From positions 2,958 to 66,957 of the forward strand of contig JBDRAN010000003.1 of NCBI GenBank assembly GCA_043823745.1: a stretch of 64,000 nt of DNA, written 5' to 3'. This DNA comes from Candidatus Omnitrophota bacterium. GTDB lineage: Bacteria; Omnitrophota; Gorgyraeia; Duberdicusellales; 4484-171. Each line of letters starts with the position of its first letter. The stretch's first letter is position 1. The notes under the pieces were generated by a model. That model did not search any database, had not been told where the DNA came from, and was given only the letters and a program-made list of their open reading frames with translations. The position numbers and the translations under genes were made by a program. Positions 1 to 64,000 of this stretch are shown here, piece by piece.

Positions 1-2
1 AT

Positions 3-146
3 GCAGGGAAAATTAGTCATGAAGTTGCGGAAGCGTTAGCACTTGAAGAATATGAAAAGTATCGTGTTACTCAGGACAAAAACTATGTTTCCGACTTTGA
101 CCGCGAAGTGAAAAAATTATTAGATTCTAAAAAGAAAAAATCATGA
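3..146 (+). CDS. 3' end of a gene truncated by the window start (C-terminal 47 aa ...ALEEYEKYRVTQDKNYVSDFDREVKKLLDSKKKKS); possibly RhuM-family-like
   Basis: Open frame from the window edge to TGA at 144-146. The C-terminal sequence resembles RhuM-family tails, but the assignment is weak. Confidence 0.3.
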   Translation, partial: AGKISHEVAEALALEEYEKYRVTQDKNYVSDFDREVKKLLDSKKKKS

Positions 147-605
147 CATTCTTACACGTAGACACATTAGTCCAGCAGACAACCGCCGATTACCTGAAAA
201 GTAGAATACCGGGGCCACCTATGGAAATAAAAGTCAACAGAGAAAATAATCCCCTGACGGTTCCTCGTTGTAAAAGAATCAAATAAAAACATTTTTAAAA
301 ATCCGACCGCTCGTCAAATATCTTAAGAGGCACTGGAACAAAGCCACCCACAACGAGATACCGGGGCCGACGCCTTAGTCTCCGGGCCGCCAAAGGCTGT
401 TCCGCAATGACTTAACAGCCTTGATAGCGGTTTTGTGATCAATGCCTAGAATTTTGCCTATCTTTAGGTATGACATACCCAATAAGTGTAATTCGGTCGC
501 TTTTTGGGCTAATTTCTGGTATAGATGAGGTTGTTTAACAGGGGGTATTTTAATATTGGCCAGGATCTCAGCAATGTTTCGAATTGGTTGCGACCGGGTC
601 CACCA

Positions 606-725
606 GTTTAATTTTGCGTGGCAAAATTAAACAGAGCAATTGAGCAATCGAAAATAGAAAATAGATAAAAAAGTACCGCATCAATTGCGGTCTATTCTCG
701 ATTTTCTATTGATCAAAATCGGCAA
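606..725. repeat. Structured repeat element, copy A: 12-bp stem hairpin (gtttaattttgc-gtg-gcaaaattaaac) + conserved 27-mer agagcaattgagcaatcgaaaatagaa + imperfect inverted partner
   Basis: A second copy lies at 28211-28370. The conserved 27-mers are identical. The hairpin stems differ by a compensatory A:T to G:C change. Confidence 0.6.
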
Positions 726-825
726 CGCCTTTACAAAAAGAAAAGTCAACTCGTCCATCGTCCCTCTTCCTATATTCTTTTTTAATCCGCACTTTTCCCA
801 CGCATATAATTATTTTTTTCTTCTC

Positions 826-854
826 TTGACCAACGCAAAAAACTTTATATAATG
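826..854 (+). promoter_or_regulatory. Sigma-70-like promoter for trxA (TTGACC-N17-TATAAT)
   Basis: ttgaccaacgcaaaaaactttatataat immediately upstream of the trxA leader. Confidence 0.5.
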
Positions 855-908
855 AATTTTTGTCGAAACAAACATCGCGACTACACCGTTCGTAAAAGAG
901 GGGGCACT

Positions 909-1226
909 ATGGAGGTGGCAATAACCAGTAAGAACTTTGCAACCGAAGTCATTGAATCAAAAATACCTGTCTTAATTGATTTTTGGGCTCCCTGGTGCGG
1001 CCCCTGTAAAATAATAGCACCGAATATTGAAGCGGTTGCGAAAGAGCAAAAAGGAAAAATTAAAGTTTGTAAAATTAACGTTGACGAAGCCCCTGATGTT
1101 GCGACCAAATTTACCGTAATGAGCATTCCCACGGTAATGATTTTTAAGGGCGGAAAGGTGATGGAAAAAAAAGTCGGTTCCCTGAGCAAGCGCGACTTGG
1201 ATAAATTGATTCAACCATACCTTTGA
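909..1226 (+). CDS. trxA: Thioredoxin
   Basis: WCGPC active-site motif and thioredoxin fold-length (105 aa). RBS AGAGGGGG lies before ATG 909. The ORF-track start at 852 lacks an RBS. Confidence 0.9.
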   Translation: MEVAITSKNFATEVIESKIPVLIDFWAPWCGPCKIIAPNIEAVAKEQKGKIKVCKINVDEAPDVATKFTVMSIPTVMIFKGGKVMEKKVGSLSKRDLDKLIQPYL

Positions 1227-1310
1227 TATTACTACCTTACTACCTTGCGATGCAAAAAAAGCTTGCATTTTAAAAAGGTAGTTACTATAATAGATAAAAG
1301 GAGGTGCATT

Positions 1311-1685
1311 ATGGGTTCAAAAAAGTTTGTAGGTCTTATGGTAGTCGCTCTTTTAATCGCGTCCTTCTGTGTTCCCGCCTTTGCTCAAAGCAAAAAGGAA
1401 TACATGGACCAACTTTCCGCCGCACGCTCAACCTTTATATCTGAGCGCGACAAACTGCATGACCAGGACCGGACACTACGGGTCAGCTGGCATAACGAAA
1501 GAGCGGAATTATACAAGCAGCTGAAAGCAAATCCTGGCGATAGGGCAATCCAGGGACAGATCAATGATGGCGCAAAGAAATTTTTAGCCGACAAGAAAGA
1601 TGTATATCAGAGGCTCGAGCAGCAGCGGAAAGACTGGCTTCAAGCTAAGAAAGAAATAGGCAGTCAAATCAAAAGCGCATCTTAA
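1311..1685 (+). CDS. Secreted hypothetical protein (signal peptide, Lys/Gln-rich helical)
   Basis: RBS AAGGAGG precedes ATG 1311. The N-terminus KKFVGLMVVALLIASFCVPAFA has a signal-peptide pattern. Confidence 0.55.
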   Translation: MGSKKFVGLMVVALLIASFCVPAFAQSKKEYMDQLSAARSTFISERDKLHDQDRTLRVSWHNERAELYKQLKANPGDRAIQGQINDGAKKFLADKKDVYQRLEQQRKDWLQAKKEIGSQIKSAS

Positions 1686-1710
1686 TACTCTTTTTTATGA
1701 CATCATACGC

Positions 1711-1748
1711 ACCCCAGCTCTTCATGAGCTGGGGTGTTTTTGTTTTCA
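1711..1748 (+). terminator. Rho-independent terminator
   Basis: accccagctc-ttcat-gagctggggt followed by gtttttgtttt. Confidence 0.8.
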
Positions 1749-1873
1749 TACGCACGTTCGCGCTATCGGTACACGGAAGTATGCTTTCCTAAAAGAATTT
1801 GCATTATGCGTCCAGTCACTATATAATAGGTTTTCAGATGCGCATGAGCGCTCTATTACAAAGGGGGATAACG

Positions 1874-2218
1874 ATGTCTGAAGAAAAAAAAGATCTTGGA
1901 CCAACATCGACTGGAATGCAGGCTAATATTGCGGGGCTCCTGTGTTACCTGGTCGGCTTTATCACCGGTATTGTGTTTTATCTTGTTGAGAAAAACAATA
2001 AATTTGTCAGATTTCACGCTATGCAATCAATTATCGCGTTCGGATTCCTTTTCGTAATGGCTACCTTATTGCCGTGGATTCCGGTTATCGGCTGGATACT
2101 AACGCCGGTACTCTGGGTCGTTAACTTAGTGCTCTGGATCGTTTTAATGATAAAGGCATACCAGGGCGAGCTTTTTAAATTACCGATAGCGGGGGATATA
2201 GCCGAGAAAAATTCCTGA
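1874..2218 (+). CDS. DUF4870-like small membrane protein
   Basis: RBS AAGGGGG precedes ATG 1874. Two to three TM helices and an FHAMQS motif typical of DUF4870. Confidence 0.55.
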   Translation: MSEEKKDLGPTSTGMQANIAGLLCYLVGFITGIVFYLVEKNNKFVRFHAMQSIIAFGFLFVMATLLPWIPVIGWILTPVLWVVNLVLWIVLMIKAYQGELFKLPIAGDIAEKNS

Positions 2219-2276
2219 CGCCAAACGGCCGCTCACATACCGATACGCAGAACGTCCGTCTACTCATAAGATTTTG

Positions 2277-2304
2277 TTGACAAAAAAAGAGCTGCTGCTA
2301 TACT
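2277..2304 (+). promoter_or_regulatory. Sigma-70-like promoter of the hydrogenase operon (TTGACA-N16-TATACT)
   Basis: ttgacaaaaaaagagctgctgctatact. Confidence 0.5.
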
Positions 2305-2332
2305 AGGTGAAATTTTTTATTTTTACCCACTA

Positions 2333-2350
2333 TTGTGAATTAATTCACAA
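2333..2350 (+). promoter_or_regulatory. Perfect 18-bp palindrome TTGTGAATTAATTCACAA (CRP/FNR-family type TGTGA-N6-TCACA site) abutting the first hydrogenase gene
   Basis: The palindrome is perfect. It lies between the putative -10 element and ATG 2351. Confidence 0.55.
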
Positions 2351-3379
2351 ATGCAGGAAAAAACGAACGTATTCATTTCTGAAGAAAACTTCATAAAGCT
2401 CTTGGAAAGCCTTTCGCGCGAATACCGGGTGGTTTCCCCGCAAGGAACAGAGAACTTTATGTGGCAAGAAACAACCGCCGCCACGCATAAACCCTATCGC
2501 GCTATCAGTTCCATACGACAATTCCTTATCCCGCCCGTCGAATGGCTCAGCGATTATTTTAAAAACGACTCCGGATCCCATAAGCCCTACTGCATCGTCA
2601 ATGCAAAAAATTGCGATCTCGCATCGCTGGCGACACATGATTTCGTATTCCTGGGAGAGACTCCCGACCAGCGCTACATGGAAATGCGCGAACGCAACCT
2701 CATTATTTCAAGCGACTGTACGTCTTTTAAAAATGTCTGTTTTTGTCTGGCGCTCGATATAAAGCCTTATCCTGAAAAACTTTTTGACCTCAATCTATCG
2801 CCTATCAAAAACGGCTATCTGGTTGAAATCGGCTCAACCAAAGGCCGCGAGACTGTTACCGCTAACCCGGCGCTGTTCCAGGAACCATTAGACGCACAGA
2901 TGCTTGCCCGTCAAGAGATTCGAAAAGAGGTGAATGAACGACTCTGGTATCATCTGAAGTCACAAAATCTTCCTCCAAAACAAGAACTACACCGCTTGAT
3001 AAAAAATGGCTACGAGCATGGAGTCTGGCAGGAAGAATCGACCCGCTGTGTTGAATGTGGCGCGTGTATCATGAATTGCCCCACCTGCCACTGCTTTTTG
3101 CTTTTTGACCAAAAAAAAGAACAGGGTTACCTGAGGGGAAGGGTCTGGGATGGGTGCCAATTAAAAAATTTTACGCGCGTTGCCGGAGGCGCGAATCCGC
3201 TTAAAATGCGCAGCCACCGGCTTCGTAACCGCTATATCAAGAAATTTGAGTTTTTCCCTGATATCATGAACGCATATGCCTGTACCGGCTGTGGACGTTG
3301 CATCGAATGCTGCTCCGGTAAGATCGATTTGCGCCATATCTTTAAGTGTCTGGCCGGAACAGAACCCATAAAAACGTAA
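2351..3379 (+). CDS. FeS subunit, sulfhydrogenase beta (HydB) / anaerobic sulfite reductase AsrA-like
   Basis: Two ferredoxin-type motifs, CVECGACIMNCPTCHC and CTGCGRCIECC. The N-terminal region is typical of HydB/AsrA. It is immediately followed by a HydG/AsrB-like gene. Confidence 0.7.
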   Translation: MQEKTNVFISEENFIKLLESLSREYRVVSPQGTENFMWQETTAATHKPYRAISSIRQFLIPPVEWLSDYFKNDSGSHKPYCIVNAKNCDLASLATHDFVFLGETPDQRYMEMRERNLIISSDCTSFKNVCFCLALDIKPYPEKLFDLNLSPIKNGYLVEIGSTKGRETVTANPALFQEPLDAQMLARQEIRKEVNERLWYHLKSQNLPPKQELHRLIKNGYEHGVWQEESTRCVECGACIMNCPTCHCFLLFDQKKEQGYLRGRVWDGCQLKNFTRVAGGANPLKMRSHRLRNRYIKKFEFFPDIMNAYACTGCGRCIECCSGKIDLRHIFKCLAGTEPIKT

Positions 3380-3385
3380 ATTGTA

Positions 3386-4201
3386 ATGAAAAACATCTAT
3401 TTACCCAAAAAAGTTACGATTACCAAAATTATCGAAGAAACACCGACAATTAAAACATTTGTCTTTAAGCCTGAGTCCGAGTTTTCTTTTTTAACAGGCC
3501 AATTTGTGGAGTTAACATACCCGGGTGCGGGAGAAGCTCCTTTCACACCTTCTTCCGATCCCAGTAGAAAGGATGCATTTGAAATAACAATCATGAAGGT
3601 AGGTACGGTAACTGAGTTATTCCACCGGGCACAGCCGGGAGACGTTCTGGGTATACGCGGACCCTACGGTAAAGGCTACCCCCTGGATACGTTTAAAGGG
3701 AAAGAATTATTGATCGTCGGCGGAGGAGTAGGCCTTGCGCCACTACGCTCTCTTATCTACGCGCTCTATCAACGCATCAATGATTTCAAAAAAATTGTTA
3801 TCTGTTACGGCGCACGCACCCCTCAGGATATCATCTATAAATACCAGATCGATGAGTTCAAGAAGCAAAAAAATGTCGAATTTCGCTTGACCGTCGACAA
3901 GGGGGATCCGGCCTGGAAGGGAAATGTAGGCCTGGTTACCTCGATTCTTACGAATCTACCGATTAATATAAAGGAAGCAGTAGGTATTGTCTGCGGCCCC
4001 CCGATTATGATGAAATTCGCCAACTTAAAACTTCTTGAGCTGGGCTTTGAAACTACAAATATTTATCTTTCTCTGGAGAAAAACATGAGCTGCGGCCTTG
4101 GTAAGTGCGGACATTGCCGCCTCGGCAAATATTACATCTGTAAGGACGGTCCGGTATTTCGCTATGAAGATATTAAGAACATTCACGATGCCTGGGATTA
4201 A
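3386..4201 (+). CDS. FAD/NAD(P)H-binding 2Fe-2S subunit, sulfhydrogenase gamma (HydG) / AsrB / PyrK-like
   Basis: FNR-like FAD-binding barrel, GGGVGLAPL NAD(P)-binding motif and a C-terminal CGLGKCGHCRLG...C 2Fe-2S motif. Confidence 0.8.
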   Translation: MKNIYLPKKVTITKIIEETPTIKTFVFKPESEFSFLTGQFVELTYPGAGEAPFTPSSDPSRKDAFEITIMKVGTVTELFHRAQPGDVLGIRGPYGKGYPLDTFKGKELLIVGGGVGLAPLRSLIYALYQRINDFKKIVICYGARTPQDIIYKYQIDEFKKQKNVEFRLTVDKGDPAWKGNVGLVTSILTNLPINIKEAVGIVCGPPIMMKFANLKLLELGFETTNIYLSLEKNMSCGLGKCGHCRLGKYYICKDGPVFRYEDIKNIHDAWD

Positions 4202-4349
4202 ATCGCTACAGACTGCAAGCCACAAGATTAAAATCCTGTAGCCTGTCCCGTTTCCTATATCGATAGAGCGGGTGCGGGACGCCCCGATCCTTATTATATG
4301 TTTTAGGGGTAACGGGGCTGAAGCTTGTAACCTGAAGCATAAAGAATTT

Positions 4350-4850
4350 ATGAAAAAATTATTTCTCGATTTAGAAAAATGCGACGCCTGCCCCGAGTGT
4401 GTGGTGAAATGCAGCTATATCTACCATCCGCAGAATAACGGCATCGGGAGCATTCGGGAGCTTGCGACCTTCGCGCTGATTTGTCATCGCTGCGAAGAAG
4501 CTCCCTGTGTGAACTCCTGTTATCATAAGGCGCTCGAAAAAGAAACCGATGGTATCGTGCGAAGAGCTAAGATGCTGTGCACCTCATGCAAAACCTGCAG
4601 CATCGCCTGTCCGTTTGGCGTAATATTTCCTGATTTTCTGCAATATCTTGATTCACGCTGCGACTTTTGCATTGGAAAGAAAACTGAACCGGCATGCATA
4701 CTCACATGCCCGTATCACGCGATAGAAACGCGAGAAATAGAGAATGAAGATATCACCCAGGGGATTTATCTTGTTTCTGATATGCTGGCGGTAAAACACC
4801 CCAGGAAATGGTTCCTGGACGACAAGGCGCTCTATATTAAAAAAAGATAA
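4350..4850 (+). CDS. Multi-cluster 4Fe-4S ferredoxin subunit (HycB/HyfA-like)
   Basis: Four Cys-rich cluster motifs: CDACPECVVKC, CHRCEEAPCVNSC, CTSCKTCSIACP and CDFCIGK...C. Start moved to MKKLF at 4350. Confidence 0.7.
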   Translation: MKKLFLDLEKCDACPECVVKCSYIYHPQNNGIGSIRELATFALICHRCEEAPCVNSCYHKALEKETDGIVRRAKMLCTSCKTCSIACPFGVIFPDFLQYLDSRCDFCIGKKTEPACILTCPYHAIETREIENEDITQGIYLVSDMLAVKHPRKWFLDDKALYIKKR

Positions 4851-4852
4851 CG

Positions 4853-5791
4853 ATGTGCCCACGATACCTTCTATATTTTAACTATCTCATTTTTCCCGGA
4901 ATTCTTTTTTCCCTCTTTATGGGGGGTATGGGCTGGTGGTTTGAGCGGAAGCTTACCGCGCGCTTTCAATATCGCGTAGGCCCTCCCTGGTATCAAAGCT
5001 TCATGGATGCAGCCAAACTATTCGTTAAAGAAACACTCATACCTGACAATGCGCTTAAACCCCTCTTTATTGCCGCCCCCATCATAAGTTTCTCCGCGGC
5101 GGCAACTTTTACGGTGCTCGTGGGACAAATTTATTTTACCGGCACAAACCCGGTCGCTGACGCAATCGTTCTCTTATATCTTTTGGTCATACCGCCGCTT
5201 TTTGTAATACTGGGCGCATTTTCATCGCGCAATCCCTTAGCACTGACCGGCGCGGCGCGGGAAATAAAAATGATGCTTGCCTATGAGTTTATTTTTATTA
5301 CGGTTCTTGTCATCGTCATTATTAAATCGGGCGGCTCAATCTTATTTTCCGATATCATCAGTGCCCAAAGCGCTACGCACATGCATATCGCGAGTTTCTC
5401 CGGTGCCATTGCGTTTTTTCTTGGGATTTTTTATATTCAAGCGAAATTGGGAATCGTGCCTTTTGACGTGGCGGAGGCGGAACAAGAAATTATGGCCGGG
5501 ACCATGATTGAATATTCAGGCTCGCTTCTTGGACTGTATCGGCTCGCGAAAATGTTCCTTTATTTTTCACTACCGCTTTTTATCACCATCCTGCTTTTTT
5601 CCGGAACACAGACCACCCTTATCGGAAAAATACTGCACCTTGTAATCGTCTATGGCGTAATAATGCTGATCGTTTCGGTCATAAAGAATATTAATCCGCG
5701 GGCGCGGGTCAAAGATGCCTTGGGATTTTTTTGGTTTTTCTTATTTCCCCTGGGCCTTGTCGGGATTATACTGGCTATGAACGGACTTTAA
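4853..5791 (+). CDS. Membrane subunit, NuoH/HycD/MbhM family
   Basis: NuoH signature ERKLTARFQYRVGP and eight TM helices. Confidence 0.85.
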   Translation: MCPRYLLYFNYLIFPGILFSLFMGGMGWWFERKLTARFQYRVGPPWYQSFMDAAKLFVKETLIPDNALKPLFIAAPIISFSAAATFTVLVGQIYFTGTNPVADAIVLLYLLVIPPLFVILGAFSSRNPLALTGAAREIKMMLAYEFIFITVLVIVIIKSGGSILFSDIISAQSATHMHIASFSGAIAFFLGIFYIQAKLGIVPFDVAEAEQEIMAGTMIEYSGSLLGLYRLAKMFLYFSLPLFITILLFSGTQTTLIGKILHLVIVYGVIMLIVSVIKNINPRARVKDALGFFWFFLFPLGLVGIILAMNGL

Positions 5792-6214
5792 ATGGGCTTA
5801 AAAGAACTCATACTTACTAAATCGCTCTGGGTATTCCACTTAAGCGTGGGCAGTTGTAACAACTGCGACATCGAAATTATTGACTGCCTTACTCCGCGTT
5901 TCGATATTGAGCGACTCGGTATGCAGCTTGCCGCAAGCATCAGACATGCCGATGTGCTGCTCGTTACCGGCGCGCTTAACAAAAAATCGACGCCGATGCT
6001 TAAAAACCTCCTTACGCAGGCACCAAAGCCCTGTTTTGTGGTTGCGGTAGGAACGTGCCCGTGCTCTCGACATATGTTTAAAAACAGTTATAATACCGTA
6101 GCCGCCCTCGATGAAGTGATACCCGTTGATCTTTACATCCCGGGTTGCCCGCCCAAACCCGAAGCGATTATCGCGGGAGTGGCAAAACTTATCAAGAAGG
6201 TGACGCGAAAATGA
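5792..6214 (+). CDS. [NiFe] hydrogenase group-4 small subunit (NuoB/HycG/MbhJ-like)
   Basis: Proximal 4Fe-4S cysteines (CNNC...C...GCPP) of the NuoB fold. Confidence 0.9.
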   Translation: MGLKELILTKSLWVFHLSVGSCNNCDIEIIDCLTPRFDIERLGMQLAASIRHADVLLVTGALNKKSTPMLKNLLTQAPKPCFVVAVGTCPCSRHMFKNSYNTVAALDEVIPVDLYIPGCPPKPEAIIAGVAKLIKKVTRK

Positions 6215-6645
6215 TACAAGAACAAGTCAAAGAAAAGTTAGGAAAAAAAACAACCGACTGGAAGGCAACCAGCAGCCGCAGGATATACTTTACGATCGCG
6301 CAGAAAGATATCAGCGACGTTGGAAAAATCCTGCATAAAGATATGAACATGCGCCTCGCCACGATTAGCGGAGTGGATGAGCAGACGCACTTCGAACTTA
6401 TCTATCACTTCAGCCACGATGCAACAGGAGAGCTGTTCAATGTACGCGTATTGTTAACCGACCGAAAAAATCCATGCATCGATTCACTCTCGACACTCTT
6501 TGAGGCTGCTGACTGGTCAGAACGTGAAATCCATGAGATGCTCGGCATTGATTTTAAGGGGCATCTCAATCTCAAACATCTCTTATTAAACGACGCCTGG
6601 CCCCAGGGAAAATATCCGTTACGAAAGGATTATGTCAATGAGTGA
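6211..6645 (+). CDS. NuoC-like 30 kDa subunit (HycE N-domain/MbhK-like)
   Basis: ATGA overlap with the upstream gene. NuoC-family sequence with FELIYHF and DWSEREIHEMLGI motifs. Confidence 0.8.
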   Translation: MIQEQVKEKLGKKTTDWKATSSRRIYFTIAQKDISDVGKILHKDMNMRLATISGVDEQTHFELIYHFSHDATGELFNVRVLLTDRKNPCIDSLSTLFEAADWSEREIHEMLGIDFKGHLNLKHLLLNDAWPQGKYPLRKDYVNE

Positions 6646-7825
6646 AAAAAAAGTAATACCCATCGGCCCCTATCATCCGCTCCAGGAAGAGCCTGAATTT
6701 TTTAAGCTCATCGTTGAGGGCGAACGCGTTACGGAGCTTATCATCGAGATCGGCTACAACCATCGCGGTATCGAGAAACTGGCGGAGTCAAAACACTGGG
6801 ACCAAGTTGCGTTCGCGGTGGAGCGCATCTGCGGTATATGCTCAACGTCGCATCCCTTTGCCTATGTCTTGGCGGTCGAGGACCTCCTGGGCATTGCCGT
6901 CCCTGAGCGTGCCAGCTACATCCGCATGATCATCGATGAAATGCAGCGTCTCCATTCCCATCTCTTATGGCTTGGCTTGGCCGGCCACTTTATCGGCTAC
7001 AACACTATTTGGATGTGGGCATGGAAAGCGCGAGAGCCGATCCTTGATCTTTTTGAACACATCACCGGCAACCGCCAGCATTATGCAATGATGAAAATAG
7101 GAGGAGTTCGCCGTGATATCAGAGAAGAGGACTATCCGGCGATACATAAAGCGCTTAAGGAACTCTATCCTACGCTTACCATGTTTGCCAAAGCTGTTAA
7201 CGATGACCCGGTAATACAGAAGCGCACCAAAGATGTCGGTATTTTAACAAAAGAGAAAGCGATTTCCTTTGGCGCGCTGGGCCCCATTGCCCGCGCTTCC
7301 GGCGTTGATATTGATGTCCGTCGAGATGACCCCTACGCGCTCTACGCGAACGTAAATTGGTCGGTCGTAGTCAAAGACAGTGGCGACATCTATGATAAGG
7401 TTCTGGTACGGATCCTTGAGATGTTTGAATCCTGTTCTATTATCCAGCAGTGCGTAACCAAGATCCAACCAGGCCCCATAGAGACGGAAGTCAGGGATAT
7501 ACCGCCGGGAGAAGGCATCGGCAGGGTAGAGGCCCCGCGTGGCGAATGCTTCCATTACGTAAAAAGCGACGGTACCAACAGGCCGGTACGCCATAAAATA
7601 AGAGCGCCCTCCTTGATGAATGTTCCTACTAACCTGGTTACTGTTCCCGGGTATACTATTTCTGACGCAGCGATCACTCTGGCAGCGGTGGACCCCTGTT
7701 ACTGTTGCACCGAACGAAGCGCTGCATTCAGCAAAAACGGCAAAAAAATATTTACCGGCGAAGAACTCGTTGCGCTCTCAATCGAAAAAACAAACCAACT
7801 ACGTAAACAGTATGATAACCAATAA
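6632..7825 (+). CDS. [NiFe] hydrogenase large (catalytic) subunit, group 4 (NuoD fold)
   Basis: N-terminal RICGICSTSH and C-terminal DPCYCCTER Ni-Fe ligand motifs. A roughly 30-aa C-terminal extension follows, the usual maturation-protease substrate. Confidence 0.9.
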   Translation: MSMSEKKVIPIGPYHPLQEEPEFFKLIVEGERVTELIIEIGYNHRGIEKLAESKHWDQVAFAVERICGICSTSHPFAYVLAVEDLLGIAVPERASYIRMIIDEMQRLHSHLLWLGLAGHFIGYNTIWMWAWKAREPILDLFEHITGNRQHYAMMKIGGVRRDIREEDYPAIHKALKELYPTLTMFAKAVNDDPVIQKRTKDVGILTKEKAISFGALGPIARASGVDIDVRRDDPYALYANVNWSVVVKDSGDIYDKVLVRILEMFESCSIIQQCVTKIQPGPIETEVRDIPPGEGIGRVEAPRGECFHYVKSDGTNRPVRHKIRAPSLMNVPTNLVTVPGYTISDAAITLAAVDPCYCCTERSAAFSKNGKKIFTGEELVALSIEKTNQLRKQYDNQ

Positions 7826-9437
7826 TCTATTCCTGGTTGATCCGCTCTCCATATTAATAAGCATTTGTATCTGCTTCTTTACGGTTATCCTCTTTATCTT
7901 TTCGCTCGGCTTCATAAAAACGCAAAGATTTACATATTACACCTGGTTCTTCGCAACTGCCGTAGCCTCCCTTGGTGTTGTTCTCTCAAACCATCTTATC
8001 GCTATTCTCGTCTTCTGGGGATTCCTTGGCCTCGCAATTTTTAAGCTCATTAACGTGTGCCCAGATGCAGAGGCCGCCCGTGCCGCAAAAAAAACATTGA
8101 TTATCATTGGGGGAACTGACGCTTTCCTTTTACTCGGATTTCTTTTATACATGAAACTCGCTGCCTCTACATTTATCACCGGAACATCACTTGCAATACA
8201 CGACTCTCAAACGCTTCTAGCATTTCTCTGTATCGCGGCAGGCGCGTTTGCAAAAGCAGGGTGCATGCCGTTTCATACCTGGATTCCCGATACCGCGGCA
8301 AGTGCACCAGTGCCGGTCGTTGCCTACCTGCCGGCATCGCTTGATAAACTCCTGGGAATCTATCTCCTTATACGCATCGCCAAAGATACGTTTATACTGA
8401 ATGCAACTGCCCAAGGAATCCTTTTCCTTGTCGGGTCAATGACCATTTTATGCGCGGTAATGATGGCGCTCGTTCAACACAATATTAAGCGACTCCTGGG
8501 CTACCATGCGGTATCTCAAGTTGGCTACATGATTCTTGGGATCGGCTGCGCGAGCCCCCTTGGGTTTGCCGCAGCACTTTTTCATATGATTAATCACGCG
8601 ATATATAAATCATGCCTATTCCTCGCTGCCGGAAATGTGGAAAAGCAAACGGGAGCAACCGAAATGGATAAGTTGGGCGGACTAGCAAAGTATATGCCGA
8701 TAACGTTTATTGTTACCTTAATTGCTTCCTTTTCCATTTCAGGCATTCCGCCGTTTAACGGCTTTGTCTCAAAATGGATGGTCTATCAGGGCCTGATAGA
8801 GTTCGCGCAAAGAATCACTTCACTGAAACTACAGATCCTTGCGATTGGAGGCCTGGTTATCGCGCTGGCAGGTTCGAGCTTAACGCTTGCCTCATTCTTA
8901 AAATTAAACTATGGCGTATTTTTAGGAAGCCCGCGCGCGAAAACAAAAGAAGCACGTACAATGCTTCTGATCGCGCCCGTTATTCTTGCCGGCCTCTGTG
9001 TCATTTTCGGAATTTTTTCTCGATACCTGATAATGCCTGTTCTTGTCAGCAGCGTAGGCTATTTTATCTTACCGGGGCTTTGGAACCCCCTCTTAATCAC
9101 TACACTCATTGTCGCGGGCATACTCATCGGCTTTATCTTATTCACTTTTACCGGGAAAAAATTGCGGCAAAGCCCCTCGTTTATCGGCGGAGAACCGCTT
9201 GCGCCAGCAGAGGAAGTCCGGATTGAGGATTTTTATAATACAATAAGAGAATTACGAATACTGAAACGTATTTATCGGCTGGCCGAAGAGAAATTCTTTG
9301 ATATATACGACCAAAGCTCAAATTTTGTTTTCGGAATAGGCAGGTTTTTCCAGTATCTGCATAACGGCGTTTTGCCGACTTATCTAGTCTGGACGCTTTT
9401 AGGCATGATCGGCTTGTTTTTTGTGCTGCTAAGATAA
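7812..9437 (+). CDS. Antiporter-like membrane subunit (MrpA/MrpD/NuoL family)
   Basis: Fourteen or more TM helices and NuoL/MrpD-type conserved motifs. The start at 7812 overlaps the large-subunit stop. Confidence 0.8.
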   Translation: MITNNLFLVDPLSILISICICFFTVILFIFSLGFIKTQRFTYYTWFFATAVASLGVVLSNHLIAILVFWGFLGLAIFKLINVCPDAEAARAAKKTLIIIGGTDAFLLLGFLLYMKLAASTFITGTSLAIHDSQTLLAFLCIAAGAFAKAGCMPFHTWIPDTAASAPVPVVAYLPASLDKLLGIYLLIRIAKDTFILNATAQGILFLVGSMTILCAVMMALVQHNIKRLLGYHAVSQVGYMILGIGCASPLGFAAALFHMINHAIYKSCLFLAAGNVEKQTGATEMDKLGGLAKYMPITFIVTLIASFSISGIPPFNGFVSKWMVYQGLIEFAQRITSLKLQILAIGGLVIALAGSSLTLASFLKLNYGVFLGSPRAKTKEARTMLLIAPVILAGLCVIFGIFSRYLIMPVLVSSVGYFILPGLWNPLLITTLIVAGILIGFILFTFTGKKLRQSPSFIGGEPLAPAEEVRIEDFYNTIRELRILKRIYRLAEEKFFDIYDQSSNFVFGIGRFFQYLHNGVLPTYLVWTLLGMIGLFFVLLR

Positions 9438-9443
9438 ATTTTT

Positions 9444-9983
9444 ATGGAACTGCATATATTATTATTATTTATGATTATTGGTGCAATTGTGGCGATTGAA
9501 GCTCGGGATCTCTTGTCGAGCGTAATTGCCATAGGCGCGGTAGGTTTTGCATTATGTTTAGCTTTCTTGGTTTTAAAAGCGCCAGATTTAGCGATTACCC
9601 AGTTAGTAGTGGAGATTCTTTGTTTGATTATTTTAATCCGCGCAACCATTAAGAGAGATTTACCTTTGACTATTGAAGGCCGTTGGATCTTTAACACACT
9701 TTCGACGTTAGCGTTCATTGCGGTATTTCTTTTCTTCGCCTATAATGCGCTGCAAGAATTACCGGCTTTTGGAAATCCCATCATGAGGGTGGTACAGAAA
9801 TATTTTGAAGAAGGGGTTAGTAAAACCGGGGCGGTAAACCTCGTTACGGCTGTAATCCTTGATTTTAGAGCCTATGATACCTTAGGCGAAGCCACGGTAT
9901 TATTTACTTCGGTAATCGGCATTATGGCAGTTTTGCGCCAACGGGGAAGAAAAAAAATAGAGGAGACCGAGGATGATCGATAA
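9444..9983 (+). CDS. Mrp/Mbh membrane subunit (MnhB N-domain-like, DUF4040)
   Basis: Polytopic small subunit in a conserved Mrp-module position. Confidence 0.55.
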   Translation: MELHILLLFMIIGAIVAIEARDLLSSVIAIGAVGFALCLAFLVLKAPDLAITQLVVEILCLIILIRATIKRDLPLTIEGRWIFNTLSTLAFIAVFLFFAYNALQELPAFGNPIMRVVQKYFEEGVSKTGAVNLVTAVILDFRAYDTLGEATVLFTSVIGIMAVLRQRGRKKIEETEDDR

Positions 9984-10422
9984 TCCTAAAACAGGGATGT
10001 CTTTAATTGTAAAGACCATTACCCGCCTAACCATAGGCTTGATACTAATTTTTGGCATCTATATTGTTTTACACGGCCATCTCTCTCCGGGGGGCGGATT
10101 TGCGGGAGGCGTAATTATTGCTCTTTCTTTTGTGCATCTTATGCTTGCGTTTGGCAAAGAGGCAGCGCTCAGCAAGATTACCAAAAATACCGCCGCCAGT
10201 TTAGAAAGTATCGGCGCTCTAATGTTTTTGTCTATAGCTTTATTGGGATTTTTGGGAGGATCATTTTTTCTAAATTTCATCGGCAAAGGGAAACCATTTC
10301 ATTTATTGAGCGCCGGAACTATTCCTTTAAGTAATATAGCAATCAGCTTAAAAGTGGGAGTAGGATTGTTTGCGATATTTTTAGCATTAACAGTACTAGA
10401 AGGGGTAAAGAAGAAAGATTGA
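9973..10422 (+). CDS. MrpB/MnhB-like subunit
   Basis: MnhB signature HGHLSPGGGFAGG. Confidence 0.7.
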   Translation: MIDNPKTGMSLIVKTITRLTIGLILIFGIYIVLHGHLSPGGGFAGGVIIALSFVHLMLAFGKEAALSKITKNTAASLESIGALMFLSIALLGFLGGSFFLNFIGKGKPFHLLSAGTIPLSNIAISLKVGVGLFAIFLALTVLEGVKKKD

Positions 10423-10475
10423 CCAATACGACTACTTGTACGGGTCAATGGCGCCAGAGGTAGCCAGCAAGAATC

Positions 10476-10814
10476 ATGAGCCTTTATTTTTTATGTTTAG
10501 CTTTATTTTGCGTGGGCCTTTACGGGGTGCTACGCAAACGAAACCTGGTTAAAATAATCATAGGCTTAGGAATCATAGAATATTCCATGAACCTATTTTT
10601 TGTTTTATTAGGTTACCGCGCGCACGGCCGCGCGCCCATTGACGCACAAGATCAAAACATTTTAACTATGGTTGATCCGCTCCCTCAAGCATTAGTGCTT
10701 ACCTCGATCGTCATCGGTTTAGGGGTTACGGCGTTAGTTATTTCGATCGCGGTCAGGATTTATGAAAAATACGGCACCTTTGATATCACAAAAATAAAAA
10801 AACTTAAAGGTTAA
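10476..10814 (+). CDS. MrpC/NuoK-like subunit
   Basis: Three-TM protein of about 110 aa with a NuoK-like profile. Confidence 0.7.
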   Translation: MSLYFLCLALFCVGLYGVLRKRNLVKIIIGLGIIEYSMNLFFVLLGYRAHGRAPIDAQDQNILTMVDPLPQALVLTSIVIGLGVTALVISIAVRIYEKYGTFDITKIKKLKG

Positions 10815-12320
10815 ATGCATAACGCAAACATTATTCCTTTTTTTGTCATTATACCGCTCCTGTGCGCCTTTTTGGTTTCTCTTTTAGGTAGATACTTAAA
10901 ACGTACTTTTGTTCATTCGCTCTCAGTGATCTCCTGCTTTTTGCTGATGCTTCTTTCTTTTTACAGCCTGTATATTTTACGCAGCAACCCGACTTTGGTT
11001 TATAAAATTGGCGGGTGGCTTCCGCCCTTTGGTATTTGCATGGTCTTAGACGGCTTAAGCTGTTTTATGCTGATAACCGTAAATCTGGTTGCTTTCTTTG
11101 TCTGTATATATTCGCTGAGCTATATGGAAAAATATACGGATAAGCCAAAGTTTTATACTTTGTTTTTCTTAATGCTGACCGGCATGAACGGCTTAATTGT
11201 AACCGGGGACTTATTCAATCTCTTTGTCTTCTTAGAAATTGCTTCAATCGCTAGTTACGCATTAGTTGCTTTCGGCACCGAGGCAGAGGAACTCGAAGCA
11301 GCTTTTAAATATACCATTATGGGCTCGGTTGCTTCCAGTTTCATTTTCATCGCAATTGCGTTCTTGTACGGCTTTACTTCCACCCTGAATATGGCTGATA
11401 TGGCGCAGATTTTAAGCGCAAAACCAAATACGTTCCTTATTCCTTTTGTGTCTGTGCTTTTTTTAATGGGTTTTGGGTTAAAGGCAGCCCTGGTGCCTTT
11501 TCATGCCTGGCTTCCCGATGCGCACCCTTCCGCGCCTGCCTCGATATCTGCTATGCTTTCAGGCGTTTTAATCAAGGCTTTGGGTGTGTATGCGTTAGTG
11601 CGTATTTTCTTTAATATTATTGGTGTTACCAACGGTTTCCTCTCGACTTTAATGTTTTTGGGGGCACTTTCAATGCTGGTGGGAGTAATTTTAGCGCTTT
11701 CCCAATGGGATTTAAAAAGGCTCCTCGCATACCACTCCATAAGCCAAATTGGCTATGTAGTGTTAGGTATTGGCTTAGGCACGCCCTTGGGGATATTGGG
11801 CGGCTTGTTTCATCTCTTTAATCATTCCATATTTAAATCTCTGCTTTTTTTAAACGCTGGGGCGATAGATTATGCTACGGGCACACGCGAGTTAAAGGAA
11901 ATGTCCGGCCTAAAAGAAAAAATGCCTATAACCTCTAATACTAATCTCATTGCCTCAATGTCTATTGCGGGAATCCCGCCGTTTAACGGTTTCTGGAGCA
12001 AACTTATCATTATTTTAGCCTGCGTGGAAACGGGCCATATTGGTTATGCGATCGCAGCAGTGCTTGGCTCTATTTTAACCTTAGCAAGTTTTATGAAAGT
12101 ACAAAAGTTTGCCTTCTTAGGTACACTGAGAGAAAAATATAAAAATATTACAGAAGTTCCTTTTACGATGAAGGTATCTATGATTTGTTTAGCCATAATA
12201 TGCATTTCCGGCGGACTTTTATTATTGCCGTCTTTTAAGTTTTTCCTTAATGGCGCCGTCAATACAGTGTTGGAAAGCAGAAACTATGCCACACTAGTTT
12301 TTGAAGCAGCTTTAAAATGA
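10815..12320 (+). CDS. Antiporter-like subunit (MrpD/NuoN family)
   Basis: About 500 aa and 14 TM helices, with the conserved PFHAWLPDAH motif. Confidence 0.8.
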   Translation: MHNANIIPFFVIIPLLCAFLVSLLGRYLKRTFVHSLSVISCFLLMLLSFYSLYILRSNPTLVYKIGGWLPPFGICMVLDGLSCFMLITVNLVAFFVCIYSLSYMEKYTDKPKFYTLFFLMLTGMNGLIVTGDLFNLFVFLEIASIASYALVAFGTEAEELEAAFKYTIMGSVASSFIFIAIAFLYGFTSTLNMADMAQILSAKPNTFLIPFVSVLFLMGFGLKAALVPFHAWLPDAHPSAPASISAMLSGVLIKALGVYALVRIFFNIIGVTNGFLSTLMFLGALSMLVGVILALSQWDLKRLLAYHSISQIGYVVLGIGLGTPLGILGGLFHLFNHSIFKSLLFLNAGAIDYATGTRELKEMSGLKEKMPITSNTNLIASMSIAGIPPFNGFWSKLIIILACVETGHIGYAIAAVLGSILTLASFMKVQKFAFLGTLREKYKNITEVPFTMKVSMICLAIICISGGLLLLPSFKFFLNGAVNTVLESRNYATLVFEAALK

Positions 12321-12811
12321 AAAGCAGAATTGTATTATTCATTTTTGGTTATGTTATTTGGATGCTTTTAGGCTGGTCGCTTGATTTTGCCAACGCTGTA
12401 GTGGGTATTTTTGTAGCAGGGCTTGTTGCTATGTTAACCGGTGATATGTTTAGCCGCAGGCCACATCACTTTAGCCACCTCAGTAGATATTTATGGTTTG
12501 CGTATTATGTTCCGTTATTTCTCTGGGAATGCCTTAAGGCAAATATTGATGTAGCCCTGCGGGTAAGTAATCCAAGATTACCCATCAATCCCGGTATCGT
12601 CAAGGTTAAAACAACGTTAAAATCAGATACTGCCCTTACTTTTCTGGCAAACTCCATTACGCTTACGCCGGGCACTTTTTGCGTAGATATAAACCCTAAA
12701 GAGAGCATTCTCTACATCCATTGGCTTCACGTTAAATCCCAAGATCAACAGAAGGCAACACAACTAATTGTAGATAAATTTGAGAAGGTTTTAAAAAAAA
12801 TATTTGAATAA
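12317..12811 (+). CDS. MrpE/MnhE-like subunit
   Basis: Size, TM pattern and position match MnhE. Confidence 0.6.
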   Translation: MKSRIVLFIFGYVIWMLLGWSLDFANAVVGIFVAGLVAMLTGDMFSRRPHHFSHLSRYLWFAYYVPLFLWECLKANIDVALRVSNPRLPINPGIVKVKTTLKSDTALTFLANSITLTPGTFCVDINPKESILYIHWLHVKSQDQQKATQLIVDKFEKVLKKIFE

Positions 12812-13182
12812 TGAAATTAAAATATACATATCTTAGCTGGTGCTTAGGGTTATTAGCTATATCCACGATATTATTTTTTATCAGTTTCTACCCGGTACCG
12901 TCACTCCTACGATGGCAATCACCAATACTTTCGCGCTGCTTTTTCATCTTAATGATGTGCTTCGGCATATGTTTGTGGCGGATAATACGGGGGCCAACTG
13001 CGGCTGACCGGGCAGTGGCTATAGATACTATTGGTATTTTGATTGTAGGCTTTTGCGCCATTCTCAGTATCTCCACTGCAAGAGATTGGTATATTGATAT
13101 TGCGATTGCCTGGGCACTGCAAAGTTTTATCGGAGCGCTCGCTTTGGCTAAATACTTGGAAGGCAAAGGGTTTGATGAATAG
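12811..13182 (+). CDS. MrpF/MnhF-like subunit
   Basis: Small three-TM protein in the MrpF position. Confidence 0.55.
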   Translation: MKLKYTYLSWCLGLLAISTILFFISFYPVPSLLRWQSPILSRCFFILMMCFGICLWRIIRGPTAADRAVAIDTIGILIVGFCAILSISTARDWYIDIAIAWALQSFIGALALAKYLEGKGFDE

Positions 13183-13226
13183 TACTGTCCACGCGCTATA
13201 AGACGAGATGTAAAACGGAGAAAACG

Positions 13227-13565
13227 ATGAACGAAATTATCGGATACATATTTATCGTAGTCGGGTTAGCTTTTGATATATTTGGCTGTGTCGGCCTAAT
13301 CCGCCTTCCTGATGTATACACCCGTCTGCAAGCAACTACCAAATGCGTTACGTTAGGCACGTGCAGTATTCTTGTGGGCACCATCATTATCAAAGGTTTT
13401 ACGGGCACCGGAATAAAGGCTTTTTTATGCATAATATTTTTGCTTTTAACTGCTCCCGTTGCCGCACATGCGCTTTCTCGCGGCGCGCACGCGGCGGGAG
13501 TAAAACTCTGGGAAAAATCAGTTTGCGATAAATACGCTGATGATAAAAAAACAAAGAAAATCTAA
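13227..13565 (+). CDS. MrpG/MnhG-like subunit
   Basis: MnhG signature LIRLPDVYTRLQATTKCVTLG. Confidence 0.75.
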   Translation: MNEIIGYIFIVVGLAFDIFGCVGLIRLPDVYTRLQATTKCVTLGTCSILVGTIIIKGFTGTGIKAFLCIIFLLLTAPVAAHALSRGAHAAGVKLWEKSVCDKYADDKKTKKI

Positions 13566-13581
13566 ATTGAACGGGTAAGAT

Positions 13582-14184
13582 ATGAAATATCCAAAATTAA
13601 GAGAAATCAAGGGCGCGTTACAATCTTTATTTACGAAAGCCTATACCGCAAAGTTTCCCTTTGCGCCCCATACGCCTTCTGCGCATTTTCGGGGAAAACC
13701 TTATTATGATGAAGAAAAATGTATCGGCTGCACTGCGTGCGTCAATGTCTGCCCATCCGGAGCATTGAGCTTTGATGATGAAAGCTCCAAGGAAAACGCC
13801 CTGCGGAGACTTACCGTGCGTTGGGATATCTGTATCGAATGCGGCCAGTGCCAGCTTAATTGTCCGACCGAAGAAGGTATAAAGCTTTCTGGGGAGTTTG
13901 ATATCTCGACCACCGAAAAGCGGGATGATCTGCATCAAAATATCGAAAAAGAAATGGTAATCTGCGAACATTGCAACAGTCCGATTGCATGCAAAGACCA
14001 CATTGTCTGGACCATACAAAAATTAGGGCCACTCTACACCACCAACACTTCCCTAATAAACTTTCAGCAACAATCTCTCCAGGCCGGCGATACAATTCCA
14101 AAAAAAGAAAACACCATCGGACGATCCGATCGTTTTAAGGTCCTGTGCCCGGCCTGCCGCAGAGAAGCAGTGTTTAGTTCATAA
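13582..14184 (+). CDS. NuoI-like 2x[4Fe-4S] subunit (HycF/EchF/MbhN-like) with a Cys-containing C-terminal extension
   Basis: CIGCTACVNVCP and CIECGQCQLNCP motifs. The extension carries extra CEHC...C and CPAC cysteines. Confidence 0.8.
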   Translation: MKYPKLREIKGALQSLFTKAYTAKFPFAPHTPSAHFRGKPYYDEEKCIGCTACVNVCPSGALSFDDESSKENALRRLTVRWDICIECGQCQLNCPTEEGIKLSGEFDISTTEKRDDLHQNIEKEMVICEHCNSPIACKDHIVWTIQKLGPLYTTNTSLINFQQQSLQAGDTIPKKENTIGRSDRFKVLCPACRREAVFSS

Positions 14185-14227
14185 ACGCTAATTACCGCTA
14201 ATCTAAAAACGCTAATAACCGCTAATA
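14185..14227 (+). repeat. Direct repeat aacgctaatWaccgctaat x2 (CGCTAAT motif family)
   Basis: Related inverted copies occur at 18268-18320 and 21130-21150. Confidence 0.6.
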
Positions 14228-14241
14228 AAAAAATCACGCCC

Positions 14242-15345
14242 ATGCAAAAAACGCCCCGATGTCTGGCTTTCGATCTCGGTAAGGTGATTTTTGATTTTGA
14301 CTATACGGTTGCGCTCGAACGCATCAAGAATGACATCACGGTGCCCATCGAAAAGGTGCTGGATGAAGTCTTTATGAATAATTGTTTCCTTGATTTTGAA
14401 AAAGGGCTCGTTTCAGACAAAGAGTTTTACGCGCAATTTATCCGTACCTTCGGCTCATCGATTTCCTATGGTAGATTCGTTGATATCTGGTCTGATATTT
14501 TTACTCCTAAACAGGAAATTATCACGCTCCTGGGCCGGCTGCGTCTGCTATACCCGCTGTACCTGGTCTCAAACATCAATGAATTGCACTACGAACATCT
14601 ATACCGCAAACACCCCGATGTTTTTGGCCTTTTCAATGGGCTCCTGCTTTCCTATCAATTAAAATCACTAAAGCCGGAAGAGAAATTTTACGCGCATCTA
14701 AAAAAAGTAAGCGGTTGCGAATACCGGGAAATCGTCTATGTTGACGACCGCAAAGATTTAATTGACGCCGCGCAAAAACTTAACCTTGCCTGTATACTGT
14801 TCCAGGATTTCACGACGCTTCTTGAGGGCCTCGTGCAGGCGGGAATAGAAATTCCTACTGGCGCTGAAGCGAATACGCTCACCAGGCTACGAAACACTCT
14901 CTCCGGCGCAAAACGCCCACTCATTGTCGGTATCGGAAACACGATGCGCGCTGACGATGGGGCAGGTGCCGTGATTGCTGCGACACTTGTTGGCGCCATC
15001 AACATCACCGTCATCAACGCCGGCGCATCAATTGAAAATTATCTTGGAAAAATTGACCATTACAATCCTGACTGCGTCATTATTGTTGATGCGGCTGAGT
15101 TCCAGGAACATGAACGCTTCGCGCTGTATGACGTAGGTATGCTACAAAACATCTCTTTACATCTTACACATGACTCGTCGCTGAAACTGGCTCTTACCTA
15201 CTTGCAAAATATAAAACCCTCTGATATACTGATTTTGACGATTAGGCCAAAAACATTCACACTCGGCGCGCCGATGAGTGCTGACGTACATACGACCGTG
15301 GAAATTCTTAATACATTTTTCTTAAATAATTTTCGATTATCATGA
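14242..15345 (+). CDS. Fusion protein: N-terminal HAD-superfamily hydrolase domain + C-terminal hydrogenase maturation endopeptidase (HycI/HybD family)
   Basis: The N-terminal half has DxD-type HAD motifs (FDLGKVIFDFDYT, YVDDRKD). The C-terminal roughly 150 aa carry a HycI-like GIGNTMRADDGAGAV motif and look HycI-like throughout. Confidence 0.7.
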   Translation: MQKTPRCLAFDLGKVIFDFDYTVALERIKNDITVPIEKVLDEVFMNNCFLDFEKGLVSDKEFYAQFIRTFGSSISYGRFVDIWSDIFTPKQEIITLLGRLRLLYPLYLVSNINELHYEHLYRKHPDVFGLFNGLLLSYQLKSLKPEEKFYAHLKKVSGCEYREIVYVDDRKDLIDAAQKLNLACILFQDFTTLLEGLVQAGIEIPTGAEANTLTRLRNTLSGAKRPLIVGIGNTMRADDGAGAVIAATLVGAINITVINAGASIENYLGKIDHYNPDCVIIVDAAEFQEHERFALYDVGMLQNISLHLTHDSSLKLALTYLQNIKPSDILILTIRPKTFTLGAPMSADVHTTVEILNTFFLNNFRLS

Positions 15346-15716
15346 AGCGTCTTATACTCATTCTTATGGTAGTGCCTATGCTTTGTTCAGGCTGTATACC
15401 CCTTTTAGTGGGGGCCGGCGTCGTAACCGGGTATTCGTTAAGTAATGACGCTGCGATCGGAAACCTTTCGGTTCAATATGACCGCCTCTGGAAGCGCTGC
15501 GAACTAACACTTGAAAAAATGCAAGCAACGATCCTAGAAGCCAAACAATCAAAAGGCCTCATCAAGGCACGTATGTCGGATAATGATGTAACGATTAGAA
15601 TCGACACCATTGACAACGCAAACCAGCGCTTACGGGTCTCTGCGCGGCGGTTCATGATGCCCAAACCACAATTTGCCCAAAAAGTCTTCTTTAAAATCAC
15701 CGAAAACCTTAAGTGA
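15342..15716 (+). CDS. Lipoprotein, hypothetical
   Basis: Signal peptide with a Cys lipobox (MLCSGC). Confidence 0.5.
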   Translation: MKRLILILMVVPMLCSGCIPLLVGAGVVTGYSLSNDAAIGNLSVQYDRLWKRCELTLEKMQATILEAKQSKGLIKARMSDNDVTIRIDTIDNANQRLRVSARRFMMPKPQFAQKVFFKITENLK

Positions 15717-16507
15717 AAGAACTACTTCTTGCATTTAGCCTCCTGTTTGCTGCCTGCACTCCGGAACTAACCACAAAACCATCAGAAGTAATTTCAAATT
15801 ATAATGATGTTGGGGTTCTTGAAGTAATCGACGGCGACACCATTAAGCTTGCCGACGGAAAACTTCTGCGTTATATCGGGATTGACACTCCGGAAACCCG
15901 CATCAAAAAAGGAAACCGTTTCATCTATTCCCCCCAGCCGGGAGCGGTAGAAGCAACTACGTTTAATAAATCACTGGTGTCCGGAAAAAAGGTACGTATT
16001 GAGTTTGATGTGCAAAAAACCGACAAATATGGCAGGCTCCTTGGATACTGCTACGTCGGTGATACGTTCGTCAATGCCCGACTGATAGAGGAGGGTTACG
16101 CCGTCCTTTTAACCTATCCGCCGAACGTCAAATACGCTGATCTTTTCGTAAAGCTTCAGAAACAAGCACGCGAGGCCCGGCGCGGCCTCTGGGGAGCCTA
16201 TGCGGTCATTGATCATGCCCAGGCACACCGCTTCATCAACCAGGTACGCACCGTCCGCGGGACTGTGCTCAATACGCATCTTACAAAAAAATGCATGCTG
16301 TTGAATTTTGGAAGTAACTATAAAGACGACTTCACCATTGTCATTTTTGCCAACTCATATCGATTTTTCGAAAAAGCCGGTATCGACCCGCTAACCTTTT
16401 ATAAAGGGAAAACCGTCCAGGCCACCGGCAGAATCCGCTCCTATAACGGCCCGGAAATCATTGCAAATGGCCCGCTGGATATAGAAGTCGTGGGGGCTTC
16501 TTCATAA
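15713..16507 (+). CDS. Secreted thermonuclease (SNase/staphylococcal-nuclease-like) lipoprotein
   Basis: Lipobox AAC and the SNase core motifs VIDGDTIKL...IDTPET...KYGRLL. Confidence 0.75.
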   Translation: MKELLLAFSLLFAACTPELTTKPSEVISNYNDVGVLEVIDGDTIKLADGKLLRYIGIDTPETRIKKGNRFIYSPQPGAVEATTFNKSLVSGKKVRIEFDVQKTDKYGRLLGYCYVGDTFVNARLIEEGYAVLLTYPPNVKYADLFVKLQKQAREARRGLWGAYAVIDHAQAHRFINQVRTVRGTVLNTHLTKKCMLLNFGSNYKDDFTIVIFANSYRFFEKAGIDPLTFYKGKTVQATGRIRSYNGPEIIANGPLDIEVVGASS

Positions 16508-16657
16508 AATCACTGTTACAGGATTCTATTTACCCCCCCCTCAATACTGTACCTTGATACCTGACACTTCAATATTTAATAAACTACTTACGCCGAAAAA
16601 ATACATTTGCAACCCCTCTCGAATTACATGCATTTTTTCGGCATACCTCGACGTAAT

Positions 16658-16719
16658 CTGAAATTTGCCTTAAAATTACAGGCAAATTTCAGCCCCACAG
16701 GGCGTCCCTGGGGGACAGC
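16658..16719 (+). repeat. 13-bp perfect hairpin (ctgaaatttgcct...aggcaaatttcag) followed by a diverged copy of the 26-nt repeat unit (cagccccacagggcgtccctgggggacagc)
   Basis: The 29-nt segment matches the tandem-array unit at 28992-29101 with about 4 mismatches. Confidence 0.55.
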
Positions 16720-16825
16720 GTCGACCCCTGTTCAAGCTACGGGTGGGGCAGAAAATGCCCCCATCTTCATCGAAGTTCTCGGTGCATTTTCTGGGTAAAA
16801 AGATTTTACTTAAAAAAATAAAATT

Positions 16826-16840
16826 TTAGTGTATAATATG
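16826..16840 (+). promoter_or_regulatory. Extended -10 promoter (TGTATAAT) upstream of glyQS
   Basis: tagtgtataat lies about 95 nt upstream of ATG 16934. Confidence 0.4.
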
Positions 16841-16933
16841 GCTTCCTTTGGGGGGAGGCAGGTTTACCACTGCTAAAAGGTACAGGCACTCCCTGGCACA
16901 CTTTTTCAATAACCACACACAATAAAAGAAAAA

Positions 16934-18277
16934 ATGGCTGAAGACAAACTGACGAAAATAGTATCTCTTTGCCGCAGGCGGGGTTTTGTATTCGGGGGTT
17001 CAGAGATCTACGGTGGCCTTGCGAGCTTCTGGGATTACGGACCCCTGGGGGTAAGGCTTAAGAAGAAAATCAAGGATGTCTGGTGGGATACCTACGTAAA
17101 CCGCCGCAACGACATCGTCGGCCTTGATTCCAGTATCATCATGCATGAAGATGTTTTCCGTGCCTCCGGCCACTTGGAAGGTTTTGCTGACTTGCTGGTT
17201 GATTGCCCGGGATGTAAGAAACGCTTTCGCCTTGATAAGCTTGAAAAAATTTCAGAAAACCTTTATTCCTGCCCTGATTGCAGCGCCAAAATCGATACTC
17301 AAAAAAGTAAAGCGCGTAAATTTAACCTCATGCTTAAAACCAACGTCAGCGCGACCGAAGATGAACCAACCTACGGTTACCTGCGACCTGAAACCGCACA
17401 GGGCATTTTTACTAACTTTGCGAATGTGCTCGATACCACTCACAAAAAACTCCCCTTAGGCATCGCACAAATCGGAAAAGCCTTCAGAAACGAAGTAACT
17501 ACGGGGAGCTTTATCTTCCGAATGAAAGAATTCGAGCAAATGGAAATTGAGTACTTTGTTAACCCGCACGATTCCGACGAATACTACCGCCAATGGGTCA
17601 CGGAACGCTTTACCTTTTACGTTGAAAAAATCGGCTTGAGCAAGGAAAACTTACGGCTGCGCGAGCATGGCAAAGAAGAGCTTGCGCATTACGCTAAATC
17701 CTGCACCGATATCGAATTCAATTTTCCGTTTGGCTGGAGCGAGCTCGAGGGAATTGCGAACCGCGGAAACTTCGATTTAACCGAACATTCACGGGTAAGC
17801 AAAAAAGATCTTTCTTACTACGACGACCAGAAAAAAGAACGATTTGTCCCTTTTGTCATCGAACCTTCCAGCGGCGTGGACAGAACGTTCTTTGCGGTAA
17901 TCAGCGACGCCTACTATGAAGAAGTGGTCAAAGATAAAGTACGCGTGGTATTGAAGTTTAAACCCTCGATGGCCCCGTACACTGCGGCAGTATTTCCCTT
18001 ACTTAAAAATCGGCCGGAGCTGGTCGAACTTGCAAAAAATATTTTTTGTGATATAAAAGAAAAATTCCCTGCCGTATACGATGATTCCGGCGCGATCGGG
18101 AAACTTTATCGCCGGCAGGATGAAATCGGAACGCCATTCTGTATTACCGTTGACGTAGAAAGCCTGAATGACGGTAAAATCACCGTCCGCGACCGCGACA
18201 GCATGCAACAGGAACGTATCGCTGCGGATAAAGTATTAGAATTTCTTGTGGAAAAAGTAACTAACGCTTACCATTAG
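16934..18277 (+). CDS. glyQS: Glycine--tRNA ligase, alpha2 homodimeric type
   Basis: Class II aaRS motifs over 447 aa, similar throughout to the archaeal/eukaryotic-type GlyRS. Confidence 0.9.
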   Translation: MAEDKLTKIVSLCRRRGFVFGGSEIYGGLASFWDYGPLGVRLKKKIKDVWWDTYVNRRNDIVGLDSSIIMHEDVFRASGHLEGFADLLVDCPGCKKRFRLDKLEKISENLYSCPDCSAKIDTQKSKARKFNLMLKTNVSATEDEPTYGYLRPETAQGIFTNFANVLDTTHKKLPLGIAQIGKAFRNEVTTGSFIFRMKEFEQMEIEYFVNPHDSDEYYRQWVTERFTFYVEKIGLSKENLRLREHGKEELAHYAKSCTDIEFNFPFGWSELEGIANRGNFDLTEHSRVSKKDLSYYDDQKKERFVPFVIEPSSGVDRTFFAVISDAYYEEVVKDKVRVVLKFKPSMAPYTAAVFPLLKNRPELVELAKNIFCDIKEKFPAVYDDSGAIGKLYRRQDEIGTPFCITVDVESLNDGKITVRDRDSMQQERIAADKVLEFLVEKVTNAYH

Positions 18278-18329
18278 CGGTAATTCGCGCTTTAAATTAG
18301 CGTAAATTAGCGTCCAAAAGGAGGACACC

Positions 18330-21098
18330 ATGGCAAAGAAGTACGTTTATTTTTTCGGCGACGGCAAAGCCGACGGAAACGAAAGCTTGAAAAATCTCTT
18401 AGGGGGCAAAGGGGCCAATCTTGCTGAAATGGCAGGTCATAAGAGCCTGCGCTTACCGGTTCCCCCGGGCTTTACCCTGACCACCGACGTATGCACCTGT
18501 TTTTATGATAACAAACGCACATATCCGAAAGGTCTTCGCGAGGATGTTGCTCGGGCGCTTGCGCGCGTTGAGAAAATCATGGGTAAGGAATTCGGCGGCC
18601 TCGCCAACCCCTTGCTTGTTTCGGTCCGTTCCGGCGCCCGCAAATCAATGCCGGGAATGATGGAAACAGTTTTAAACGTCGGTCTTACCGAAAAGACCAT
18701 TCCGGCGCTCATCAAGCAAACCGGTAATGAGCGTTTTGTCTATGACGCGTACCGGCGCTTGATCGCGATGTATTCTGATGTAGTTATGGAAAAAGCGGCA
18801 GGCATTGAACCTGAAGGCGATGACATGGGCATTCGCAAGCAGCTTGAAAAAATCATGGCCCAAATGAAAAAAGAAAAAAATGTGAAACTTGATACGGACT
18901 TATCCGCCGCTGATTTAAAAATTCTCTGCGGACTCTTTAAGAAAAAAGTCAAAGAAATCTTAAAAAAAGATTTTCCGGATGAGCCCCTGGAACAGCTCTG
19001 GGGCGGCATTTCGGCTGTATTTCTTTCCTGGAACGGCAAACGCGCAATAAGCTACCGCAGAATCGAGAATATTCCTGATGAGTGGGGGACCGCGGTAAAC
19101 GTACAGGCCATGGTCTTCGGCAATATGGGCAATGACTCCGCAACCGGCGTTGCCTTTACCAGAAATCCCGGAAACGGAGAAAATACTTTTTACGGGGAAT
19201 ATCTGGTTAACGCCCAGGGAGAAGACGTTGTCGCCGGCATCCGTACACCTGCTCCAGTCAATGAAAGCTCAAAGAGCGAACACAACAAGGAATTAGTCAG
19301 CCTTGAGAAGGGGATGCCTAAGCTCTACAAACAGCTATATGACATCAGAAACCGCCTGGAGCAGCATTACCGGGATATGCTTGACATCGAATTTACGATC
19401 GAAAAAGGCCGCCTCTTTATGCTTCAGTGCCGGGTCGGAAAACGTAACGGCCCTGCGGCAATACGCATGGCGGTCGATATGCTCAAAGAAAAACTAATTA
19501 GCAAAAACGAAGCGATTATGCGAGTAACTCCTGCGCAGCTTGATGAATTGCTACATCCGATTATCGACCCTAAAGAAGAAGCAACCCGCAAACCTCTCGT
19601 TAAAGGTCTTCCCGCAGGGCCAGGTGGGGCAAACGGCATGATTGTTTTTACGGCGAACGATGCAGTCACATGGGCTAAAGCAGGGAAAAAAGTAATTCTC
19701 GTCAGAGAAGAAACGAACCCTGAAGATGTCGAGGGTATGCGCGCGGCGCAAGCGATTCTTACGGCGCGCGGCGGTATGACTTCGCATGCGGCATTAGTCG
19801 CCCGCGGTTGGGGAAAATGCTGTATCGTCGGTTGCGGCGCACTCCATGTTGAAAGCGAAGCGAAAGTCTTAAAAGCCGGCGATAAAACACTCAAGGAAGG
19901 CGACTGGATTACCTTAAACGGCACCAAAGGAAACGTGTATGAAGGACAATTACGCATGATCGATGCTACTGAGGAAAATAAAGTCCTCATGGAATTTCTT
20001 AAAATCTGCGATGGAGCGCGGAAGCTTAACGTTCGCGCTAACGCCGATACCCCTGAAGATGCCCGAAGAGCCCGATCGTTCGGCGCCGAAGGGATCGGTC
20101 TGTTCAGAACCGAGCATATGTTCTATGGCAAAGGCTCTGAACAGCCCCTCTTTTTACTACGCAAAATGATTGTCTCAAAAAATGAAGCTGAACGTCGCAA
20201 AGCACTTGCCGAACTCTATCCTTTTGTTAAAATTGACATCAAAGGAACACTTGAAGCAATGAAGGACCTTCCGGTTACCATCCGTATGATCGATCCACCG
20301 CTGCATGAGTTTGTTCCGCGTGAAGAAAAACAGCAGAAGGAGTTGGCGCAAAGTTTGAATATCGACTTGGATGAATTCAAAAAACGGGCTGACGCGCTGC
20401 ACGAATCAAACCCGATGATGGGTCACCGCGGCGTACGCCTCGGCGTAACCTATCCGGAAATCACCGAAATGCAAATTCGCGCTATCCTTGAATCAGCGGC
20501 GGAGCTCCTTGCGCAAGGTATTAAGGTTGACGCGGAAATCATGATTCCGGTAGTCAGCACCGTTAAAGAATTACATGACCAGCTCGTTATTGCCAAAAAG
20601 ATTTATCAAGAGGTGCTTAAAAAATACTCTTTAAAGAAAATCAACCACATGTTCGGCACCATGATCGAGATCCCGCGAGCCGCGCTAACCGCGGATGAGA
20701 TAGCGGGTGTGGCGGAATTTTTCTCATTCGGCACCAACGACCTTACCCAAATGAGTTTTGGCTTTTCTCGCGACGATATGGGAGGATTTTTTCCTGCGTA
20801 CATGGAAAAGGGAATACTCCCCGATGATCCGTTCCAGACTATCGACCAACAAGGCATCGGCCAATTGATCAAAATTGGTATTGAGCGGGGCAGAAGCACC
20901 CGCAAGAACCTGAAAGTAGGTATTTGCGGCGAACACGGGGGAGACCCCCGTTCCATTGAATTCTGCCACGCGGTAGGCATGAATTACGTTTCCTGCTCGC
21001 CCTTCCGGGTTCCTATTGCGCGACTCGCTGCGGCGCAGGCTGCTCTTAAGGAAGCACACGCGAAGGGTTCAACGAAGAAAAAATCTAAGAAAAAATAG
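18330..21098 (+). CDS. ppdK: Pyruvate, phosphate dikinase
   Basis: PPDK-like over 922 aa. Catalytic His region GGMTSHAALVARGWGKCCIVGC and PEP-utilising C-terminal domain. Lys-rich tail. Confidence 0.95.
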   Translation: MAKKYVYFFGDGKADGNESLKNLLGGKGANLAEMAGHKSLRLPVPPGFTLTTDVCTCFYDNKRTYPKGLREDVARALARVEKIMGKEFGGLANPLLVSVRSGARKSMPGMMETVLNVGLTEKTIPALIKQTGNERFVYDAYRRLIAMYSDVVMEKAAGIEPEGDDMGIRKQLEKIMAQMKKEKNVKLDTDLSAADLKILCGLFKKKVKEILKKDFPDEPLEQLWGGISAVFLSWNGKRAISYRRIENIPDEWGTAVNVQAMVFGNMGNDSATGVAFTRNPGNGENTFYGEYLVNAQGEDVVAGIRTPAPVNESSKSEHNKELVSLEKGMPKLYKQLYDIRNRLEQHYRDMLDIEFTIEKGRLFMLQCRVGKRNGPAAIRMAVDMLKEKLISKNEAIMRVTPAQLDELLHPIIDPKEEATRKPLVKGLPAGPGGANGMIVFTANDAVTWAKAGKKVILVREETNPEDVEGMRAAQAILTARGGMTSHAALVARGWGKCCIVGCGALHVESEAKVLKAGDKTLKEGDWITLNGTKGNVYEGQLRMIDATEENKVLMEFLKICDGARKLNVRANADTPEDARRARSFGAEGIGLFRTEHMFYGKGSEQPLFLLRKMIVSKNEAERRKALAELYPFVKIDIKGTLEAMKDLPVTIRMIDPPLHEFVPREEKQQKELAQSLNIDLDEFKKRADALHESNPMMGHRGVRLGVTYPEITEMQIRAILESAAELLAQGIKVDAEIMIPVVSTVKELHDQLVIAKKIYQEVLKKYSLKKINHMFGTMIEIPRAALTADEIAGVAEFFSFGTNDLTQMSFGFSRDDMGGFFPAYMEKGILPDDPFQTIDQQGIGQLIKIGIERGRSTRKNLKVGICGEHGGDPRSIEFCHAVGMNYVSCSPFRVPIARLAAAQAALKEAHAKGSTKKKSKKK

Positions 21099-21158
21099 AA
21101 CGAGTCATCACGCTAAGCGCATACACGCGTATGCGCTTAGCGTAATTTAGAAAAGCCT

Positions 21159-21983
21159 ATGGAAGCAATAAAAGCATACCTCGACAGAATCAAGCATATT
21201 CCTGTTCTCACCGAGAAGGAAGAAATACTTCTTATCAATCAGGCCAAAAAAGGCAACCGCGAAGCACGGCGTAAAATCATTAACTCAAACTTAAAGCTTG
21301 TCGTTAATATCGGTAAACATTATGCTCATTTTGATTTACCCCTCATGGATCTGATCGCTGAAGGAAATATCGGCCTCATGCGCGCGATCGATAAATTCAA
21401 CACCACCCGTGGCTACCGTTTTTCAACCTACGCCGCATGGTGGATTCGCCAGGGGATCACCCGCGCGATCATTGACCAGGGAAAAACTATCCGTATTCCG
21501 GTTTATATGAGCGAACTTATTTCTAAGTACAAGAAACAGCGAGAAGCGATCTGGCAAAAGTCAAAAAGCGAACCGTCGCGCGAGGAGATCGCCAAGAAAC
21601 TGCGTCTTCCCATGGAAAAAGTCGGCGAAATTGAAATGTGGATACAGAAAAAAGCTTCCCTGGAGGCTCCGGTCGGAGAAGATGGGGAATCGCAGCTGGG
21701 CGATTTCCTCGAAAGCAAGGACTATGCGGATACCGAGCACGAAGTGGCAAAATTCTTCGATCGGGAACGTGTCAACCACTTACTTGATTTTGTTTCCGAG
21801 CGCGAACGTAAAGTTCTTGATCTGCGATTCGGCATCACCGACGGCCGAACGCACACGCTGGCTGAAGTCGCCACGTCTCTGGCCGTATCGCGCGAACGTG
21901 TGCGTCAGATAGAAAAGGATGCGCTTGATAAATTAAGGAAATTCGCCACCGAAGAACAGAAACGAGAATTACAATCCCCTTAA
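21159..21983 (+). CDS. RNA polymerase sigma factor, sigma-70 family (regions 2-4, no region 1.1)
   Basis: The -10 recognition helix region YAAWWIRQGITRAI and a region-4 HTH. Confidence 0.9.
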   Translation: MEAIKAYLDRIKHIPVLTEKEEILLINQAKKGNREARRKIINSNLKLVVNIGKHYAHFDLPLMDLIAEGNIGLMRAIDKFNTTRGYRFSTYAAWWIRQGITRAIIDQGKTIRIPVYMSELISKYKKQREAIWQKSKSEPSREEIAKKLRLPMEKVGEIEMWIQKKASLEAPVGEDGESQLGDFLESKDYADTEHEVAKFFDRERVNHLLDFVSERERKVLDLRFGITDGRTHTLAEVATSLAVSRERVRQIEKDALDKLRKFATEEQKRELQSP

Positions 21984-21996
21984 GAAAGGAGCCCTC

Positions 21997-22518
21997 ATGA
22001 AACTCGAACAATCAATACGCAGTATCCCTGACTTTCCCAAAAAAGGAATTCTATTCCGCGATATAACCACGCTCTTAAATAACAAAAAGGCCTTCAAGGC
22101 TGCCATTGACGGGCTAACCAAGGCACTCAAGGGTAAAAAAATTGAATATATCGTCGCAGCGGAATCTCGTGGCTTTATCTTTGGCGGGGCACTCGCATAC
22201 AAGCTTGGCTGCGGTTTTGTCCCGGTACGTAAACCAGGTAAATTACCCGGACCGACACAATCCTATACCTATGAGCTTGAATATGGAAAAGATGCTCTTG
22301 AAATCCATCGGGACGCGTTTCCCCGTAATGCGCGTGTCTTAGCCCTTGATGATCTGCTGGCCACCGGGGGAACAGCCACCGCACTTATAAAGCTTTCAGA
22401 AAAACTGGGAGCAAAAGTGGTTGCAGTCGCTTTTCTTATTGAACTGGTTGATCTTAAAGGCCGCGAGAAATTCAAAGGCTATCCCATTTATTCCATGATA
22501 AAATTTAAGGGCGCCTAG
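21997..22518 (+). CDS. apt: Adenine phosphoribosyltransferase
   Basis: PRPP-binding motif VLALDDLLATGGT. 173 aa. Confidence 0.9.
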   Translation: MKLEQSIRSIPDFPKKGILFRDITTLLNNKKAFKAAIDGLTKALKGKKIEYIVAAESRGFIFGGALAYKLGCGFVPVRKPGKLPGPTQSYTYELEYGKDALEIHRDAFPRNARVLALDDLLATGGTATALIKLSEKLGAKVVAVAFLIELVDLKGREKFKGYPIYSMIKFKGA

Positions 22519-22904
22519 TCTTTACCTCGTTAGAGAAAACCGCCGCCATTAAAGATTCATATGAGAATTTTAAAAAAGCATATCTTCTTTTACATGAACT
22601 TTTAGATGAGGTTAAGCCAGCGGAATTAAATAGTAGAATTTTTGCCGCTGCTTTAATGATAGTAGGCGGCATTCTTACCTGGGCTTATGGAAATTATTGG
22701 ATTTAATTTGGCAAATTATCCTTTCTATTCCGCGACATTAACGTAAAATCCTACCGTAGTCTCTGTTCTATAGCATTAAAGTCTTGCTAGATTTTTATTG
22801 GTAGTTAATTCGTTTTATTACTCTTGAGCAACCTCTGTCAGACGATATTATTTATTCGTCGATTTTATCTTTTGCCTCCAATACATATGAGGAGGACATT
22901 TTAA

Positions 22905-22954
22905 TTGACATTGCATTTTTTTTTGCTATTATAAATAGAAGTAATTTCTATTTA
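22905..22954 (+). promoter_or_regulatory. fur promoter (TTGACA-N16-TATTAT) overlapped by the 9-5-9 palindrome TAAATAGAA-gtaat-TTCTATTTA
   Basis: The palindrome at 22932-22954 overlaps the -10 element and +1, a classical autoregulatory operator position. Confidence 0.55.
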
Positions 22955-22965
22955 AGGAGGCAGTA

Positions 22966-23379
22966 TTGGATCAGTTTTTGGAAAAACTCAAAGAAGGCGG
23001 GTTTAAGCTCACGCCGCGCAGGCAGGCAATAATAGAGCTTTTTGTCGATTGCGACACCCACCTGACCCCCGAAGAAGTCTGGAATAAGCTTCAGAAGCAG
23101 TTTGAGCGATGCGGCCTTCCAAGTGTTTACCGTAACCTTGAAAGCCTTGTTGAGTGCGGCGTATTGACAAGGATCCAGCAGTCTGACCGTAAAAAGCACT
23201 ATGGGTTATGCTCAGCAAGCCACGGCCATCACCACCATCATATTACCTGTGTTAAATGCGGCAAAGTAGAGGATATAAAAGGCTGCGCTATCGATGGAGC
23301 GAAGAAAATCAAGGGGTATAAGGTGGTGAGTCATTTTATGCAGGTTAACGGCGTATGTGTCGGTTGTTCTAAAGAGTAA
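22966..23379 (+). CDS. fur: Fur-family metalloregulator
   Basis: TTG start after RBS AAGGAGG. Winged HTH, HHHHH metal site plus CxxC...CxxC, as in Fur (QHHHDH...CxxC). Confidence 0.85.
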   Translation: MDQFLEKLKEGGFKLTPRRQAIIELFVDCDTHLTPEEVWNKLQKQFERCGLPSVYRNLESLVECGVLTRIQQSDRKKHYGLCSASHGHHHHHITCVKCGKVEDIKGCAIDGAKKIKGYKVVSHFMQVNGVCVGCSKE

Positions 23380-23392
23380 TTTTTTTTAAATT

Positions 23393-23416
23393 CTAAATAG
23401 AAATTACTTCTATCTA
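23393..23416 (+). promoter_or_regulatory. Second copy of the operator palindrome (TAAATAGAA-attac-TTCTATCTA), downstream of fur and upstream of the metal-uptake genes
   Basis: Reverse-orientation copy of the 23-mer at 22932-22954 with one mismatch. Confidence 0.5.
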
Positions 23417-23546
23417 ATGTGTGCTAATACTGCGGGAACACCGGCTTATGTGGGTTGTTTTATAGCGTTGTTATATTGAAAATGTGGCAATGGATCGCCG
23501 CGCTATGCAAAAGCGTGCGCAAGGAAATTGAGAAGGGACAGCTTAA

Positions 23547-24182
23547 ATGTTTTCAAAAATAATTCATGAATTAAAGGCGCATGCCCCATTTACTTTATTT
23601 GGCGCTTCAACGGGTATCGTTCTGATGTTTGTGTTTCGCAATATACCCCATGAAGCGACTCACAATCTGTTCTATGTATTTCATCCGCTTCATATTTGCT
23701 TAAGCGCTGTTGTTACAACAGCGCTTTATAGAAGATATCTTTCCGATGAGGCACCGGGAATAAAGATGTTTTTGAAAGTGTTTGCGGTTGGTTATGTGGG
23801 TTCAGTGACTATCGGGACATTAAGTGATTCCTTGATCCCTTTTTGGGGCGAGACGTTGCTTAATATGCCTCATCGGCATGTTCATATTGGCTTTGTCGAG
23901 AAATGGTGGCTAATCAATCCCCTTGCGATTATCGCGATTATCATTGCCTATAATAAGCCGGTAACGAAATTTCCGCATGCCGGACATGTTCTTATCAGCA
24001 CGTGGGCATCGCTATTTCATATGCTGATGGCGGTTGACCACGATCACGCGGTGCCGTATTTCGGCATATTCATTTTTTTGTTTTTAGCGGTATGGATACC
24101 CTGCTGTTTCAGCGATATCGTTTTTCCTTTATTGTTCGTGCGGAATAAAAATGTCCCGGTTTCCTGCGGGCAGTGTAAATAA
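23547..24182 (+). CDS. His-rich six-TM membrane protein, putative metal permease
   Basis: Six predicted TM helices with intramembrane His clusters (HPLH, HRHVH, FHMLMAVDHDH). Confidence 0.45.
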   Translation: MFSKIIHELKAHAPFTLFGASTGIVLMFVFRNIPHEATHNLFYVFHPLHICLSAVVTTALYRRYLSDEAPGIKMFLKVFAVGYVGSVTIGTLSDSLIPFWGETLLNMPHRHVHIGFVEKWWLINPLAIIAIIIAYNKPVTKFPHAGHVLISTWASLFHMLMAVDHDHAVPYFGIFIFLFLAVWIPCCFSDIVFPLLFVRNKNVPVSCGQCK

Positions 24183-24213
24183 CGGTTTAACTAAGAGGAG
24201 GAGAGAGGTGAGT

Positions 24214-26277
24214 ATGAGGAAAAGTTTTGGTCTTGTGACCGCGGCACTTATTTCGTCGCAAAGTATTTTAGGCAATATTGCATTCGCCCAGACAACCGTG
24301 TTTGATTTAGGGCAGGTGGTTGTTTCTGAAGACAAAGATAAAGAAGAAAAGCTGACCATCGAAGAAAAGACGAAGATCAGCCAGAGAACGCTTAAGTCTC
24401 ACAAGGTCGTTGACCTCGCCGAGATATTATCGGATGAGATGGTCGAGGCTTCCATGGTTCGTAAGAGCGGCTATGGCAACGAGGTCGGATTAAGAGGTTT
24501 CACTAAGAGCAATCTGCGGTTTACTTTGGATAATACGCTGATTGAGGGTTCCTGCGGAAGCCGCAAGGACCCGCCGCTTTCTCATATCAACTTGTTGACT
24601 ATAAAGAGAATAGAAGTTAAACAAGGGCCTTATGATGTCAGCGTTCCCGGAGCTTTGGGAGGCGATATCAACGTTATCACAAAAGAAACCCAAAAAGGCA
24701 TCCACGGAGAGGTGCTTTCGAAGTTTGGTTCTTTCGGTTATTTAAGTCAAGGCGGATATGTGACTGGAGGAGGTGATTTTTTACAGGGGTTGTTCGGATA
24801 CAATTATTCTAAATCCGGGCAATATAAAGACGGCGCCGGAAACAAGTTGAGCAGTTTTAACCCGGCTTACAATGATGACGGCAAAAGCATGGATGCTTTC
24901 AAGAAGAATGATTTCTGGGGCAAGGTTTCACTCAAACCCGCCGAAAATCAAAACTTGCTTCTTTCGTCGTCGTATGGCGAGGCCAGCGATATCATGACGC
25001 CTCGTGTTGCCATGGATACCGAAAAGGAAAAGACGTATCTTAATAAGGTCGAATATACGTTCGATGATCTTAGTTCTATTTCCGAGCAATTGAAGCTGTC
25101 TGCCTACTATAACCGCGTTGAACATTATCCTTACGGTAAATATAGGACAGGGGGCGTTAACAACCGAAGAATAGAGGCGATTTCAGCGATTACCGGTGCG
25201 CAAATTGAGAATAAAACACCCAGCGAGTTGGCCGTTTTTACCTACGGGACTGACTTTTATCATCGGAATTGGTACGGCGATGTATTTAACAGGAGTACCG
25301 GAGCAATAGTAAACGATGAATTGTTCCCGGATGTCAACGAGCTTGATTTCGGGTTATATGTTAAGGCAGAGCGGGATATTGGTAAGCTGTCCGCGACTGC
25401 TGGGCTACGAATGGATGTTTTTCATTCAAAGGCAAACGAGGATTCAAAATTCAGCAAGGCCATGACCGATACTAACGCGCAGACTGATGTTTTACCCAGC
25501 GCGAACGTGTTTTTGAAATATTTTTTACAGGAGGATACGAATATTTTCGGCGGGGTCGGATTAACGAACCGTATGCCTACGACAGTTGAGCGCTATGTTC
25601 AGGAAGGCGCTGGGTATTATGGCAACCCAGATCTTAAGCCGTCGCGCAATCTTGAAACCGATCTTGGATTTGAAACCAAACTTATGGAGCGGTTGAAATT
25701 CAAAACAAAAGGTTTTTACAGCTATCTGCCTGATTATATCTATCAGCAGGCAAGTGGCGGCGTCAAAACTTATACGAATATCGACGCCTATATGTTTGGA
25801 GGCGACGCGACAGCTACGTATGACTTGTCGCAGGGTTTCGCGGTCGAAGGCGGAGTGGCCTATCAGCGCGGCAGGAAGCTCGACCAACCGGCAGGAAACA
25901 ACGATAAGGATCTGGCTGAAATTTGCCCGCTTAAGACAAAACTCGCCTTGAATTACGATAAGAATGGTTTCTTTGCTAAATATGAGTGGGTGCATTCCGA
26001 ACAAAGTAAAGATATTGACCGTGACGCTGGAGAAACGCCTCTTAAAGGATGGGATGTGTTTAACTTCAGGGCGGGGTATCAATTTACCGAGAAGGAAGGT
26101 AAGCTGTCGCTCTTAAGCGGACTCAGCCTGAACTTCGGCATTGACAACATGTTTGATATGAAATACGCGGTGGCGAATTCCTATGAATACGACCCGACTG
26201 ATCCTATCGGAACGAATATCAAGATAGTCAATGAGCCGGGCAGGTTTATCTACGGCAGTTTATCATACCGGTTTTAA
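24214..26277 (+). CDS. TonB-dependent outer-membrane receptor
   Basis: Signal peptide, TonB-box-like DLGQVVV, plug + beta-barrel length, terminal aromatic residue (..SYRF). RBS GAGGAGG precedes ATG 24214. Confidence 0.85.
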   Translation: MRKSFGLVTAALISSQSILGNIAFAQTTVFDLGQVVVSEDKDKEEKLTIEEKTKISQRTLKSHKVVDLAEILSDEMVEASMVRKSGYGNEVGLRGFTKSNLRFTLDNTLIEGSCGSRKDPPLSHINLLTIKRIEVKQGPYDVSVPGALGGDINVITKETQKGIHGEVLSKFGSFGYLSQGGYVTGGGDFLQGLFGYNYSKSGQYKDGAGNKLSSFNPAYNDDGKSMDAFKKNDFWGKVSLKPAENQNLLLSSSYGEASDIMTPRVAMDTEKEKTYLNKVEYTFDDLSSISEQLKLSAYYNRVEHYPYGKYRTGGVNNRRIEAISAITGAQIENKTPSELAVFTYGTDFYHRNWYGDVFNRSTGAIVNDELFPDVNELDFGLYVKAERDIGKLSATAGLRMDVFHSKANEDSKFSKAMTDTNAQTDVLPSANVFLKYFLQEDTNIFGGVGLTNRMPTTVERYVQEGAGYYGNPDLKPSRNLETDLGFETKLMERLKFKTKGFYSYLPDYIYQQASGGVKTYTNIDAYMFGGDATATYDLSQGFAVEGGVAYQRGRKLDQPAGNNDKDLAEICPLKTKLALNYDKNGFFAKYEWVHSEQSKDIDRDAGETPLKGWDVFNFRAGYQFTEKEGKLSLLSGLSLNFGIDNMFDMKYAVANSYEYDPTDPIGTNIKIVNEPGRFIYGSLSYRF

Positions 26278-26286
26278 GAGAGGACA

Positions 26287-26886
26287 ATGATGGCGAATTT
26301 TATTATTAAAGGCGGGTTTTTTATATGGCCGATTCTATTGTGTTCTGTTGTTTCGTTAGCGGTGATATTGGAGCGGCTTCGCTATTTTCACCGGACATGC
26401 GCCAGAAATAAGAATCTGCCTGAGCGGACGCAGGCGCTTATTAATTCCAAGAAGCCCGACGAAGCGTACGCGCTATGCGAAAAAGACGGAAGTTTTATCG
26501 GGCGTTTTCTGGCGGTCGGCATCAAGATCATTGACCGTCCGGCAGAGGAAAAAGGCAAGATACTTCGCCGCGCCGGATCCCGGGAGCTTGAAGAAGGCGA
26601 AAAGCATTTGAGAATTCTTTCCGTGATCGGGAATATCGCCACTTTGCTGGGGTTATTAGGTACCGTCACCGGGATGATTCAAACCTTTATTAAAATTGAG
26701 TCTTCCGGAGGGACAGCAGAAGTCGCCATACTGGCCGGTGGCATATGGGAGGCGCTTCTTACGACCGCGGCAGGGTTAAGCGTGGCTATTCCAACCCTTG
26801 TTTTGTATCACTATTTTGAAGGGATCGTTGACGGCCGCGCGGTACAGTATAAAAACATAGCCGCGGATATATTTAATCTGCATTAG
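26287..26886 (+). CDS. exbB: MotA/TolQ/ExbB proton channel
   Basis: Three-TM MotA/ExbB topology with a conserved C-terminal half. Confidence 0.85.
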   Translation: MMANFIIKGGFFIWPILLCSVVSLAVILERLRYFHRTCARNKNLPERTQALINSKKPDEAYALCEKDGSFIGRFLAVGIKIIDRPAEEKGKILRRAGSRELEEGEKHLRILSVIGNIATLLGLLGTVTGMIQTFIKIESSGGTAEVAILAGGIWEALLTTAAGLSVAIPTLVLYHYFEGIVDGRAVQYKNIAADIFNLH

Positions 26887-26901
26887 TTATGGGAGGTCGC
26901 A

Positions 26902-27327
26902 TTGAGTTCATTTGAATTGGAGCGGCGAAGGCGCGCGGATAACAATTTAAATATCGCCCCTTTGATCGATATAGTTTTTTTGCTTCTGATTTTCTTTGTG
27001 TTTTCATCTCATTTTATATCACACAAAGGATTCAAGGTAAAACTGCCCAAGGCAGTGCATGCCCAGATGCAGAAAAACGAACAAGTGACGGTTTTTATCA
27101 ATAAGGAAGGCGATATTTTTTTGAATGACGCAAAGGTTCAGTTTGATAATCTTACGGCGTCAATCAGGTCTGAGTTAAGCCGGGCAAATTCAAAGACAGT
27201 AGTTATCAAGGCCGACGAGAATGTTTCATTGGGATTAGCCGTCAAGGTGATGGATAACGCCAAGGAGGCAAACACGGACAGCCTTGTGATATCCACTAAA
27301 ACGGCAAACGATGAAAAAAATAAATGA
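26902..27327 (+). CDS. exbD: ExbD/TolR biopolymer transport protein
   Basis: TTG start after a GGGAGG RBS. N-terminal TM NIAPLIDIVFLLLIFF. Confidence 0.85.
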   Translation: MSSFELERRRRADNNLNIAPLIDIVFLLLIFFVFSSHFISHKGFKVKLPKAVHAQMQKNEQVTVFINKEGDIFLNDAKVQFDNLTASIRSELSRANSKTVVIKADENVSLGLAVKVMDNAKEANTDSLVISTKTANDEKNK

Positions 27328-27901
27328 TCTGCATGCCTGTATTCTTATCTCGCTTACCGTGCATACCGGACTCGTCGGATCCGGCGTTTTCCATTTTAAT
27401 CCTGTTAAACAAGAAAAGCCTTTTGAGGTCGCATTTGAAGTCGAAGAAGAAATATTGCCTGAGCAATATGAGGTTAAAGAAGAAAAAAAAATAGAAAGTC
27501 CGGTTCTTGAAAAGGAAGAGGTTATTGAGCCGGTACCGGAGGAATCAATAGCCGAACAACCTCCGGAACCTAAAGAAAGCGATGATGAGCTTAAAAAATC
27601 CCTTCTTAGATATCAAGACAGCATCAAGCAGAAAATCCAACAGGAGAGGCAGTATCCTCGATGGGCGCTTCGCGTAGGGCAACAAGGGGATGCGCGGATA
27701 ACTTTTTCTGTTTTATCCTCCGGCCAGATGAAGAATTTGAAACTACTTAAATCATCCGGTTTTGAGGAGCTTGATAAAGAAGCATTGGATGCTGTTAAGC
27801 GCGCTAACCCGTTTTTGTCATTTCCTGAAGCATTTAAGGATGATATAATAACTATTGAGTTGGACATTGTTTTTCATATTACAAACAAATCGACTGATTA
27901 G
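27311..27901 (+). CDS. tonB: TonB energy transducer
   Basis: N-terminal TM, Glu/Pro/Lys-rich linker and a TonB C-terminal domain. Confidence 0.8.
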   Translation: MKKINDLHACILISLTVHTGLVGSGVFHFNPVKQEKPFEVAFEVEEEILPEQYEVKEEKKIESPVLEKEEVIEPVPEESIAEQPPEPKESDDELKKSLLRYQDSIKQKIQQERQYPRWALRVGQQGDARITFSVLSSGQMKNLKLLKSSGFEELDKEALDAVKRANPFLSFPEAFKDDIITIELDIVFHITNKSTD

Positions 27902-28137
27902 CTTACGCTATCTTTTAGAATAGGTTTTTAACTATATATAAAAACCTTGCCCTTCATTCATTTTCTTATATAATCGAACATTAAGGAACGCAGCCGAACT
28001 AGGCTGCGTACTTACTTAGTGTAGTGAAAACGTCAGTGGTTTTGGTCAAAATAGTCCAATTTCCTACAAAATACTACAAAATGAGCAAACGCGAAATCAT
28101 AGTAAAAACCTAACAAAATCAATATAAATTACCGTTT

Positions 28138-28210
28138 GCCCCTATAGCTCAAAAGGATAGAGCGCGGCCCTCCTAAGGCTGAAATCCCTGTTCGATTCAG
28201 GGTGGGGGCA
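28138..28210 (+). tRNA. tRNA-Arg (anticodon CCU)
   Basis: The cloverleaf folds by hand: acceptor GCCCCTA/TGGGGGC, D-arm GCTC..GAGC, anticodon loop CTCCTAA, T-arm CCCTG-TTCGATT-CAGGG. No encoded CCA. Confidence 0.85.
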
Positions 28211-28370
28211 GTTTGATTTTGCCCCTGCAAAATCAAACAGAGCAATTGAGCAATCGAAAATAGAACAATAGAAAAAATAAAAGCTCCATTGCGACCGAGG
28301 ACGTAATGTCCGAGGGAGTGCCGAGGCCTCCGGACGAAGCCGGTCTAATGTTCAATTGTTCGATTGTTCA
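28211..28370. repeat. Structured repeat element copy B (hairpin gtttgattttgc-ccct-gcaaaatcaaac + conserved 27-mer), immediately 3' of tRNA-Arg
   Basis: See copy A at 606-725. The hairpin stem shows compensatory substitutions. Confidence 0.6.
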
Positions 28371-28488
28371 AAACTAATATACGGCATTTATATCTGAAAA
28401 ACTCTCTGTTTATTAAAAGGCTATTGGCTTCGCTGAAAAATTCTTCTCCTGCGCTCTACGCTATGCGATACACGAATAGATAAAAAAC

Positions 28489-28517
28489 TTGACAAGAAAA
28501 TTTGCCTGGGATATAAT
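28489..28517 (+). promoter_or_regulatory. Consensus sigma-70 promoter TTGACA-N17-TATAAT
   Basis: ttgacaagaaaatttgcctgggatataat. It drives the riboswitch leader. Confidence 0.75.
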
Positions 28518-28559
28518 CCAGTTGCTCTTTAAAATTTAGAAGCAAACGTTTGCGGTGCT

Positions 28560-28720
28560 TGTAAACCTCGGCAGAGAACGCAGTTCTTTGACGGGTAAAG
28601 CTTAATAGGGAACTCCGTGAAAATCGGAGACACTCCCGGTGCTGTAAAGGAGGACGAACGGCGCAATGATGCCACTATCTCGTGTTACACGGATGGAAAG
28701 GCGCGCCTAGTAGAATGAAT
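28560..28720 (+). promoter_or_regulatory. Cobalamin (AdoCbl) riboswitch #1
   Basis: Conserved core GGGAAC..CGTGAAAATC..CCCGGTGCTGTAAAGG..GCCACT matches the B12 element consensus (B12 box GCCACT at 28671-28676). Confidence 0.8.
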
Positions 28721-28823
28721 CCTATAGTCAGAAGACCTGCCGCAAAAAAAGTAATCTATTTTTAGGTTTTACGCGGAAATAATAACCTAAATTTTTACTT
28801 TCGGGATAAGAAACCAGGGTGCA

Positions 28824-28854
28824 CCCCGACGCAAATGACGCGTCGGGGTTTTTT
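28824..28854 (+). terminator. Rho-independent terminator, probably the riboswitch expression platform
   Basis: ccccgacgc-aaatgac-gcgtcgggg + TTTTTT. Confidence 0.75.
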
Positions 28855-28855
28855 A

Positions 28856-29130
28856 ATGAGACAGCAGCTTTTTCAGAGCGAAGCGATAGAAAAACTGCGT
28901 AGTCGAATTAACCCCGTCGAACGCGCCAAAATTATCTTGCGTACAACGTACGCGTGAAAATTTTGGCGTACGCGGTGAGACGGGGTGATGAGACAGCCCC
29001 TCTGGGCGTCCCTGGAGGACAGCCCCTCTGGGCGTCCCTGGAGGACAGCCCCTCTGGGCGTCCCTGGAGGACAGCCCCTCTGGGCGTCCCTGGAGGACAG
29101 CAGCGTTTTCAGAGCGACGCGATAGAAAAT
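28856..29130 (+). repeat. Compound repeat: 4.x tandem copies of a 26-nt unit (gacagcccctctgggcgtccctggag, 28992-29101) nested between approximately 35-nt direct repeats (gagacagcagcNttttcagagcgaMgcgatagaaaa at 28856-28894 and 29095-29130)
   Basis: Period 26 nt, so non-coding. The track ORF 28954..29166 is repeat-generated. Confidence 0.85.
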
Positions 29131-29186
29131 TACCCTAAGGAAAGTTTAACCCAAATTTTTCATTAGAAAAATTTGCCCGACGGGCA

Positions 29187-29403
29187 GCCCTTTCAAAAGA
29201 AAGGGCTGGGTTAACCCCGCCCCAATTTTATTGAGCGGCGGAGCATTAAGGGAAAACATTGATTCTATTGATTAAGTTTATGTTTAAACAATAACCCCTT
29301 ATTTATAAAATCGGGGCGGCCATCCTTAATATTCATATTAAGGTAGGCAAAACCACAGCCCTTTTCCGAAGGGCTGGGTCCAGCCCATTTACAAATGGGC
29401 TGT
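29187..29403 (+). repeat. Three hairpins sharing the stem cagccc/gggctg (29187-29210, 29355-29375, 29381-29402) plus the perfect palindrome ccttaatattcatattaagg (29316-29335)
   Basis: Each hairpin was checked by reverse complementarity. Confidence 0.6.
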
Positions 29404-29552
29404 GATTTACCTGCACCTTTTTGGTGCGAACTTATTTGTTGCAATAACAACAGTGTACGCAAGTTACAAAGCTTCTGCATTTCTAATGCAAATTTTGGGT
29501 TTAAGGTTATTTGATAGGCGCCATAAAAACATTTAAAGGGGGGGTGATTGGG

Positions 29553-29669
29553 ATGGAGAAGAAACCGCGCAAGATAAAGAAAAACGTTATTGCCTGTCGT
29601 AAAAAGTGTAAAGCGACCGGCGCAGGCTTATCGCATTATGTACTCTTGGAGAAGGAGAATAAATCTTAA
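29553..29669 (+). CDS. Small ORF, 38 aa (MEKKPRKIKKNVIACRKKCKATGAGLSHYVLLEKENKS): candidate precursor/leader peptide
   Basis: Strong RBS AAAGGGGGGG sits 8 nt upstream. The stop overlaps the ATG of the downstream rSAM gene (TAATG). Not in the ORF track, which omits ORFs under 60 aa. Confidence 0.45.
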   Translation: MEKKPRKIKKNVIACRKKCKATGAGLSHYVLLEKENKS

Positions 29670-31069
29670 TGTTGCAAAAAATAATAGGTATGAAAACTCA
29701 AACCTATTTCAATACGGGCGAAGGGGATAGCATCCAACCCATAGACATCGGCCACAGAGATTATACTTGTTTAGTTTCCGCCGATACGGCATTCTGGGCG
29801 CTGGTTAGAAAAGATAGATTGGCCAGCGCCCAGGCCGGCTCGTCGCTCTTAAGCGAATATCGTAAAAAAGCGAAGACCTTCTTGGGCGGAATGAACACGT
29901 TGCGGTTTAAATTAAAACCTTCAGCCGTATATTTTAATCCTACCGACAGATGCAACCTCGATTGTTGTTATTGTTATATTCCCGCAGACTTACGTAAAAA
30001 TGGTACGCATATGTCCGCCCTAAAGCTTTCGAAAGCGCTCGGGATTCTTAAGAATTATTTTAAGCCCAGTCTTTCACGGGGCCAGAAACCTCAGATCATT
30101 TTTCATGGGGCTGAACCACTACTTAATAAACAAGCTGTTTTTACCGCAATAGACAGATATGAGAAAGATTTTCGTTTTGGCATTCAGACGAACGGAACAC
30201 TTTTGGACGGTAACGCGCTGGAATTCTTGACTTCACGAGGCATAAGCATAGGCCTTTCTCTTGATGGTCACATACATAGCGTAGCCGATCGATTGAGACG
30301 GAACTGGAATGGTGAAGGCGTTTCCCGAAAAGTCATTGAGGTGATGAGCCGGCTTAAAGGGTATCGTAATTATTCCGTTATCTGCACCGTAACACGAAAA
30401 AATATGTCCTCACAGGCCAAGATAGTCGAGTTTTTTCATCGCATGGAAGTACCAATGTGCATGCTCAATCCCGTTCGTTGCACGCTCCCCGGCGGCTATA
30501 AGCAAAAGCCATCAGACGAAAAAGCCGCGACGCATTATCTGAAAGCCTTGGATCACGCCTACAATCTCTACCAGAAGTCCAACCGTAAACTGGTGGTGGC
30601 AAACTTCGCGAATGTTCTGATAAGTATTCTCGCGCCCACAGCCAGGCGGCTTATGTGTGATATCTCCCCATGTGGGGCGGGAAGATGTTTCTTCGCAATT
30701 TCGAGCAAGGGTAACATGTTCCCCTGCAGCGAATTTATAGGAATAAAGAAGTTTAGAGGCGGCAATATTTTTAGGGATGATATCCGTGCAGTCTTAAAGA
30801 CGGCGCCGTTCAAATCTGTTACCGAAAGACGCATTGAAGATATTACTCCCTGTTCGCGCTGCGCTATCCGTCATTTTTGCGGTGCGCCATGTCCCGCTGA
30901 AGCTTGGACTATAAACGGCTCAATGGTTTCAAGAGGCGCGTTCTGCAGGTTCTACGAAGAACAGGTACGATACGCGTTTAGAGTAATCGCCGATAATAAA
31001 GAAGGCGCGTACTTATGGGATGAGTGGGATAAGGATACGCTTACGACATTCGATATTACAAGAAAATAA
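29669..31069 (+). CDS. Radical SAM enzyme with C-terminal SPASM/twitch domain and an approximately 95-aa N-terminal extension
   Basis: CNLDCCYC (CX3CX2C) at residues 97-104. C-terminal Cys-rich CDISPCGAGRCF...CSEF...CSRCAIRHFCGAPC. RBS AAGGAG. Confidence 0.8.
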   Translation: MLQKIIGMKTQTYFNTGEGDSIQPIDIGHRDYTCLVSADTAFWALVRKDRLASAQAGSSLLSEYRKKAKTFLGGMNTLRFKLKPSAVYFNPTDRCNLDCCYCYIPADLRKNGTHMSALKLSKALGILKNYFKPSLSRGQKPQIIFHGAEPLLNKQAVFTAIDRYEKDFRFGIQTNGTLLDGNALEFLTSRGISIGLSLDGHIHSVADRLRRNWNGEGVSRKVIEVMSRLKGYRNYSVICTVTRKNMSSQAKIVEFFHRMEVPMCMLNPVRCTLPGGYKQKPSDEKAATHYLKALDHAYNLYQKSNRKLVVANFANVLISILAPTARRLMCDISPCGAGRCFFAISSKGNMFPCSEFIGIKKFRGGNIFRDDIRAVLKTAPFKSVTERRIEDITPCSRCAIRHFCGAPCPAEAWTINGSMVSRGAFCRFYEEQVRYAFRVIADNKEGAYLWDEWDKDTLTTFDITRK

Positions 31070-31089
31070 CAGGGATTGAGATTATTTGT

Positions 31090-31731
31090 ATGACAAGATT
31101 AATTTTGATACGTCATGGCGTAACCGAATGGAATAGAGAGAAACGTTACTGCGGCCATAAAGATATAGGTTTAAATAACGAAGGTAAGTCTCAGGTTACG
31201 TTGTTATCTCACAGGCTTAATGCGGTCGGATTCGATAAAGTATATTGCAGCAATAGGAAACGTGCGATACAGACCGCGCGAATACTCTTTAAGCAGATAA
31301 AAATAATCCCGGATCGAGGTTTACGCGAAATCAATTTCGGTGTTCTTGAAGGATTAAAGCATGAAGAAATTATGGAAAAGTACGCAGATATATACAAGAA
31401 GTGGCTAAAGGATCCATTCAAAAACAGAATTCCTAAGGCAGAACCGATGAATGTTTTTAAAAAGAGAATCGAAAACGCCCTGTGGAATATCATCCGAGCT
31501 AATTCCGACAAGACGATTGCCGTTGTTTGCCATGGCGGAGTGATAGGCATGTTTGTGAACGAGATATTGAAGAATAGGAATTTCTGGCGCTACGTGCCAT
31601 CGCCGGCAAGCGTTACGGTAATAGAACATAAGGAAGGAAAGTCTAAATTAAAAAAGTTCAATGACACAACCCATCTTATGGCTTGCCCCGTTAGAAAGAC
31701 GGGGTTTTCTAACGGGGTAAATAATGAGTAA
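31090..31731 (+). CDS. cobC: Alpha-ribazole phosphatase (histidine phosphatase family)
   Basis: RHG catalytic motif (LIRHGVTEWN), 213 aa, in a cob context. Confidence 0.75.
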   Translation: MTRLILIRHGVTEWNREKRYCGHKDIGLNNEGKSQVTLLSHRLNAVGFDKVYCSNRKRAIQTARILFKQIKIIPDRGLREINFGVLEGLKHEEIMEKYADIYKKWLKDPFKNRIPKAEPMNVFKKRIENALWNIIRANSDKTIAVVCHGGVIGMFVNEILKNRNFWRYVPSPASVTVIEHKEGKSKLKKFNDTTHLMACPVRKTGFSNGVNNE

Positions 31732-32245
31732 AATGACTTTCATTTTAGGGGGCGCACGGAGCGGTAAGAGTCGATATGCCGCTGAAATAGCGAAAAAGCT
31801 TGGAAAGAAGACGATATTCATCGCTACAGCGGCTGCGCTGGATGATGAGATGAAAGAAAGGATACGCCTTCATAAAATTTCGAGGCCGAAGGGATGGGGC
31901 CTTATTGAGGAACCCATGGATTTAAGCGGTGTTATTGTCGGATTGAAGCCGACATACGATGTGGCAATAATCGACTGCATAGGATTGTGGGTCTGCAATC
32001 TTTTAATGGCCGACATGAAAGACGACGCGATAGAGAAAAGAATAAAGAAGCTGACAGGCAGCATTTTCAAAGCTAAAGCCGGTCTTGTCGTTATAGTATC
32101 AAATGAAGTGGGGGGAGGAATAGTTCCCGCGGATCCGCTATCGAGAAGATTCCGCGATCTGCTTGGGTTAGCGAATCAAATGATAGCGGCGAAAGCAGAA
32201 AGCGTTATTGTGATGCAGGCGGGAATACCGGTGAAAATAAAATAG
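31724..32245 (+). CDS. cobU: Bifunctional adenosylcobinamide kinase / adenosylcobinamide-phosphate guanylyltransferase
   Basis: P-loop GGARSGKS. About 170 aa, matching the CobU/CobP family. Confidence 0.85.
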   Translation: MSKMTFILGGARSGKSRYAAEIAKKLGKKTIFIATAAALDDEMKERIRLHKISRPKGWGLIEEPMDLSGVIVGLKPTYDVAIIDCIGLWVCNLLMADMKDDAIEKRIKKLTGSIFKAKAGLVVIVSNEVGGGIVPADPLSRRFRDLLGLANQMIAAKAESVIVMQAGIPVKIK

Positions 32246-32390
32246 ATAACACCCGGCCTTATCGCACCTTGGCATAAATGATTGCCAAGTACGCCCTTTC
32301 TGGGCAGGATAGGCCGGTAACGCAGAAAGCGGACACTCGCCCATCCAATTGGGCGAGGTGTGCGCACTTACTGTGCAAGGAGCTAAAATC

Positions 32391-33449
32391 ATGAAATTAT
32401 TGAACGAAACGCTTTCAAAAATTGAAAAAATAAACAATTCACTATCCAAAGAAACTCAAGGTAGGCTCGACAATCTGACCAAACCACAGGGAAGCCTCGG
32501 GAGGCTGGAGGATCTGGCCAAACAGATCGTGGAGATAACAGAAGCTAAAAATCCGAAACTAAAAAATAAGGTTATATTTATAATGGCCGGAGATCATGGT
32601 GTCGTTGAAAATAATGTGAGCGCTTTTCCCCAAGAAGTAACCTCTCAGATGGTATATAATTTTTTAAATGGCGGAGCGGGAATAAATGTGCTGGCAAAAC
32701 ACGTGGGCGCACGAGTCGTTGTCGTTGATATGGGGGTAGTATGCGAGCTTAAGAACAACCAGGCTCTTGTAATAAAAAAGGTAAATTATGGCACAAAAAA
32801 TATGGCAAAGGGCCCTGCGATGTCAAAAGACGAGGCTATCAAATCCATTGAAAATGGCATAGAAGCATTCAAGGGAGAACTGCCGAACGGAATAGATATA
32901 GTTGGGACAGGGGATATGGGTATCGGAAACACTACTCCTTCAAGCGCTGTTGTCTCTGCGATAACCGGACGGAACGTAGAAGAGGTGACGGGCAGGGGCA
33001 CCGGGATCGATGACAAAACCTTGGCCTGCAAAATTGCCGCCATCAAAGAAGCTTTGAACGTAAATAAGCCGGATCCAAAAGACGGAATAGATATCTTGTC
33101 TAAAGTGGGTGGATTCGAGATCGGTGGATTAATAGGAGTAATGCTGGCAGCCGCGGCGCATAGGATACCGGTGGTAATAGACGGATTTATTTCAGGGGCG
33201 GCTGCCTTGATAGCGTATACAATAGAGCCGAAAGCCAAAGATTACATGATAGCTGCCCATTGCTCGGTCGAGCAAGGCCATAAAGCCGCGCTCGCATTCT
33301 TAGGGCTTAAACCCGTCCTTGATTTAAACTTAAGGCTGGGAGAGGGAACCGGAGCGGCATTGGCTATAAACATAATAGAGGCCGGCACTAAAATATTAAA
33401 TGAGATGGCGACGTTTGAAAGCGCCGATGTTTCCAAAAAGGACGAATGA
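32391..33449 (+). CDS. cobT: Nicotinate-nucleotide--dimethylbenzimidazole phosphoribosyltransferase
   Basis: CobT motifs GDMGIGNTT and E...GEGTGA. RBS GGAG precedes ATG 32391. Confidence 0.85.
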   Translation: MKLLNETLSKIEKINNSLSKETQGRLDNLTKPQGSLGRLEDLAKQIVEITEAKNPKLKNKVIFIMAGDHGVVENNVSAFPQEVTSQMVYNFLNGGAGINVLAKHVGARVVVVDMGVVCELKNNQALVIKKVNYGTKNMAKGPAMSKDEAIKSIENGIEAFKGELPNGIDIVGTGDMGIGNTTPSSAVVSAITGRNVEEVTGRGTGIDDKTLACKIAAIKEALNVNKPDPKDGIDILSKVGGFEIGGLIGVMLAAAAHRIPVVIDGFISGAAALIAYTIEPKAKDYMIAAHCSVEQGHKAALAFLGLKPVLDLNLRLGEGTGAALAINIIEAGTKILNEMATFESADVSKKDE

Positions 33450-34189
33450 AAAGATTTCTAATCGCTTTACAGTTTTTAACCATCCTTCCTTTTAGTATTA
33501 AGGGAAAAATAGAAAAGGAAGATTTTGGCAGATCTCTTGTCTATTTTCCAATAGTCGGTCTTTTATTAGGTTTTTTTCTGGCGAGCATAGCTTATATTTC
33601 ATTATCTCTTCCGCCTATGGTTAGAAGCATCTTAATTCTGGTTGTATGGATGGTCATAACCGGCGGAATACATTTAGACGGGTTTGCGGATACCTGCGAC
33701 GGTTTTTACGGAATTCGCCCCAGGGAAGAGATTTTAAAAATAATGCGGGACAGCCGCATCGGAACTATGGGCGCTGCAGGCCTTGCGATGCTCCTACTCT
33801 TTAAATTCGCGATACTCTCGAGCATCCGGCCGGAAGATTTATGGAAGATTTTGGTAATAACGGTAGTATTCGCCCGATGGTCCCAGGTATTTGCCTGCTC
33901 TATGTCCGGATACGCGCGAGATGACGGCAAAGCCAAATATTTTATAGAATATGCGAAGAAGAGTCATATGTTCATAGGAGCTTTATTTATACTACTTCTC
34001 AATGGGTTTCTTATGGGTATAAAAGGCATGATCTTATTCGTTATCTTGTCAGCGGTGATATTTTTATTCATAAAATATGCGGAAAGAAAAATTGGCGGCA
34101 TGACAGGAGATACGATCGGCGCGACGAACGAAATTGCTGAGGCATCGGCGCTAATATTTAGCTTAATATTATTAAATTATAAAATATGA
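33446..34189 (+). CDS. cobS: Adenosylcobinamide-GDP ribazoletransferase (cobalamin synthase)
   Basis: Polytopic membrane protein with CobS motifs LTILP and DGFADT. Confidence 0.85.
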   Translation: MKRFLIALQFLTILPFSIKGKIEKEDFGRSLVYFPIVGLLLGFFLASIAYISLSLPPMVRSILILVVWMVITGGIHLDGFADTCDGFYGIRPREEILKIMRDSRIGTMGAAGLAMLLLFKFAILSSIRPEDLWKILVITVVFARWSQVFACSMSGYARDDGKAKYFIEYAKKSHMFIGALFILLLNGFLMGIKGMILFVILSAVIFLFIKYAERKIGGMTGDTIGATNEIAEASALIFSLILLNYKI

Positions 34190-35241
34190 TCGATAAAATT
34201 CATGGCGGAAATTGTTTAAAGCGAAACATCATTGATTTCAGCGTGAACACAAATCCATTGGGTTTACCGAAAGGATTATCCGGTATTATTTCAAAGAATA
34301 CCGATTGTGTCTTGCGTTATCCGGAACCTTCTTCAGAACGATTAAAGCGAAAATTGGCGGCATTGCATGCCGTAGGGCCGGAAAACATCGCCATAGGTAA
34401 CGGTTCCATAGAACTCATCTATCTTGTCCCCAGAGTTTTAAAAATAAAAAATGCGCTTATAATCACGCCAACATTCAGCGAATATGAATTCGCCGTCAAA
34501 TCTAACGGCTCGACGCCTGTATTTTTCAATGTTTGCGAAAAAGACGATTTTAATATTGAGTGCGGCAAGATAGCAAAACGCCTGCCGCGCCGCGGCGCCT
34601 TCTTCTTGTGCAACCCGAATAATCCGACAGGCACCATGCTGCATAGTAATGATGTCCTATTTTTGTCTCGCCTTTCCAGAAAACACAAAAGCCCTTTGAT
34701 ACTCGATGAGGCGTTCATTGAATTCACCGGAGAATCAAAAAGAACAACCATAGTGTCAGAGGCGATTAAAAACGAATTTTTAATTATTTTAAGATCGCTG
34801 ACTAAATTCTTCGCCATGCCGGGCTTAAGGCTGGGGTACGCCATAGGGCATAAAAGGATAATCGAGAAAATCGTTAAACTTCAATATCCATGGAATGTGA
34901 ATGGCCTGGCACAACGTGCGGGGGAAAAGGTCTTGGCTGATAAAGAGTATATTGATCAAACCCGACTGTTTGTCGCCAAAGAACGGCACTATCTGCTCGA
35001 AAGTTTAAATAATATAAAAGGAGTAAAGGCTTATCCATCATTAGCAAACTTCATTTTATGTAAGTTGCACAATGCATCAATCCAAAGCTCCAAAGAATTA
35101 ACCCGGCGATTGTTGTGCAACAACATCTATGTCCGCGACTGTAGCAATTTTAGGGGATTGAGTAATAAGTTTTTCAGGGTAGCGGTAAGAAAAAGAGATG
35201 ATAACGATCTGCTGGTAAATAGTATGAAAAAGGTACTTTGA
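34186..35241 (+). CDS. cobD: L-threonine-O-3-phosphate decarboxylase (class I/II aminotransferase fold)
   Basis: N-terminal IHGGN motif and a PLP-lysine region, in a cob context. Confidence 0.75.
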   Translation: MIDKIHGGNCLKRNIIDFSVNTNPLGLPKGLSGIISKNTDCVLRYPEPSSERLKRKLAALHAVGPENIAIGNGSIELIYLVPRVLKIKNALIITPTFSEYEFAVKSNGSTPVFFNVCEKDDFNIECGKIAKRLPRRGAFFLCNPNNPTGTMLHSNDVLFLSRLSRKHKSPLILDEAFIEFTGESKRTTIVSEAIKNEFLIILRSLTKFFAMPGLRLGYAIGHKRIIEKIVKLQYPWNVNGLAQRAGEKVLADKEYIDQTRLFVAKERHYLLESLNNIKGVKAYPSLANFILCKLHNASIQSSKELTRRLLCNNIYVRDCSNFRGLSNKFFRVAVRKRDDNDLLVNSMKKVL

Positions 35242-36767
35242 TGAACCACGCGAAAACACTGCATATCTGCGGGACAGGTTCAGGCGTAGGTAAGAGCGTT
35301 ATTGTGAGCGCTTTGTGCAGGATCCTTTTACAGGATGGCTACAGAGTTTGTCCGTTCAAAGCGCAGAATATGGCCCTCAATTCTTTTGTGACCAAGGAAG
35401 GCGGTGAGATAGGCAGAGCTCAAGCCTTTCAGGCCGAAGCTTGCCGTATTGAGCCACATGTTGACATGAATCCTATATTGATGAAACCTACCGCTGATAA
35501 GCATGCACAAGTGATAGTTCATGGGAAACCCGTAGGAAATATGAGCGCGCTTCGCTATGTGAGTCATAAGAAACGGTTATCTAAAGAGGTGTTTAACTCA
35601 TTCGACAGGCTTAGTAAAAAATATGAATTGATAGTAATGGAGGGCGCCGGAAGTCCTGCCGAGATAAACTTAAAGTCTCACGATATTGTTAATCTCAAAA
35701 TGGCGCGCTACGCCGCCGCGCCTGTGATTTTAGTTGGTGATATTGATAAAGGCGGTGTTTTCGCGTGGCTTGTCGGAACACTTGAGCTACTGGAAAGAGA
35801 AGAACGAAAACAGATAAAAGGGTTTATAATCAATAAATTTAGGGGAGACGCAAAGCTTTTAAAACCCGGAATAGATTTTTTGGAAAAAAGAACGGGCATA
35901 AAAGTCCTTGGAATCATTCCGTACTTTCATCCATCAGGTCGAAATAGCATAAAGATTTCAGAGGAGGATTCAGTACCTCTGGATAATTTTGAAAGTGTAG
36001 ATAGGCCCGCTCGGTGCAAACTTAATATTGATGTAATATATCTTCCGCATATATCTAATTTTACCGATTTTGACGCATTGGAGAGGGAGCCGGATGTAAA
36101 TCTACGGTATATAAAAAGCCCTGAGTCATTAAACAGGGCGGATATTATTATAATTCCTGGTACGAAGAATACGACAAGTGACCTGCGGTATCTAAAGGAA
36201 GCGGGATTCGCAGAAAAGATAAGTAGTGTTATGGGGAATGATAAAACCGCCGTCTTAATAGGAATATGCGGTGGATTTCAGATACTGGGCACAAGGATAC
36301 GTGATCAACACCGAATCGAATCCCGTCAAAAAGAAACAAACGGACTGGGAATATTGGAGATGGAAACGGTCTTCGGCAAAGATAAAGTTCTTTCGCAGGT
36401 TAAAGCAAAAGAAGCATCTTCAGGGTTAGAGGTATCAGGCTATGAGATACACCACGGTAAATCACGAAATATCAGAACTTATATGCCGGCTTTCAACATT
36501 ATAGAACGCAAAGGAAAAGTTGCCCGCGACGCTGATGGTATAGTTGCAATGACTGGCAGGATATATGGAACCTACATACATGGAATATTTGACGCGGATA
36601 CTTTCAGAAGAAATTTTTTAAACAGAATAAGATTAAAAAAAGGATGGAATGTTTTGTCTAATAAGGCCAGCTTTAATCCCGACCGTGAGCTGGATAAGTT
36701 AGCCAACCTTGTTCGGAAGAATATGGACATGAAATATCTCTATAGCGTATTAAAAAACGGAGTCTAG
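35238..36767 (+). CDS. cobQ: Cobyric acid synthase
   Basis: CobQ/CbiP N-terminal ATPase domain (GTGSGVGKS) plus a C-terminal glutamine amidotransferase domain (GICGGFQ). Confidence 0.9.
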   Translation: MMNHAKTLHICGTGSGVGKSVIVSALCRILLQDGYRVCPFKAQNMALNSFVTKEGGEIGRAQAFQAEACRIEPHVDMNPILMKPTADKHAQVIVHGKPVGNMSALRYVSHKKRLSKEVFNSFDRLSKKYELIVMEGAGSPAEINLKSHDIVNLKMARYAAAPVILVGDIDKGGVFAWLVGTLELLEREERKQIKGFIINKFRGDAKLLKPGIDFLEKRTGIKVLGIIPYFHPSGRNSIKISEEDSVPLDNFESVDRPARCKLNIDVIYLPHISNFTDFDALEREPDVNLRYIKSPESLNRADIIIIPGTKNTTSDLRYLKEAGFAEKISSVMGNDKTAVLIGICGGFQILGTRIRDQHRIESRQKETNGLGILEMETVFGKDKVLSQVKAKEASSGLEVSGYEIHHGKSRNIRTYMPAFNIIERKGKVARDADGIVAMTGRIYGTYIHGIFDADTFRRNFLNRIRLKKGWNVLSNKASFNPDRELDKLANLVRKNMDMKYLYSVLKNGV

Positions 36768-36768
36768 G

Positions 36769-37719
36769 ATGCGGATCGTTTATATTCTCGTGTCATATCT
36801 ATTAGACCTCGTATTCGGAGATCCGCCCTCATTTCCGCATCCGGTAAGGGGAATCGGCTGGGTTATCAAGAAATTAGAAGGGCCGTTCAGATATATTGTT
36901 AAAAATGAACGCATAGCCGGCGTTTTTTTCGCCTGTACGATAATAATCTTGATATGGCTCATAACTTTTACGGTAACGCAGACGGCATATTTTTTTAATA
37001 ATTATCTTGGCGCTATTATTTCGATAATCATTATTTATACTTCATTATCGGTAAAGGACCTAGGCATAGAAAGTCTGGCAGTCTTTAGTGCGTTAAAAGA
37101 CGGAAATCTGAATAAAGCGAGGACAGCTCTTTCTAAAATAGTGGGAAGGGATACGTCAAATCTGGACGAATGGGAAATAATAAGGGCTACAGTAGAGACT
37201 GTCGCCGAAAATATCGTTGATGGCATAATCTCGCCTCTATTGTATGCCTTTTTGGGCGGCGCTTCCCTCGCTATGGCATATAAAGCTATTAATACGTTGG
37301 ACTCTATGGTCGGTTATAAAAATAAGCGGTATATAAATTTTGGATGGGCGTCTGCGAAGATCGATGATATTGCTAATTTTATTCCGGCTAGGCTAGGAGT
37401 AATATTTTTGTGTCTGGCAAGTTGGATAAGCGGCCATAATCCCATCAAGGCATGGAATATTGCAATACGTGATGGAGCGAAGAATCCCAGCCCTAATAGC
37501 GGTCTTCCTGAAGCAGCTATTGCCGGCGCCCTTGGAGTTCGATTGGGGGGATTGAATTATTATAATTCGACAGCGGTTCAGAAATCATATATAGGAGATG
37601 ATATTAATTCTTTAGATAAATCACATATAAAAGAAGCCGTCAAGATTGTTTACATCACATCTGGTCTATTTGTAATTACAGGAGCGGTTTTATTCTGGTT
37701 GATATGTAAACCCCGTTAG
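36769..37719 (+). CDS. cbiB: Adenosylcobinamide-phosphate synthase
   Basis: CbiB/CobD membrane-protein motifs (HPVRGIG...). Confidence 0.85.
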   Translation: MRIVYILVSYLLDLVFGDPPSFPHPVRGIGWVIKKLEGPFRYIVKNERIAGVFFACTIIILIWLITFTVTQTAYFFNNYLGAIISIIIIYTSLSVKDLGIESLAVFSALKDGNLNKARTALSKIVGRDTSNLDEWEIIRATVETVAENIVDGIISPLLYAFLGGASLAMAYKAINTLDSMVGYKNKRYINFGWASAKIDDIANFIPARLGVIFLCLASWISGHNPIKAWNIAIRDGAKNPSPNSGLPEAAIAGALGVRLGGLNYYNSTAVQKSYIGDDINSLDKSHIKEAVKIVYITSGLFVITGAVLFWLICKPR

Positions 37720-37756
37720 AGAACTTCATTCTCTAACGGGGTAAAGGGAGACTCTC

Positions 37757-38404
37757 ATGAAAGTAATTTCTTTGTGGAGCGGCGGCAAAGATAGTTGTTT
37801 TGCCTGTTATAAGGCAAAATTGCAGGGGTATCAAATAACCTCGGTCATTAATTTTACGAGCTCTGATGGAATCAATTCCGTATCACATGGTTTATCAGCC
37901 GATATTATACAAAGACAGGCAGACCTAATTGATATCCCTCTCTTACAAAAAGCTATGCCTCAAAAAGGCTACAGGAATGCATTTAAAGTATTATTTGAAG
38001 AACTTAAAGCAAAAGAAGGTGTAGAGGGAATTGTTTTCGGGGATATTTATTTACAGGAGCACAGGGATTGGATAGATAAAGTATGTGATGAATTAAAGGT
38101 AGAGGCGATTTTGCCGATATGGACAAAAGACACTGAGAGATTAGTTAAAGAAATTATCGATTCAGGATTTAAGTCAATTATAGTTTCGGCGAATAAAGAT
38201 ATTCTTGGAGAACAATGGTTAGGCCGTGAAATTAATAGCAGGTTTCTAAAAGACCTAAAGGCTATAGGAAATATAGATCTCTGCGGAGAAAAAGGCGAAT
38301 TCCATACATTTGTCTATGACGGCCCACTATTTAAGGAAAAGGTCAAATTTAATAAAGGCAATAAGACGTTGCGGGATAATCGATGGTTTTTGGAGGTTCT
38401 TTAA
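37757..38404 (+). CDS. PP-loop N-type ATP pyrophosphatase, Dph6/MJ0570 family
   Basis: SGGKDS PP-loop at residues 8-13 and the family motif GEFHTFV. Confidence 0.65.
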   Translation: MKVISLWSGGKDSCFACYKAKLQGYQITSVINFTSSDGINSVSHGLSADIIQRQADLIDIPLLQKAMPQKGYRNAFKVLFEELKAKEGVEGIVFGDIYLQEHRDWIDKVCDELKVEAILPIWTKDTERLVKEIIDSGFKSIIVSANKDILGEQWLGREINSRFLKDLKAIGNIDLCGEKGEFHTFVYDGPLFKEKVKFNKGNKTLRDNRWFLEVL

Positions 38405-39267
38405 TGAGAAAATCTGGTCTTCTTGTGCCGATCTTTTTTGCCGCATTCACGTTCCAGACCATATTCGTCGATGGTGCGTACGCTTCAGAAAACCATCCAA
38501 AAAAAATAATCTCTTTGGCACCATCCATAACCGAGGGGTTATATTTGCTGGGAGCGGAGAATATCCTTGTCGGCAATACGACTTACTGTGTGACTCCGCC
38601 TGCGGCGCGATACAAGGAAAAGGTCGGATCTATAACCAAGGTAGATTTAGAAAAGATCGTCGGATTAAAACCCGATTTGGTGTTGGCTACATCTCTTACA
38701 AATCCTAAAACGATTCAAAAGCTTAGAAGCTTAGGCATAGAAGTAAAATTATTTCCAGCGCCAAAAAATTTCACGTCTCTGTGTGATGAGTTTTTGGAAT
38801 TGGGCAAGGCGGTAGGCAGAGAGCCGGAGGCAAAGGAGATTGTCAAAGTGGCAGAGGGAAAGGTCGCTGAGATAAAGTCCAGGACTGCTACGCTTATGAA
38901 GCCGAAAGTTTTTATCGAAATTGGAACGAAACCTCTTTTTACCGCGAACAAGGACTATATCATCAATGATTTCGTGAAGCTGACCGGTGGAAAAAACATT
39001 GCCGAAGACTCGAAGATCGGCGTTTACAGCAAAGAAGAAGTTTTAAGAAATAATGTCGATGTAATACTCATCGTGACGATGGGTTTTGTGGGTGAGACGG
39101 AAAAAGAAGCGTGGCAGAAGTTTAAAATGTTGAATGCCGTAAAACACGATAGGATCTATATTATCGATTCGCAAAAGATATGCGGACCCACACCCGTGAC
39201 TTTTGCCAAAACCCTGGAAGAGATAAGTTTCCTCCTTCATCCGGAGCTATTGAAGAAGAAAAGATGA
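38404..39267 (+). CDS. btuF: Periplasmic corrinoid-binding protein of ABC transporter (BtuF/TroA-like)
   Basis: Signal peptide and a cluster-A SBP fold, in a btuCD context. Confidence 0.75.
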   Translation: MRKSGLLVPIFFAAFTFQTIFVDGAYASENHPKKIISLAPSITEGLYLLGAENILVGNTTYCVTPPAARYKEKVGSITKVDLEKIVGLKPDLVLATSLTNPKTIQKLRSLGIEVKLFPAPKNFTSLCDEFLELGKAVGREPEAKEIVKVAEGKVAEIKSRTATLMKPKVFIEIGTKPLFTANKDYIINDFVKLTGGKNIAEDSKIGVYSKEEVLRNNVDVILIVTMGFVGETEKEAWQKFKMLNAVKHDRIYIIDSQKICGPTPVTFAKTLEEISFLLHPELLKKKR

Positions 39268-40274
39268 ATAAGAGAACAATACGCTGGACAACACAGATAC
39301 TAATATTGGGAGGAGCGCTTTTTCTTATAGCGGCGCTGTCATTATGTCTGGGTTCTGCCGCTTTATCGGTTCAGACAGTCATCCGTTCTATTTTTAGTGG
39401 TTACAATACTACAGAATCTAATATTCTTTTTGAAATCCGCCTGCCGCGTATCATTTTGGGGTTTGCCATTGGCGGCGCGTTAAGCCTGGCTGGTGTTATT
39501 CTGCAAGGGCTTTTCCGAAATCCATTGGTAGAACCATATACAATGGGTATTTCCGGGGGAGCGGCTTTGGGAGTTAGCTTGGCCATTATCTTAAAATTAT
39601 ATCAGTCGATGGGTCTAGCGACATTACCGTTTGCCGGTTTTTTGGGAGCGGCTCTCGTTATTATGCTGATATACGCTATAAACATCAGAAAAAAGACGTT
39701 AAAGATACAGGGCCTGCTTCTGACTGGTGTTATGATAAGTTTCATATCATCGTCTTTTATAATGCTTATTATGGCTATTTCGCGTACTGAGGATCTTCAC
39801 GGCATTGTCTTTTGGATAATGGGTTCCCTGGAAGAACCAAGCTGGTTTCTTATAAAATTAATGCTCTTTACGTCTTTAGCGGGATTAGCCGTGTCGTATA
39901 TCTTCTGGAAGGACCTAAACGCGTTACGTTTGGGAGAAGAGGAAGCCGTGCATCTGGGAATCAATACGGAAAGAGCAAAAAGAGCGCTTTTTGTGCTGGC
40001 ATCGCTCCTTACCGGATGTGCTGTTTCTGTTGGCGGAATTATCGGTTTTGTCGGTTTGATTATTCCGCATCTTATGCGTATGTTTATAGGTTCTGATCAT
40101 AGGGCCCTTCTGGTGGGCTCATTTTTAGGCGGAGCGGGTTTTCTCATCTTCTGCGATACTTTGGCTAGGATAATTGTCACGCCTTCCGAGTTGCCCGTAG
40201 GTGTAATTACCGGCATATTAGGAGGAAGTTTCTTTATTTACGCTTTAACTAAGAGGGGAAAATCGATTGCTTGA
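39264..40274 (+). CDS. btuC: ABC permease, FecCD/BtuC family
   Basis: Nine to ten TM helices and FecCD-family motifs. Confidence 0.85.
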   Translation: MNKRTIRWTTQILILGGALFLIAALSLCLGSAALSVQTVIRSIFSGYNTTESNILFEIRLPRIILGFAIGGALSLAGVILQGLFRNPLVEPYTMGISGGAALGVSLAIILKLYQSMGLATLPFAGFLGAALVIMLIYAINIRKKTLKIQGLLLTGVMISFISSSFIMLIMAISRTEDLHGIVFWIMGSLEEPSWFLIKLMLFTSLAGLAVSYIFWKDLNALRLGEEEAVHLGINTERAKRALFVLASLLTGCAVSVGGIIGFVGLIIPHLMRMFIGSDHRALLVGSFLGGAGFLIFCDTLARIIVTPSELPVGVITGILGGSFFIYALTKRGKSIA

Positions 40275-41070
40275 AATAAAGGATTTGACGTGCGGTTACG
40301 ATAAGAGATTTCATCTTAGAGGGATAAATCTCGTGATTGAAGAAGGCGGTTTCTTCGGAATAATAGGGCCGAATGGATCCGGTAAAACAACGCTTTTGCG
40401 GGCTATAACGCGTGTCCTTGAGCCGGAAAGCGGAGAAGTGTTTCTTAGGGGAAAAAACATAAGGCAGATAGATTTTAGGGAGCTGGCGAGAACGATAGCG
40501 GTTGTTTCTCAGAACGTCTCTACTGATGAGCTCAACGTAAGGGAGTTCGTTCTTCTTTCGAGAATACCTCATTATAAAGGCCTTCAGTTTCTAGAGACAA
40601 AACACGATGAAGAGATCGCAGACAGGGCGATGGCCCTAACAGACACGCTTAAATTTAAAGATAGGTTGATGTCACAGATAAGCGGAGGCGAAAGGCAGCT
40701 TGTCCTTATCGCGCGCGCTTTGGCGCAAGAGCCGAAATTCCTTCTTCTGGATGAACCCACATCGCATCTTGACATAACGCATCAGGTTCGCATTCTCGAT
40801 CTCTTAAAAAAATTAAATAAAGAATTATCCCTTACCGTGATAATAGTTTTGCATGATTTGAATCTTGCCAGTGAATATTGTGACAGGATAGCGCTTCTAT
40901 CTGGTGGTGCCGTTTATAAAGAAGGTCTGCCGCAAGATGTCTTGGATTACAAGACTATCGAAAATGTTTATAAGACCGTAGTCGTTGTGGAGAAGAATCC
41001 GGTTTCCTCAAAGCCTTATGTCCTTCTCGTTTCTGAAGAAGAGAGAGAAAAACGAAGAAAAAAACAATGA
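40267..41070 (+). CDS. btuD: ABC ATPase, BtuD/FecE family
   Basis: Walker A GPNGSGKTT, ABC signature LSGGERQ and Walker B LLLDEP. TTG start. Confidence 0.85.
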   Translation: MLEIKDLTCGYDKRFHLRGINLVIEEGGFFGIIGPNGSGKTTLLRAITRVLEPESGEVFLRGKNIRQIDFRELARTIAVVSQNVSTDELNVREFVLLSRIPHYKGLQFLETKHDEEIADRAMALTDTLKFKDRLMSQISGGERQLVLIARALAQEPKFLLLDEPTSHLDITHQVRILDLLKKLNKELSLTVIIVLHDLNLASEYCDRIALLSGGAVYKEGLPQDVLDYKTIENVYKTVVVVEKNPVSSKPYVLLVSEEEREKRRKKQ

Positions 41071-41594
41071 GGCAGGGATTAATCCAGATTTATACGGGCG
41101 ATGGGAAAGGAAAGACTACTGCAGCGGTCGGCCTTGCCGTGCGGGCACGAGGACACAATTTTAAGGTTGGGTATATTTTCTTTTTTAAGGATCCTAAAAA
41201 GTTTGGGTACGCTGAAATCAGGCTTTTAAAGAAGCTGGGAGTAAAGGTCTTTGGTTTTTCTCATAAGCATCCGCATTTTTACAAGAATCTCGGCTCAAAC
41301 AGCGTACGCCGCGAATGCCTAAAGGGAATGAACTTCATCAAAAAGATATGCCACGCGGGAAGCTACGATCTTCTTATCCTTGACGAGATACTTATTGCTC
41401 TGCGCGACGGATTCCTGAGCGAAAATGAAATACTTGAGATCATGACGTTAAAGCCTCCCGACATGGAGTTGGTTATGACCGGCAGAGGCGCTACAGGCAA
41501 CATCATTAAGAAAGCGGATTTGGTGAGCGTCATTGAGAAAAAAAAGCATTATCTTGATAAAGGAGTAACAAAGAGGAAAGGTATTGAGTTTTAA
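41067..41594 (+). CDS. cobO: Cob(I)yrinic acid a,c-diamide adenosyltransferase
   Basis: IQIYTGDGKGKTTAAVG signature of CobA/CobO/BtuR. Confidence 0.85.
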   Translation: MRQGLIQIYTGDGKGKTTAAVGLAVRARGHNFKVGYIFFFKDPKKFGYAEIRLLKKLGVKVFGFSHKHPHFYKNLGSNSVRRECLKGMNFIKKICHAGSYDLLILDEILIALRDGFLSENEILEIMTLKPPDMELVMTGRGATGNIIKKADLVSVIEKKKHYLDKGVTKRKGIEF

Positions 41595-41689
41595 TAATGA
41601 AACAAACCGATAAAAGGAGGAGAAGGGAAGGATTTTTCTGAGGTATTGATTGCAGCGCATGGGTGTAATACACCGTATGAAAAAATTAT

Positions 41690-41815
41690 CCAGAATCTGT
41701 CCGGATAGACAAAGGAATTGGAGGTGCGATCCCTTTGGCTGCCCCGCAACGGTAATCTTCGGTTAATTCCCGAAGGAGCCCGGTCGATTGTCTATAGCGG
41801 AAGTATTCTCGAGGG
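41690..41815 (+). promoter_or_regulatory. Cobalamin riboswitch #2 (upstream of btuB)
   Basis: AAAGGAA..GGAGGTGCGATCC..GGCTGCCCCGCAACGGTAA matches the B12-element core. Confidence 0.6.
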
Positions 41816-41824
41816 AGAAGAATT

Positions 41825-43831
41825 ATGAAAAAAAGAATATTTATTTTAGTTGGAATGCTAATAGTGGCCACAACCACCGGCGTCTGCGCCGAAGAGAACA
41901 GATTTATTTATAACAAAGCCATTGAATTGAAGCCGATAACGGTGACTGTGTCAAGAACAGCGAGAACGATATCAGAGTCGCCGGCAAGCGTGAGCATTGT
42001 TACTAACCGCGATATAGCGCAGACTAATGCGAAGAGCGTGGCTGACTTGCTGAAAAGTATCGAAGGAATATATATGTATGATCCTTCCGGAGTCGGAGCT
42101 ACCGGGGCAGTGGTCAATATGCGCGGTTTTTATGGCGGCATGTCGAGCCATCAACTCGTGTTAGTAGACGGAATACCGCAAAATAAAGGCAAAGACAAGC
42201 TGATTGATTGGGATTTGCTTTCTATGGATAACATAGAGAGTATCGAGATTGTACGCGGGCCTGCCTCCGCTTTGTACGGAGATAATGCCATGTCCGGCGT
42301 AATAAATATTATTACCAAGAAGCCGAAGGATAAGCCTGAGTCAAAATTTCTCGCTTCTTATGGAAGTTTTAATACCCAGGAGTACGAGACGTCAACTTTG
42401 GGGACGTACAAGCAACTCGGGTATTTTATGGGAGCAAGTTATAAAACCAGCGATGGGTTTCGCAGACATGGTGATTATGACAAGACGCATGTTGGCGGGA
42501 AGTTAGACTACACGATTAATGATGCTCAGGCTTTAAAACTGTCGTTAGATTATTCCCAAAAAGAAAGAGGTGCTCTTTCGTGGGCATTGACTGAAGCTCA
42601 GATTGCGCAGGACCGTCGTCAAGCGCGCCCGGGTACCAAAAATGATAAAAGCGAAGAAACGAAAGGTGACGTAAGCATTGTGCACGCCTGGGATGTAAGT
42701 GACCAGGTAAACACAGAAGCGACATTTTATTATAAATACGACGATGCAAATTCGTTTTACACAAGCGGTTCCGCTGAAAGCACAAAGAGAGAGCAGCTTG
42801 ATGATGAAGATGTCTATGGCCTCTTACTGAAAGGCGGCTTAAAGCAAGAGATTCTAGGCTTACGGCATGAATTTACCGGAGGGGTTGATCTTGAAAGAGA
42901 TAATTTTGATTACGAGGAATATAATGCGCCGTATCAACAAAGAGGATCGCTGCGCAGTGATTACGAGGTAAGAAGAGATAAAATTGGTCCTTTTCTACAA
43001 GATGAAATTAAGCTTATCGATCCTTTGCGTCTTATTGCCGGGGTAAGGTATGATCGGGTTAATTTTGATTTTGACGATAAGAGAACTCTCGTTAACTCAA
43101 AGAAAGAAAAGATGTCTAAAGTAACTCCACGATGCGGCATGGTATATATGTATCAAAGAGACTCAAGCCTCTATGTAAACTATGCTCAGGCTTTCAGAAC
43201 CCCGACAATAGGGCAGATGTTTACGTACGCCAGCTCAGCTAATCCCGATTTAAAACCAGAAGATGCGACAAACTATGAAATCGGATTGCATCACCGCATT
43301 AGCGAGCTCTTGAGGACAAACGTTAGCTTTTACTGGATGGAGCTGGATAATGAAATCTGGTATGATTATGCTACCAATAAATATCAGAATTATGGCAAGA
43401 CATCACATAAAGGTATAGAAACGAGTTTAGATTTTAAAATAGTTAAATGGTTATCGGGTTTTGCGAATTACACCTATTCGCGGGCAAAAAACAAAGCCGG
43501 AAGTTATAGCGGGAAATATCTGACCAATATCCCCATGCACAAGGCAAGTTCAGGATTACATTGCACCAGCAAGTTCGGGTTGAGTTGGGATTTAGCCGTT
43601 ACCTATGTTGGCAGCTCCTATATCGATTCGACAAACAACAACAAACTTTCAAGTTTTACTACGGCAGATACTAAAGTAAGCTATGAATATAAAGCAATGA
43701 ATGTTTTCTTAGCAATCGATAATCTGTTTGCTAAAAAATTCAATTCGTATGGCTTTGTAAGCGGTAATACGAAATATTTTAATCCGGCTCCGGAAAGAAC
43801 ATTCACGTTAGGGGCCGAAGTTAAATTTTAG
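41825..43831 (+). CDS. btuB: TonB-dependent outer-membrane receptor, probable corrinoid receptor
   Basis: Signal peptide, plug and barrel, terminal ...AEVKF. Sits behind a cobalamin riboswitch. Confidence 0.8.
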   Translation: MKKRIFILVGMLIVATTTGVCAEENRFIYNKAIELKPITVTVSRTARTISESPASVSIVTNRDIAQTNAKSVADLLKSIEGIYMYDPSGVGATGAVVNMRGFYGGMSSHQLVLVDGIPQNKGKDKLIDWDLLSMDNIESIEIVRGPASALYGDNAMSGVINIITKKPKDKPESKFLASYGSFNTQEYETSTLGTYKQLGYFMGASYKTSDGFRRHGDYDKTHVGGKLDYTINDAQALKLSLDYSQKERGALSWALTEAQIAQDRRQARPGTKNDKSEETKGDVSIVHAWDVSDQVNTEATFYYKYDDANSFYTSGSAESTKREQLDDEDVYGLLLKGGLKQEILGLRHEFTGGVDLERDNFDYEEYNAPYQQRGSLRSDYEVRRDKIGPFLQDEIKLIDPLRLIAGVRYDRVNFDFDDKRTLVNSKKEKMSKVTPRCGMVYMYQRDSSLYVNYAQAFRTPTIGQMFTYASSANPDLKPEDATNYEIGLHHRISELLRTNVSFYWMELDNEIWYDYATNKYQNYGKTSHKGIETSLDFKIVKWLSGFANYTYSRAKNKAGSYSGKYLTNIPMHKASSGLHCTSKFGLSWDLAVTYVGSSYIDSTNNNKLSSFTTADTKVSYEYKAMNVFLAIDNLFAKKFNSYGFVSGNTKYFNPAPERTFTLGAEVKF

Positions 43832-43959
43832 GCTAACAATAATGAGAAAGCAGGCCATGAATACTACCTCATGCCCGGTTTAACGCTGACCAACGGAATA
43901 AGGCTGGAGTTCTAGATGCCCCGCCTTATCACAATTCTCAACTTTTGCGGTTCTTTTTC

Positions 43960-43990
43960 GCGTGTTTTACTTGCTATCTTTACGTGTTAT
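43960..43990 (+). promoter_or_regulatory. Extended -10 promoter (TGATATAAT) upstream of the anti-sigma gene
   Basis: ttacttgctatctttacgtgttatgatataat. Confidence 0.4.
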
Positions 43991-44017
43991 GATATAATTT
44001 TGGAATAACGATTAATC

Positions 44018-44329
44018 ATGAATTGCGAGGAAGTTAAAGCAATTATCCCTGCTTACATTAATCACAGCGCTTCCGAAAAGGACATTGGAAGTGTTGAGGA
44101 GCATCTGTGTATTTGCAATGACTGCCGGCAATTTTTAAGCCAAACGATCGACAAACAACCTCATTACCCGCCGCCCAAGGAAACCCCCGTCGTGGCACAC
44201 GAATCACCCGTGGAAGAAGAAACCCCAAAGGCGACAACGGCAAGTAAAATCGGAGTATGGGAATATACGATTTTAGGCGTGGGGGTTCTGGTGCTTGGTT
44301 TCTTTATCTATCTTTTCATAAAAGGCTAA
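44018..44329 (+). CDS. zf-HC2-type anti-sigma factor with C-terminal TM anchor (orphan)
   Basis: N-terminal MNCEEVKAIIPAYIN...HLCICNDC (HxxxCxxC) and a C-terminal hydrophobic helix. Confidence 0.55.
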   Translation: MNCEEVKAIIPAYINHSASEKDIGSVEEHLCICNDCRQFLSQTIDKQPHYPPPKETPVVAHESPVEEETPKATTASKIGVWEYTILGVGVLVLGFFIYLFIKG

Positions 44330-44336
44330 AATCACG

Positions 44337-45083
44337 ATGAAATTTCTACTTTTTGGAATACTGCAGGGGCTTACTGAATTTTTGCCTGTTAGTAGTTCAG
44401 GCCACCTGTATTTACTTAAAAGAATCATTGGGGAGCAAGCAAACCTTTTTGCTTTTTTCATCCTGCTGCATGCGGCAACGCTTGCGGCAACAATTATTTT
44501 CTTCTTTAAACAAATCATCTCACTCTGCGCCAAAAAGCGCCTCTTGCTTCAGATTGCAGTTATTACTGCCGTAACCGGAACCATGGGCCTGGCCATCAAG
44601 CACTTCTTTGAGCCCTGGTTTGACAAAAAGATTCTCTTATCCGGCTGCATCCTGACAAACGCGCTCATCCTTTTTTCGGCGCGACCAACCAACGATTCAC
44701 CTAAAAAAACAGCTGAAACTATGACCGTAAAAGATTCGCTTCTTATCGGCCTCATGCAAGGCATATCCGCATTTCCGGGCATATCGCGATCAGGAAGCAC
44801 CATAACCGCTTTCTTGCGCCGGGGCTTCGCGCCGCAGGAAGCGTTTACCTTATCATTTGTCGCTTCGATACCGGTAATTCTGGCCGCGTTTATTCTTGAA
44901 ATAAAAGAACTTCCCAATCTTACCGTACACACCGGCACAAAAGGAATTATCGCCGGTTGCCTTGCCGCAGCCGCCACCGGCCTGCTTGCGCTGATCGTAC
45001 TCAAGCGCCTCGTGGTTAATGCGCGCTTTAAAAACTTTTCATATTATTGTTTTACACTTTTTATCATAAGTTTATTCCTATGA
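44337..45083 (+). CDS. uppP: Undecaprenyl-diphosphatase
   Basis: UppP/BacA signature LTEFLPVSSSGH and eight TM helices. Confidence 0.9.
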   Translation: MKFLLFGILQGLTEFLPVSSSGHLYLLKRIIGEQANLFAFFILLHAATLAATIIFFFKQIISLCAKKRLLLQIAVITAVTGTMGLAIKHFFEPWFDKKILLSGCILTNALILFSARPTNDSPKKTAETMTVKDSLLIGLMQGISAFPGISRSGSTITAFLRRGFAPQEAFTLSFVASIPVILAAFILEIKELPNLTVHTGTKGIIAGCLAAAATGLLALIVLKRLVVNARFKNFSYYCFTLFIISLFL

Positions 45084-45799
45084 AGATCAATATTCGCACC
45101 AAAGACAACATTGTCATACTTGACCTTGAAGGTAATATCGATATTAACTCTTCTGAATTCATCGAAACCGTCGGCTGGTCTTTAGTGACCAAATCAAAGA
45201 ATGTTCTCTGTAATTTCGAAGGAGTTAATCTCATTGATTATGTGGGTATTTCGATTATCGCCGTTGCCTATAAAAACGTTTTAAACCATAAGGGGCAACT
45301 TAAAATCTACAATGTTCCCACCCATGTGCGTAAACTCTTTTCAATCGTAGGCCTTGACCGGGTATTTGATTACTTTGAAAGCGAAGAGCTTGGCTTAAAA
45401 AGCTTCCGGGAAGAAAACACCTTTGCCGCCATCATCAATAAACACCTGCGCCGGCGCTTCAAACGCATCCCCTGTAAGGGCAACATCGAATATAGACAGA
45501 AGTTTTCAGCCCGTGGCGGCACCCACCGGGGAAAAATTATCAATTTAAGCGCAATCGGAGTTTTTATTATCGCCGATAAATTATTTCCGATCGGGGAAAT
45601 ACTGACCGTCAAACTTGAACTTACCTCAACCCCCGGCATCATCGAGGTTGATGCTAAAGTGGTCTGGGTGGCAGATCAAGAGATACAGCCCCTTGAATCA
45701 CCGGCAATGGGCTTTGAATTTTATAATATTGATCTCGGAAAACAGGATCAAATCATCCAATTTGTCGAAAAAAATCTTGCTTCAAGCGGCCTTGAGTGA
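45080..45799 (+). CDS. STAS (anti-sigma-factor antagonist) domain fused to a PilZ c-di-GMP-binding domain
   Basis: SpoIIAA-like N-terminal domain. The C-terminal domain has PilZ motifs RRRFKR (RxxxR) and NLSAIGVF (D/NxSxxG). ATG 45080 overlaps the uppP stop. Confidence 0.65.
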   Translation: MKINIRTKDNIVILDLEGNIDINSSEFIETVGWSLVTKSKNVLCNFEGVNLIDYVGISIIAVAYKNVLNHKGQLKIYNVPTHVRKLFSIVGLDRVFDYFESEELGLKSFREENTFAAIINKHLRRRFKRIPCKGNIEYRQKFSARGGTHRGKIINLSAIGVFIIADKLFPIGEILTVKLELTSTPGIIEVDAKVVWVADQEIQPLESPAMGFEFYNIDLGKQDQIIQFVEKNLASSGLE

Positions 45800-45811
45800 A
45801 ATAATGCCTTT

Positions 45812-46195
45812 ATGATTACAGCAAAAACACTCCTTACAAGAACGTTCGTACTAATCCTCTTGGTAGTGACGCTGTCCGGATGCGGAGGACGCATCGGCGC
45901 GCTTCTGGACCTTGGCGCCAATGAAAAACTGAAACGTAAAACCGTACGGGAAGAAACCGAAAGCTACGAAGCGATAAAAAAAGCTCTGCTACAAGGTTCC
46001 CTCAAAAAAGACATGACGCACGCAGAGGTTCTGCGCCGGTATGGCAGGCCCGTGTTAACCTACCCTGAACGTGACGGCAGCACGCGCCTGGTATACAAAG
46101 CTACCGCGAGCGACTGGATTAAAGGGGAAAAGATATACCTTTTTTTTGAGCCGCGCAATACGTTCGTGCGCGCCGAGTGTGTTAATTGCTCTTAA
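45812..46195 (+). CDS. Lipoprotein, hypothetical
   Basis: Signal peptide with LSGC lipobox. Confidence 0.5.
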   Translation: MITAKTLLTRTFVLILLVVTLSGCGGRIGALLDLGANEKLKRKTVREETESYEAIKKALLQGSLKKDMTHAEVLRRYGRPVLTYPERDGSTRLVYKATASDWIKGEKIYLFFEPRNTFVRAECVNCS

Positions 46196-46210
46196 CGAAA
46201 TTCGCGCCCC

Positions 46211-46684
46211 ATGTTTTCAAAAGCAATAGCTCACATAACGTCGATCCTTACACATCACGAATTTATCCATGTGGGAACCTGTGATTTTTCCGGCCGCCCC
46301 AATGTTGCGCCAAAATTCTTTCTGGTAATACATAAAAAAAATCTCGTCCTTGTTGACTACACTATCGGGAAAACCTATGTCAACTTACAAAAAAACCCGT
46401 CAGCCTCCTTAGGAATCATGGATCTTGAAACCTTAACCGGCTATCAAGTTAACGGCCCTGCCAGCCTTATTGAGAGGGGACTCCGCTACCGCACGCTTCT
46501 TGCAGTGCTTGAAAAAAGAAAAATGAATTTCTCGGTCCGGCGTATTGCCGAAGGCGTTCGCGCTGAAAAAAAGCATACGGGCCTGGAGCTAGAATTCCCG
46601 ACGCGTGTTGTTTTTTACCGAATAGCGATAAAAGAAATTGTAACCATTGGCCCAAAAGGTACTCTGAATAGAAAACACGTTTAA
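46211..46684 (+). CDS. Pyridoxamine 5'-phosphate oxidase-like FMN-binding split-barrel protein
   Basis: Size and sequence pattern match the PNPOx-like family. Weak. Confidence 0.45.
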   Translation: MFSKAIAHITSILTHHEFIHVGTCDFSGRPNVAPKFFLVIHKKNLVLVDYTIGKTYVNLQKNPSASLGIMDLETLTGYQVNGPASLIERGLRYRTLLAVLEKRKMNFSVRRIAEGVRAEKKHTGLELEFPTRVVFYRIAIKEIVTIGPKGTLNRKHV

Positions 46685-46711
46685 TGTAGATAACCAAAAA
46701 AGGGGGGTACG

Positions 46712-46912
46712 ATGAAGATCAGTGTCAGCCGGATTAAAATCTTTCGGATCAAAAACCGACGCGGCTATGCAGCGCTCTGCCAGAGCCATCTCACCGAAGG
46801 AAAAACGATCTTTGAGGCTTACGCTCGAATGCTTAAGGCGTTACGCCGCTCGAAGGTAACCGTTACCGGAAACCTGACTAATATCAAACGCCTTCTGGTG
46901 TCCATGGATTAG
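46712..46912 (+). CDS. Small hypothetical protein (66 aa)
   Basis: Strong RBS GGGGGG precedes the ATG. Confidence 0.4.
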   Translation: MKISVSRIKIFRIKNRRGYAALCQSHLTEGKTIFEAYARMLKALRRSKVTVTGNLTNIKRLLVSMD

Positions 46913-46931
46913 CAAGATCGATCAACTGCCC

Positions 46932-47621
46932 ATGAAAAGCCCTTTTCGTGCATTCCTTGCGTTATTTTGCGTCTCAGTCGCGATTCACATTCCGTGTGCT
47001 TGCGCCGAAACACTACACTATCAGGAAACTACCGGCACTGTCAACCAAGACGTAACTTGGGAAATTCAACAAAGCGAAACACTTACCAGACTCATCGCTA
47101 CTAAGCCAACCGAAAACTCCGCAATCGAACAAGACCACAAGCTCGGAATCGTTTCTTGGAGTTTTACCAATACCGACGAAGGAACGTCTCTTAAGGCGCG
47201 GCGCCTCAATAATATCATCCGTATCGAAGGTACCTTTAAGAAAAAGTTTATTAAGAAAGAAAATAAAATTGACGAGGCAACCTGGTGCCAACCGGTCGCG
47301 TTCGCACTTATTCCTTTTGCCGACTCCACGCAGGAATCTCTAACATTCTGGTCAATAAATCAAAAAAATATGAAGGCCTTTAAAATGAGGGCGCAAACAC
47401 AGGGCTTTGAAACCATCACGATCAACCAAGACCCACACCACCCCCGTACAATAGCGGCAAAGAAAATTAGAGTATCCCTGGCACAAGGACCGGTTTCAAA
47501 ACTCTGGCACTCCTACTACTGGTTTCACAAAGATAACGGAACTTTCCTCAAATACCAGGGCTCAAACGGCCCTCCCGGAACCCCGGAAACAATCACCATC
47601 CTTAAGGAACCAAGCCCGTAA
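46932..47621 (+). CDS. Secreted hypothetical protein
   Basis: Signal peptide ending AIHIPCACA. Confidence 0.5.
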   Translation: MKSPFRAFLALFCVSVAIHIPCACAETLHYQETTGTVNQDVTWEIQQSETLTRLIATKPTENSAIEQDHKLGIVSWSFTNTDEGTSLKARRLNNIIRIEGTFKKKFIKKENKIDEATWCQPVAFALIPFADSTQESLTFWSINQKNMKAFKMRAQTQGFETITINQDPHHPRTIAAKKIRVSLAQGPVSKLWHSYYWFHKDNGTFLKYQGSNGPPGTPETITILKEPSP

Positions 47622-47793
47622 ATCATGCGGTTTTTCTACAGCGCTTAAGGAATCTGAACTTAACCTTCGTAGCCTCTAGGTGCAATTTATTATATTTACA
47701 AATCACGATTACCATGCTATACTCTTTTTGTGTTTTTTAGTGTTTTATTGTCAACCATAAAACACAAAATCCGTATAAAGGAGGTCCTCAAGC

Positions 47794-47991
47794 ATGATTA
47801 AACGCGGACGGCCCAATAAGCCGGTAAAGTATACCAAGACCATCAATGTCCGACTTACCCACGACCAATGGGTTGAGGTGCTTAACTGGTCACAAAAGGC
47901 GCATCTGGAGCCTTCAGTGTATATCAGAAAGATTCTCCTTGATTTCCTGAGCATAAAGGATCAACCCGTTCATACGGTAACCAAGAAATAA
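47794..47991 (+). CDS. MobC-like ribbon-helix-helix mobilisation/relaxosome accessory protein (orphan)
   Basis: INVRLTHDQWVEVLNWSQKAHLEPSVYIRKILLD matches the MobC/RHH pattern (VRLTxEE...SEYIR). RBS AAAGGAGG. Confidence 0.5.
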   Translation: MIKRGRPNKPVKYTKTINVRLTHDQWVEVLNWSQKAHLEPSVYIRKILLDFLSIKDQPVHTVTKK

Positions 47992-48198
47992 CAAACTCCT
48001 CAAAACCACCATCCCGGGACCCCAATGAAACTTACCCTTTTCTGTCTTAACGAGACAGAAAAGGGTTTAGTTGAATTGTCCCGCCGAGTTCACAAAAATT
48101 ATCGAAGAGATTTTTTGTGTATTAAGACGAGGCGGGATGTCTCTAGCTTTTAATTTAGTTAAATTCTTCTCTCGGCTACAGAGGAGAAAGATAGAAGA

Positions 48199-48231
48199 CC
48201 TGATTGGCTAATCTCAATCAGGGCTTTTTTA
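48199..48231 (+). terminator. Rho-independent terminator
   Basis: cctgattg-gctaatct-caatcagg + gctttttta. Confidence 0.7.
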
Positions 48232-48634
48232 TGTCCGAGGGAACTAAAGACTTGGGGTGACAAACGAAAAACTGTGATTCCCCTCTTTAGTCAAGGAGTT
48301 TTTAAGTTAGGGGTAAGCTCTTTGTTGAAACACTTCTGTAAACTATACTAAGATTTCAGCTGATTCATTCTCTGGTGGGCCGAATAAAGTTATTCTAAAC
48401 TCGCCTAGGAGTGGGAGCCACTTTTTAGGGCTAGACTCAACCGTTCAGCCCTTTTATCATCCAATATGATTCCTGTGTCCAAAATTCTGTCTCCAATGGG
48501 TTATTGCATGGCATCAAGGCAAAAGTTTTTCTTGCTTTTTCCACCGTGGAGGCATAGAATTTATTTAATTATATATATGTGTGTAAATATATACTGATTC
48601 GGTGGGAGGATTACGTTATATAAAGGCATCTCCT

Positions 48635-48862
48635 ATGCTTGCAAAAAATATACGCAGAATCAGATTAAGAAAAGGTTTGTCACAGGAAAAGCTGGCTCGG
48701 TTAGCCGATATCGCTCTTAATACATTGGCTAAAATTGAGTCTAGACGGTCGAAGGAACCGACCATCGGTACTATTACAAAAATAGCAAGAGCGTTGGATA
48801 TTTCGCTTGATGAGTTGGTTACAGGGAAGAAATTTGGATCTTCTTCTCAATTAAGCCAGTGA
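48635..48862 (+). CDS. XRE-family HTH transcriptional regulator
   Basis: Cro/C1-type HTH (LSQEKLARLADIALNTLAKIE). Confidence 0.75.
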   Translation: MLAKNIRRIRLRKGLSQEKLARLADIALNTLAKIESRRSKEPTIGTITKIARALDISLDELVTGKKFGSSSQLSQ

Positions 48863-48868
48863 TCTAAA

Positions 48869-49336
48869 ATGGCAGAATTTATTGATGTGAATACCGGGGA
48901 AGTTGAAGTCTCCTCTCAGCCAGTGGTATTGCGGGCAATGGCAATAGGGTCTTGTGTTGTTGTGGTTGCCTTTGACCGCGGCAGAAAAATGGGCGGCTTG
49001 GCTCATATTATGTTGCCGGGAAGGGCGCCTGAAAGAGAAGACAAAGACAAGGCAAAATACACTGAAGATGCTATTGATGAGCTGCTCATAAAGTTGAAAA
49101 ATCTCGGTGTCAAGAGAGAGGATTTAGAGATAAGCGTTGTTGGCGGGGCAGACCTGCTGGGCGAGAGTTCTATTTCCGAGTTGATTGCGAGTTCTGTTTT
49201 GGATTATTTGAGAAGCTTAGGCATAGAGCCAAGACAACAGAGTTTGGGAGGAACACAGCGCAGAAGCGTATCTTTCGGTATCGGTTCGGGAAAGATACTC
49301 TATACAGAAGGCGACAGCCAAGAAAAAGAATTGTAG
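48869..49336 (+). CDS. cheD: Chemoreceptor glutamine deamidase CheD
   Basis: CheD motifs GSCVVV and AHIMLP. 155 aa. Confidence 0.75.
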   Translation: MAEFIDVNTGEVEVSSQPVVLRAMAIGSCVVVVAFDRGRKMGGLAHIMLPGRAPEREDKDKAKYTEDAIDELLIKLKNLGVKREDLEISVVGGADLLGESSISELIASSVLDYLRSLGIEPRQQSLGGTQRRSVSFGIGSGKILYTEGDSQEKEL

Positions 49337-49347
49337 GAGAAATCGCC

Positions 49348-50001
49348 ATGAAGAACTATAAGGTTTCAGAGGGATTGGCAATCTTTATAGCCATAGCAGG
49401 CTCACTAGTTATGTTGGGTTGGATTTTTAATATAGGTATTTTAAAAAGCATCTTGCCTGTGTGGGTGACCATGAAGGCCACCACTGCTTTATCTTTTATT
49501 TTAAGCGGTATCACCGTGTATTTCATTGCCAAATCGCAGCAGAAAAGCTCAGGCGCCACGTTGGTAATTCTTCCTATCTCTACAATGCTTCTTCTGCTTT
49601 TAATGGTAACGCATTTGTCGGCAACGTGTTTGGGGCTCAGTTTAGGCCTGGATGGTTTATTCGTCAAAGAGTCAAATGGAGTGGTAATGAGTGTGGCGCC
49701 TGGCAGGCCGTCTCTAGCTACCATGATTGAATTTATTTTAATAGCAGTGGCAGGAGTTTTAACCATGCTTAATCCAGCTAAATTAAAAGCGTGGCTCGTA
49801 TTTTTAGGATGGGTAGTTATGTTTATCGGCAGTATGGCAGTGATAGGCTACATTTTTAGGATACCCGTCCTCTATTATTATATTGAGGGAGTAAGCACGG
49901 CCATGGCCTGTCATACCTCTATTTTGTTTGTGCTGTCAGGCCTTAGTTTGGTTTTCTCAGGAATCAAAAAGCAAGTTGTCTCTCAGGTGAGGGATGACTA
50001 A
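49348..50001 (+). CDS. Polytopic membrane protein (6-7 TM), possible detached sensor module
   Basis: Entirely hydrophobic helices with no soluble domain. Lies immediately upstream of a sensor kinase. Confidence 0.45.
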   Translation: MKNYKVSEGLAIFIAIAGSLVMLGWIFNIGILKSILPVWVTMKATTALSFILSGITVYFIAKSQQKSSGATLVILPISTMLLLLLMVTHLSATCLGLSLGLDGLFVKESNGVVMSVAPGRPSLATMIEFILIAVAGVLTMLNPAKLKAWLVFLGWVVMFIGSMAVIGYIFRIPVLYYYIEGVSTAMACHTSILFVLSGLSLVFSGIKKQVVSQVRDD

Positions 50002-50176
50002 GTGCTTTTTCTGTAAACTTGCGTTTGAAAAAAACACAAGTTTCTGTTTATTCAGTTTACTCCACTTCGCCTAGATACTGGAAAATTTTCTTCGATAATT
50101 TTCCGGAGCTCAGTGGAGTCAATTCAACTAAGGGCTTTTAAGAGCTGCCTTTGGCAGCCTTAAAGCCCAAGTTTCA

Positions 50177-53062
50177 TTGAGGAGATCGAATATGCCAATA
50201 AGACGAAGACTGGTTATTCTGTTTTTATTTATAGCAATAATTCCGGTTCTCTTTGTTGGTTTATTAGCCTTCTCTAATACCAAAGATGAATTGCTAATAG
50301 CAAGGAGAGAAAGATTAGGAGTGATTGCGGATTTAAAAGTAGATAAAATTGAGAGTATTTTTGATAATTTAAAAGACAATATGCGGATAGCGCAGGATTA
50401 TCTTAACATTAAAACCAATCTGCCTGTAGTGACAAAGCATTCTCAAGATAGATCGAATCCCGAATATATTAAGACCAAGGCAATGCTTGATGGACAACTG
50501 CACACTTGGTTAACATTCAGAGAAAGCGTGATTGACTTTCTGCTGGTTAGCCCTGAGGGCAAGGTTGTTTATGCCGCTAATGATAGGCATGAAAAAGAAC
50601 ATCTGGACAAGCCTTTGTGGGATCCGGAAGGAGTGGCTTTTGAGGAAGGCAAGAAAGGCATTTATTTAAGCGATGTTTTTAGAACTCTGGACCCTGGCTT
50701 AGGTTATGATTTTGGAATGTTTATTACCGCGCCCGTATATGACTTTGAAAAAAGATTTATTGGAGTCATTGCTTTTGAGGTTAATATGGCGCTGGTGTAC
50801 GATTATATCAAAGGCACAACCGGATTAGGCGAAACCGGTGAAACCCTCATTGTGCAGAAAAGAACCAGCCGCCAGGGTACGCCGGGCTATGAAGGCAGAG
50901 ACGGCGAATACGCATTATTTTTAAATCCCACCCGTTATGACAGTGACGCGGCTTTTAATAAGGTAATTTTTATAGGAGATAATCAAGCGGTACCGGCTCA
51001 GCGGGCAGCCAAGGGTGAAAACGGCCATGGAGTCGCGATTGATTATCGCGGAAAAGAAGCATTGACGAGTTGGCGTTATATTCCTTCTTTAAACTGGGGC
51101 CTGGTAGTAAAAATGGATATGCAGGAAATTTTGGCTCCGATCAATGCTTTAAGAAATTTAATTATTATCATTTGTATAATTGTTGGGGCGATAGTCGGGA
51201 TTATTGCTCTAGTTATCTCAAAGTCAATTTCTGACCCCATACATAGCCTGCACAAAGGGACGGAGATAATCGGAAGCGGCAATTTAGACTATAAAGTAGG
51301 CACAGACGTCAAAGATGAAATCGGTCAGCTCTCCAGGGCTTTTGACCAAATGACAGACAAGTTAAAAGCGCAGATAGAAGAAACAAGAGCGGCAAACCAG
51401 CAGTTGCGCGCCAGTAATCAGCAATTACGTGCCACAGAGCAGCAGCTACGGGCGGGTAATCAACAACTCAGGGCAAGCGAGCAGCAATTACGGGCTAGCG
51501 GACAGCAACTAAGAGCATTAAATGAACAGCTGAGAGCGAGCGAGCAACAGCTTCAAGCTGCAAATCAACAGTTAAGGGCGAATGAACAGCAACTTCGCGC
51601 CGAAATCACCGAGCGCAAGAAGGTAGAAGTGAAAATAAGAGAGGCAGATATTCAGCTGCGCACGGTGTTAGAGACAACCCAAGAAGGAATTACCTTTAGC
51701 GATGAAGCGGGTTATTTTCATATCTACAACAAAGGAATGGAAAATCTCACCGGCTATACCCAAGAAGAGGCCAATAGCTGCGGTGATTTTACCAAGTTCA
51801 TCTATCCTGACCCCCAAGAGCAGGAAAAGGCGTATAGCGGGCTTAGAGAGCTTTTAGAAAAAGGAACCAGCCGCGAGGCAGATGTAACCATTACTACTAA
51901 AGCTCGACAAAAAAAGCATATTCTGATAACCTCAACTATAGTTCTTTACAAAGAGCGTGAGATGTTTTTAAGTACGTATCGCGATATAACCGAGCGCAAG
52001 AAGATGAATGAGCAGTTGTTGGCTTCCGCAGAAGAGTGGAGGACGACATTCGACTCGATTTCCGACATGGTTTCAATCATTGATAGAGATTACAAGATTA
52101 TCAGAGTGAATAAATCTTTTGCTGATAGGCTTAAGATGAAACCAAAAGATATCATTGGCAAAACCTGTTATGAGCTGTTCCATGGAACGAGCGAACCTCT
52201 TCTTGCCTGCCCTCACAAAATTACTTTAGAGACAAAAATGCCGCAACGCAGCGAGTACTTTGAGCCGAATCTTGGCATATACCTAGAAGTAACAACCTCG
52301 CCGATTTTTAATGAAAAAAGCGACATAATTGCTTCCGTCCATATCGCAAGAGATATTTCTCAGCGTAAAAAAATGGAGAAAAACCAACGGCTCGCAGAGC
52401 TGGGTAAGCTTGTGGCTGACATGGCGCACGAGGTAAACAATCCCCTTATGATCATCTCCGGGAATGCCCAGCTTTCCCTGCTTGATGGAACGCTTAATGA
52501 AGAGATTAAGAACAATCTTAAAATTATCCACGAAGAATGCAACAAGGCAAAGGATATTATCCAGAGGCTTCTTAAGTTCTCAAGGCCAAGCAAGGGTGAA
52601 CTAAAGGAAACGGATATCAACCAGAGTATCGAGTCTGTCGCAAAGCTCGTAGAACACCAATTTAGCTTAAGCAATGTAATAATAAAGAAAGACTTAAAGC
52701 TCGGCCTTCCCGCCATTGTAATAGATGAAAAACAGATCCAGGAAGTGCTCATGAACCTGCTTAACAACGCGCGCGATGCTATGCCAGGAGGAGGAACTAT
52801 TGATATAAGCACCTCTTTAGTGCAAGATTTTCTCAGAATAGATATTCAAGATTCAGGCATGGGTATGGACGAAAAGACTCTCTCCAGGATATTTGAACCG
52901 TTCTTTACCACTAAGGAGAAGGGAACAGGCTTGGGGCTTCCTGTATGTTATGGAATCATAAAAGCTCATAACGGAGAATTAAAGCTGGAAAGCCAGCTGG
53001 GCAAGGGTACCACCGCGACGGTACTGTTGCCTATTAGGGGGGGGGTGAAGAGTAATGCCTAA
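50177..53062 (+). CDS. Sensor histidine kinase: TM-dCache-TM-HAMP-(10x heptad coiled coil)-PAS-PAS-HisKA-HATPase_c
   Basis: H-box MAHEVNNPL, G-boxes GTGLGL. Two TM segments flank an approximately 280-aa periplasmic domain. The 21-nt x10 repeat lies at 51390-51600. Confidence 0.85.
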   Translation: MRRSNMPIRRRLVILFLFIAIIPVLFVGLLAFSNTKDELLIARRERLGVIADLKVDKIESIFDNLKDNMRIAQDYLNIKTNLPVVTKHSQDRSNPEYIKTKAMLDGQLHTWLTFRESVIDFLLVSPEGKVVYAANDRHEKEHLDKPLWDPEGVAFEEGKKGIYLSDVFRTLDPGLGYDFGMFITAPVYDFEKRFIGVIAFEVNMALVYDYIKGTTGLGETGETLIVQKRTSRQGTPGYEGRDGEYALFLNPTRYDSDAAFNKVIFIGDNQAVPAQRAAKGENGHGVAIDYRGKEALTSWRYIPSLNWGLVVKMDMQEILAPINALRNLIIIICIIVGAIVGIIALVISKSISDPIHSLHKGTEIIGSGNLDYKVGTDVKDEIGQLSRAFDQMTDKLKAQIEETRAANQQLRASNQQLRATEQQLRAGNQQLRASEQQLRASGQQLRALNEQLRASEQQLQAANQQLRANEQQLRAEITERKKVEVKIREADIQLRTVLETTQEGITFSDEAGYFHIYNKGMENLTGYTQEEANSCGDFTKFIYPDPQEQEKAYSGLRELLEKGTSREADVTITTKARQKKHILITSTIVLYKEREMFLSTYRDITERKKMNEQLLASAEEWRTTFDSISDMVSIIDRDYKIIRVNKSFADRLKMKPKDIIGKTCYELFHGTSEPLLACPHKITLETKMPQRSEYFEPNLGIYLEVTTSPIFNEKSDIIASVHIARDISQRKKMEKNQRLAELGKLVADMAHEVNNPLMIISGNAQLSLLDGTLNEEIKNNLKIIHEECNKAKDIIQRLLKFSRPSKGELKETDINQSIESVAKLVEHQFSLSNVIIKKDLKLGLPAIVIDEKQIQEVLMNLLNNARDAMPGGGTIDISTSLVQDFLRIDIQDSGMGMDEKTLSRIFEPFFTTKEKGTGLGLPVCYGIIKAHNGELKLESQLGKGTTATVLLPIRGGVKSNA
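51390..51600 (+). repeat. In-frame 21-nt tandem repeat x10 encoding A-x-x-QQLR heptads
   Basis: The nucleotide units are imperfect copies. The peptide is QQLRASNQQLRATEQQLRAGNQQLRASEQQLRASGQQLRALNEQLRASEQQLQAANQQLRANEQQLRAE. Confidence 0.85.
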
Positions 53063-53429
53063 GATTTTGGTGGTAGACGACGAAGAGCGGATAGCCGATA
53101 TTATGGAGAAATATCTGTCCATGAACGGGTTTGAGGTCATAAAAGCGATAGGCGGCGAAAAAGCGCTTGAGATCTTGCAATCTGATACCAAAATAGACCT
53201 GATGCTTTTAGATATGAAGATGCCTAAGGTTAACGGCATAGATGTTATACGCAGGGTGAAAGAATTAGGCAAGGGATTTCCTATCCTGCTTCTTACCGGT
53301 TCAATTGACGTGCAGACATATCTCGATGAACCGAAAGACTTAGGATTCAGCGAAGAGGACGTGCTCTATAAACCGGTTGATTTGTCCGTATTGCTGGAAA
53401 AGGTCAAGGAAAGGTTGGGCATTATATAA
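53055..53429 (+). CDS. Single-domain response regulator (CheY-like receiver)
   Basis: DD...D...T...K receiver residues. 124 aa. Confidence 0.85.
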   Translation: MPKILVVDDEERIADIMEKYLSMNGFEVIKAIGGEKALEILQSDTKIDLMLLDMKMPKVNGIDVIRRVKELGKGFPILLLTGSIDVQTYLDEPKDLGFSEEDVLYKPVDLSVLLEKVKERLGII

Positions 53430-53470
53430 AAGCAGCATTACCGGTAAAAAGATGAAGTTTTAGCCGTCTT

Positions 53471-54609
53471 GTGAGAGCGGGCGCTATGAGCGAAGAACTG
53501 CAAAAAAAGAAAATCCTGATCGCCGATGACGAGGAAAGGGTCGTAAAGATACTTAAGGCCCTATGCGAAAATCTGGGATACGAGACTATCGAGGCAAGAG
53601 ACGGGAAGGAGGCTATTGATATGACATTGAAACAAATACCCGATCTTGTTCTCATGGATGTGGCTATGCCGCAGAAAGATGGATTTGAAGCGACGCGTAT
53701 ACTTAAAGGCAGCGCCCAAACGAAGCATATCCCCGTGCTTATCCTGAGTGCGCGATATTCAAGAGAGGATATCCTGCGCGGCATATCAATAGGCACCGAC
53801 GATTATTTGTTGAAGCCGATAGATTTAGACGAACTTTCCTTGAGGATAAAGAATCATCTCACGATAAAAGAATACCACGATCTCCTTGTGCGGCATAATG
53901 AAATTCTTGAAAAACAAGTTGAAAAAAGAACAAAGGGCCTTATGCGGACCCTGGAAAGACTGGATAAGGCGCATTCCAAGATCAAGGAAAGTTATATAGA
54001 CACAATACAAAAACTCTCCCGCGCCGCAGAATATAAAGACGAAGAGACCGGCGAGCATATAAAGAGGATAGGCCTTTATACGGGCATAATTGCCGAAAAG
54101 ATGGTATGGCTGAGCGGTTCAGGGAGCTTATACGTTATGCTTCTCCTATGCACGACATAGGTAAAGTCGGTGTGCCGGAAAGAATACTGCTTAAGCCCGG
54201 CCCGCTTACGCCTCAGGAGTGGGAGATTATGACCACACATACTACGATCGGAGCCCGCATTTTACACGGCTCAGACTCGCCGTTTTTAAAAATGGCTGAA
54301 GAGATAGCATTATCCCACCATGAAAGATGGATTGGCGGAGGTTATCCTCAAGGGTTAAAGGGCGACAAAATCCCTTTTTCTGCAAGGATAACGAATATAG
54401 CGGACCAGTATGATGCCCTGCGCAGCAGACGGCCATATAAGAGCGCGCTTGGCCACGCAAAAGTTGTTTGCGTACTTACCAAAGGAGATGGCCGGACCAT
54501 GCCTGAACATTTTGACCCTACTGTGCTTGATGTTTTTATAAAAAATGACGGATTATTTGCTGAAGTATTTGAAGATAGCATATCAAAAAAGGGAGATGGC
54601 ATTGCCTAA
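53471..54609 (+). pseudogene. REC + HD-GYP response regulator (c-di-GMP phosphodiesterase, RpfG-like) interrupted by a -1 frameshift near 54110
   Basis: Frame A (53471-54160) encodes the REC domain and the start of the HD domain (ETGEHIKRIG). Frame B (54106-54609) continues with HDIGK ... HHERWIGGGYP. Restoring one G in aagatgG(g)tatggctgag fuses the two frames. Confidence 0.7.
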
Positions 54610-54648
54610 AAACAGCGTAGCACAAGAGACAGGAATGAGATCATTATC

Positions 54649-55911
54649 ATGATAGATAATCAGTTACAGGCCGAACTTATACAAAAATACCGGCTGGCCG
54701 GAAGGATCAGGTTCATAAGCTCTTCTCTTCTCTTTGCCTTTCTTTTGCTGATGAAGTTTATGGGCGGCTACTCTTATATTAATCCCGCCCTATCAGCGCT
54801 TATCTTTGTAGAAGCGGCCTTAAATCAACCGTATAACTTCTTTATTAAAAGAGTAAACCTGCATAGATTCAAATACTATCAGATGCTAACCGACATAATA
54901 GCTATCTCCTGGGTATTATACTATATAGGAGGAATTGAAGCGTCTGTAGTGATAATGGCTTATTGTGCGGTTATTCTTTGGGCCGGAGTTGTCTCAAGCA
55001 CCGCGGCAGTCTTTTTTGCCGCAATTGCTTCTTGTTTCTTTTTGTCTTTGGTTGTGCTTTTAAAATATGATATGCCGACACCGCAGGTACTTGGCTTGCT
55101 CATCGGCAACGTATCATTTCTATTTGCATTTGGATATTTCAGCGCACGCTCATCAGCCGCGATAAAGGACCTTCAAAGGAAAAGACAGGAGGAGTCGTTG
55201 CGGTATACCCACAGGCTCTCCACAACAGGGTATCTTGTAGGGAAGACCGCTCATGACATACGGAGCTGTCTTGCCGGCATCAGAGCGAACGTCCAGGTTT
55301 TGCTGAGTTTAGGGAAACAAAATGACGAAGAAAAGAAGTTTTTAAACTCCGTCGAATATTTTGAGAAAAAGGGCGCTGACTTGATCCAGAGGCTCGTCGA
55401 ATTTTCGCAGAAACCAACTGAAGAATATATGACGGTTGATATAAATTCAATTATTGAGGAAGCCTTGAAATTAACAGAGCCGCTGGTGAAATATTCCAAG
55501 ATGACGGTTGAAAAAGAGTTTGAGCAAAGTATTATGCCTAAGATCGCCGCGGACAAGGGCCAGATGCTGGAAGTTTTTGTGGTTTTGATATTAAACTCAT
55601 TAGATTCTATATCGACTAAGCCAAAAGGAGGGATTCTTACTGTAAAGACCAGGCTTTGTAAAGAAAAGGATGTTGTGGAGATTGTCTTTTCTGATACCGG
55701 TATTGGAATACGGCAGGATGATTTGAGGCGGATTGGCGAGCCCTTTTTTAGCACAAAAATACCCGGGGAAAGCTCCGGCTTGGGCATGGCTACCGCCTAC
55801 GACATAATCTCAAGGCACAAAGGGAAGATCGCCGTTAAAAGTATTCCCGGCGAAAGCGCAGTATTTACTATTAGTCTGCCTGTTGAACAATTGACAAAGA
55901 CTACGCTTTAA
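54649..55911 (+). CDS. Membrane sensor histidine kinase (6 TM + HisKA + HATPase_c)
   Basis: H-box KTAHDIRSCL. N/G boxes SDTGIGI and GLGMA. Confidence 0.8.
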   Translation: MIDNQLQAELIQKYRLAGRIRFISSSLLFAFLLLMKFMGGYSYINPALSALIFVEAALNQPYNFFIKRVNLHRFKYYQMLTDIIAISWVLYYIGGIEASVVIMAYCAVILWAGVVSSTAAVFFAAIASCFFLSLVVLLKYDMPTPQVLGLLIGNVSFLFAFGYFSARSSAAIKDLQRKRQEESLRYTHRLSTTGYLVGKTAHDIRSCLAGIRANVQVLLSLGKQNDEEKKFLNSVEYFEKKGADLIQRLVEFSQKPTEEYMTVDINSIIEEALKLTEPLVKYSKMTVEKEFEQSIMPKIAADKGQMLEVFVVLILNSLDSISTKPKGGILTVKTRLCKEKDVVEIVFSDTGIGIRQDDLRRIGEPFFSTKIPGESSGLGMATAYDIISRHKGKIAVKSIPGESAVFTISLPVEQLTKTTL

Positions 55912-55972
55912 ACAGAAGCGAAGCGTTAATGTCAAGAGATGAAATACATTTGTAGTATCGAATAGGTTTAGC

Positions 55973-57121
55973 ATGTATAAAATATTAATCGTTGACGATG
56001 GTATAGAGATCAGGAAATTATTAGGCGCCTATTTTGCTAAGGTCGGCTATTCGACCACGACCCTGGAAAGCGCGCTGCTCGGTCTGGATATCCTGTCCAA
56101 AGAGAGTTTCGACGCCCTTATCAGCGATATTGCTATGCCGTTTATGAACGGAGTAGAGTTTGCTAAAAGAGCAAAGAAGCTTTGTCCCAATCTTGCTGTC
56201 CTTTTATTAACGGGATACGGAGCGCTCGACACGGCTCAAGAAGCGATAAGGATAGGCATCAATGATTATTTAACAAAGCCGGTTGATTTGGAAAAGATCA
56301 AAGATTCCGTAGATAAGGCTATAGCTGCTATGAAGGAAAAAAAGCAAAGAGCTGAATATTACAATCAAGTGCTTTATGAGTTCAAGGAGGGCAAAGAAAA
56401 ATTAGCCTCTATGCAATCAGAGTTCATGACTTTAATAAGCCATGAATTAAGAACACCCGTAACGGTATTATCAGATGGTTTTAGTCTTTTAAAAGATTTT
56501 GCCGCTGTTCCTAGTGGCGAAAATGGTAAGACGTTAAGCGAAAAAGATAAGTCCGCAATTTTTTCAGGCATAGAGAGAAGTAACCGCAGGCTGATAAAGA
56601 TTATTGAAGATATAAATTATTACATGGACCTTTGCAGGGGCCATATAGAGTTGAATATGGCAAAGGTGAACGTAAAGAATTTCTTAGAGGAGAATTTTAA
56701 CGCCTTCAAACATGTCGTGCCGGAGAATAAGGCGATTTTGAAAAAAGATTTTGTGGCGGAACATGCGCTCGTTGCTATCGATAAGGATAAATTTTCTGAC
56801 CTATTGGCCCGCATTATACACAACGCAGCGTATCATAACGGCGAGGGGACAGAGATTATTATCAGACTGCGCGAAGAGGGAAAAAATGGGCACTACATGG
56901 CGGCAATTACTATATCCGATAATGGAAACGGCATTGAGAATAACACGTTAGAAAGAATATTCATGCCGTTTGTCGCAGGTGATCTGGCGCATCATCATAA
57001 AGGTCTCGGGTTGGGGCTTGCCATATGTAAAAAAATCATAGATCTGCATAATGGCAACATAACGCTAACGAGTGAGAAAGAAAAAGGCACGAATGTCGTC
57101 ATCACACTTTGTACGGCATAG
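55973..57121 (+). CDS. Hybrid REC-histidine kinase
   Basis: N-terminal receiver (DDG...D...T...K) followed by HisKA (ISHELRTP) and HATPase_c (GLGLGLAICKKI). Confidence 0.8.
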   Translation: MYKILIVDDGIEIRKLLGAYFAKVGYSTTTLESALLGLDILSKESFDALISDIAMPFMNGVEFAKRAKKLCPNLAVLLLTGYGALDTAQEAIRIGINDYLTKPVDLEKIKDSVDKAIAAMKEKKQRAEYYNQVLYEFKEGKEKLASMQSEFMTLISHELRTPVTVLSDGFSLLKDFAAVPSGENGKTLSEKDKSAIFSGIERSNRRLIKIIEDINYYMDLCRGHIELNMAKVNVKNFLEENFNAFKHVVPENKAILKKDFVAEHALVAIDKDKFSDLLARIIHNAAYHNGEGTEIIIRLREEGKNGHYMAAITISDNGNGIENNTLERIFMPFVAGDLAHHHKGLGLGLAICKKIIDLHNGNITLTSEKEKGTNVVITLCTA

Positions 57122-57138
57122 GCTACAGCGTATATCAT

Positions 57139-57621
57139 ATGAATTATAATGACGAAGAACGCCTACAATCGCTTATTATTCGCTACCAACAGAAAGTCTT
57201 TGCATTGGTGTTCTATTTGATAGGCGGCGATCAGGATAAGACTTACGACATTTGCGCATCAAGTTTTGCCGAGGCAGCGCGCGTACGCTCGTCCCTGGAA
57301 CACGAAGAGGCATTTCTAATTACGCTTATAGGTATTGCTATTGAAAGATCCCGCGCCGCGAAAACAATCCCTGTTTCTAATGAGCTTGGCCTGTTGGAGC
57401 TTCCCGATGCGGAAAAAGGACCTCTTCGCATGGTATTAAAGGCCCTTCGGGCATTGGACTTTGACGCAAAGGCGTTAGTGCTTTTACGGGATCAGCTAAA
57501 TCTTTCTTATAGCGAGATCGCAGCAATCATGCGGAGTTCTGAAAGTACTACGAGGCCTAAAGTAACCCAGGCGCGCGCCCGGCTTAGAAAAATGATCGAG
57601 GATACATTGCATTATGCATAA
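57139..57621 (+). CDS. ECF-type sigma factor (sigma-70 regions 2 and 4)
   Basis: Region-4 HTH LSYSEIAAIMRSSESTTRPKVTQARARLRK. No SD sequence. The alternative TTG start is at 57109. Confidence 0.6.
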   Translation: MNYNDEERLQSLIIRYQQKVFALVFYLIGGDQDKTYDICASSFAEAARVRSSLEHEEAFLITLIGIAIERSRAAKTIPVSNELGLLELPDAEKGPLRMVLKALRALDFDAKALVLLRDQLNLSYSEIAAIMRSSESTTRPKVTQARARLRKMIEDTLHYA

Positions 57622-59059
57622 TGAAATTAATATGAGTTGTGATGACATTAAGAAAAAACTACAGCCCTTCTTGGATGATCTGCTCGCAGAAGACGAGTAT
57701 AAGGCCTTTTCCGCCCATATCGACAATTGCGGCAAATGCAGCGAGCACGTACGGTCTATTGGCGCATTATCAAATCAACTATGGAAATTGGGCAAAGTCA
57801 GAGTTCCGGAAGATCTCGGCTCTACAATAATGTATAAGCTCACTCACCCTAAAGAAAAAACCCAACCATCTAAATTTGTAATATCAAAAAAGCATATTGT
57901 TATAGGTTCTATTTTGGTTTTATTAGCAATTACGGCTTTTTTCGGAATTAATTATTTTAGAAATCAACAACACCCCCATGATAGAGAAAATATCCCTATA
58001 ATCAGAACAGAGATAGTTCGTACACAAAAACCTCCGAGTGATAGTGAAGCACAATCGCTCCTTAAACAGCTAGAGATAATTGCGGCTAAGTTGGGGATTT
58101 CCGGAAAAGATAAAGCTCCCGACGTAGACCTTGAGAAAGAAAGCGTTGTTGATAAAAAGGGTTTAGTCGCAGAAGAGCCCCAAATTAATAACAAAGTTGT
58201 GGTTCCAAAGATAAGACCATTACACTGGCATTTTTGTTATTCTCAAAAGGTTGAGACCGCGCAATCACAAAAGGAAATACAGCGGATTGAGCTAAGAATA
58301 GAGCAGGAACTCAAGAAAAAAGAAGCACTAAATACAGAAATAGAACATTTAAGGGAACAAATTCGCCAGACAGGGCGTGGACAGCATTATTCTGAAGATA
58401 TTCAAGAAACCGTATCGAAGCAGAAACCACAATTAGAGGTTGAATTACAAAAAAGACTGGATAACCTGGAAGAACTGGATATTAATGTAAAGCACCTTGA
58501 AGAAGAAAAACAGAAATTAGAATCTGCATTACGCCAAAGCGTTGAGGAAAAACGCCGAAATGAATCTGAGCGCAAAAGGAAACTATTCAACGCCCTTACC
58601 GCTCTTGGTATTGGGCCGGACTATCAAAAACATGATGTCTTAGTTTTCACCGGTTCAGGCGAGAAAATCGAAGGCGTTATTGAACAGATTCTGTTTATTT
58701 CTGAAAATTCGTCTAATTTTCGTAATTTTACGACCAATGTCCTTACAGTACCGGATAAAGAAAACAGGGTTTCTATCTATCTTGAACATGATGAGGCTGG
58801 GCCTCTCCATTGGCATATCGATCCTATCATACCAAGCAAAAAAACCAATACACTTGATATTATAAAAGAACTCAGCAACACAATTGATTATGAATCAGAT
58901 GAATTATTGATTCTATCTATTCCTGAACCAGAAATTGAGAAATTGCGCAACCGAATACAGGCTACCGGGGTTTCTCTTTCAGAGTATGGTTCTATGGAAT
59001 CGCAAAAAAGGACTTTAAGCAGCGGTCCTGTAACTATATCAATTTATTTTACGAAATGA
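57614..59059 (+). CDS. Anti-sigma factor (zf-HC2 HxxxCxxC, one TM) with a long periplasmic coiled-coil/C-terminal domain
   Basis: HIDNCGKCSEH, TM IVIGSILVLLAITAFF, then a Glu/Lys-rich coiled coil. An alternative ATG is at 57632. Confidence 0.6.
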   Translation: MHNEINMSCDDIKKKLQPFLDDLLAEDEYKAFSAHIDNCGKCSEHVRSIGALSNQLWKLGKVRVPEDLGSTIMYKLTHPKEKTQPSKFVISKKHIVIGSILVLLAITAFFGINYFRNQQHPHDRENIPIIRTEIVRTQKPPSDSEAQSLLKQLEIIAAKLGISGKDKAPDVDLEKESVVDKKGLVAEEPQINNKVVVPKIRPLHWHFCYSQKVETAQSQKEIQRIELRIEQELKKKEALNTEIEHLREQIRQTGRGQHYSEDIQETVSKQKPQLEVELQKRLDNLEELDINVKHLEEEKQKLESALRQSVEEKRRNESERKRKLFNALTALGIGPDYQKHDVLVFTGSGEKIEGVIEQILFISENSSNFRNFTTNVLTVPDKENRVSIYLEHDEAGPLHWHIDPIIPSKKTNTLDIIKELSNTIDYESDELLILSIPEPEIEKLRNRIQATGVSLSEYGSMESQKRTLSSGPVTISIYFTK

Positions 59060-59068
59060 GGATTAATT

Positions 59069-59833
59069 ATGGCAAAAATTCTTATTGTAGATGATGAAGC
59101 CCGTATCAGGGAACTTCTTCGAAAAGCCCTTACGAGAGAAGGACACGAGGTTGTTAGTGTTCCTTCAACCGAGCAGTCATTGGAGCTTATCTTTAAAGAG
59201 CCATTTGACCTTTTGCTTTTAGATGTTAGGCTCTCCAGAGAATCCGGCCTTTCTGTTTTAAGGAAGGTCAGAGAATACCAAAAAGAAGTTCCAATAGTGG
59301 TTTATTCAGGTGCCATTACGCCTGAACTTGATAAAGAAGCGAGAGAAGCCGGCGCGAATGAAGTATTAAGTAAAGATATTGATGTGCTTCAGCTTGTAGC
59401 GCAAATAGGAAAGATTGTAAATGCTAAAAACAGGATTTTTCAGAAACCTCTTACAAAGGAAGAAAAATCACTTCTTGTTGTTGATGATGAAGAAGGCATC
59501 CGCCGAGTCTTGAGAGAGTTTTTTGTGCGTAAGGGGTATAAAGTTTTTGAGGCAGAAAACGGTGAGAAGGCACTTGGGCTTGCACGTTCTGAAAAAATAT
59601 CAGCAGTTTTATTAGACATGAAAATGCCGGGCATGAATGGTATAGAAACACTAAAGAGGCTCTTAGAGATTAATCCTAAACTTGGCGTTGTTATGACTAC
59701 TGCGGTGGAAGATGAAGATAAGGTCAAAAAAGCGTTAGAATTAGGGGCATATAGCTACGTATTGAAGCCTTGCGATTTTATGTATCTTGAGCTCGTGGTG
59801 ATGTCGAAGTTGGTTATAGCTGGAAGTGATTAG
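59069..59833 (+). CDS. Tandem receiver (REC-REC) response regulator without output domain
   Basis: Two complete receiver domains (ILIVDDE...D...; LLVVDDEEG...D...K). Confidence 0.8.
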   Translation: MAKILIVDDEARIRELLRKALTREGHEVVSVPSTEQSLELIFKEPFDLLLLDVRLSRESGLSVLRKVREYQKEVPIVVYSGAITPELDKEAREAGANEVLSKDIDVLQLVAQIGKIVNAKNRIFQKPLTKEEKSLLVVDDEEGIRRVLREFFVRKGYKVFEAENGEKALGLARSEKISAVLLDMKMPGMNGIETLKRLLEINPKLGVVMTTAVEDEDKVKKALELGAYSYVLKPCDFMYLELVVMSKLVIAGSD

Positions 59834-59856
59834 AAGTTACTAAAAAAGAGAAAACC

Positions 59857-60224
59857 GTGGCTAAGAAAATATTGGTTATTGATGACGAGGAAAATATTTG
59901 CTCGCTGGTAAGCACATTTCTCGAGAAAAAGGGATACGCTGCCGTAACGGCAAGGAAGGCATCAAAATCGCTCAGCATCGTAGGCCGGATTTAATACTTC
60001 TCGATATTAACATGCCTAAGATGGACGGCTTTGCGGTTTTAGATAAACTCAAAAATTCCGAAAAGACAGTAGCTATTCCGGTGATAATGCTTACCGGAAG
60101 AGGCGATGATGAATCTAAAGTGAAAGCCTCAGGCCTATATTCGGAATATTATATAACCAAACCTTTTGACCTGGAAGAATTAGACGCTAAAATAAAACAG
60201 ATATTTGAAATAAGAGGCGAGTAG
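59857..60224 (+). pseudogene. CheY-like receiver gene with a frameshift near 59935
   Basis: A GTG-start frame gives MAKKILVIDDEENICSLVSTFLEKKGYAAVTA and then stops. A second frame continues NGKEGIKIAQHRRPDLILLDINMPKMDGF... to 60224. Confidence 0.6.
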
Positions 60225-60944
60225 GGATTTTATCAATATGTACGAGGTTATCACGAAATGATATCAGAGATTGATGCCGTATAAACCCCCCTTAAGACAC
60301 AAAAAACACGGCCTTAAACGGAAAAAGCCCATAAAAAGAGTGTCGATTTCCTATCACAACTATAGTCAGGAAAGCACCCTTAGTCATCCAAGGAAGGATA
60401 CCTAAAGGGACTGTCGCGAAACGCGTCAGTCCCCGATTACAACGATTAATTCGTGATTACAATGATTGAAAATATTAGTGTTTTAATCGCTGTAATCTTT
60501 TTTAATCTATGGAATCAGGCGCTGTTGCATAATAGCACCAGCGCCCTAAAATACTTCAGAGAAAGTACCCCTAAAGAATAACCGGGAACCAGACCAGAAA
60601 CAAACACTTCCGAGTAGCCCTAAAAACGCTTATCCATTGAGAAAGAACGACCACCCTATATACTTCCTATAATATACATTATGTTACCTTTTTTGTATGG
60701 TCTTTTCTCCCCTATCCACTTGTGGTGCAAATAGTTGTGTAAATAATATAAAATGCTGTGAATTCGGTCTTCCATACTTACCGGTCTCTTTCTTTCTTCT
60801 CCTTTACTCGATTGATCTGCTATTTGGCCTAACCACATACTCTTTATTAAACACAAGCCACCTAAGACACCATCTCTCCATATCAATGCAATCTAGGGGT
60901 ATCCAGAGGCTAGTTTGAGGGTCTCTGTGGGTGGTCAAAAAAGC

Positions 60945-60973
60945 AAAAAGCGGGATTTTGATCCCGCTTTTTT
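60945..60973. terminator. Bidirectional rho-independent terminator (A-run/hairpin/T-run)
   Basis: aaaaa-gcgggat-tttg-atcccgc-tttttt. Confidence 0.65.
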
Positions 60974-60981
60974 CTTCTTCA

Positions 60982-61006
60982 CAAAAAAAGGGCCGATAAG
61001 GGCCCG
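60982..61006 (-). terminator. Minus-strand terminator for the convergent operon
   Basis: Minus strand reads gggccc-ttatc-ggccc followed by TTTTTTT. Confidence 0.55.
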
Positions 61007-61214
61007 TAAACCCGATTTGCAACCCAGCCGCCATAATAGCCATCTCGGTGCCTAACTTGCCCATCATGGGCACATCCACTTAAAGAGCAACGGCTTCCGG
61101 AGCTACTTTAGGCCTGTGGCTTTGCGCCCCCCGATTTCTCGAGGTTTACCCTTATCGGCAATTTAGATATACTATATTTTTTGGAAAGTTTCAAGGAAGA
61201 ATGAAAATAAGAAT

Positions 61215-61676
61215 TTAACGCCTGTGCAGCGTGCGAAAATATTGAGTTATGGTAAGTACCATAAGTACGAGAATATAAGAAACTATCCCGCAGCAGGCAG
61301 CCACGACACAATAGCCAACGATAACCGGGAAAATTATTTTTAAGGCGGCTAGGCTGAATAGTTTAACAAAATGAAAATCCCTGAAAAAAACAACCCAGTT
61401 TATGCGCACCGTCTCATAATCAAATCCGGTTATTCGCGCACCGACGGTAACCGAGAATGCAAAGATAACCAGACTGAGCCATGTATTGGTAAGAAGGCCT
61501 CCCAGGAGCGCGCTCGCGCGATTAACCCGAAATAACGTCGCAAGAAATAATGCCGCCAAGGGTCCGGTGCCCGGAAGAATACCCGAGAAAACACCGATAC
61601 CAAAGCCGGCGGCCACCCGCTGAGGGGTATCATTAACTTTAAAAAGCTTCTTAAAAAACGTTCGTATAAATTTCAT
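61215..61676 (-). CDS. DUF2062-family membrane protein
   Basis: Conserved DUF2062 N-terminal pattern (RVAAGFGIGVFSGILPGTG...) and 3-4 TM helices. Confidence 0.55.
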   Translation of the reverse strand: MKFIRTFFKKLFKVNDTPQRVAAGFGIGVFSGILPGTGPLAALFLATLFRVNRASALLGGLLTNTWLSLVIFAFSVTVGARITGFDYETVRINWVVFFRDFHFVKLFSLAALKIIFPVIVGYCVVAACCGIVSYILVLMVLTITQYFRTLHRR

Positions 61677-61747
61677 TTTTTTGCCGTCTCCCCCCCCTCA
61701 CTTATTGAGCCCCCGCTCTTTTAGGGTAAGAAAATTATACCACTCCT

Positions 61748-62701
61748 CTACAGCAACTCATCTAACGCTTCAGGGGTAAAATGAACACCGGCTAAGTCCT
61801 CGCGACTCTCATACTCTTGCACCCAGCCACGTAACCCCAGCTCTTCAACCTGGTCACGGATAGCCTGATACTCGTGGCGACGAATGCGCTCGGTCAAACG
61901 CGGATACACTGAAGCTTTATGGTAGGGCTGGTATTGAAACATCACGCTCACCAGGGCTCTCGGAAGGTGTTCTTTGAGCCAGGCAATCACGGCGAGGCTT
62001 TCATCGACATGCCCCGGCAAAACGAGATGCCGCACAATAATGCCGCTGCGTAACAGGTCGCCATCCCATAGCGCCGTTTGCGCCTGCGCAGACATGGCAA
62101 TGATCGCTTCCTGATTTATACGGGGGTAATCCGGGGCTGCCGAATAACTCTTCGCCGTTTCAGGCCTTATGTATTTCATATCAGGAAGATAAATATCAAC
62201 AATGCCTTCAAGAAGCCGAATGATTGCGGGACTTTCGTAGCCTGACGTATTGTACACAATGGGGCTGGCAAGCCCCTGGGCTAAGGCCATATCCAATGCC
62301 TCTACTATCTGGGGTAGCAGGTGGGTTGGAGTCACCAGATTAATATTATGTGCTCCCTTTTTCTCGAGACTGAGCATAACATGGGCTAATTCCCGGGTGC
62401 TCAAAATCCTGCCGGCACCTTGATGCGAAAACCTATAATTCTGACAATACACGCATTGCAGGTTACAACCTGAAAAAAATATAGTCCCGCTCCCGCCTAT
62501 ACCGCTTATCGCCGGCTCCTCCCCATGATGAAGGAACGCGGTATACACGCGCATCTCCCCTGCCAGGCCACAGGCACCCCGCTCCCCTTTCCCGCGATTA
62601 ACCCGACAGCTACGGGGGCATATATCGCAGGAAGATAACCGTTCCCGCAATCCGGAACGGATTGCCGCAACGCGCTGTATTTTATCATTTCTTGAGCACA
62701 T
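61748..62701 (-). CDS. Radical SAM enzyme, PflA-like, AmmeMemoRadiSam-system type
   Basis: CNLQCVYCQN (CX3CX2C) preceded by an accessory N-terminal CDICPRSC...GAC motif and GGSGTIFFSGC. Confidence 0.65.
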   Translation of the reverse strand: MCSRNDKIQRVAAIRSGLRERLSSCDICPRSCRVNRGKGERGACGLAGEMRVYTAFLHHGEEPAISGIGGSGTIFFSGCNLQCVYCQNYRFSHQGAGRILSTRELAHVMLSLEKKGAHNINLVTPTHLLPQIVEALDMALAQGLASPIVYNTSGYESPAIIRLLEGIVDIYLPDMKYIRPETAKSYSAAPDYPRINQEAIIAMSAQAQTALWDGDLLRSGIIVRHLVLPGHVDESLAVIAWLKEHLPRALVSVMFQYQPYHKASVYPRLTERIRRHEYQAIRDQVEELGLRGWVQEYESREDLAGVHFTPEALDELL

Positions 62702-63221
62702 CGTGAATTTGAGCCCGGTACAATTCTCTTATCGTATGAAAAAGTGCCAGGTGGCTTTGGCTCTTATAATCAGGATAGGTCGTAGGAAAGCTGCAGAACG
62801 CTTTATCCTGGTAACAAAGGGTTACCTCGGCATAAATCCCTTTTCCCAGGTATAAACGGTGGTAAAAATCCTTCGTTGTGGCAAGAACAAGTTTTGCCTC
62901 ATTGAGATAGCCCGGATCGATATTAACGCTCCGGCGCTTCTGACGCGCATAGGTGCGCTCAATCCTCATCGAAGCTATTTTGAGCACGACAAGGTATTCC
63001 GGATTACGCAGGCGCCGAAAAACAATGAACCTGCGAAAAAGCGGCTTACCCATTTCATGACAATAATACTCGGTAAAGGTGAATTCAAAACGTTCGCTTT
63101 CATAATCAAGCGCGCCGCCAATTTTTATAAGTTCTTTTTTTGCCTTTTGATAGAGATCTTCGCTGGTATAGATGAGGCTTGCGAAAAATTTTACCGGCAA
63201 GGGAAAATGCCTTGTAAGCAT
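62685..63221 (-). CDS. Conserved hypothetical protein (possibly DUF4416-like)
   Basis: An ORF of 178 aa whose stop overlaps the rSAM start. No recognisable motif. Confidence 0.35.
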   Translation of the reverse strand: MLTRHFPLPVKFFASLIYTSEDLYQKAKKELIKIGGALDYESERFEFTFTEYYCHEMGKPLFRRFIVFRRLRNPEYLVVLKIASMRIERTYARQKRRSVNIDPGYLNEAKLVLATTKDFYHRLYLGKGIYAEVTLCYQDKAFCSFPTTYPDYKSQSHLALFHTIRELYRAQIHDVLKK

Positions 63222-63605
63222 TTATGCGTTAGCGGTAGGAAAAACCGATCGGTGATGAACGTGACTATTAATATAAGAAACGAGAGCTTTGCGGTCAGAT
63301 TCTTTTATGTCGTTAAAATAGATGCCGACATGATACGCGTATTTACCATTATCGCGTACATGCTCCGTGCGGACTACAACACCCTGGCAGCGGATCTTTT
63401 TAACGGTTGAGCGTCCGCGGGCGTTGGCGAGCGGAATCAAAATAATAATGGCAAGCTTGGTCATCGCCTCAAAGGGCTTGCTGACCGCGCAGTAAACCCC
63501 GTTACCACTGATATTCTTGGTCTCCGTAACCACGTCAAAATCGACGTCAGAAAGCTTCAGAGACACCGATTTGATAATTCGAGGATATTGTCGTTTATCT
63601 TTCAT
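63222..63605 (-). CDS. PilZ-domain protein
   Basis: RQYPR (RxxxR) and NISGNGVYC (D/NxSxxG) motifs. Confidence 0.7.
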   Translation of the reverse strand: MKDKRQYPRIIKSVSLKLSDVDFDVVTETKNISGNGVYCAVSKPFEAMTKLAIIILIPLANARGRSTVKKIRCQGVVVRTEHVRDNGKYAYHVGIYFNDIKESDRKALVSYINSHVHHRSVFPTANA

Positions 63606-63613
63606 GCGAATAT

Positions 63614-63760
63614 TTAGGCGGGCTGCTTCTTCTTTTTCAAGAATTCCTTAAAGCAGGATTTATTGCAGAAATAACCGCTGTCCCGATAGTACCAGGAGAC
63701 TCGTTTCATAGACTTGTTACAGCTTAAACAATTTTTTCTTTTTTCCTCGGTTTTTGCCAT
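63614..63760 (-). CDS. Small Cys-rich zinc-ribbon-like protein, 48 aa (MAKTEEKRKNCLSCNKSMKRVSWYYRDSGYFCNKSCFKEFLKKKKQPA)
   Basis: CxxC...CxxxC pattern. Lies between two PilZ genes. Below the ORF-track cutoff. Confidence 0.35.
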   Translation of the reverse strand: MAKTEEKRKNCLSCNKSMKRVSWYYRDSGYFCNKSCFKEFLKKKKQPA

Positions 63761-63766
63761 AGTATT

Positions 63767-64000
63767 TTATGCGTTATACATTTTGCTCAATAAACGCGTG
63801 AGGGCGCCCTTGCTTGATTCACTCACCTCGACGAACTGTAACCCCGCGGAGTAACGATCCGCGACACTCTCTTTCGCACACCAAACTACCTTCGCTTTTA
63901 TATCAACAATCGCATCGATAAGGTTAATGTTAAGCTTGAATGTCTCTCCACATGCGAGAAAATCATTACTCACGATACGCACGCCTGTGGCGCTTAAATC
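63767..64000 (-). CDS. PilZ-like protein; the ORF runs off the window end
   Basis: The reading frame stays open to the window edge. The sequence has PilZ C-terminal-domain character. Confidence 0.4.
   Translation of the reverse strand, partial: DLSATGVRIVSNDFLACGETFKLNINLIDAIVDIKAKVVWCAKESVADRYSAGLQFVEVSESSKGALTRLLSKMYNA

Follow-up and report, generated by a model that had tools for sequence, protein, structure and literature searches.

The window analysed here is a 64,000-nucleotide stretch of genomic DNA from a Candidatus Omnitrophota bacterium. Sixteen genes, packed tightly and read in the same direction (2351–14184, + strand), encode a hydrogenase with an Mrp/Mbh-type arm and a flavoprotein module. 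The best promoter-like site of the region has its −35 box at coordinate 2277, and the stop codon of the last operon gene, hunP, is at 14184. The features of the region are as follows.

2277–2304, +: promoter-like site, TTGACA-16 nt-TATACT with TG-extended −10 (consensus match only)
2333–2350, +: putative Rex-type operator TTGTGAATTAATTCACAA, immediately before the hunA start codon (0 mismatches to TTGTGAANNNNTTCACAA)
2351–3379, +: hunA, AsrA/SHI-beta-like iron-sulfur protein, 342 aa (Pfam Fer4_22, 7e-26)
3386–4201, +: hunB, AsrB/SHI-gamma/PyrK-like flavoprotein, 271 aa (Pfam FAD_binding_6, NAD_binding_1, DHODB_Fe-S_bind)
4202–4349, +: hunB–hunC spacer, 148 nt, structured (fold of 4199–4352)
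4350–4850, +: hunC, HycB/HydN/CooF-like polyferredoxin, connector subunit (Pfam Fer4_11; NCBIfam HydN, AegA, DmsB-like)
4853–5791, +: hunD, NuoH/MbhM/HycD-like membrane subunit (Pfam NADHdh, 1.1e-56)
5792–6214, +: hunE, NuoB-type hydrogenase small subunit (Pfam Oxidored_q6, 3.9e-29)
6208–6645, +: hunF, NuoC-type subunit (Pfam Complex1_30kDa, 2.6e-28)
6632–7825, +: hunG, [NiFe] large subunit (Pfam Complex1_49kDa and NiFeSe_Hases)
7812–9437, +: hunH, NuoL/MrpA/MbhH-like antiporter-type subunit (Pfam Proton_antipo_M, 2.6e-56)
9444–9983, +: hunI, MbhD and MbhE fusion (Pfam MbhD 5e-17, MbhE 2.7e-9)
9973–10422, +: hunJ, MnhB-like subunit (Pfam MnhB, 9e-27)
10476–10814, +: hunK, MnhC/NuoK-like subunit (Pfam Oxidored_q2, 1.2e-27)
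10815–12320, +: hunL, MnhD/NuoM-N-like antiporter-type subunit (Pfam Proton_antipo_M 3e-68, Proton_antipo_N)
12317–12811, +: hunM, MnhE-like subunit (Pfam MNHE, 2e-44)
12811–13182, +: hunN, MrpF-like subunit (Pfam MrpF_PhaF, 1.4e-17)
13227–13565, +: hunO, MnhG-like subunit (Pfam PhaG_MnhG_YufB, 1.8e-24)
13582–14184, +: hunP, HycF/HyfH/NuoI-like 2x[4Fe-4S] subunit (NCBIfam PRK12387 105 bits, HyfH 92.5; Pfam Fer4_7 and others)
14242–15345, +: HAD-phosphatase::HycI fusion gene, 3′ of the operon (Pfam HycI and HAD)

The domain calls made by eye in an earlier note on this DNA were all upheld in Pfam and NCBIfam, and the matches lie beyond chance, with E-values of 1e-17 to 1e-71. The operon opens with sulfhydrogenase beta/gamma-like genes, as their Fer4_22 and FAD_binding_6, NAD_binding_1 and DHODB_Fe-S_bind domains show; both databases also agree with the note on a HycB-like polyferredoxin, on NuoH-, NuoB-, NuoC- and NuoD-type subunits, on MrpB/C/E/F/G-like and NuoI-like subunits, and Proton_antipo_M marks the two MrpD-like antiporter subunits (7812–9437 and 10815–12320). 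The Mrp module is likewise present, with one gene more than the seven of the note: the MbhD/E fusion at 9444–9983 went unlisted there, and the total is eight. The note could not assign the arrangement to a described group-4 subtype. It corresponds one to one, in gene order, module assignment and CGIC...CYCC signature, to the 16-subunit 'Hun' supercomplex (HunA–P), whose HunG falls into HydDB group 4g and whose hosts include Atribacteria, Firmicutes, Omnitrophica, Elusimicrobia and Kosmotoga (Glass et al. 2021, bioRxiv 10.1101/536078). Because of this match, the presence of Omnitrophica among the reported hosts and the position of hunA and hunB 5′ of the core in relatives, the region almost certainly represents the hun operon of an Omnitrophota bacterium and encodes the 16-subunit Hun complex. 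The hun-type gene arrangement is thus not new, having been described in 2021; related clusters with asrA/asrB, cooF and Mrp genes were noted in 2019 (PMC6349859), and a 2026 paper ties the SHI-beta/gamma homologues of group 4 clusters to NADPH / NADP(H) (PMC13582414). The operon is common in Omnitrophota and other anaerobes; species-level genomes contain at least 593 stretches that match it.

Both Cys motifs of HunG, L1 RICGICSTSH and L2 DPCYCCTER, are invariant in 81 sequences, and the protein carries a HycE-like C-terminal extension of 35 aa. In the PDB it matches MbhL (6cfw_L, 3e-86) and HycE (7z0s_E, 2e-74), the HycE alignment being full-length and including the tail, and a protein 100% identical to it is present in an NCBI Omnitrophica MAG. 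HunE conserves the Cys stretches CNNCD and PGCPPKPE and, in part, GTCPCS, while HunP has a Cys-rich C-terminal half with an additional CxxC...CxxC kept in relatives. The HAD::HycI protein exceeds the NCBIfam hydrog_prot cut-off (66.9 bits against 47.45) and scores 63.2 for hycI; this fusion, seen only in the three closest loci, is likely the C-terminal endopeptidase of the large subunit, and its gene would belong functionally to the operon. Since both motifs are invariant, the extension is HycE-like and a HycI-type protease gene adjoins the operon, the predicted HunG complex is a genuine group-4-type [NiFe] hydrogenase, as the earlier note had maintained. To this core (HunD, E, F, G and P) the domain assignments would add an Mrp/Mbh-type ion-translocating membrane arm, HunH to HunO, with two antiporter-like subunits (the NCBIfam matches of HunH include hydrogenase 4 subunit B and MrpA/D), and a peripheral electron-input arm in which the polyferredoxin HunC carries the FeS protein HunA and the flavoprotein HunB.

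HunA scores 145.7 bits for ShyB, 144.1 for HydB and 104.3 for AsrA, each far under the equivalog cut-off, and HunB 237.6 for AsrB (cut-off 288.6) and 194 for HydG, so that both stay under every NCBIfam equivalog cut-off. Their top PDB matches are two subunits of one enzyme, P. furiosus sulfhydrogenase 1 (SHI): the beta subunit for HunA (9nez_B, 7e-38) and the NADPH-binding gamma subunit for HunB (9nez_C, 5e-58, full-length alignment). HunC shows four Cys motifs in translation, the first poorly conserved among relatives, and its most likely start codon is ATG 4350, the point from which orthologues align; this placement leaves the 148-nt spacer 3′ of hunB, against a median gap of 13 nt in relatives. 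The fold that includes the spacer (4199–4352) has an MFE of −52.8 kcal/mol (z = −4.1 versus shuffles); the spacer is specific to the source genome, neither the rest of the window nor 80 loci having another copy. Such a spacer, together with AsrB as the top model of HunB, could suggest that hunAB is a separately transcribed AsrAB-type sulfite/sulfur reductase beside an unrelated Mbh-type operon, a possibility the earlier note had left standing. We regard it as close to refuted and give it hardly any credence: no promoter-like or terminator-like site was found on the + strand of the spacer, no asrC/siroheme subunit was found in the window, HunA and HunB miss the AsrA and AsrB cut-offs, and the order hunA-hunB-hunC-hunD is kept across phyla in all 60 related species-level loci whose upstream DNA is long enough to be informative (median gaps −4, 13 and 0 nt). 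The constant presence of the HydB/HydG-like pair, the tiny gaps and the lack of such sites before hunC or of asrC argue that hunA-hunB belongs integrally to the operon and is transcribed with it. The note had asked whether these genes are conserved at the 5′ end of homologous operons; because they precede the core in all 60 loci of the already described type, Hun (4g) is a described subgroup whose operons routinely include both, an outcome that the note itself had named as refuting its observation.

The FAD, NAD(P) and [2Fe-2S] motifs of HunB (GEAPFTPSS, GGGxGxAPL and CGxGKCGHC...C) are at least 80–95% conserved in 68 sequences from several phyla. Because of this conservation, and because HunB and HunA align to SHI gamma and beta, the pair can be read as an NAD(P)H module, and NAD(P)H coupling is a reasonable, plausible reading of HunB. 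The E. coli formate hydrogenlyase (FHL) route FdhF → HycB → HycF → HycG → HycE offers a model for the wiring, as HunC matches HydN/HycB-type proteins and HunP matches the FHL subunits HycF/HyfH in NCBIfam (PRK12387 being the FHL iron-sulfur subunit); on this model HunAB would substitute for formate dehydrogenase. Electrons would then pass from NAD(P)H to FAD and [2Fe-2S] in HunB, to [4Fe-4S] in HunA, and on through HunC, HunP and HunE to the Ni-Fe site of HunG. We lean, by a modest degree, towards NAD(P)H as the physiological partner of Hun, and as the weakest central step it sets our confidence in the favoured explanation as a whole. In Ace Lake Omnitrophota, where each MAG has one hydrogenase, of group 3b, 3d, A3 or 4g, the types other than 4g are without exception NAD(P)-linked, which we count as support for NAD(P)H, together with the link to NADP(H) drawn in the 2026 paper.

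An outward pump requires a donor near −450 to −500 mV, and a large pumping arm is better suited to a low-potential donor than to NAD(P)H. The published reading makes Hun a ferredoxin-dependent, Mbh-like pump, in which reduced ferredoxin feeds HunABC, protons are reduced at HunG, the energy exports H+ or Na+ through the Mrp arm for ATP synthesis, and the NAD(P) site of HunB has a regulatory role or is a vestige. It was put forward by Glass et al. 2021 (bioRxiv 10.1101/536078) and taken up in Omnitrophota and Auribacterota papers, HydDB lists group 4g as putatively ferredoxin-coupled, and the assumption of reduced ferredoxin by the Hun authors and later MAG papers weighs against an NAD(P)H donor. 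However, characterised ferredoxin-dependent Mbh lacks the flavoprotein and polyferredoxin input module that Hun has, the strongly conserved HunB motifs are hard to square with a vestigial site, and the premise that ferredoxin donates to AsrAB is not established, AsrB being an NAD(P)H-flavin reductase-type protein. We therefore consider a ferredoxin pump possible, if rather unlikely. Less probable still is a three-way redox hub in which a third low-potential partner, ferredoxin or another substrate, joins NAD(P)H and H2; such a hub would be either a confurcating system or an ion-coupled ferredoxin:NAD(P)+ oxidoreductase whose outlet is the hydrogenase. Some hun operons have a molybdopterin-domain protein between hunB and hunC, and a branched FeS network with bifurcation/confurcation was proposed from AlphaFold models of related group 4 clusters with SHI-beta/gamma homologues and a catalytically dead Fdh-like subunit (PMC13582414). 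The window operon has no Fdh-like subunit, and a linear FeS chain would not couple two donors energetically. Flavoproteins of the PyrK/AsrB type are not known to carry a bifurcating flavin, and the FAD that bifurcates in NfnAB belongs to the other subunit.

The promoter-like site matches the consensus at 11 of 12 positions and is the best-scoring one within 1600–16600. Between it and hunA lies the only site in the 64-kb window with two or fewer mismatches to the Rex consensus TTGTGAANNNNTTCACAA (taken from PMC5317091 and PMC6391272). By the same threshold, boxes occur upstream of hunA or of a rex-hunA pair in 28 of 62 related loci, with three elsewhere in 1.17 Mb; 22 of the 62 have one within 300 nt upstream of hunA, as against 3 of 1222 control windows (Fisher p = 4e-28), six more have it upstream of rex-hunA, and the remaining 34 have no recognisable box. 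A rex gene, verified by Pfam PF06971 and PF02629, lies directly upstream of hunA in 14 related loci; none was found by these models within the window. The TGTGA-N6-TCACA core also occurs in some CRP/FNR-family sites. Given the perfect operator, the enrichment upstream of hunA and the adjoining rex genes, the hun operon is probably under Rex control, and the predicted operator is a new point beyond the published description of Hun. Rex targets are derepressed at high NADH, and the operator suggests that expression responds to NADH and that Hun evolves H2 to dispose of reductant. In Caldicellulosiruptor bescii the targets repressed by Rex include the ferredoxin-dependent Ech hydrogenase, which is also in keeping with a ferredoxin pump; Rex control therefore supports reductant disposal and not specifically NADH as substrate.

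NADH-driven H2 formation is uphill under standard conditions, by about +18 kJ/mol from textbook potentials, and outward ion pumping by it is doubtful except at very low H2. The reverse is downhill by about as much at 1 bar H2, and where H2 is high an NAD(P)-linked enzyme could pump outward in this direction alone. Hun might thus oxidise H2, reduce NAD(P)+ and export ions, conserving energy in H2-rich settings, as the reversibility of SHI-type modules and the Wood-Ljungdahl pathway of some Omnitrophota with a 4g/Mrp enzyme would allow; yet an uptake enzyme that reduces NAD+ would need the reverse of derepression at high NADH, and H2 is far under the required level in most source habitats, which makes uptake very improbable. 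In the favoured, NAD(P)H-linked direction the membrane arm most likely lets an ion gradient drive the reaction, or operates near equilibrium at low H2. If NADPH has a reduced in-vivo ratio and H2 does not exceed about 10 Pa, the energy could suffice to export roughly one ion per H2. An Nfn/Sud-type transhydrogenase, which Williams et al. 2021 report in nearly all Omnitrophota MAGs of their study, could keep NADPH reduced. Transcription from the site at 2277–2304 would be blocked by the NADH/NAD+ sensor Rex on 2333–2350, and its release in an over-reduced cell would lead to production of the Hun complex, which may act as a redox valve passing NAD(P)H-level reducing power to H2.

The sixteen genes hunA–hunP occupy the forward strand of the window at 2351–14184, where they overlap or are separated by very short gaps. 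Each of the domain calls made by eye in the earlier note is upheld by Pfam and NCBIfam, and all the subunits it listed stand, although its list left off an MbhD+MbhE fusion. The coordinate 2277 at which that note began the operon falls at the −35 box of the top promoter-like site of the region. The operon is real and intact, and the domain-level reading is correct.

Products of the hun operon and the gene downstream of it, as assigned with Pfam and NCBIfam
hunA product, + strand: AsrA/HydB-like protein with a Fer4_22 domain
hunB product, + strand: AsrB/HydG/PyrK-like protein with FAD, NAD(P) and [2Fe-2S] domains
hunC product, + strand: HycB/HydN/CooF-like polyferredoxin
Core subunits, + strand: NuoH-, NuoB-, NuoC- and NuoD-type proteins
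Antiporter-type subunits, + strand: two Proton_antipo_M proteins
MbhD+MbhE fusion, + strand
Mrp-type subunits, + strand: homologues of MnhB, C, E, F and G
hunP product, 13582–14184, + strand: HycF/HyfH/NuoI-like protein
HAD::HycI fusion gene, 14242–15345, downstream of the hun operon

This architecture is that of the Hun complex of Glass et al. 2021 (bioRxiv 10.1101/536078), in which HunAB are AsrAB-like and without AsrC, HunC is an FeS protein, HunEFGP constitute the hydrogenase module, HunDHILK the P-module and HunIJKLMNO the Mrp-like module, and HunG carries the signature CGIC...CYCC. The window operon shares the sixteen genes in one-to-one order, the module assignment, the CGIC and CYCC motifs, the AsrAB-like pair without AsrC, and an Omnitrophica host. 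It differs in nothing structural, adding a 148-nt structured hunB–hunC spacer and the downstream HAD::HycI fusion. Judged by this match of features, the operon belongs in the published Hun family as an ordinary representative from Omnitrophota, and its arrangement is thus already known; the view in the earlier note that it could not be assigned to a described subtype falls, on that note's own terms, with the gene-for-gene match.

Glass et al. (bioRxiv 10.1101/536078) place HunG in HydDB class 4g, yet distant from other 4g enzymes, and the literature portrays HydDB subgroup 4g as a loose, polyphyletic cluster. Their hosts include Atribacteria, Firmicutes, Omnitrophica, Elusimicrobia, Bacteroidetes and the cultured Kosmotoga, and their reference HunG is NCBI RXG63129 from Atribacteria E10H5-B2. 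Among the related loci, L035 matches the window in gene order, and the two large subunits are 68% identical; the isolate name of L035, 1244-F3-H4-B3, follows the naming by Glass et al. of MAGs from ODP Site 1244, and cluster look-up identifies its large subunit as MQY66435.1, not RXG63129. A 'Group 4g, Mrp-linked' hydrogenase has been reported in Omnitrophota (Williams et al. 2021), and Matheus Carnevali et al. 2019 (PMC6349859) noted a group 4 cluster, termed 'enigmatic', that includes Mrp, cooF, asrA and asrB and has its nearest relatives in Zixibacteria and Omnitrophica. The literature searched contained no other papers on 'Hun' beyond Glass et al., and for the combination of AsrB, Mrp and NiFe it yielded nothing besides PMC6349859.

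The large subunit retains both of the Ni-Fe cysteine motifs claimed for it, RICGICSTSH and DPCYCCTER, and the CGIC (L1) and CYCC (L2) motifs are invariant in 81 sequences. A NuoD-related large subunit with both CxxC pairs and a NuoB-type small subunit with the proximal-cluster cysteines place the enzyme in [NiFe] group 4. The nearest solved relatives of HunG are MbhL (6cfw_L, 3e-86) and HycE (7z0s_E, 2e-74); the match to HycE continues into the C-terminal tail, the part that HycI cleaves off. Judging from full-length sequence matches in the PDB, the folds of the single Hun subunits are already settled. No hyp genes were found among the window ORFs scanned; they may sit elsewhere in the genome. 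HunP has an additional conserved CxxC...CxxC in its C-terminal half, beyond its two ferredoxin-type motifs, and this extra cysteine pair could be a further metal site. The gene at 14242–15345 joins an N-terminal HAD-family phosphatase domain (glucose-1-phosphatase-like in NCBIfam) to a HycI-type maturation protease, a fusion seen only in the three closest loci, L002–L004.

A comparison with two solved group 4 enzymes places the input arm in context. Like P. furiosus Mbh (group 4d, 6CFW), Hun combines a NuoB/C/D/H/I-like core with MbhA-I/Mrp-type subunits, but it has two antiporter-like subunits where Mbh has one, and the L2 motif reads CYCC in HunG, CLSC in MbhL and CYSC in HycE. Mbh takes electrons directly from ferredoxin, whereas Hun has an added three-subunit input arm, HunABC; the docking of ferredoxin on a core free of dehydrogenase or connector subunits that defines Mrp-Mbh enzymes is at odds with the presence and conservation of HunA, HunB and HunC. 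With E. coli FHL (group 4a, 7Z0S), Hun shares a HycB-like connector, a HycF-like subunit, a large subunit that aligns with HycE as far as the cleaved C-terminal tail, a nearby gene for a HycI-type protease and the general logic of a membrane hydrogenase with a soluble dehydrogenase plugged in. In contrast to FHL, Hun is without FdhF or a molybdopterin subunit and has an SHI-beta/gamma-like flavoprotein pair instead, while FHL-1 is without an Mrp module. Neither the operon nor the window ORFs include an ORF with a molybdopterin domain, which separates Hun from the Fdh-bearing FHL enzymes (4a/4b).

The earlier note took the HydBG-like genes to open the operon, and their position is borne out across relatives. 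Gene order was followed by tblastn of all 17 window proteins against 80 loci and subsequent measurement of the gaps; hunA and hunB lie directly upstream on the same strand in 60 of the 60 loci in which 4.6 kb or more of sequence precedes the large subunit. Median gaps in the relatives are −4 nt (A–B), 13 nt (B–C) and 0 nt (C–D). In the window the hunB–hunC gap is 148 nt (4202–4349), and a scan of its + strand found no promoter-like or terminator-like site. The alternative that hunAB encode a separate AsrAB-type reductase has in its favour that HunB scores highest against the AsrB model, yet HunA reaches 104.3 bits against the AsrA model (cut-off 323) and HunB 237.6 bits against AsrB (cut-off 288.6), which leaves the pair outside AsrABC, and no asrC-type, NIR_SIR or siroheme protein is found among the window ORFs scanned. 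Because hunAB adjoin the operon with tiny median gaps in all 60 of these loci, the + strand of the spacer shows no such promoter or terminator and the window ORFs scanned include no asrC, we reject this reading.

The hunB–hunC spacer itself folds strongly (4199–4352, −52.8 kcal/mol, z = −4.1). It occurs in this genome alone, relatives having ~13 nt at that place, and since blastn against the window and the 80 loci returned no second copy, an origin from a repeat or mobile element was rejected.

Operons of this type are widely spread. When one genome per GTDB species was scanned, at least 593 stretches matched; the best 80 loci share 62–80% identity, and their MAGs carry the labels Omnitrophota, Elusimicrobiota/Endomicrobia, Clostridia, Planctomycetes, Auribacterota, Nitrospirota and FCPU426. 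The large subunit is 100% identical to one in an NCBI 'Candidatus Omnitrophica' MAG; the next 119 matches listed are 66–86% identical, and those carrying organism names are all Omnitrophota. Mrp genes are absent from five of the related loci (L049, L050, L071, L073 and L076), which keep HunABC and the core and have only hunH and hunP downstream, and from L058, which likewise keeps HunABC and the core and in which only hunP was detected downstream. Since these variants retain HunABC, the flavoprotein arm is more constant across relatives than the antiporter arm. Some related operons carry a third antiporter-like gene. Other insertions include a PhoU-domain gene between hunG and hunH (L049 11193–11810, L071 11140–11829, L010 11193–11813; absent from the window), a gene for a CBS-pair protein between hunC and hunD in Endomicrobia-type operons (L074 7797–8174, L080 6621–6995) and a gene for a TPR protein between hunB and hunC in the Auribacterota operon L058 (6355–7110).

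The nearest solved relative of HunB, aligned over its full length, is the NADPH-binding gamma subunit of P. furiosus soluble hydrogenase I (SHI; 9nez_C, 5e-58), and that of HunA is the SHI beta subunit (9nez_B, 7e-38). The layout of FAD/NAD(P)/[2Fe-2S] and FeS domains is the same as in SHI beta/gamma (group 3b, 9NEZ), but HunAB belong to a membrane-bound group 4 enzyme and not with the group 3 alpha/delta subunits. HunA scores 145.7 and 144.1 bits against the ShyB/HydB-type NCBIfam models (cut-offs 690 and 750), and HunB 194.4 and 174.4 bits against the HydG/ShyC-type models (cut-offs 650 and 600). Their kinship to group 3b sulfhydrogenase beta/gamma, as read from these scores, is at the superfamily level only; HunA and HunB make up a family of their own inside the SHI/Asr superfamily, far under all NCBIfam HydB/G, ShyB/C and AsrA/B equivalog cut-offs. 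Across 68 HunB sequences from several phyla, conservation is 80–100% for the flavin motif, the NAD(P) motif rich in glycine and the [2Fe-2S] cysteines, which argues for functional nucleotide binding. A 'GART..D' segment of HunB is similar both to SHI-gamma and to the NADH-binding NfnA, and so fits NADH as well as NADPH.

The likeness of HunC and HunP to HycB and HycF, the links between Fdh and hydrogenase in FHL, leads us to infer an FHL-like wiring in which HunAB would replace FdhF. By homology, electrons would pass from NAD(P)H to FAD, the [2Fe-2S] cluster, the HunA clusters, HunC, HunP, HunE and finally Ni-Fe. On the boldest reading, HunAB would act as an NADH-input module and Hun would in effect be a 'complex I that reduces protons'. 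Comparable clusters are those of Saganbacteria RX5A (PMC6349859) and the 'group 4b' clusters (PMC13582414), which share an AsrAB/SHI-beta-gamma pair and a CooF/HycB-like protein before a group 4 core with antiporter subunits, but which have an extra molybdopterin/Fdh-like subunit (a dead Fdh in PMC13582414) that is absent in the window. A bifurcating mechanism has been proposed for these molybdopterin/Fdh-bearing clusters, and a 2026 paper (PMC13582414) proposes an NADP(H) link for group 4 clusters with SHI-beta/gamma homologues. The published reading, by contrast, has ferredoxin as the Hun donor, and Glass et al. (bioRxiv 10.1101/536078) mention neither NAD(P)H nor Rex. We regard ferredoxin as the sole donor as rather unlikely, and consider it slightly more likely than not that NAD(P)H is a physiological partner. 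The Omnitrophota MAGs of Williams et al. 2021 have one hydrogenase each, of type 3b, 3d, A3 or 4g; because the alternatives to 4g are NAD(P)-linked, this pattern weighs slightly in favour of Hun being NAD(P)-linked too. The same study found a Sud enzyme in nearly all of its Omnitrophota MAGs.

Evolution of H2 from NADH costs approximately 18 kJ/mol under standard conditions (textbook potentials) and is slightly favourable only below roughly 10–100 Pa H2, so under ordinary conditions it cannot drive outward ion pumping. We know of no pyridine-nucleotide-using, membrane-bound, ion-coupled hydrogenase that has been demonstrated biochemically. The large membrane arm could be accommodated in three ways: the ion gradient may drive H2 formation from NADH; the donor may be NADPH, held highly reduced by an Nfn/Sud-type enzyme, at low H2; or the true donor may be ferredoxin, as published.

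Upstream of hunA, between the promoter-like site and the start codon, lies a candidate operator for the NADH/NAD+ sensor Rex, TTGTGAATTAATTCACAA at 2333–2350. It is a perfect match to the Rex consensus TTGTGAANNNNTTCACAA, as quoted in PMC5317091 and PMC6391272, and the sole window site with at most two mismatches. A box with at most two mismatches lies 18–69 nt upstream of hunA in 22 of 62 related loci, compared with 3 of 1222 random 310-nt windows (Fisher p = 4e-28). Across 64 hunA-bearing loci totalling 1.17 Mb there are 31 such sites, 28 of them upstream of hunA or of a rex–hunA pair, and a Rex-type box precedes the hun operon in 28 of 62 related loci. In 14 loci a rex gene sits directly upstream of hunA on the same strand (an approximate Rex query was used; five matches were confirmed by Pfam PF06971 and PF02629). 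Where rex adjoins hunA the box is placed upstream of rex, which is apparently autoregulated in some genomes. Loci with a box, an adjoining rex or both include L002, L024, L032, L033, L035, L042, L044, L053, L059, L064 and L070; the window ORFs scanned include no rex gene. Ravcheev et al. 2012 is the primary source on the Rex regulon, and the two papers named above quote it for the consensus.

The Rex regulons of anaerobes such as C. bescii and Caldithrix abyssi similarly have an operator of this type before hydrogenase operons, with rex directly upstream in some genomes, but the known cases are [FeFe] bifurcating and Ech hydrogenases, not hun, and we found nothing in the literature searched that connects Rex with hun. 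As Rex leaves DNA at high NADH/NAD+ according to the Rex literature cited, hun is predicted to be expressed in the over-reduced cell. Such control would fit an H2-evolving redox valve and count against a primary role in H2 uptake. The link is no proof that NADH is the Hun substrate: the Ech of C. bescii depends on ferredoxin and is likewise under Rex control.

Elsewhere in the window, a Fur-family regulator gene is followed by genes for a TonB-dependent receptor, ExbB, ExbD and TonB (22966–27901), with a second TonB-dependent receptor at 41825–43831; these constitute outer-membrane uptake machinery in an Omnitrophota genome. The only tRNA gene is tRNA-Arg (CCT) at 28137–28211 (+). A cobalamin riboswitch (28536–28758, +, 92 bits) precedes a radical-SAM/SPASM gene (29669–31069), and farther downstream (31090–37719 and 38383–41070) are a cobalamin salvage/lower-ligand operon (CobC-like phosphatase, CobU, CobT, CobS, CobD aminotransferase, CobQ, CbiB) and a B12-type ABC importer. 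A c-di-GMP-I riboswitch (61015–61160, −, 62 bits) has no obvious same-strand ORF downstream, and a PilZ-STAS protein is encoded at 45047–45799.

With the Hun arrangement already known, the remaining interest lies in the donor question and in the Rex link found here, both of which concern the whole family and not the window in particular. Several hundred species-level genomes of uncultivated anaerobes carry operons of the Hun type, and metabolic reconstructions routinely show Hun as a ferredoxin-dependent Mbh; in surveys of sulfur cycling, hunA and hunB could be tallied wrongly under 'anaerobic sulfite reductase' or 'sulfhydrogenase'. The Rex link offers a simple, testable handle on the timing of Hun synthesis. 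We tentatively propose, at somewhat short of even confidence, that Hun is a Rex-controlled, NAD(P)H-linked, ion-coupled hydrogenase which, in Omnitrophota, Atribacteria, Elusimicrobiota and others, works with an Nfn-type transhydrogenase to carry electrons of NADH and ferredoxin to H2 in place of confurcating [FeFe] hydrogenases. If the conserved flavoprotein arm truly trades electrons with NAD(P)H, models of H2 production, redox balance and energy yield for sediments, aquifers and digesters would need revision.

Follow-up and report, generated by a model that had tools for sequence, protein, structure and literature searches.

Hydrogenase maturation endopeptidases are usually regarded as small, single-domain and single-purpose enzymes. 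The last gene behind a membrane-bound hydrogenase operon of Candidatus Omnitrophota, located at 14242..15345 on the + strand of the window (the whole 64-kb stretch of DNA that was analysed), departs from this picture by carrying a phosphatase fold in front of a protease of this kind. This raises the question of whether both halves really belong to one protein and, if this is the case, of what each of them does and whether one of them serves the other.

A continuous reading frame for two domains

The gene is one uninterrupted ORF of 367 aa plus the stop. The ORF itself, profile matches, the structure model and conservation describe its product as a YihX-like HAD phosphatase in the N-terminal half, followed by a linker helix and by a HycI-type [NiFe]-hydrogenase maturation endopeptidase in the C-terminal half. 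NCBI holds an identical protein (P0001) under the name 'MAG: hydrogenase maturation protease [Candidatus Omnitrophota bacterium]', and the names given to the fused family in databases alternate between 'hydrogenase maturation protease' and 'HAD hydrolase'.

A frameshift near codons 205-215 that separates two genes had been put forward in the preliminary description as the circumstance that would undo the fusion, and a chimeric assembly join would have the same effect. The inter-domain linker (aa 203-225; 14848..14916, + strand), in which sequence and model place a predicted helix at aa 207-222 and an invariant E209, was scanned and contains neither an in-frame ATG, GTG or TTG nor a stop codon, and its helix is modelled by AlphaFold2 with a pLDDT of 95-97. 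The length of the linker is conserved across dozens of independent assemblies from different projects, in all of which the same fused architecture recurs, and nothing that would favour a frameshift or a chimera at the HAD-HycI junction was found. A frameshift is rejected because the fused ORF recurs in ~42 clusters at 90% identity and in 22 species-representative genomes, almost all of them from Candidatus Omnitrophota, and because the linker is clean; an artefact of either kind is thus extremely improbable. Profiles, structure model and recurrence together identify a genuine single protein. The fusion was also said to be unusual, and it is indeed so, with only ~5 full-length fused clusters at 50% identity among 1.84 billion representative proteins. 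The literature searched for a HAD-HycI fusion, for Omnitrophota Mbh, for a HAD-Hyp linkage and for a HypC-radical SAM fusion yielded nothing specific, and no description of this architecture.

The maturation endopeptidase and its presumed substrate

The fused gene occupies the hycI slot as the last gene after an Mbh/Mrp-type group 4 membrane-bound hydrogenase operon (2351..14184, + strand), from which it is separated by a gap of 57 bp. Family matches assign to this operon a ShyB/ShyC-like NAD(P)-linked module, a ferredoxin-like protein, NuoH/B/C, the large subunit, Mrp antiporter-like subunits and a terminal 2x[4Fe-4S] protein. The promoter/terminator scan detected no terminator-like site on the + strand between the operon and the fused gene, and its result near this gene was no better than that on shuffled sequence. 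The presumed substrate is the group 4, NuoD-like [NiFe] hydrogenase large subunit (6632..7825, + strand), which matches PF00346 and PF00374 and displays the motifs RICGICSTSH and DPCYCCTER. The C-terminal extension that had been noticed on this subunit is real: DPCYCCTER is followed by 35 aa (SAAFSKNG...QYDNQ; 7718..7822, + strand), predicted from the sequence to be removed after Arg362, a position that we assume from E. coli HycE. A tail of 34-38 aa follows DPCYCCTER in every fused-type locus with a recovered large-subunit C-terminus, which amounts to 9 species loci (L001/L011, L013, L018, L019, L021, L024, L026 and L043 were counted; the C-terminus of L014 was not recovered).

The HycI-type domain itself extends over aa 226-367 (14917..15342, + strand), as delimited by family models, a PDB profile and Foldseek. 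The hydrogenase maturation protease models TIGR00072 (66.9 bits, cut-off 47.45) and PF01750 (28.1, cut-off 23) are both passed over aa 227-354, the domain matches 5zby in the PDB with an E of 7.9e-14 and 2e85/2i8l with about 1e-6, and its Foldseek superposition on T. kodakarensis HycI (5zby) gives an E of 1.4e-10 and a target TM of 0.81. The earlier assignment of the C-terminal region to HycI/HybD-type endopeptidases is therefore upheld by two family models and by alignment with 5zby, 2e85 and 2i8l. The pLDDT of the domain is mostly 87-96, with a dip to 66-77 at aa 301-330. All three metal ligands can be located on the + strand. The first, D239 (14956..14958), lies in a G-N-x4-D-D-G motif, is invariant and equals E. 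coli HycI D16, the second D of GDDGAG in 2i8l; the second, D283 (15088..15090), is likewise invariant and equals D62 (IVDA); the third, H310 (15169..15171), is at least 90% conserved and equals H90 (T-H). In 2i8l and 2e85 the three align with the known ligand positions, Asp/Glu16, Asp62 and His90/93 in E. coli numbering.

The C-terminal half is nevertheless a divergent member of its family. The HycI equivalog model TIGR00142 gives it 63.2 bits against a cut-off of 119.1, and the standalone HycI of the related locus L003 reaches 119.9. Judged by its sequence, the domain belongs to superfamily A31 (TIGR00072/PF01750) but should not be filed as a HycI equivalog. In the tree, the HycI domains of the fused proteins group together in one clade, from which the standalone HycIs are separate. 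When the protease domain alone was used as homologue query, the search, limited by its word index, returned 1 match.

This divergence leads to the proposal that the protein is essentially a HAD phosphatase whose HycI-like half is decaying or non-catalytic, as a pseudo-protease or scaffold, with the hydrogenase being cut by another protease or not at all. The failed equivalog cut-off, a much lower conservation of the C-terminal half than of the HAD half, and relatives in which the protease half has visibly degenerated through deletions or loss of the His (L040/P0081, P0083 and P0038-P0041) all speak for it. Against it, 23 of 25 fused genes, that of the window among them, preserve both the GN(x4)DDG motif and the metal triad D239/D283/H310, and the fold is predicted with confidence. 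In fact, every audited residue of both the HAD and the HycI domain is kept in those 23; the two exceptions are the degenerate L040 and L047, whose contig ends before H310, so that H310 itself is present in 23 of the 24 fused genes complete at that position. Moreover, the hycI slot is occupied by the fused gene, no other HycI homologue was found in the 64-kb window or in the 15 other fused loci directly after Mbh, and the fused-type loci conserve a cleavable large-subunit tail. A decayed or structural role of the protease half in the window is accordingly unlikely.

The HAD phosphatase domain

The N-terminal domain comprises aa 1-200 (14242..14841, + strand) and combines a Rossmannoid core with a helical C1-type cap, as judged from a profile comparison with the PDB and from Foldseek. 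With the family profile, aa 5-189 align end to end with E. coli YihX (2b0c/8pne) at an E of 8.6e-28, and the domain superposes on YihX and BT-2542 with a target TM of 0.84-0.87 (up to 0.88 counting 3cnh), which settles in the affirmative the HAD fold proposed for it. The single sequence scores just below the family models PF00702 (24.5 bits, cut-off 26.4), PF13419 (20.3, cut-off 23.8) and TIGR01509 (27.1, cut-off 29.4). The cap is made up in the AlphaFold2 model of helices at aa 21-100, between strand 1 and strand 2.

All four catalytic motifs of HAD subfamily IA are present on the + strand (D11, S110, K144 and D168-D169). Motif I, D11-L-G13-K-V15 (14272..14286), was placed by alignment with FDLGNV of YihX and carries the nucleophile Asp and a Gly at Asp+2; none of D11, L12, G13 and V15 varies among 25 fused proteins. 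The other three motifs are invariant as well: motif II is S110-N111 (14569..14574), aligned to L-S-N-T-N of YihX; motif III is K144 in K-P-E (14671..14673), aligned to R-K-P-E; and motif IV is D168-D169 (14743..14748), the Mg2+ ligands, aligned to F-F-D-D. The preliminary description had recognised this last DD correctly, but its hhDxDxT assignment of motif I was off by seven residues. The DxDxT candidate at F17-D18-F-D20-Y-T22 was rejected, with D18/D20 aligning to D13/D15 of YihX; motif I lies instead at A9-F-D11-L-G13-K-V15, whose Gly at Asp+2 matches D6-L-G8-N-V10 of YihX exactly.

The N-terminal domain would thus be a phosphomonoesterase that depends on Mg2+ and belongs, within HAD subfamily IA, to the YihX/BT-2542 branch; it would work through an aspartyl-phosphate intermediate on D11, and its substrate is most likely a small phospho-metabolite. 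The closest characterised HAD relative is a sugar-1-phosphate phosphatase (PMC4251788). The substrate is not transferable from YihX because the score on NF006991, the equivalog of YihX-type glucose-1-phosphatases, stays at 95.3 bits, far below the cut-off of 295.

Neighbourhood, distribution and origin of the fusion

Apart from the window, 15 other species-representative loci have the fused gene directly after the last Mbh gene (in 14 of them the contig extends beyond this gene; in the fifteenth, L025, it holds no more than the end of the Mbh gene). Downstream, the stop of the fused gene overlaps the start (ATGA) of a gene for a DUF3568-family small lipoprotein (15342..15716, + strand; PF12092, lipobox MLCSGC), whose stop is in turn overlapped by the start of a gene for a NucI-like SNase (thermonuclease-like) lipoprotein (15713..16507, + strand; PF00565). 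In most loci, whether the HAD is fused or free, the DUF3568 gene comes next, and the SNase gene constantly accompanies the HAD on its downstream side in fused and split loci alike.

A survey of homologous operons for fused and split versions, as had been recommended, uncovered both, the split ones in sister lineages. In the latter (L003, L033, L037, L038, L056, L049 and others) the order is Mbh, standalone HycI, maturation genes, standalone HAD, DUF3568 and SNase, with flanks as in the window. The maturation genes of these relatives have no counterpart here: tblastn of the 64 kb with HypA, HypC-HydE, HydG, Rex, AKR and epimerase queries from L003, and with HypA/F/C/D/E and MazG queries from L044, detected none of them.

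The domain order of the fused protein, HAD and then HycI, is the reverse of the HycI ... HAD gene order in split loci, and for this reason a deletion with simple read-through between neighbouring genes does not explain its origin; the separate clade formed by the fused HycI domains also led to the rejection of this route. We infer instead a single event within one clade of Candidatus Omnitrophota, in which the HAD gene acquired a divergent HycI paralogue at its 3' end; the standalone hycI would have been lost, and the HAD-HycI gene would have come to stand where hycI had closed the operon. In the HAD-domain NJ tree the fused and standalone genes are intermixed, and the number of domain gains and losses is not resolvable from this NJ tree. 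What stands is a clade-inherited HAD-HycI fusion in Candidatus Omnitrophota and, with it, a new architecture for maturation endopeptidases.

Relation between the two predicted activities

The first possibility to be weighed is that the HAD domain is a regulatory or substrate-recognition module for the protease, as the preliminary description had suggested. The AlphaFold2 model of the full fused protein has a pLDDT of 90.4 and a pTM of 0.88, and the linker is conserved, with E209 invariant in 25 of 25 fused genes even where the protease half is degenerate. This pTM and the invariant E209 suggest that the modelled domains are rigidly packed and not beads on a string, and such packing could imply a functional coupling of the two. 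The behaviour of the HAD half does not fit with a regulator. It is the more conserved half among fused homologues, it keeps its full catalytic machinery under the same constraints as the free-standing orthologues, which are ~50% identical, and it outlasts the decay of the protease half, being still intact in L040, P0081, P0083 and P0040/41. In the comparison of fused with standalone HADs, 43 positions reach at least 90% conservation with the same residue on either side, and fusion-specific conserved substitutions in the HAD domain are absent; since its constraints are the same fused or free, the domain has not been remodelled as a regulatory module. To our knowledge, standalone HycI enzymes need no such module (structures 2i8l and 5zby). 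Nothing shows that the phosphatase regulates the protease, a role that is quite improbable; the protein gives the impression of a self-sufficient enzyme that gained a divergent protease at its end, rather than of a protease for which an accessory module evolved.

A second possibility is that the HAD phosphatase itself assists hydrogenase maturation in Omnitrophota as an accessory factor, and that its fusion to HycI mirrors a pathway common to both. It could, for instance, hydrolyse carbamoyl phosphate or other acyl- or sugar-phosphates so as to feed or proofread ligand synthesis, possibly in place of the acylphosphatase domain that truncated HypF proteins of related loci lack. The cyanide ligands derive from carbamoyl phosphate (PMC12134894), and a neighbourhood survey lists a HAD_2 cluster among the genes near [NiFe] hydrogenases (PMC12727194). 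This reading draws on the association of the HAD family with maturation genes in at least four different arrangements, namely the fusion to HycI in the window and elsewhere; HypE, a MazG-like gene and HAD in L039, L044 and L049; a HAD gene that directly adjoins or overlaps one for a genuine HypE, with its C-terminal PRIC, at the distant loci L057 and L070; and HydG, with or without AKR and epimerase, followed by HAD after both [NiFe] and [FeFe] hydrogenase clusters. It also draws on the HypF-like protein of L044, which has Kae1-like domains only. The other neighbours of the HAD gene in L057 and L070 are unrelated to hydrogenases.

On the opposite side, gene order in this clade is broadly conserved, housekeeping genes included (a tRNA synthetase, PPDK and a sigma factor follow in unchanged order), so that the linkage of HAD with maturation genes may simply be synteny that was inherited. 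HAD is accompanied most constantly by the DUF3568 lipoprotein, the SNase nuclease and the MazG-like gene, not by hyp genes; in L009 the 10 kb upstream of the fused gene contain no hydrogenase gene, and about 27 of 30 distant HAD homologues have no hydrogenase context. We know of no [NiFe] maturation step that needs a phosphatase. A maturation role for the HAD domain is on this balance a minority hypothesis, doubtful although well above the regulatory one. Its most specific form is somewhat more doubtful still: an unrecognised cofactor-maturation enzyme whose substrate would be carbamoyl phosphate or a different phosphorylated precursor and which may stand in for the acylphosphatase domain lacking in a truncated HypF, with the fusion as a Rosetta-stone signal.

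The explanation that we favour, with reasonable though not high confidence, is a bifunctional protein in which two complete and mechanistically independent enzymes are made together, following a fusion that would have arisen once in the Omnitrophota clade. The C-terminal domain would serve as maturation endopeptidase for the Mbh-type [NiFe] hydrogenase whose genes lie directly upstream. In the manner of HycI on HycE, it would dock on the nickel-loaded large-subunit precursor via the D239/D283/H310 site and cut the 35-residue tail after Arg362 (DPCYCCTER|SAAF...), upon which the active site would close and the complex assemble. The HAD domain would perform in the fusion the same job as the free 200-aa HAD of sister lineages. 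Its persistence where the protease half has decayed is what two separable functions would predict. Several observations weigh against this explanation: the divergence of the protease domain (63 bits on the HycI equivalog, against 120 for the standalone HycI of a neighbouring lineage) and its lower conservation, the apparently rigid packing of the two domains, the domain order reversed with respect to split loci, and the repeated linkage of HAD with hyp and hyd maturation genes in different arrangements, which exceeds what independence would lead one to expect.

For the maturation endopeptidase family, it is new to find a member stably fused to an intact phosphatase throughout a clade, and the occurrence of fused, split and protease-decayed versions in related genomes constitutes a natural experiment. 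It could be used to ask whether the assembly of the [NiFe] cofactor in uncultured anaerobes involves more than the six Hyp proteins and the protease. Should the phosphatase be independent, the locus would offer a tidy case of gene fusion inside a conserved neighbourhood and a caution for annotation, as shown by a family whose database names keep switching.

Comparison with known systems

The HycI enzymes of E. coli (2i8l, 2e85) and T. kodakarensis (5zby) share with the C-terminal domain the fold (target TM 0.73-0.81) and the metal-ligand positions in GN(x4)DDG, (I/V)VDA and TH. The hycI gene likewise closes a group 4 hydrogenase operon, and the substrate of HycI, as here, is a large subunit with CxxCxxR followed by a tail of ~32-35 aa. 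In contrast, the known HycIs are single-domain proteins of about 150-160 aa, whereas their counterpart here, 22-29% identical to them, is the C-terminal part of a 367-aa protein.

For the N-terminal domain, the relatives are YihX (HAD4/HAD13; 2b0c, 8pne, 8pno), the alpha-D-glucose-1-phosphate phosphatase of E. coli, and BT-2542 (4dcc) of Bacteroides thetaiotaomicron. Both have the same motif I, DLGxV, with its unusual Gly at Asp+2, as well as the same S-N, K-P-E and DD motifs, at an identity of about 26-27%; YihX is free-standing and has no link with hydrogenases, unlike the HAD of the window with its fused HycI.

The split loci of sister Omnitrophota (e.g. L003, L033, L038, L056) are the nearest comparison, with the same Mbh operon and with DUF3568, SNase, tRNA synthetase and PPDK downstream as in the window. 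There, HycI is a separate protein of 150-170 aa, encoded right after the operon, that passes the HycI equivalog cut-off, while the HAD orthologue, ~50% identical to the HAD domain of the window, is a separate protein of ~204 aa encoded 6 kb further on, past HypA, HypC-HydE, Rex, HydG, an aldo-keto reductase and an epimerase.

Finally, soluble epoxide hydrolase (EPHX2) is bifunctional in a similar manner, with an N-terminal HAD subfamily IA phosphatase in front of a C-terminal domain for a hydrolysis of an unrelated kind. A relationship can be detected between its HAD domain and that of the window (E 2e-7 with the family profile against the PDB, together with Foldseek matches), but EPHX2 is a eukaryotic protein whose partner domain is an alpha/beta-hydrolase, in place of the metalloendopeptidase-like fold found here. 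EPHX2 is useful only as a precedent, in that HAD fusions can carry two independent activities.

Identity and distribution of the fused gene

The fused gene is a single uninterrupted ORF of 367 aa (14242..15345, + strand) that joins a HAD phosphatase half to a HycI-type endopeptidase half. A gap of 57 bp, where no terminator-like hairpin was found on the + strand, separates its start from the end of a long co-directional operon, and at its other end an ATGA (15342-15345, +) combines its stop codon with the start codon of the gene that follows. No in-frame start codon was found in the linker between the two halves, and therefore the protease domain would not be separately producible by internal initiation. 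An identical protein from a Candidatus Omnitrophota MAG is present at NCBI, a further 41 clusters at 90% identity consist of full-length fusions sharing 34-54% identity with the window protein, and the long fused ORF is found in 22 species-representative genomes. The uninterrupted frame, the lack of a start in the linker and this recurrence dispose of the sequencing frameshift that the preliminary description had considered; judged from sequence, the fused gene is neither an artefact nor a one-off. When 1.84 billion representatives were searched exhaustively with a profile, about five full-length fusion clusters at 50% identity were retrieved together with junction-spanning fragments, so the architecture, as these searches indicate, is real but restricted to a narrow group. 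All audited HAD and HycI catalytic residues are retained in 23 of the 25 fused genes examined, the exceptions being the degenerate locus L040 and L047, where the contig end cuts the gene before H310. In the linker, all 25 genes share residue E209.

Public annotation of the family switches between 'hydrogenase maturation protease' and 'HAD hydrolase', and no description of a HAD-HycI fusion was found in the literature searched. What is new is the fusion, which is real and conserved; new chemistry is so far without support. The fusion is of use to annotators and bears on whether maturation involves additional factors.

The upstream hydrogenase operon

The preceding operon (2351..14184, +) encodes, by sequence similarity, a group 4 Mbh/Mrp-type membrane-bound [NiFe] hydrogenase. 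Its first genes (2351-4201) code for Fe-S and FAD/NAD-binding subunits that resemble sulfhydrogenase beta/gamma (ShyB/ShyC, AsrA/AsrB-like), which suggests an NAD(P)(H)-linked module joined to the membrane-bound enzyme. The large subunit (6632..7825, +) carries the nickel-binding motifs RICGICSTSH and DPCYCCTER followed by a tail of 35 aa after the arginine, in line with the C-terminal extension noted earlier; DPCYCCTER and a tail of 34-38 aa occur in every fused-type locus with a readable large-subunit C-terminus. A search of the window for other HycI homologues found none, and the fused gene occupies the position of hycI in classical operons. HycI-class proteases are cited as recognising the precursor by its nickel (Theodoratou et al. 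2000, as quoted in PMC12134894).

Two further features of this region were observed. A mechanically called ORF of 605 aa (7620-9437) shares about 200 bp with the large-subunit gene; its Mrp/NuoL-type similarity starts only near 7833, and therefore its true start probably lies directly after the large-subunit stop at 7825. In addition, a CGCTAAT-N3-CGCTAAT double repeat occurs twice in the 57-bp gap (14186-14226, +) and twice more, inverted, within and beside the spacer that separates the tRNA synthetase gene from PPDK (18273-18312, -), the first inverted copy beginning within the last bases of the tRNA synthetase ORF. These four matches, against 0 expected in shuffles, may represent a regulator-binding site or a small intergenic repeat.

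Fused and split loci

The synteny table, which covers 86 loci, contains two main layouts. The fused layout (Mbh...Fer4, HAD-HycI, DUF3568, SNase, sometimes M48, tRNA synthetase, PPDK, with Fer4 being the 2x[4Fe-4S] protein that ends the operon) is that of the window and of 15 further species-representative loci, namely 14 with longer upstream flanks and L025, whose contig holds no more of the Fer4 gene than its end. Four of these loci (L019, L021, L024, L043) have a MazG-like gene between Fer4 and the fused gene. The split layout (Mbh...Fer4, HycI of 150-170 aa, HypA, HypC-HydE fusion, Rex, HydG, aldo-keto reductase, epimerase, HAD of about 204 aa, DUF3568, SNase) is found in L003, L033, L034, L037, L038, L056 and others. 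The standalone HAD shares about 50% identity with the N-terminal half of the window protein, and the standalone HycI only about 31% with the C-terminal half. Neighbour-joining places the fused protease domains in one clade and the standalone HycIs in a second; in the HAD tree, which has no support values, fused and standalone genes are intermixed (for instance, standalone L053 beside fused L044). This pattern fits a putative single fusion after which the protease part was occasionally lost. Origin by simple deletion of the intervening genes was rejected, since the HAD-then-HycI order of the fusion is opposite to the gene order of the split loci.

The split-type loci (L003 4365-8080; also L002, L033, L034, L037, L038, L056, L035, L045 and L051) deserve a remark of their own. 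After Mbh and the standalone HycI come four genes: a truncated HypA of 80 aa, a HypC-like N-terminus fused to a HydE-like radical SAM enzyme (TIGR03956, 243.6 bits, slightly below the cut-off of 254.6), Rex, and finally a bona fide HydG (469.7 bits, cut-off 312). By these profile scores, [FeFe]-type maturases lie inside a [NiFe] hydrogenase locus, one of them joined to a [NiFe]-type chaperone domain. No HypC-HydE fusion was found in the literature searched, and the arrangement could bear on the synthesis of the diatomic ligands. The order HydG, AKR, epimerase, HAD, DUF3568, SNase, tRNA synthetase, PPDK also appears in L028 (JAIWAR010000015.1) and several 'uncultured Planctomycetia' records; the Methanosarcinales or Planctomycetia MAG names under which these contigs with Omnitrophota synteny were deposited are probably binning or labelling errors.

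Relationship of the phosphatase to the protease and to maturation

The preliminary description proposed that the HAD domain adds a regulatory or substrate-recognition step to the protease. Several observations speak against such a module. Among fused homologues the HAD half is better conserved than the protease half. When 25 fused HADs were compared with 26 closely related standalone ones, no position was conserved within each group yet different between them, and 43 positions at least 90% conserved are identical in both. The HAD half and E209 are kept where the C-terminal half has decayed (L040/P0081, 9995-11062; P0083; P0038-P0041) through loss of the GN...DD motif or internal deletions, as in P0038-P0041, with the His gone in P0040/41. 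The divergent fused gene of L009 has no hydrogenase gene in the 10 kb upstream, and DUF3568 and SNase still follow it. No hydrogenase gene was seen in the upstream flank of L040 (about 10 kb), and P0038 (L007/L008), counted as the one degenerate gene with an examinable upstream flank, is not preceded by the last Mbh gene.

The HAD gene is most consistently accompanied by genes for a small DUF3568 lipoprotein and an SNase-type nuclease, and a MazG-like gene of very high conservation often lies upstream. In the window (15342-16507) the DUF3568 and SNase-type lipoprotein genes are translationally coupled to the fused gene through stop/start overlaps, the second at 15713-15716 (+), and almost every close relative, whether fused or split, has them together with its HAD gene. 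The MazG-like gene (104 aa; L044 9676-9990, directly upstream of HAD) also occurs in L009, L019, L021, L024, L032, L039, L041, L043, L047, L049 and L053, is absent from the window and has no NCBIfam match; it is 77-96% identical between genomes whose HAD genes share only 40-50%. Taken together, these partners hint that the HAD serves in the salvage of nucleotides or nucleic acids. Because of the HAD conservation, the lack of group-specific positions, the decay of the protease beside an intact HAD, the L009 locus and the constant DUF3568/SNase partners, we lean towards a bifunctional protein with two autonomous predicted activities, in which fusion would mainly secure co-expression.

Nevertheless, there are several ways in which the HAD family adjoins hydrogenase maturation genes: as a fusion to HycI; in the order HypE-MazG-HAD after a full hypA-F'-C-D-E cluster (L039, L044, L049); directly abutting a genuine HypE with a C-terminal PRIC (distant L057, L070); and a few genes past HydG in loci with [NiFe] or [FeFe] hydrogenases. 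For the distant standalone HADs (31-37% identity; L057 10001-11647, L070 5788-7402, L076 70-1729) an AIRS-family hypE gene, with the PRIC end in L057 and L070, lies directly after or overlaps; their other neighbours (PAC2, M20 peptidase, D-Ala-D-Ala ligase, lysine aminomutase) have no hydrogenase relation. In L044 the HypF-like protein of the cluster (5924-7126) has at most 400 aa and only Kae1-like domains (HypF_C, HypF_C_2), with no acylphosphatase, zinc-finger or YrdC-like part. The cyanide ligands derive from carbamoyl phosphate, which is processed by full-length HypF (PMC12134894), and together with the recurrent adjacency this makes it conceivable that the HAD handles carbamoyl phosphate or another phosphorylated precursor. 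In a survey of gene neighbourhoods from 2025, a HAD cluster is listed close to [NiFe] hydrogenases, with no comment attached (PMC12727194). Such a role is nonetheless unlikely, because gene order in this clade is conserved even among housekeeping genes and the majority of distant HAD homologues have no hydrogenase context. Moreover, we know of no [NiFe] maturation step that needs a phosphatase.

Comparison with YihX and HycI

The N-terminal half (residues 5 to 189) aligns with E. coli YihX in a family profile (E 8.6e-28). As a single sequence it falls slightly below the generic Pfam HAD cut-offs, and it scores 95 bits against the YihX equivalog model, far below the cut-off of 295. Motif I is A-F-D11-L-G13-K-V15, with Gly at Asp+2 as in the DLGNV of YihX; the 'DxDxT' earlier taken for it (D18-F-D20-Y-T22) lies seven residues downstream, aligns with YihX D13/D15 and was rejected. 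The HAD fold itself stands, and motifs II (S110-N111), III (K144) and IV (D168-D169) are present. These predictions place the domain in the YihX/BT-2542 branch of HAD subfamily IA without making it an equivalog of YihX. The latter is a phosphatase that hydrolyses alpha-D-glucose-1-phosphate with fair specificity, using Mg2+ and an aspartyl-phosphate intermediate (PMC4251788); this substrate is not transferable to the fused protein.

The C-terminal half passes the cut-offs of TIGR00072 (hydrogenase maturation protease; 66.9 bits against 47.45) and PF01750 (28.1 against 23) and aligns with the solved HycI structures of T. kodakarensis (5zby, E 7.9e-14) and E. coli (2e85/2i8l, E about 1e-6), which bears out the proposed HycI/HybD-type endopeptidase. 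D239, D283 and H310 align with the GDDGAG, IVDA and TH positions of E. coli HycI, which are the metal-ligand positions Asp16, Asp62 and His90 of the HycI and HybD structures. Unlike the standalone HycI of the split loci, the fused protease domain fails the HycI equivalog cut-off; it is a member of the maturation endopeptidase superfamily predicted to work like HycI, not a HycI equivalog. An AlphaFold2 model built on 25 fused homologues reached a pLDDT of 90.4 and a pTM of 0.88, and this high pTM together with the invariant linker glutamate hints at a fixed packing of the two modelled domains. In this model the N-terminal half superposes on YihX and BT-2542 with a target TM of 0.84-0.87, and the C-terminal half on HycI with a target TM of 0.81.

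Follow-up and report, generated by a model that had tools for sequence, protein, structure and literature searches.

The cbpAB-cob operon of this Omnitrophota bacterium is preceded by an ordinary transcription-terminating cobalamin riboswitch, whose promoter, aptamer and terminator are intact, but the terminator is separated from the start codon of the first gene by approximately 700 nt. Since the gap between the terminator and the Shine-Dalgarno sequence is only about 40-77 nt in six relatives, the approximately 650 nt at about 28858-29506 represent a lineage-specific insertion. Most likely, selfish or slippage-derived repeats were inserted here recently, and the insert is not a new regulatory device. 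More specifically, it probably consists of nested, MITE- or REP-like palindromic DNA and a young minisatellite, which are tolerated in a long riboswitch-controlled 5' UTR. All positions given here refer to the 64-kb stretch of DNA that was analysed (the window); the features are compiled in Table 1.

Table 1. Features of the riboswitch leader, the insert and the adjoining genes, with the single repeat copy found elsewhere in the window
Feature	Position	Strand	Remarks
Single diverged copy of the 26-nt repeat unit	16690..16719	+	27/30 identical
Sigma-70-type promoter TTGACA-17-TATAAT	28489..28517	+	12/12 consensus match
Cobalamin riboswitch aptamer RF00174	28536..28758	+	92.2 bits, gathering score 31.5, full model 1-189
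Intrinsic terminator of the riboswitch expression platform	28823..28854	+	ACCCCGACGC..GCGTCGGGGT + T6
38-nt repeat X, copy 1 (ATGAGACAGCAGCTTTTTCAGAGCGAAGCGATAGAAAA)	28856..28893	+	
Lineage-specific non-coding insertion, ~650 nt	28858..29506	.	Junction alignment with six relatives
73-nt imperfect palindrome	28913..28985	.	CCCCGTC..CGCCAAAATT..GCGTAC aac GTACGC..AATTTTGGCG..GACGGGG
38-nt repeat X, copy 2	28988..29129	+	Split at GACAGC^AGC by the array (28988-28997 + 29102-29129)
Tandem array, 4.2 x 26 nt (GACAGCCCCTCTGGGCGTCCCTGGAG)	28992..29101	+	100% identical, TRF score 220
360-nt MITE-like segment	29145..29504	.	25-nt inverted repeats (22/25), TTTAA on both sides
CAGCCC..GGGCTG hairpin 1, 10-bp stem	29185..29208	.	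Inside three-hairpin module 29146-29214
Long-range 15-nt inverted repeat	29217..29319	.	14/15, encloses AT-rich 73 nt
Twin CAGCCC..GGGCTG hairpins 2 + 3	29356..29402	.	29356-29376 and 29381-29402
Ancestral 3' end of the leader incl. Shine-Dalgarno AGGGGGGGTGAT	29507..29552	+	Aligns to the relatives' TTATTTTGTAGAAACCAT..AAGGAGGTGATTG
cbpA, 38-aa modified-peptide precursor	29553..29669	+	TIGR04164, 41.1 bits, cutoff 35
cbpB, radical SAM/SPASM peptide maturase	29669..31069	+	TIGR04163, 667.6 bits, cutoff 375

The riboswitch corresponds to the known arrangement of an RF00174 aptamer and a terminator in front of cob, cbi or btu operons, with the same aptamer, promoter and terminator and with a cobalamin salvage/lower-ligand operon. 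Its score exceeds the gathering score over the full aptamer, the expression platform is a terminator and B12-related genes are located downstream. The orthologous aptamers in the relatives' loci L009-L012 reach 80-100 bits, and the site equivalent to the promoter reads TTGACA-17-TAATAA in the relatives. The terminator possesses a 10-bp stem (28823-28849) followed by T6 and aligns with the CAGGGTGCAACCCCG..CGGGGTTTTTT terminators of all six relatives. A permissive Rfam scan of positions 28400-29700 returned only Cobalamin, all other matches having E-values of at least 0.15 and scores far below gathering. The original prediction had recognized the consensus promoter and the intrinsic terminator correctly. 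It had also proposed a B12 aptamer, which is present, although the span of 28560-28720 assumed for it was too narrow. The observation as a whole, namely a repeat-rich gap of approximately 700 nt after a riboswitch, was confirmed.

The start codon proposed at 29553 is genuine, since its 38-aa product matches the CbpA family. Both CbpA and CbpB score above the NCBIfam equivalog cutoffs, and they are encoded by adjacent genes in the context of a cobalamin operon, which is headed by this pair in all relatives. The gene cbpB is the first large gene of the cob operon and is followed by cobC, cobU, cobT and cobS, as judged by family matches. Further open reading frames line up with those of the relatives encoding Aminotran_1_2 (cobD), CbiA/GATase_3 (cobQ) and CobD_Cbib (cbiB) proteins. 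A search of the literature on CbpAB or on repeats in Omnitrophota retrieved nothing relevant.

The evidence for an insertion comes from the comparison with six related cbpAB-cob loci from Omnitrophota, whose operons share 75-87% nucleotide identity with the one studied here; the CbpB protein of the closest relative is 88% identical. Apart from the distance between terminator and start codon (approximately 700 nt versus approximately 40-77 nt), the architecture is identical to that of the relatives. In 6/6 relatives, the orthologous terminator is found at this short distance from the orthologous Shine-Dalgarno sequence and ATG, and the two sequences flanking the insert, which abut in the alignment, are contiguous. 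The boundaries of the insertion are good to +/- 3 nt, with TTAAT on the left and TTAT on the right side. No homology to the insert was detected in 62 kb of DNA from the relatives. The insertion directly follows the U-tract of the terminator and is thus positioned downstream of the intact expression platform rather than within it. Hence, the earlier idea of a repeat insertion into the expression platform holds true as far as the insertion is concerned, but not with regard to its site. Absence of the repeats from related genomes had been named beforehand as a sign of a strain-specific expansion; they are indeed absent from all six loci, and a function as sRNA or in RNA processing gains no support.

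The left part of the insert is organized around the repeat X. If positions 28998-29101 are removed from the second copy, it is identical to the first one at 36/38 positions, and the array represents a precise interruption of this copy by 104 nt (4 x 26). The direct repeats flanking the array (28860-28893 and 29096-29129) are 94% identical, and the sequences downstream of the two X copies are not significantly similar to each other (73 of 500 shuffles reached the same level). The region of the 73-nt palindrome located between the two copies (28905-28992) folds with -41.3 kcal/mol (z = -5.8). The complete identity of the 26-nt units indicates a recent amplification; the unit is open in six out of six reading frames. 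Its arms, CCTCTGGG and CCTGGAGG, can form a stem in two registers, one with a CGTC loop and the other with an ACAGCC loop. RNAfold returns the CGTC-tetraloop register for a single 30-nt unit, and the minimum free energy structure of the whole array is a mixture. The tandem array, the 35-nt direct repeats enclosing it and the gcgtac palindrome had all been noticed before and were found again, the direct repeats as a 38-nt repeat that is restored on removal of the 4 x 26 nt and GCGTAC..GTACGC as the core of the 73-nt palindrome.

The right part of the insert is occupied by the 360-nt segment. Its terminal inverted repeats (29145-29169 and 29480-29504) match at 22/25 positions, and the best distant 25-mer inverted repeat in 200 shuffles reached no more than 19/25. 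The TTTAA motif is present at both outer ends, but 4/5 of it is compatible with membership in the inverted repeats and the string is common in AT-rich DNA, so that it is weak evidence for duplication of a target site. The three CAGCCC..GGGCTG hairpins compare with an expectation of 0.02, and there are no others in the 64-kb window; the first and the second both contain AAGGGCTGGGT. Of the 28 perfect hairpins of at least 8 bp in the window, five are clustered in the insert over a distance of no more than 250 nt. Whereas the three hairpins had been correctly predicted, the perfect 20-nt palindrome claimed along with them does not exist, its nearest counterpart being a 9+2+9 hairpin (CCTTAATAT-TC-ATATTAAGG) at 29324-29343.

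In several aspects, the segment at 29145-29504 resembles bacterial MITEs like the Correia repeat-enclosed elements of Neisseria (PMC2649163; PMC10969869), which are likewise small and non-coding. It is bounded by terminal inverted repeats of approximately 25 nt, possesses internal structure and, in TTTAA, candidate short AT-rich flanking direct repeats, is located in an intergenic region and is predicted to be co-transcribed with the downstream gene. However, the sequences searched contained neither a second copy nor a parent IS with matching ends, and the sequence of the segment is unrelated to any described MITE. Multiple dispersed copies, as expected for a MITE, were not found in the 64-kb window, in the 62 kb of the relatives' DNA or among the phage and plasmid records.

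There are also similarities to REPs and REPINs, including the CGTC-tagged ones (PMC3116915, PMC3733652), since the insert contains short, GC-rich imperfect palindromes with stems of 8-10 bp, which are extragenic in an AT-rich genome, clustered, arranged as adjacent pairs and located just downstream of a terminator. Both the CAGCCC hairpins (21-24 nt) and the 26-nt unit with its 8-bp arms fall into the range of 20-40 nt expected for such palindromes, and the latter can be read as CGTC followed by an 8-bp stem, a loop and the stem again. CGTC REPs, however, have a stem of 8-9 bp starting with A/T pairs, a loop of 4-5 nt and a CCA tail (PMC3733652). The 26-nt unit, in contrast, contains CGTC within the loop in one register; in the alternative one, the loop comprises 6 nt, the stem starts with CC and there is no tail. 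The CAGCCC hairpins carry neither a GTAG nor a CGTC tag at one end. Furthermore, the 64 kb contain no more than 3 + 5 copies, with a single one outside this locus, and the 26-nt units are arranged in tandem head-to-tail, an arrangement described as negligible for REPs (PMC3733652).

The one copy at another locus is located in a 427-nt spacer and precedes the glycyl-tRNA synthetase ORF at 16934 by 215 nt. Its local-alignment score of 45 clearly exceeds the shuffle null (20 +/- 2.4), and beyond these 30 nt the similarity between spacer and leader does not rise above shuffle level. The copy originally reported from the glyQS leader is therefore real, but one extra copy in 64 kb is a weak basis for calling the unit a dispersed genomic element. 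The repeat X, the 73-nt palindrome, the 360-nt segment and the CAGCCC hairpins have no second copy in the remaining 63 kb, so that the search proposed for the 26-mer and the hairpin family yielded, within this window, one additional 26-mer copy and no hairpins.

Beyond the window, genomes amounting to 596 Gb, 241 M metagenome records and viral contigs were searched for the 30-mer pattern CAGCCCCNNNGGGCGTCCCTGG. The seven genome and eight metagenome matches were attributed to chance, as they occur in contigs with 58-70% GC and the similarity is limited to the pattern. No related copy was present in the genome or metagenome collections, and the viral contigs gave zero matches. The repeat X was absent from the viral contigs as well; one isolated match to the inverted-repeat end in a phage contig with 30% GC was judged to be chance. 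The whole insert had no blastn match among plasmid and phage records, and a 104-aa query with the array translations from both strands found no match among 5.8 billion protein clusters. Scanning of window proteins, which covered a minority of the ORFs in the window, revealed no transposase and no RAYT/Y1 transposase. A CRISPR array was rejected because the 26-nt units abut without spacers. The core consensus of integron attC sites is GTTRRRY, and an attC site was rejected because GTTAACC does not fit it. Other small two-copy hairpin repeats exist in the genome, so that short palindromic repeats seem to be a property of this genome.

Taken together, the following scenario appears plausible. Approximately 650 nt of palindrome-rich non-coding DNA would have been gained right after the U-tract, about 45 nt upstream of the ribosome-binding site of cbpA. 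The insert would be a mosaic, apparently assembled stepwise, with the 38-nt X occurring twice and the 73-nt palindrome between the X copies. A 26-nt hairpin unit may have entered X copy 2 at GACAGC^AGC and given rise to four identical copies by slippage. The mosaic would be completed by the 360-nt MITE-like segment, which is flanked by TTTAA, ends in 25-nt inverted repeats and has REP-like CAGCCC..GGGCTG hairpins nested inside. As judged from this architecture, the insert may be mobile. With B12 bound, transcription should stop at 28854, as in the relatives, and without B12 the RNA polymerase should read through a 5' UTR of approximately 1 kb. Because no hairpin in the insert is accompanied by a strong U-tract, we infer that the riboswitch still controls the cbpAB-cob operon. 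The insert would then be a tolerated passenger, which at most changes the stability or processing of the mRNA or shields the untranslated leader from Rho.

It is unlikely that the insert acts as a functional structured leader, providing RNase III/E processing sites, 5' stabilisers, a Rho-loading block or a second attenuation step. Such a role would be in line with the very strong predicted structure of the 650-nt insert (z = -10.4 on the + strand, -8.6 on the - strand). It would also fit the four alternating complementary segments at 29350-29408, as the CAGCCC/GGGCTG/CAGCCC/GGGCTG quartet at 29356-29402 could pair 1:2 + 3:4 or 2:3 + 1:4. There is also a precedent, since MITEs located in leaders, Correia elements among them, are known to contribute RNase III sites and promoters (PMC2649163, PMC10969869). 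However, none of the quartet hairpins is followed by a U-tract, so that there would be no terminator for an attenuator to control. The folding energy is practically the same on both strands (-265.3 kcal/mol on the + versus -264.0 kcal/mol on the - strand), which points to palindromes at the DNA level and not to a strand-specific RNA. The insert is missing from all six relatives, although they have this operon and riboswitch as well. Regulation therefore does not depend on it, and neither conservation nor covariation speaks in favour of a function at the RNA level. That the repeats are perfectly identical points to a recent origin rather than to a long period of selection. Of the checks proposed in advance, the covariance-model scan yielded the RF00174 aptamer, and folding, here of the insert, the low z-score. 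With no Rfam match of the insert, a strand-symmetric fold and absence from the relatives, the suggested processing/attenuation region remains unsupported. The same applies to the suggested sRNA, for which there is no convincing promoter/terminator pair within the insert either; from the three options offered originally, the insertion is retained.

There is no coding signal in the insert, nor does it contain a strong promoter or terminator. The + strand contains one weak terminator-like site (29412-29428, 6-bp stem) and a sole promoter-like site (29283-29311, TTTAAA-17-TAAAAT, 9/12) inside the AT-rich 73 nt, but no convincing internal pair of promoter and terminator. The six longest ORFs of at least 20 aa have no Pfam match, and the longest one, comprising 71 aa on the minus strand, has no homologue in the protein collection. 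Some MITE or IS insertions uncouple genes from their regulation via outward promoters. That an outward-reading promoter of this kind, for instance the one at 29283-29311, partly releases cbpAB-cob from B12 control is, however, quite improbable. The site is situated in an AT-rich loop 240 nt upstream of cbpA, and promoters borne on MITEs are documented for Correia elements (PMC2649163). On the other hand, it matches the consensus at 9/12 positions only, compared to 12/12 for the real promoter, its -10 element falls into an arm of the 15-nt inverted repeat, and the five promoter-like sites in the region are within the shuffle expectation of 3.3 +/- 1.4.

There is very little probability for a riboswitch-gated sRNA or protein sponge, in which the tandem hairpins titrate an RNA-binding protein in analogy to EutX/Rli55 or CsrB/RsmZ. 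CsrB/RsmZ sponges present GGA loops; GGAGGA occurs in every 26-nt unit, and eight of the 11 GGA motifs are located in the array. However, the PrrB_RsmZ model scores 11.7 bits compared to a gathering score of 44, and the array has no promoter and terminator of its own. EutX/Rli55 sequesters ANTAR proteins, whose loop signature comprises two adjacent hairpins with hexaloops carrying A1 and G4 (PMC8934654). Read in one register, the array yields three hairpins with 8-bp stems (CCUGGAGG-ACAGCC-CCUCUGGG), spaced by 4 nt, whose loops agree with this signature. As in EutX/Rli55, tandem AxxGxx-hexaloop hairpins would thus follow directly on a B12 riboswitch terminator upon read-through. But A1 and G4 are expected in a single repeated loop by chance in about one out of 16 cases, and the same arms alternatively pair around CGUC, the competing register obtained by RNAfold for the single unit. 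An ANTAR domain (PF03861) is present in 0/5 scanned response-regulator or HD-domain proteins of the window. Moreover, the RNA is predicted to run into the operon, with no terminator before cbpA that would define the 3' end of an sRNA, and the relatives lack the array. The special case of a B12-gated decoy, whose three ACAGCC (A1/G4) hairpins titrate an ANTAR-type or other loop-binding regulator, appears extremely improbable; it would be a counterpart of EutX/Rli55 in Omnitrophota, fused to the cob leader and recently built from a REP-like unit.

Finally, it is highly doubtful that a faulty assembly produced the insert or the observed count of repeat units, either by chimeric joining or by collapsing or expanding a repeat. 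Support for the insert comes from one assembly, as a 99.94%-identical MAG contig begins only at window position 30318. Products exactly matching cbpA (with two alternative starts) or cbpB are not on record, and the protein collection contains no ORF like the longest ORF of the insert or the translated array. Exact-protein look-ups with cbpB, cbpA (38 aa and 52 aa) and tonB yielded nothing, or contigs ending short of the leader. However, when mapped onto the ancestral sequence, the two junctions are no more than a few bases apart, as in a true insertion, and typical reads are longer than the 110-nt array. The coherent architecture, with a precisely interrupted X and nested inverted repeats, is also unlike that of a random join.

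If the insert is a passenger made of selfish or slippage-derived repeats, the main value of this locus is one of caution. Repeat DNA can push a textbook riboswitch 700 nt away from its operon without visible damage, and both annotation pipelines and readers may be led by such a long structured leader to assume a novel regulatory RNA. Together with the insert-free relatives, the locus represents a small natural experiment on how well a transcription-terminating riboswitch tolerates a long structured spacer, including the effects on Rho, RNases and the promoter activity of the leader itself. Should the B12-gated decoy exist after all, a nascent cob leader would titrate a regulator in dependence on B12 in Omnitrophota. 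Nearly everything known about Omnitrophota comes from MAGs, whose assembly tends to be interrupted at such repeats, and the insert described here provides an initial view of families of small palindromic repeats in this phylum.

The control region of the cob operon in the window is complete. The original prediction had proposed a consensus promoter, an intrinsic terminator and a start codon at 29553, and all three were recovered by our analysis (see table). It had also proposed a B12 aptamer, which is present but spans a somewhat wider region than assumed. Riboswitch, terminator and Shine-Dalgarno sequence are all intact, and the cob operon genes are full-length and align end-to-end with those of the relatives.

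Features of the cob operon leader and its surroundings (window positions)
Feature	Position	Details
tRNA-Arg(CCT)	28137-28211	left of the riboswitch promoter
Sigma-70 promoter	28489-28517	TTGACA-17-TATAAT, perfect
Cobalamin riboswitch aptamer	28536-28758	full-length; RF00174, 92.2 bits (gathering score 31.5)
Intrinsic terminator	28823-28854	ACCCCGACGC-aaatgac-GCGTCGGGGT, then T6
Imperfect palindrome, 73 nt	28913-28985	GCGTAC/GTACGC core; between both copies of the 38-nt direct repeat
26-nt tandem array	28992-29101	unit GACAGCCCCTCTGGGCGTCCCTGGAG; 4.2 copies, 100% identical, score 220 (TRF)
25-nt inverted repeat	29145-29169 / 29480-29504	22/25; encloses 360 nt; TTTAA flanks on either side
9+2+9 hairpin	29324-29343
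cbpA	start 29553	next real gene after the terminator; 38-aa product, TIGR04164 (CbpA precursor), 41 bits (cutoff 35)
cbpA+cbpB pair	29553-31069	cbpB: 466-aa ORF overlapping cbpA; radical SAM/SPASM maturase, TIGR04163, 668 bits
cobC, cobU, cobT, cobS	after cbpB	family matches
cobD-type aminotransferase, cobQ, cbiB	further downstream	ORFs collinear with relatives' genes; names inferred from ORF list and relatives' Pfam annotation
B12-transporter components	past the cbiB-type ORF	names inferred from ORF list and relatives' Pfam annotation
c-di-GMP-I riboswitch	61015-61160 (-)	RF01051, 62 bits; 63-nt insertion in one stem; in a 1.4-kb region without an ORF of at least 110 aa

Six related loci were compared, whose CbpB proteins are 77-88% identical to that of the window and whose operons share 75-87% nucleotide identity with it. 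An Rfam scan of four of the loci placed a cobalamin aptamer directly 5' of cbpA in each, with 100-172 nt between its end and the start codon, and the terminator is conserved in the alignments of all six relatives. There, the terminator CAGGGTGCAACCCCG..CGGGGTTTTTT is followed by ..CCATnAAAATATAAAGGAGGTGATTGnnATGG after about 40-77 nt. Since the left flank (..GGGGTTTTTTAAT) and the right flank (TTATTTGATAGGCGCCATAAAAACATTTAAAGGGGGGGTGATTGGGATGG) of the window are contiguous on the relatives' sequence in the junction alignment, approximately 650 nt (about 28858-29506) are extra in the lineage of the window, and no counterpart of them was found in 62 kb of relatives' sequence. Of the three origins originally suggested, the insertion of repeats is therefore the one borne out; the repeats are absent from the six related loci and the insert is lineage-specific. 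It is not located within the expression platform, as supposed, but just behind the intact platform: it follows directly on the terminator U-tract, and 45 nt separate it from the cbpA start codon.

The closest relative (locus L009) has its own extra segment of about 35 nt (2497-2535) at the same spot after the U-tract, unrelated to the insert and containing GTCGAAGG twice. Small insertions may thus be tolerated at, or drawn to, the position behind the terminator. What lies 5' of the cob operon differs from relative to relative. In locus L011 (2544-2668), a TPP riboswitch and a Thi4-family gene are found immediately 5' of the cobalamin riboswitch, and locus L013 encodes a 128-aa Y1 transposase (PF01797, IS200/IS605-type; 1236-1622, minus strand) 2.4 kb upstream of the cbpAB operon; CAGCCC-type hairpins were not found in the L013 locus. 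The 38-aa precursor CbpA and its maturase CbpB are encoded by the first two cistrons of the cob operon, under B12-riboswitch control, in all Omnitrophota relatives examined. CbpB homologues, by which the organism is assigned to Candidatus Omnitrophota, are also present in MAGs labelled Elusimicrobiota, Nitrospirae, Armatimonadota and Chloroflexi. A full-text literature search revealed no paper on the function of CbpA/CbpB.

The repeats inside the insert are real and well past chance expectation. The tandem unit nested in direct repeats (copies 94% identical), the gcgtac palindrome and the three cagccc/gggctg hairpins were all found again, while the presumed perfect 20-nt palindrome turned out to be the 9+2+9 hairpin. 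As excision of exactly 4x26 nt (28998-29101) restores a 38-nt sequence (ATGAGACAGCAGCKTTTTCAGAGCGAMGCGATAGAAAA) that matches 28856-28893 at 36/38 positions, the array is a precise interruption of the second copy of this direct repeat at GACAGC^AGC. The region of the 73-nt palindrome (28905-28992) folds with z = -5.8. In 200 shuffles, the best distant 25-mer inverted repeat did not exceed 19/25, compared to 22/25 in the insert. The three CAGCCC..GGGCTG hairpins (0.02 expected) are the sole ones in 64 kb and all lie within the 360-nt segment. Several more hairpins occur in this segment, and five of the window's 28 perfect hairpins of at least 8 bp are found here within 250 nt of one another.

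Judged from its sequence, the insert most likely combines small elements, non-autonomous or REP-like, with a young minisatellite in a mosaic that was built up stepwise. This is suggested by the nested inverted repeats, the 360-nt segment that lies between TIRs and is flanked by short AT-rich repeats, the clustering of GC-rich 8-10-bp hairpins with common stems in an AT-rich genome, the 26-nt hairpin unit with a 6-nt microhomology where it breaks another repeat, and the perfect identity of the units. The closest described analogues are MITEs in leaders, for instance the Correia elements (PMC2649163, PMC10969869), and REP/REPIN elements (PMC3116915, PMC3733652). We describe the insert as resembling these families and not as a member, since the copy number typical of a MITE or REP is not reached in the DNA examined, none of the window proteins scanned was recognisable as a cognate transposase, and the 26-nt unit shares CGTC and the 8-bp stem with CGTC-REPs (PMC3733652) but differs from them in loop, first stem pairs and tail. 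The 30-mer core pattern of the unit gave only chance matches in genome and metagenome DNA collections, all in high-GC genomes.

An sRNA, the second origin suggested, is not supported: no convincing promoter/terminator pair exists on either strand of the insert, and no Rfam family matches even at permissive thresholds. The ORFs of the insert are short, have neither Pfam match nor homologue, and lack ribosome-binding sites on inspection. The third, a selected processing or attenuation leader, is unlikely, because the insert is missing from every relative and its fold is symmetric between the strands (-265.3 kcal/mol, z = -10.4, for the plus strand; -264.0 kcal/mol, z = -8.6, for the minus strand). 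Equal folding of this kind is what palindromes at the DNA level produce, and not what comes from an RNA whose form depends on strand-specific G-U pairing. We give little credence to a MITE-borne promoter that uncouples the cob operon from B12, since the signal is weak: the best promoter-like site inside the insert (29283-29311) scores 9/12, and such sites are as numerous as in shuffled sequence.

It is also conceivable, though very improbable, that the array forms a B12-gated sponge RNA. In one register it yields three CCUGGAGG-ACAGCC-CCUCUGGG hairpins, 4 nt apart, whose hexaloop has A as its first and G as its fourth base. This is the loop signature described for ANTAR (PMC8934654), and B12-riboswitch-controlled ANTAR decoys have a precedent in EutX/Rli55. 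However, the loop match is roughly a 1-in-16 coincidence, the identical arms can alternatively close a CGUC tetraloop, as they do in the predicted fold of one unit on its own, no ANTAR protein occurs among the window's regulators scanned, and an sRNA 3' end ahead of cbpA is missing. An assembly artefact is equally improbable. In its favour, no independent contig covers the leader; against it, the junctions are clean. A MAG contig of GCA_018827245.1 is 99.94% identical to window positions 30318-33749.

The proposed diverged copy of the unit at 16690-16719 was confirmed (27/30; alignment score 45 against a null of 20 +/- 2.4), with similarity to the leader confined to those 30 nt. The spacer upstream of the glycyl-tRNA synthetase ORF (16640-16800) is highly structured (z = -5.9); in it, a 13-bp hairpin CTGAAATTTGCCT..AGGCAAATTTCAG directly adjoins the 30-mer copy, and AAATTTGCC occurs there as well as in the riboswitch promoter spacer (28498) and the insert (29169). 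A second dispersed repeat (606-665 and 28211-28262) consists of a 12-bp-stem hairpin GTTTRATTTTGC..GCAAAATYAAAC followed by the identical 30 nt AAACAGAGCAATTGAGCAATCGAAAATAG. Its copies have the same orientation and are 27.6 kb apart, one right after tRNA-Arg and the other after an unannotated stretch ending in ..GGGTCCACCAG; a permissive scan of positions 1-900 gave no Rfam match. Hairpins of the type CCCCGTTAGARAA..TTYTCTAACGGGGTAAA occupy the operon junctions cobC/cobU (31686-31720) and cbiB/next gene (37710-37745). Within the operon they may serve to stabilise or process the transcript, or they may represent a further REP-like family. The stretch from tRNA-Arg to the riboswitch promoter contains two short 8-nt tandem repeats, AGAACAAT (x4.5; 28239-28273) and, in roughly inverse orientation, TGTTCAAT (x2.9; 28349-28371), which may bind a protein or may have arisen by slippage.

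As in the relatives, transcription would stop at 28854 when B12 is bound; in its absence, the polymerase would continue through a leader of about 1 kb. Because no inserted hairpin is followed by a strong U-tract, it should reach cbpA; the sole terminator-like site on the plus strand of the insert (29412-29428) has a 6-bp stem. The dense predicted structure may, as a side effect, make it harder for Rho to load on the untranslated RNA, or may create RNase III sites. The insert is a lineage-specific mosaic of repeats in a 5' UTR under riboswitch control, probably selfish or slippage-derived, and as such a fresh instance of an already known type of element.
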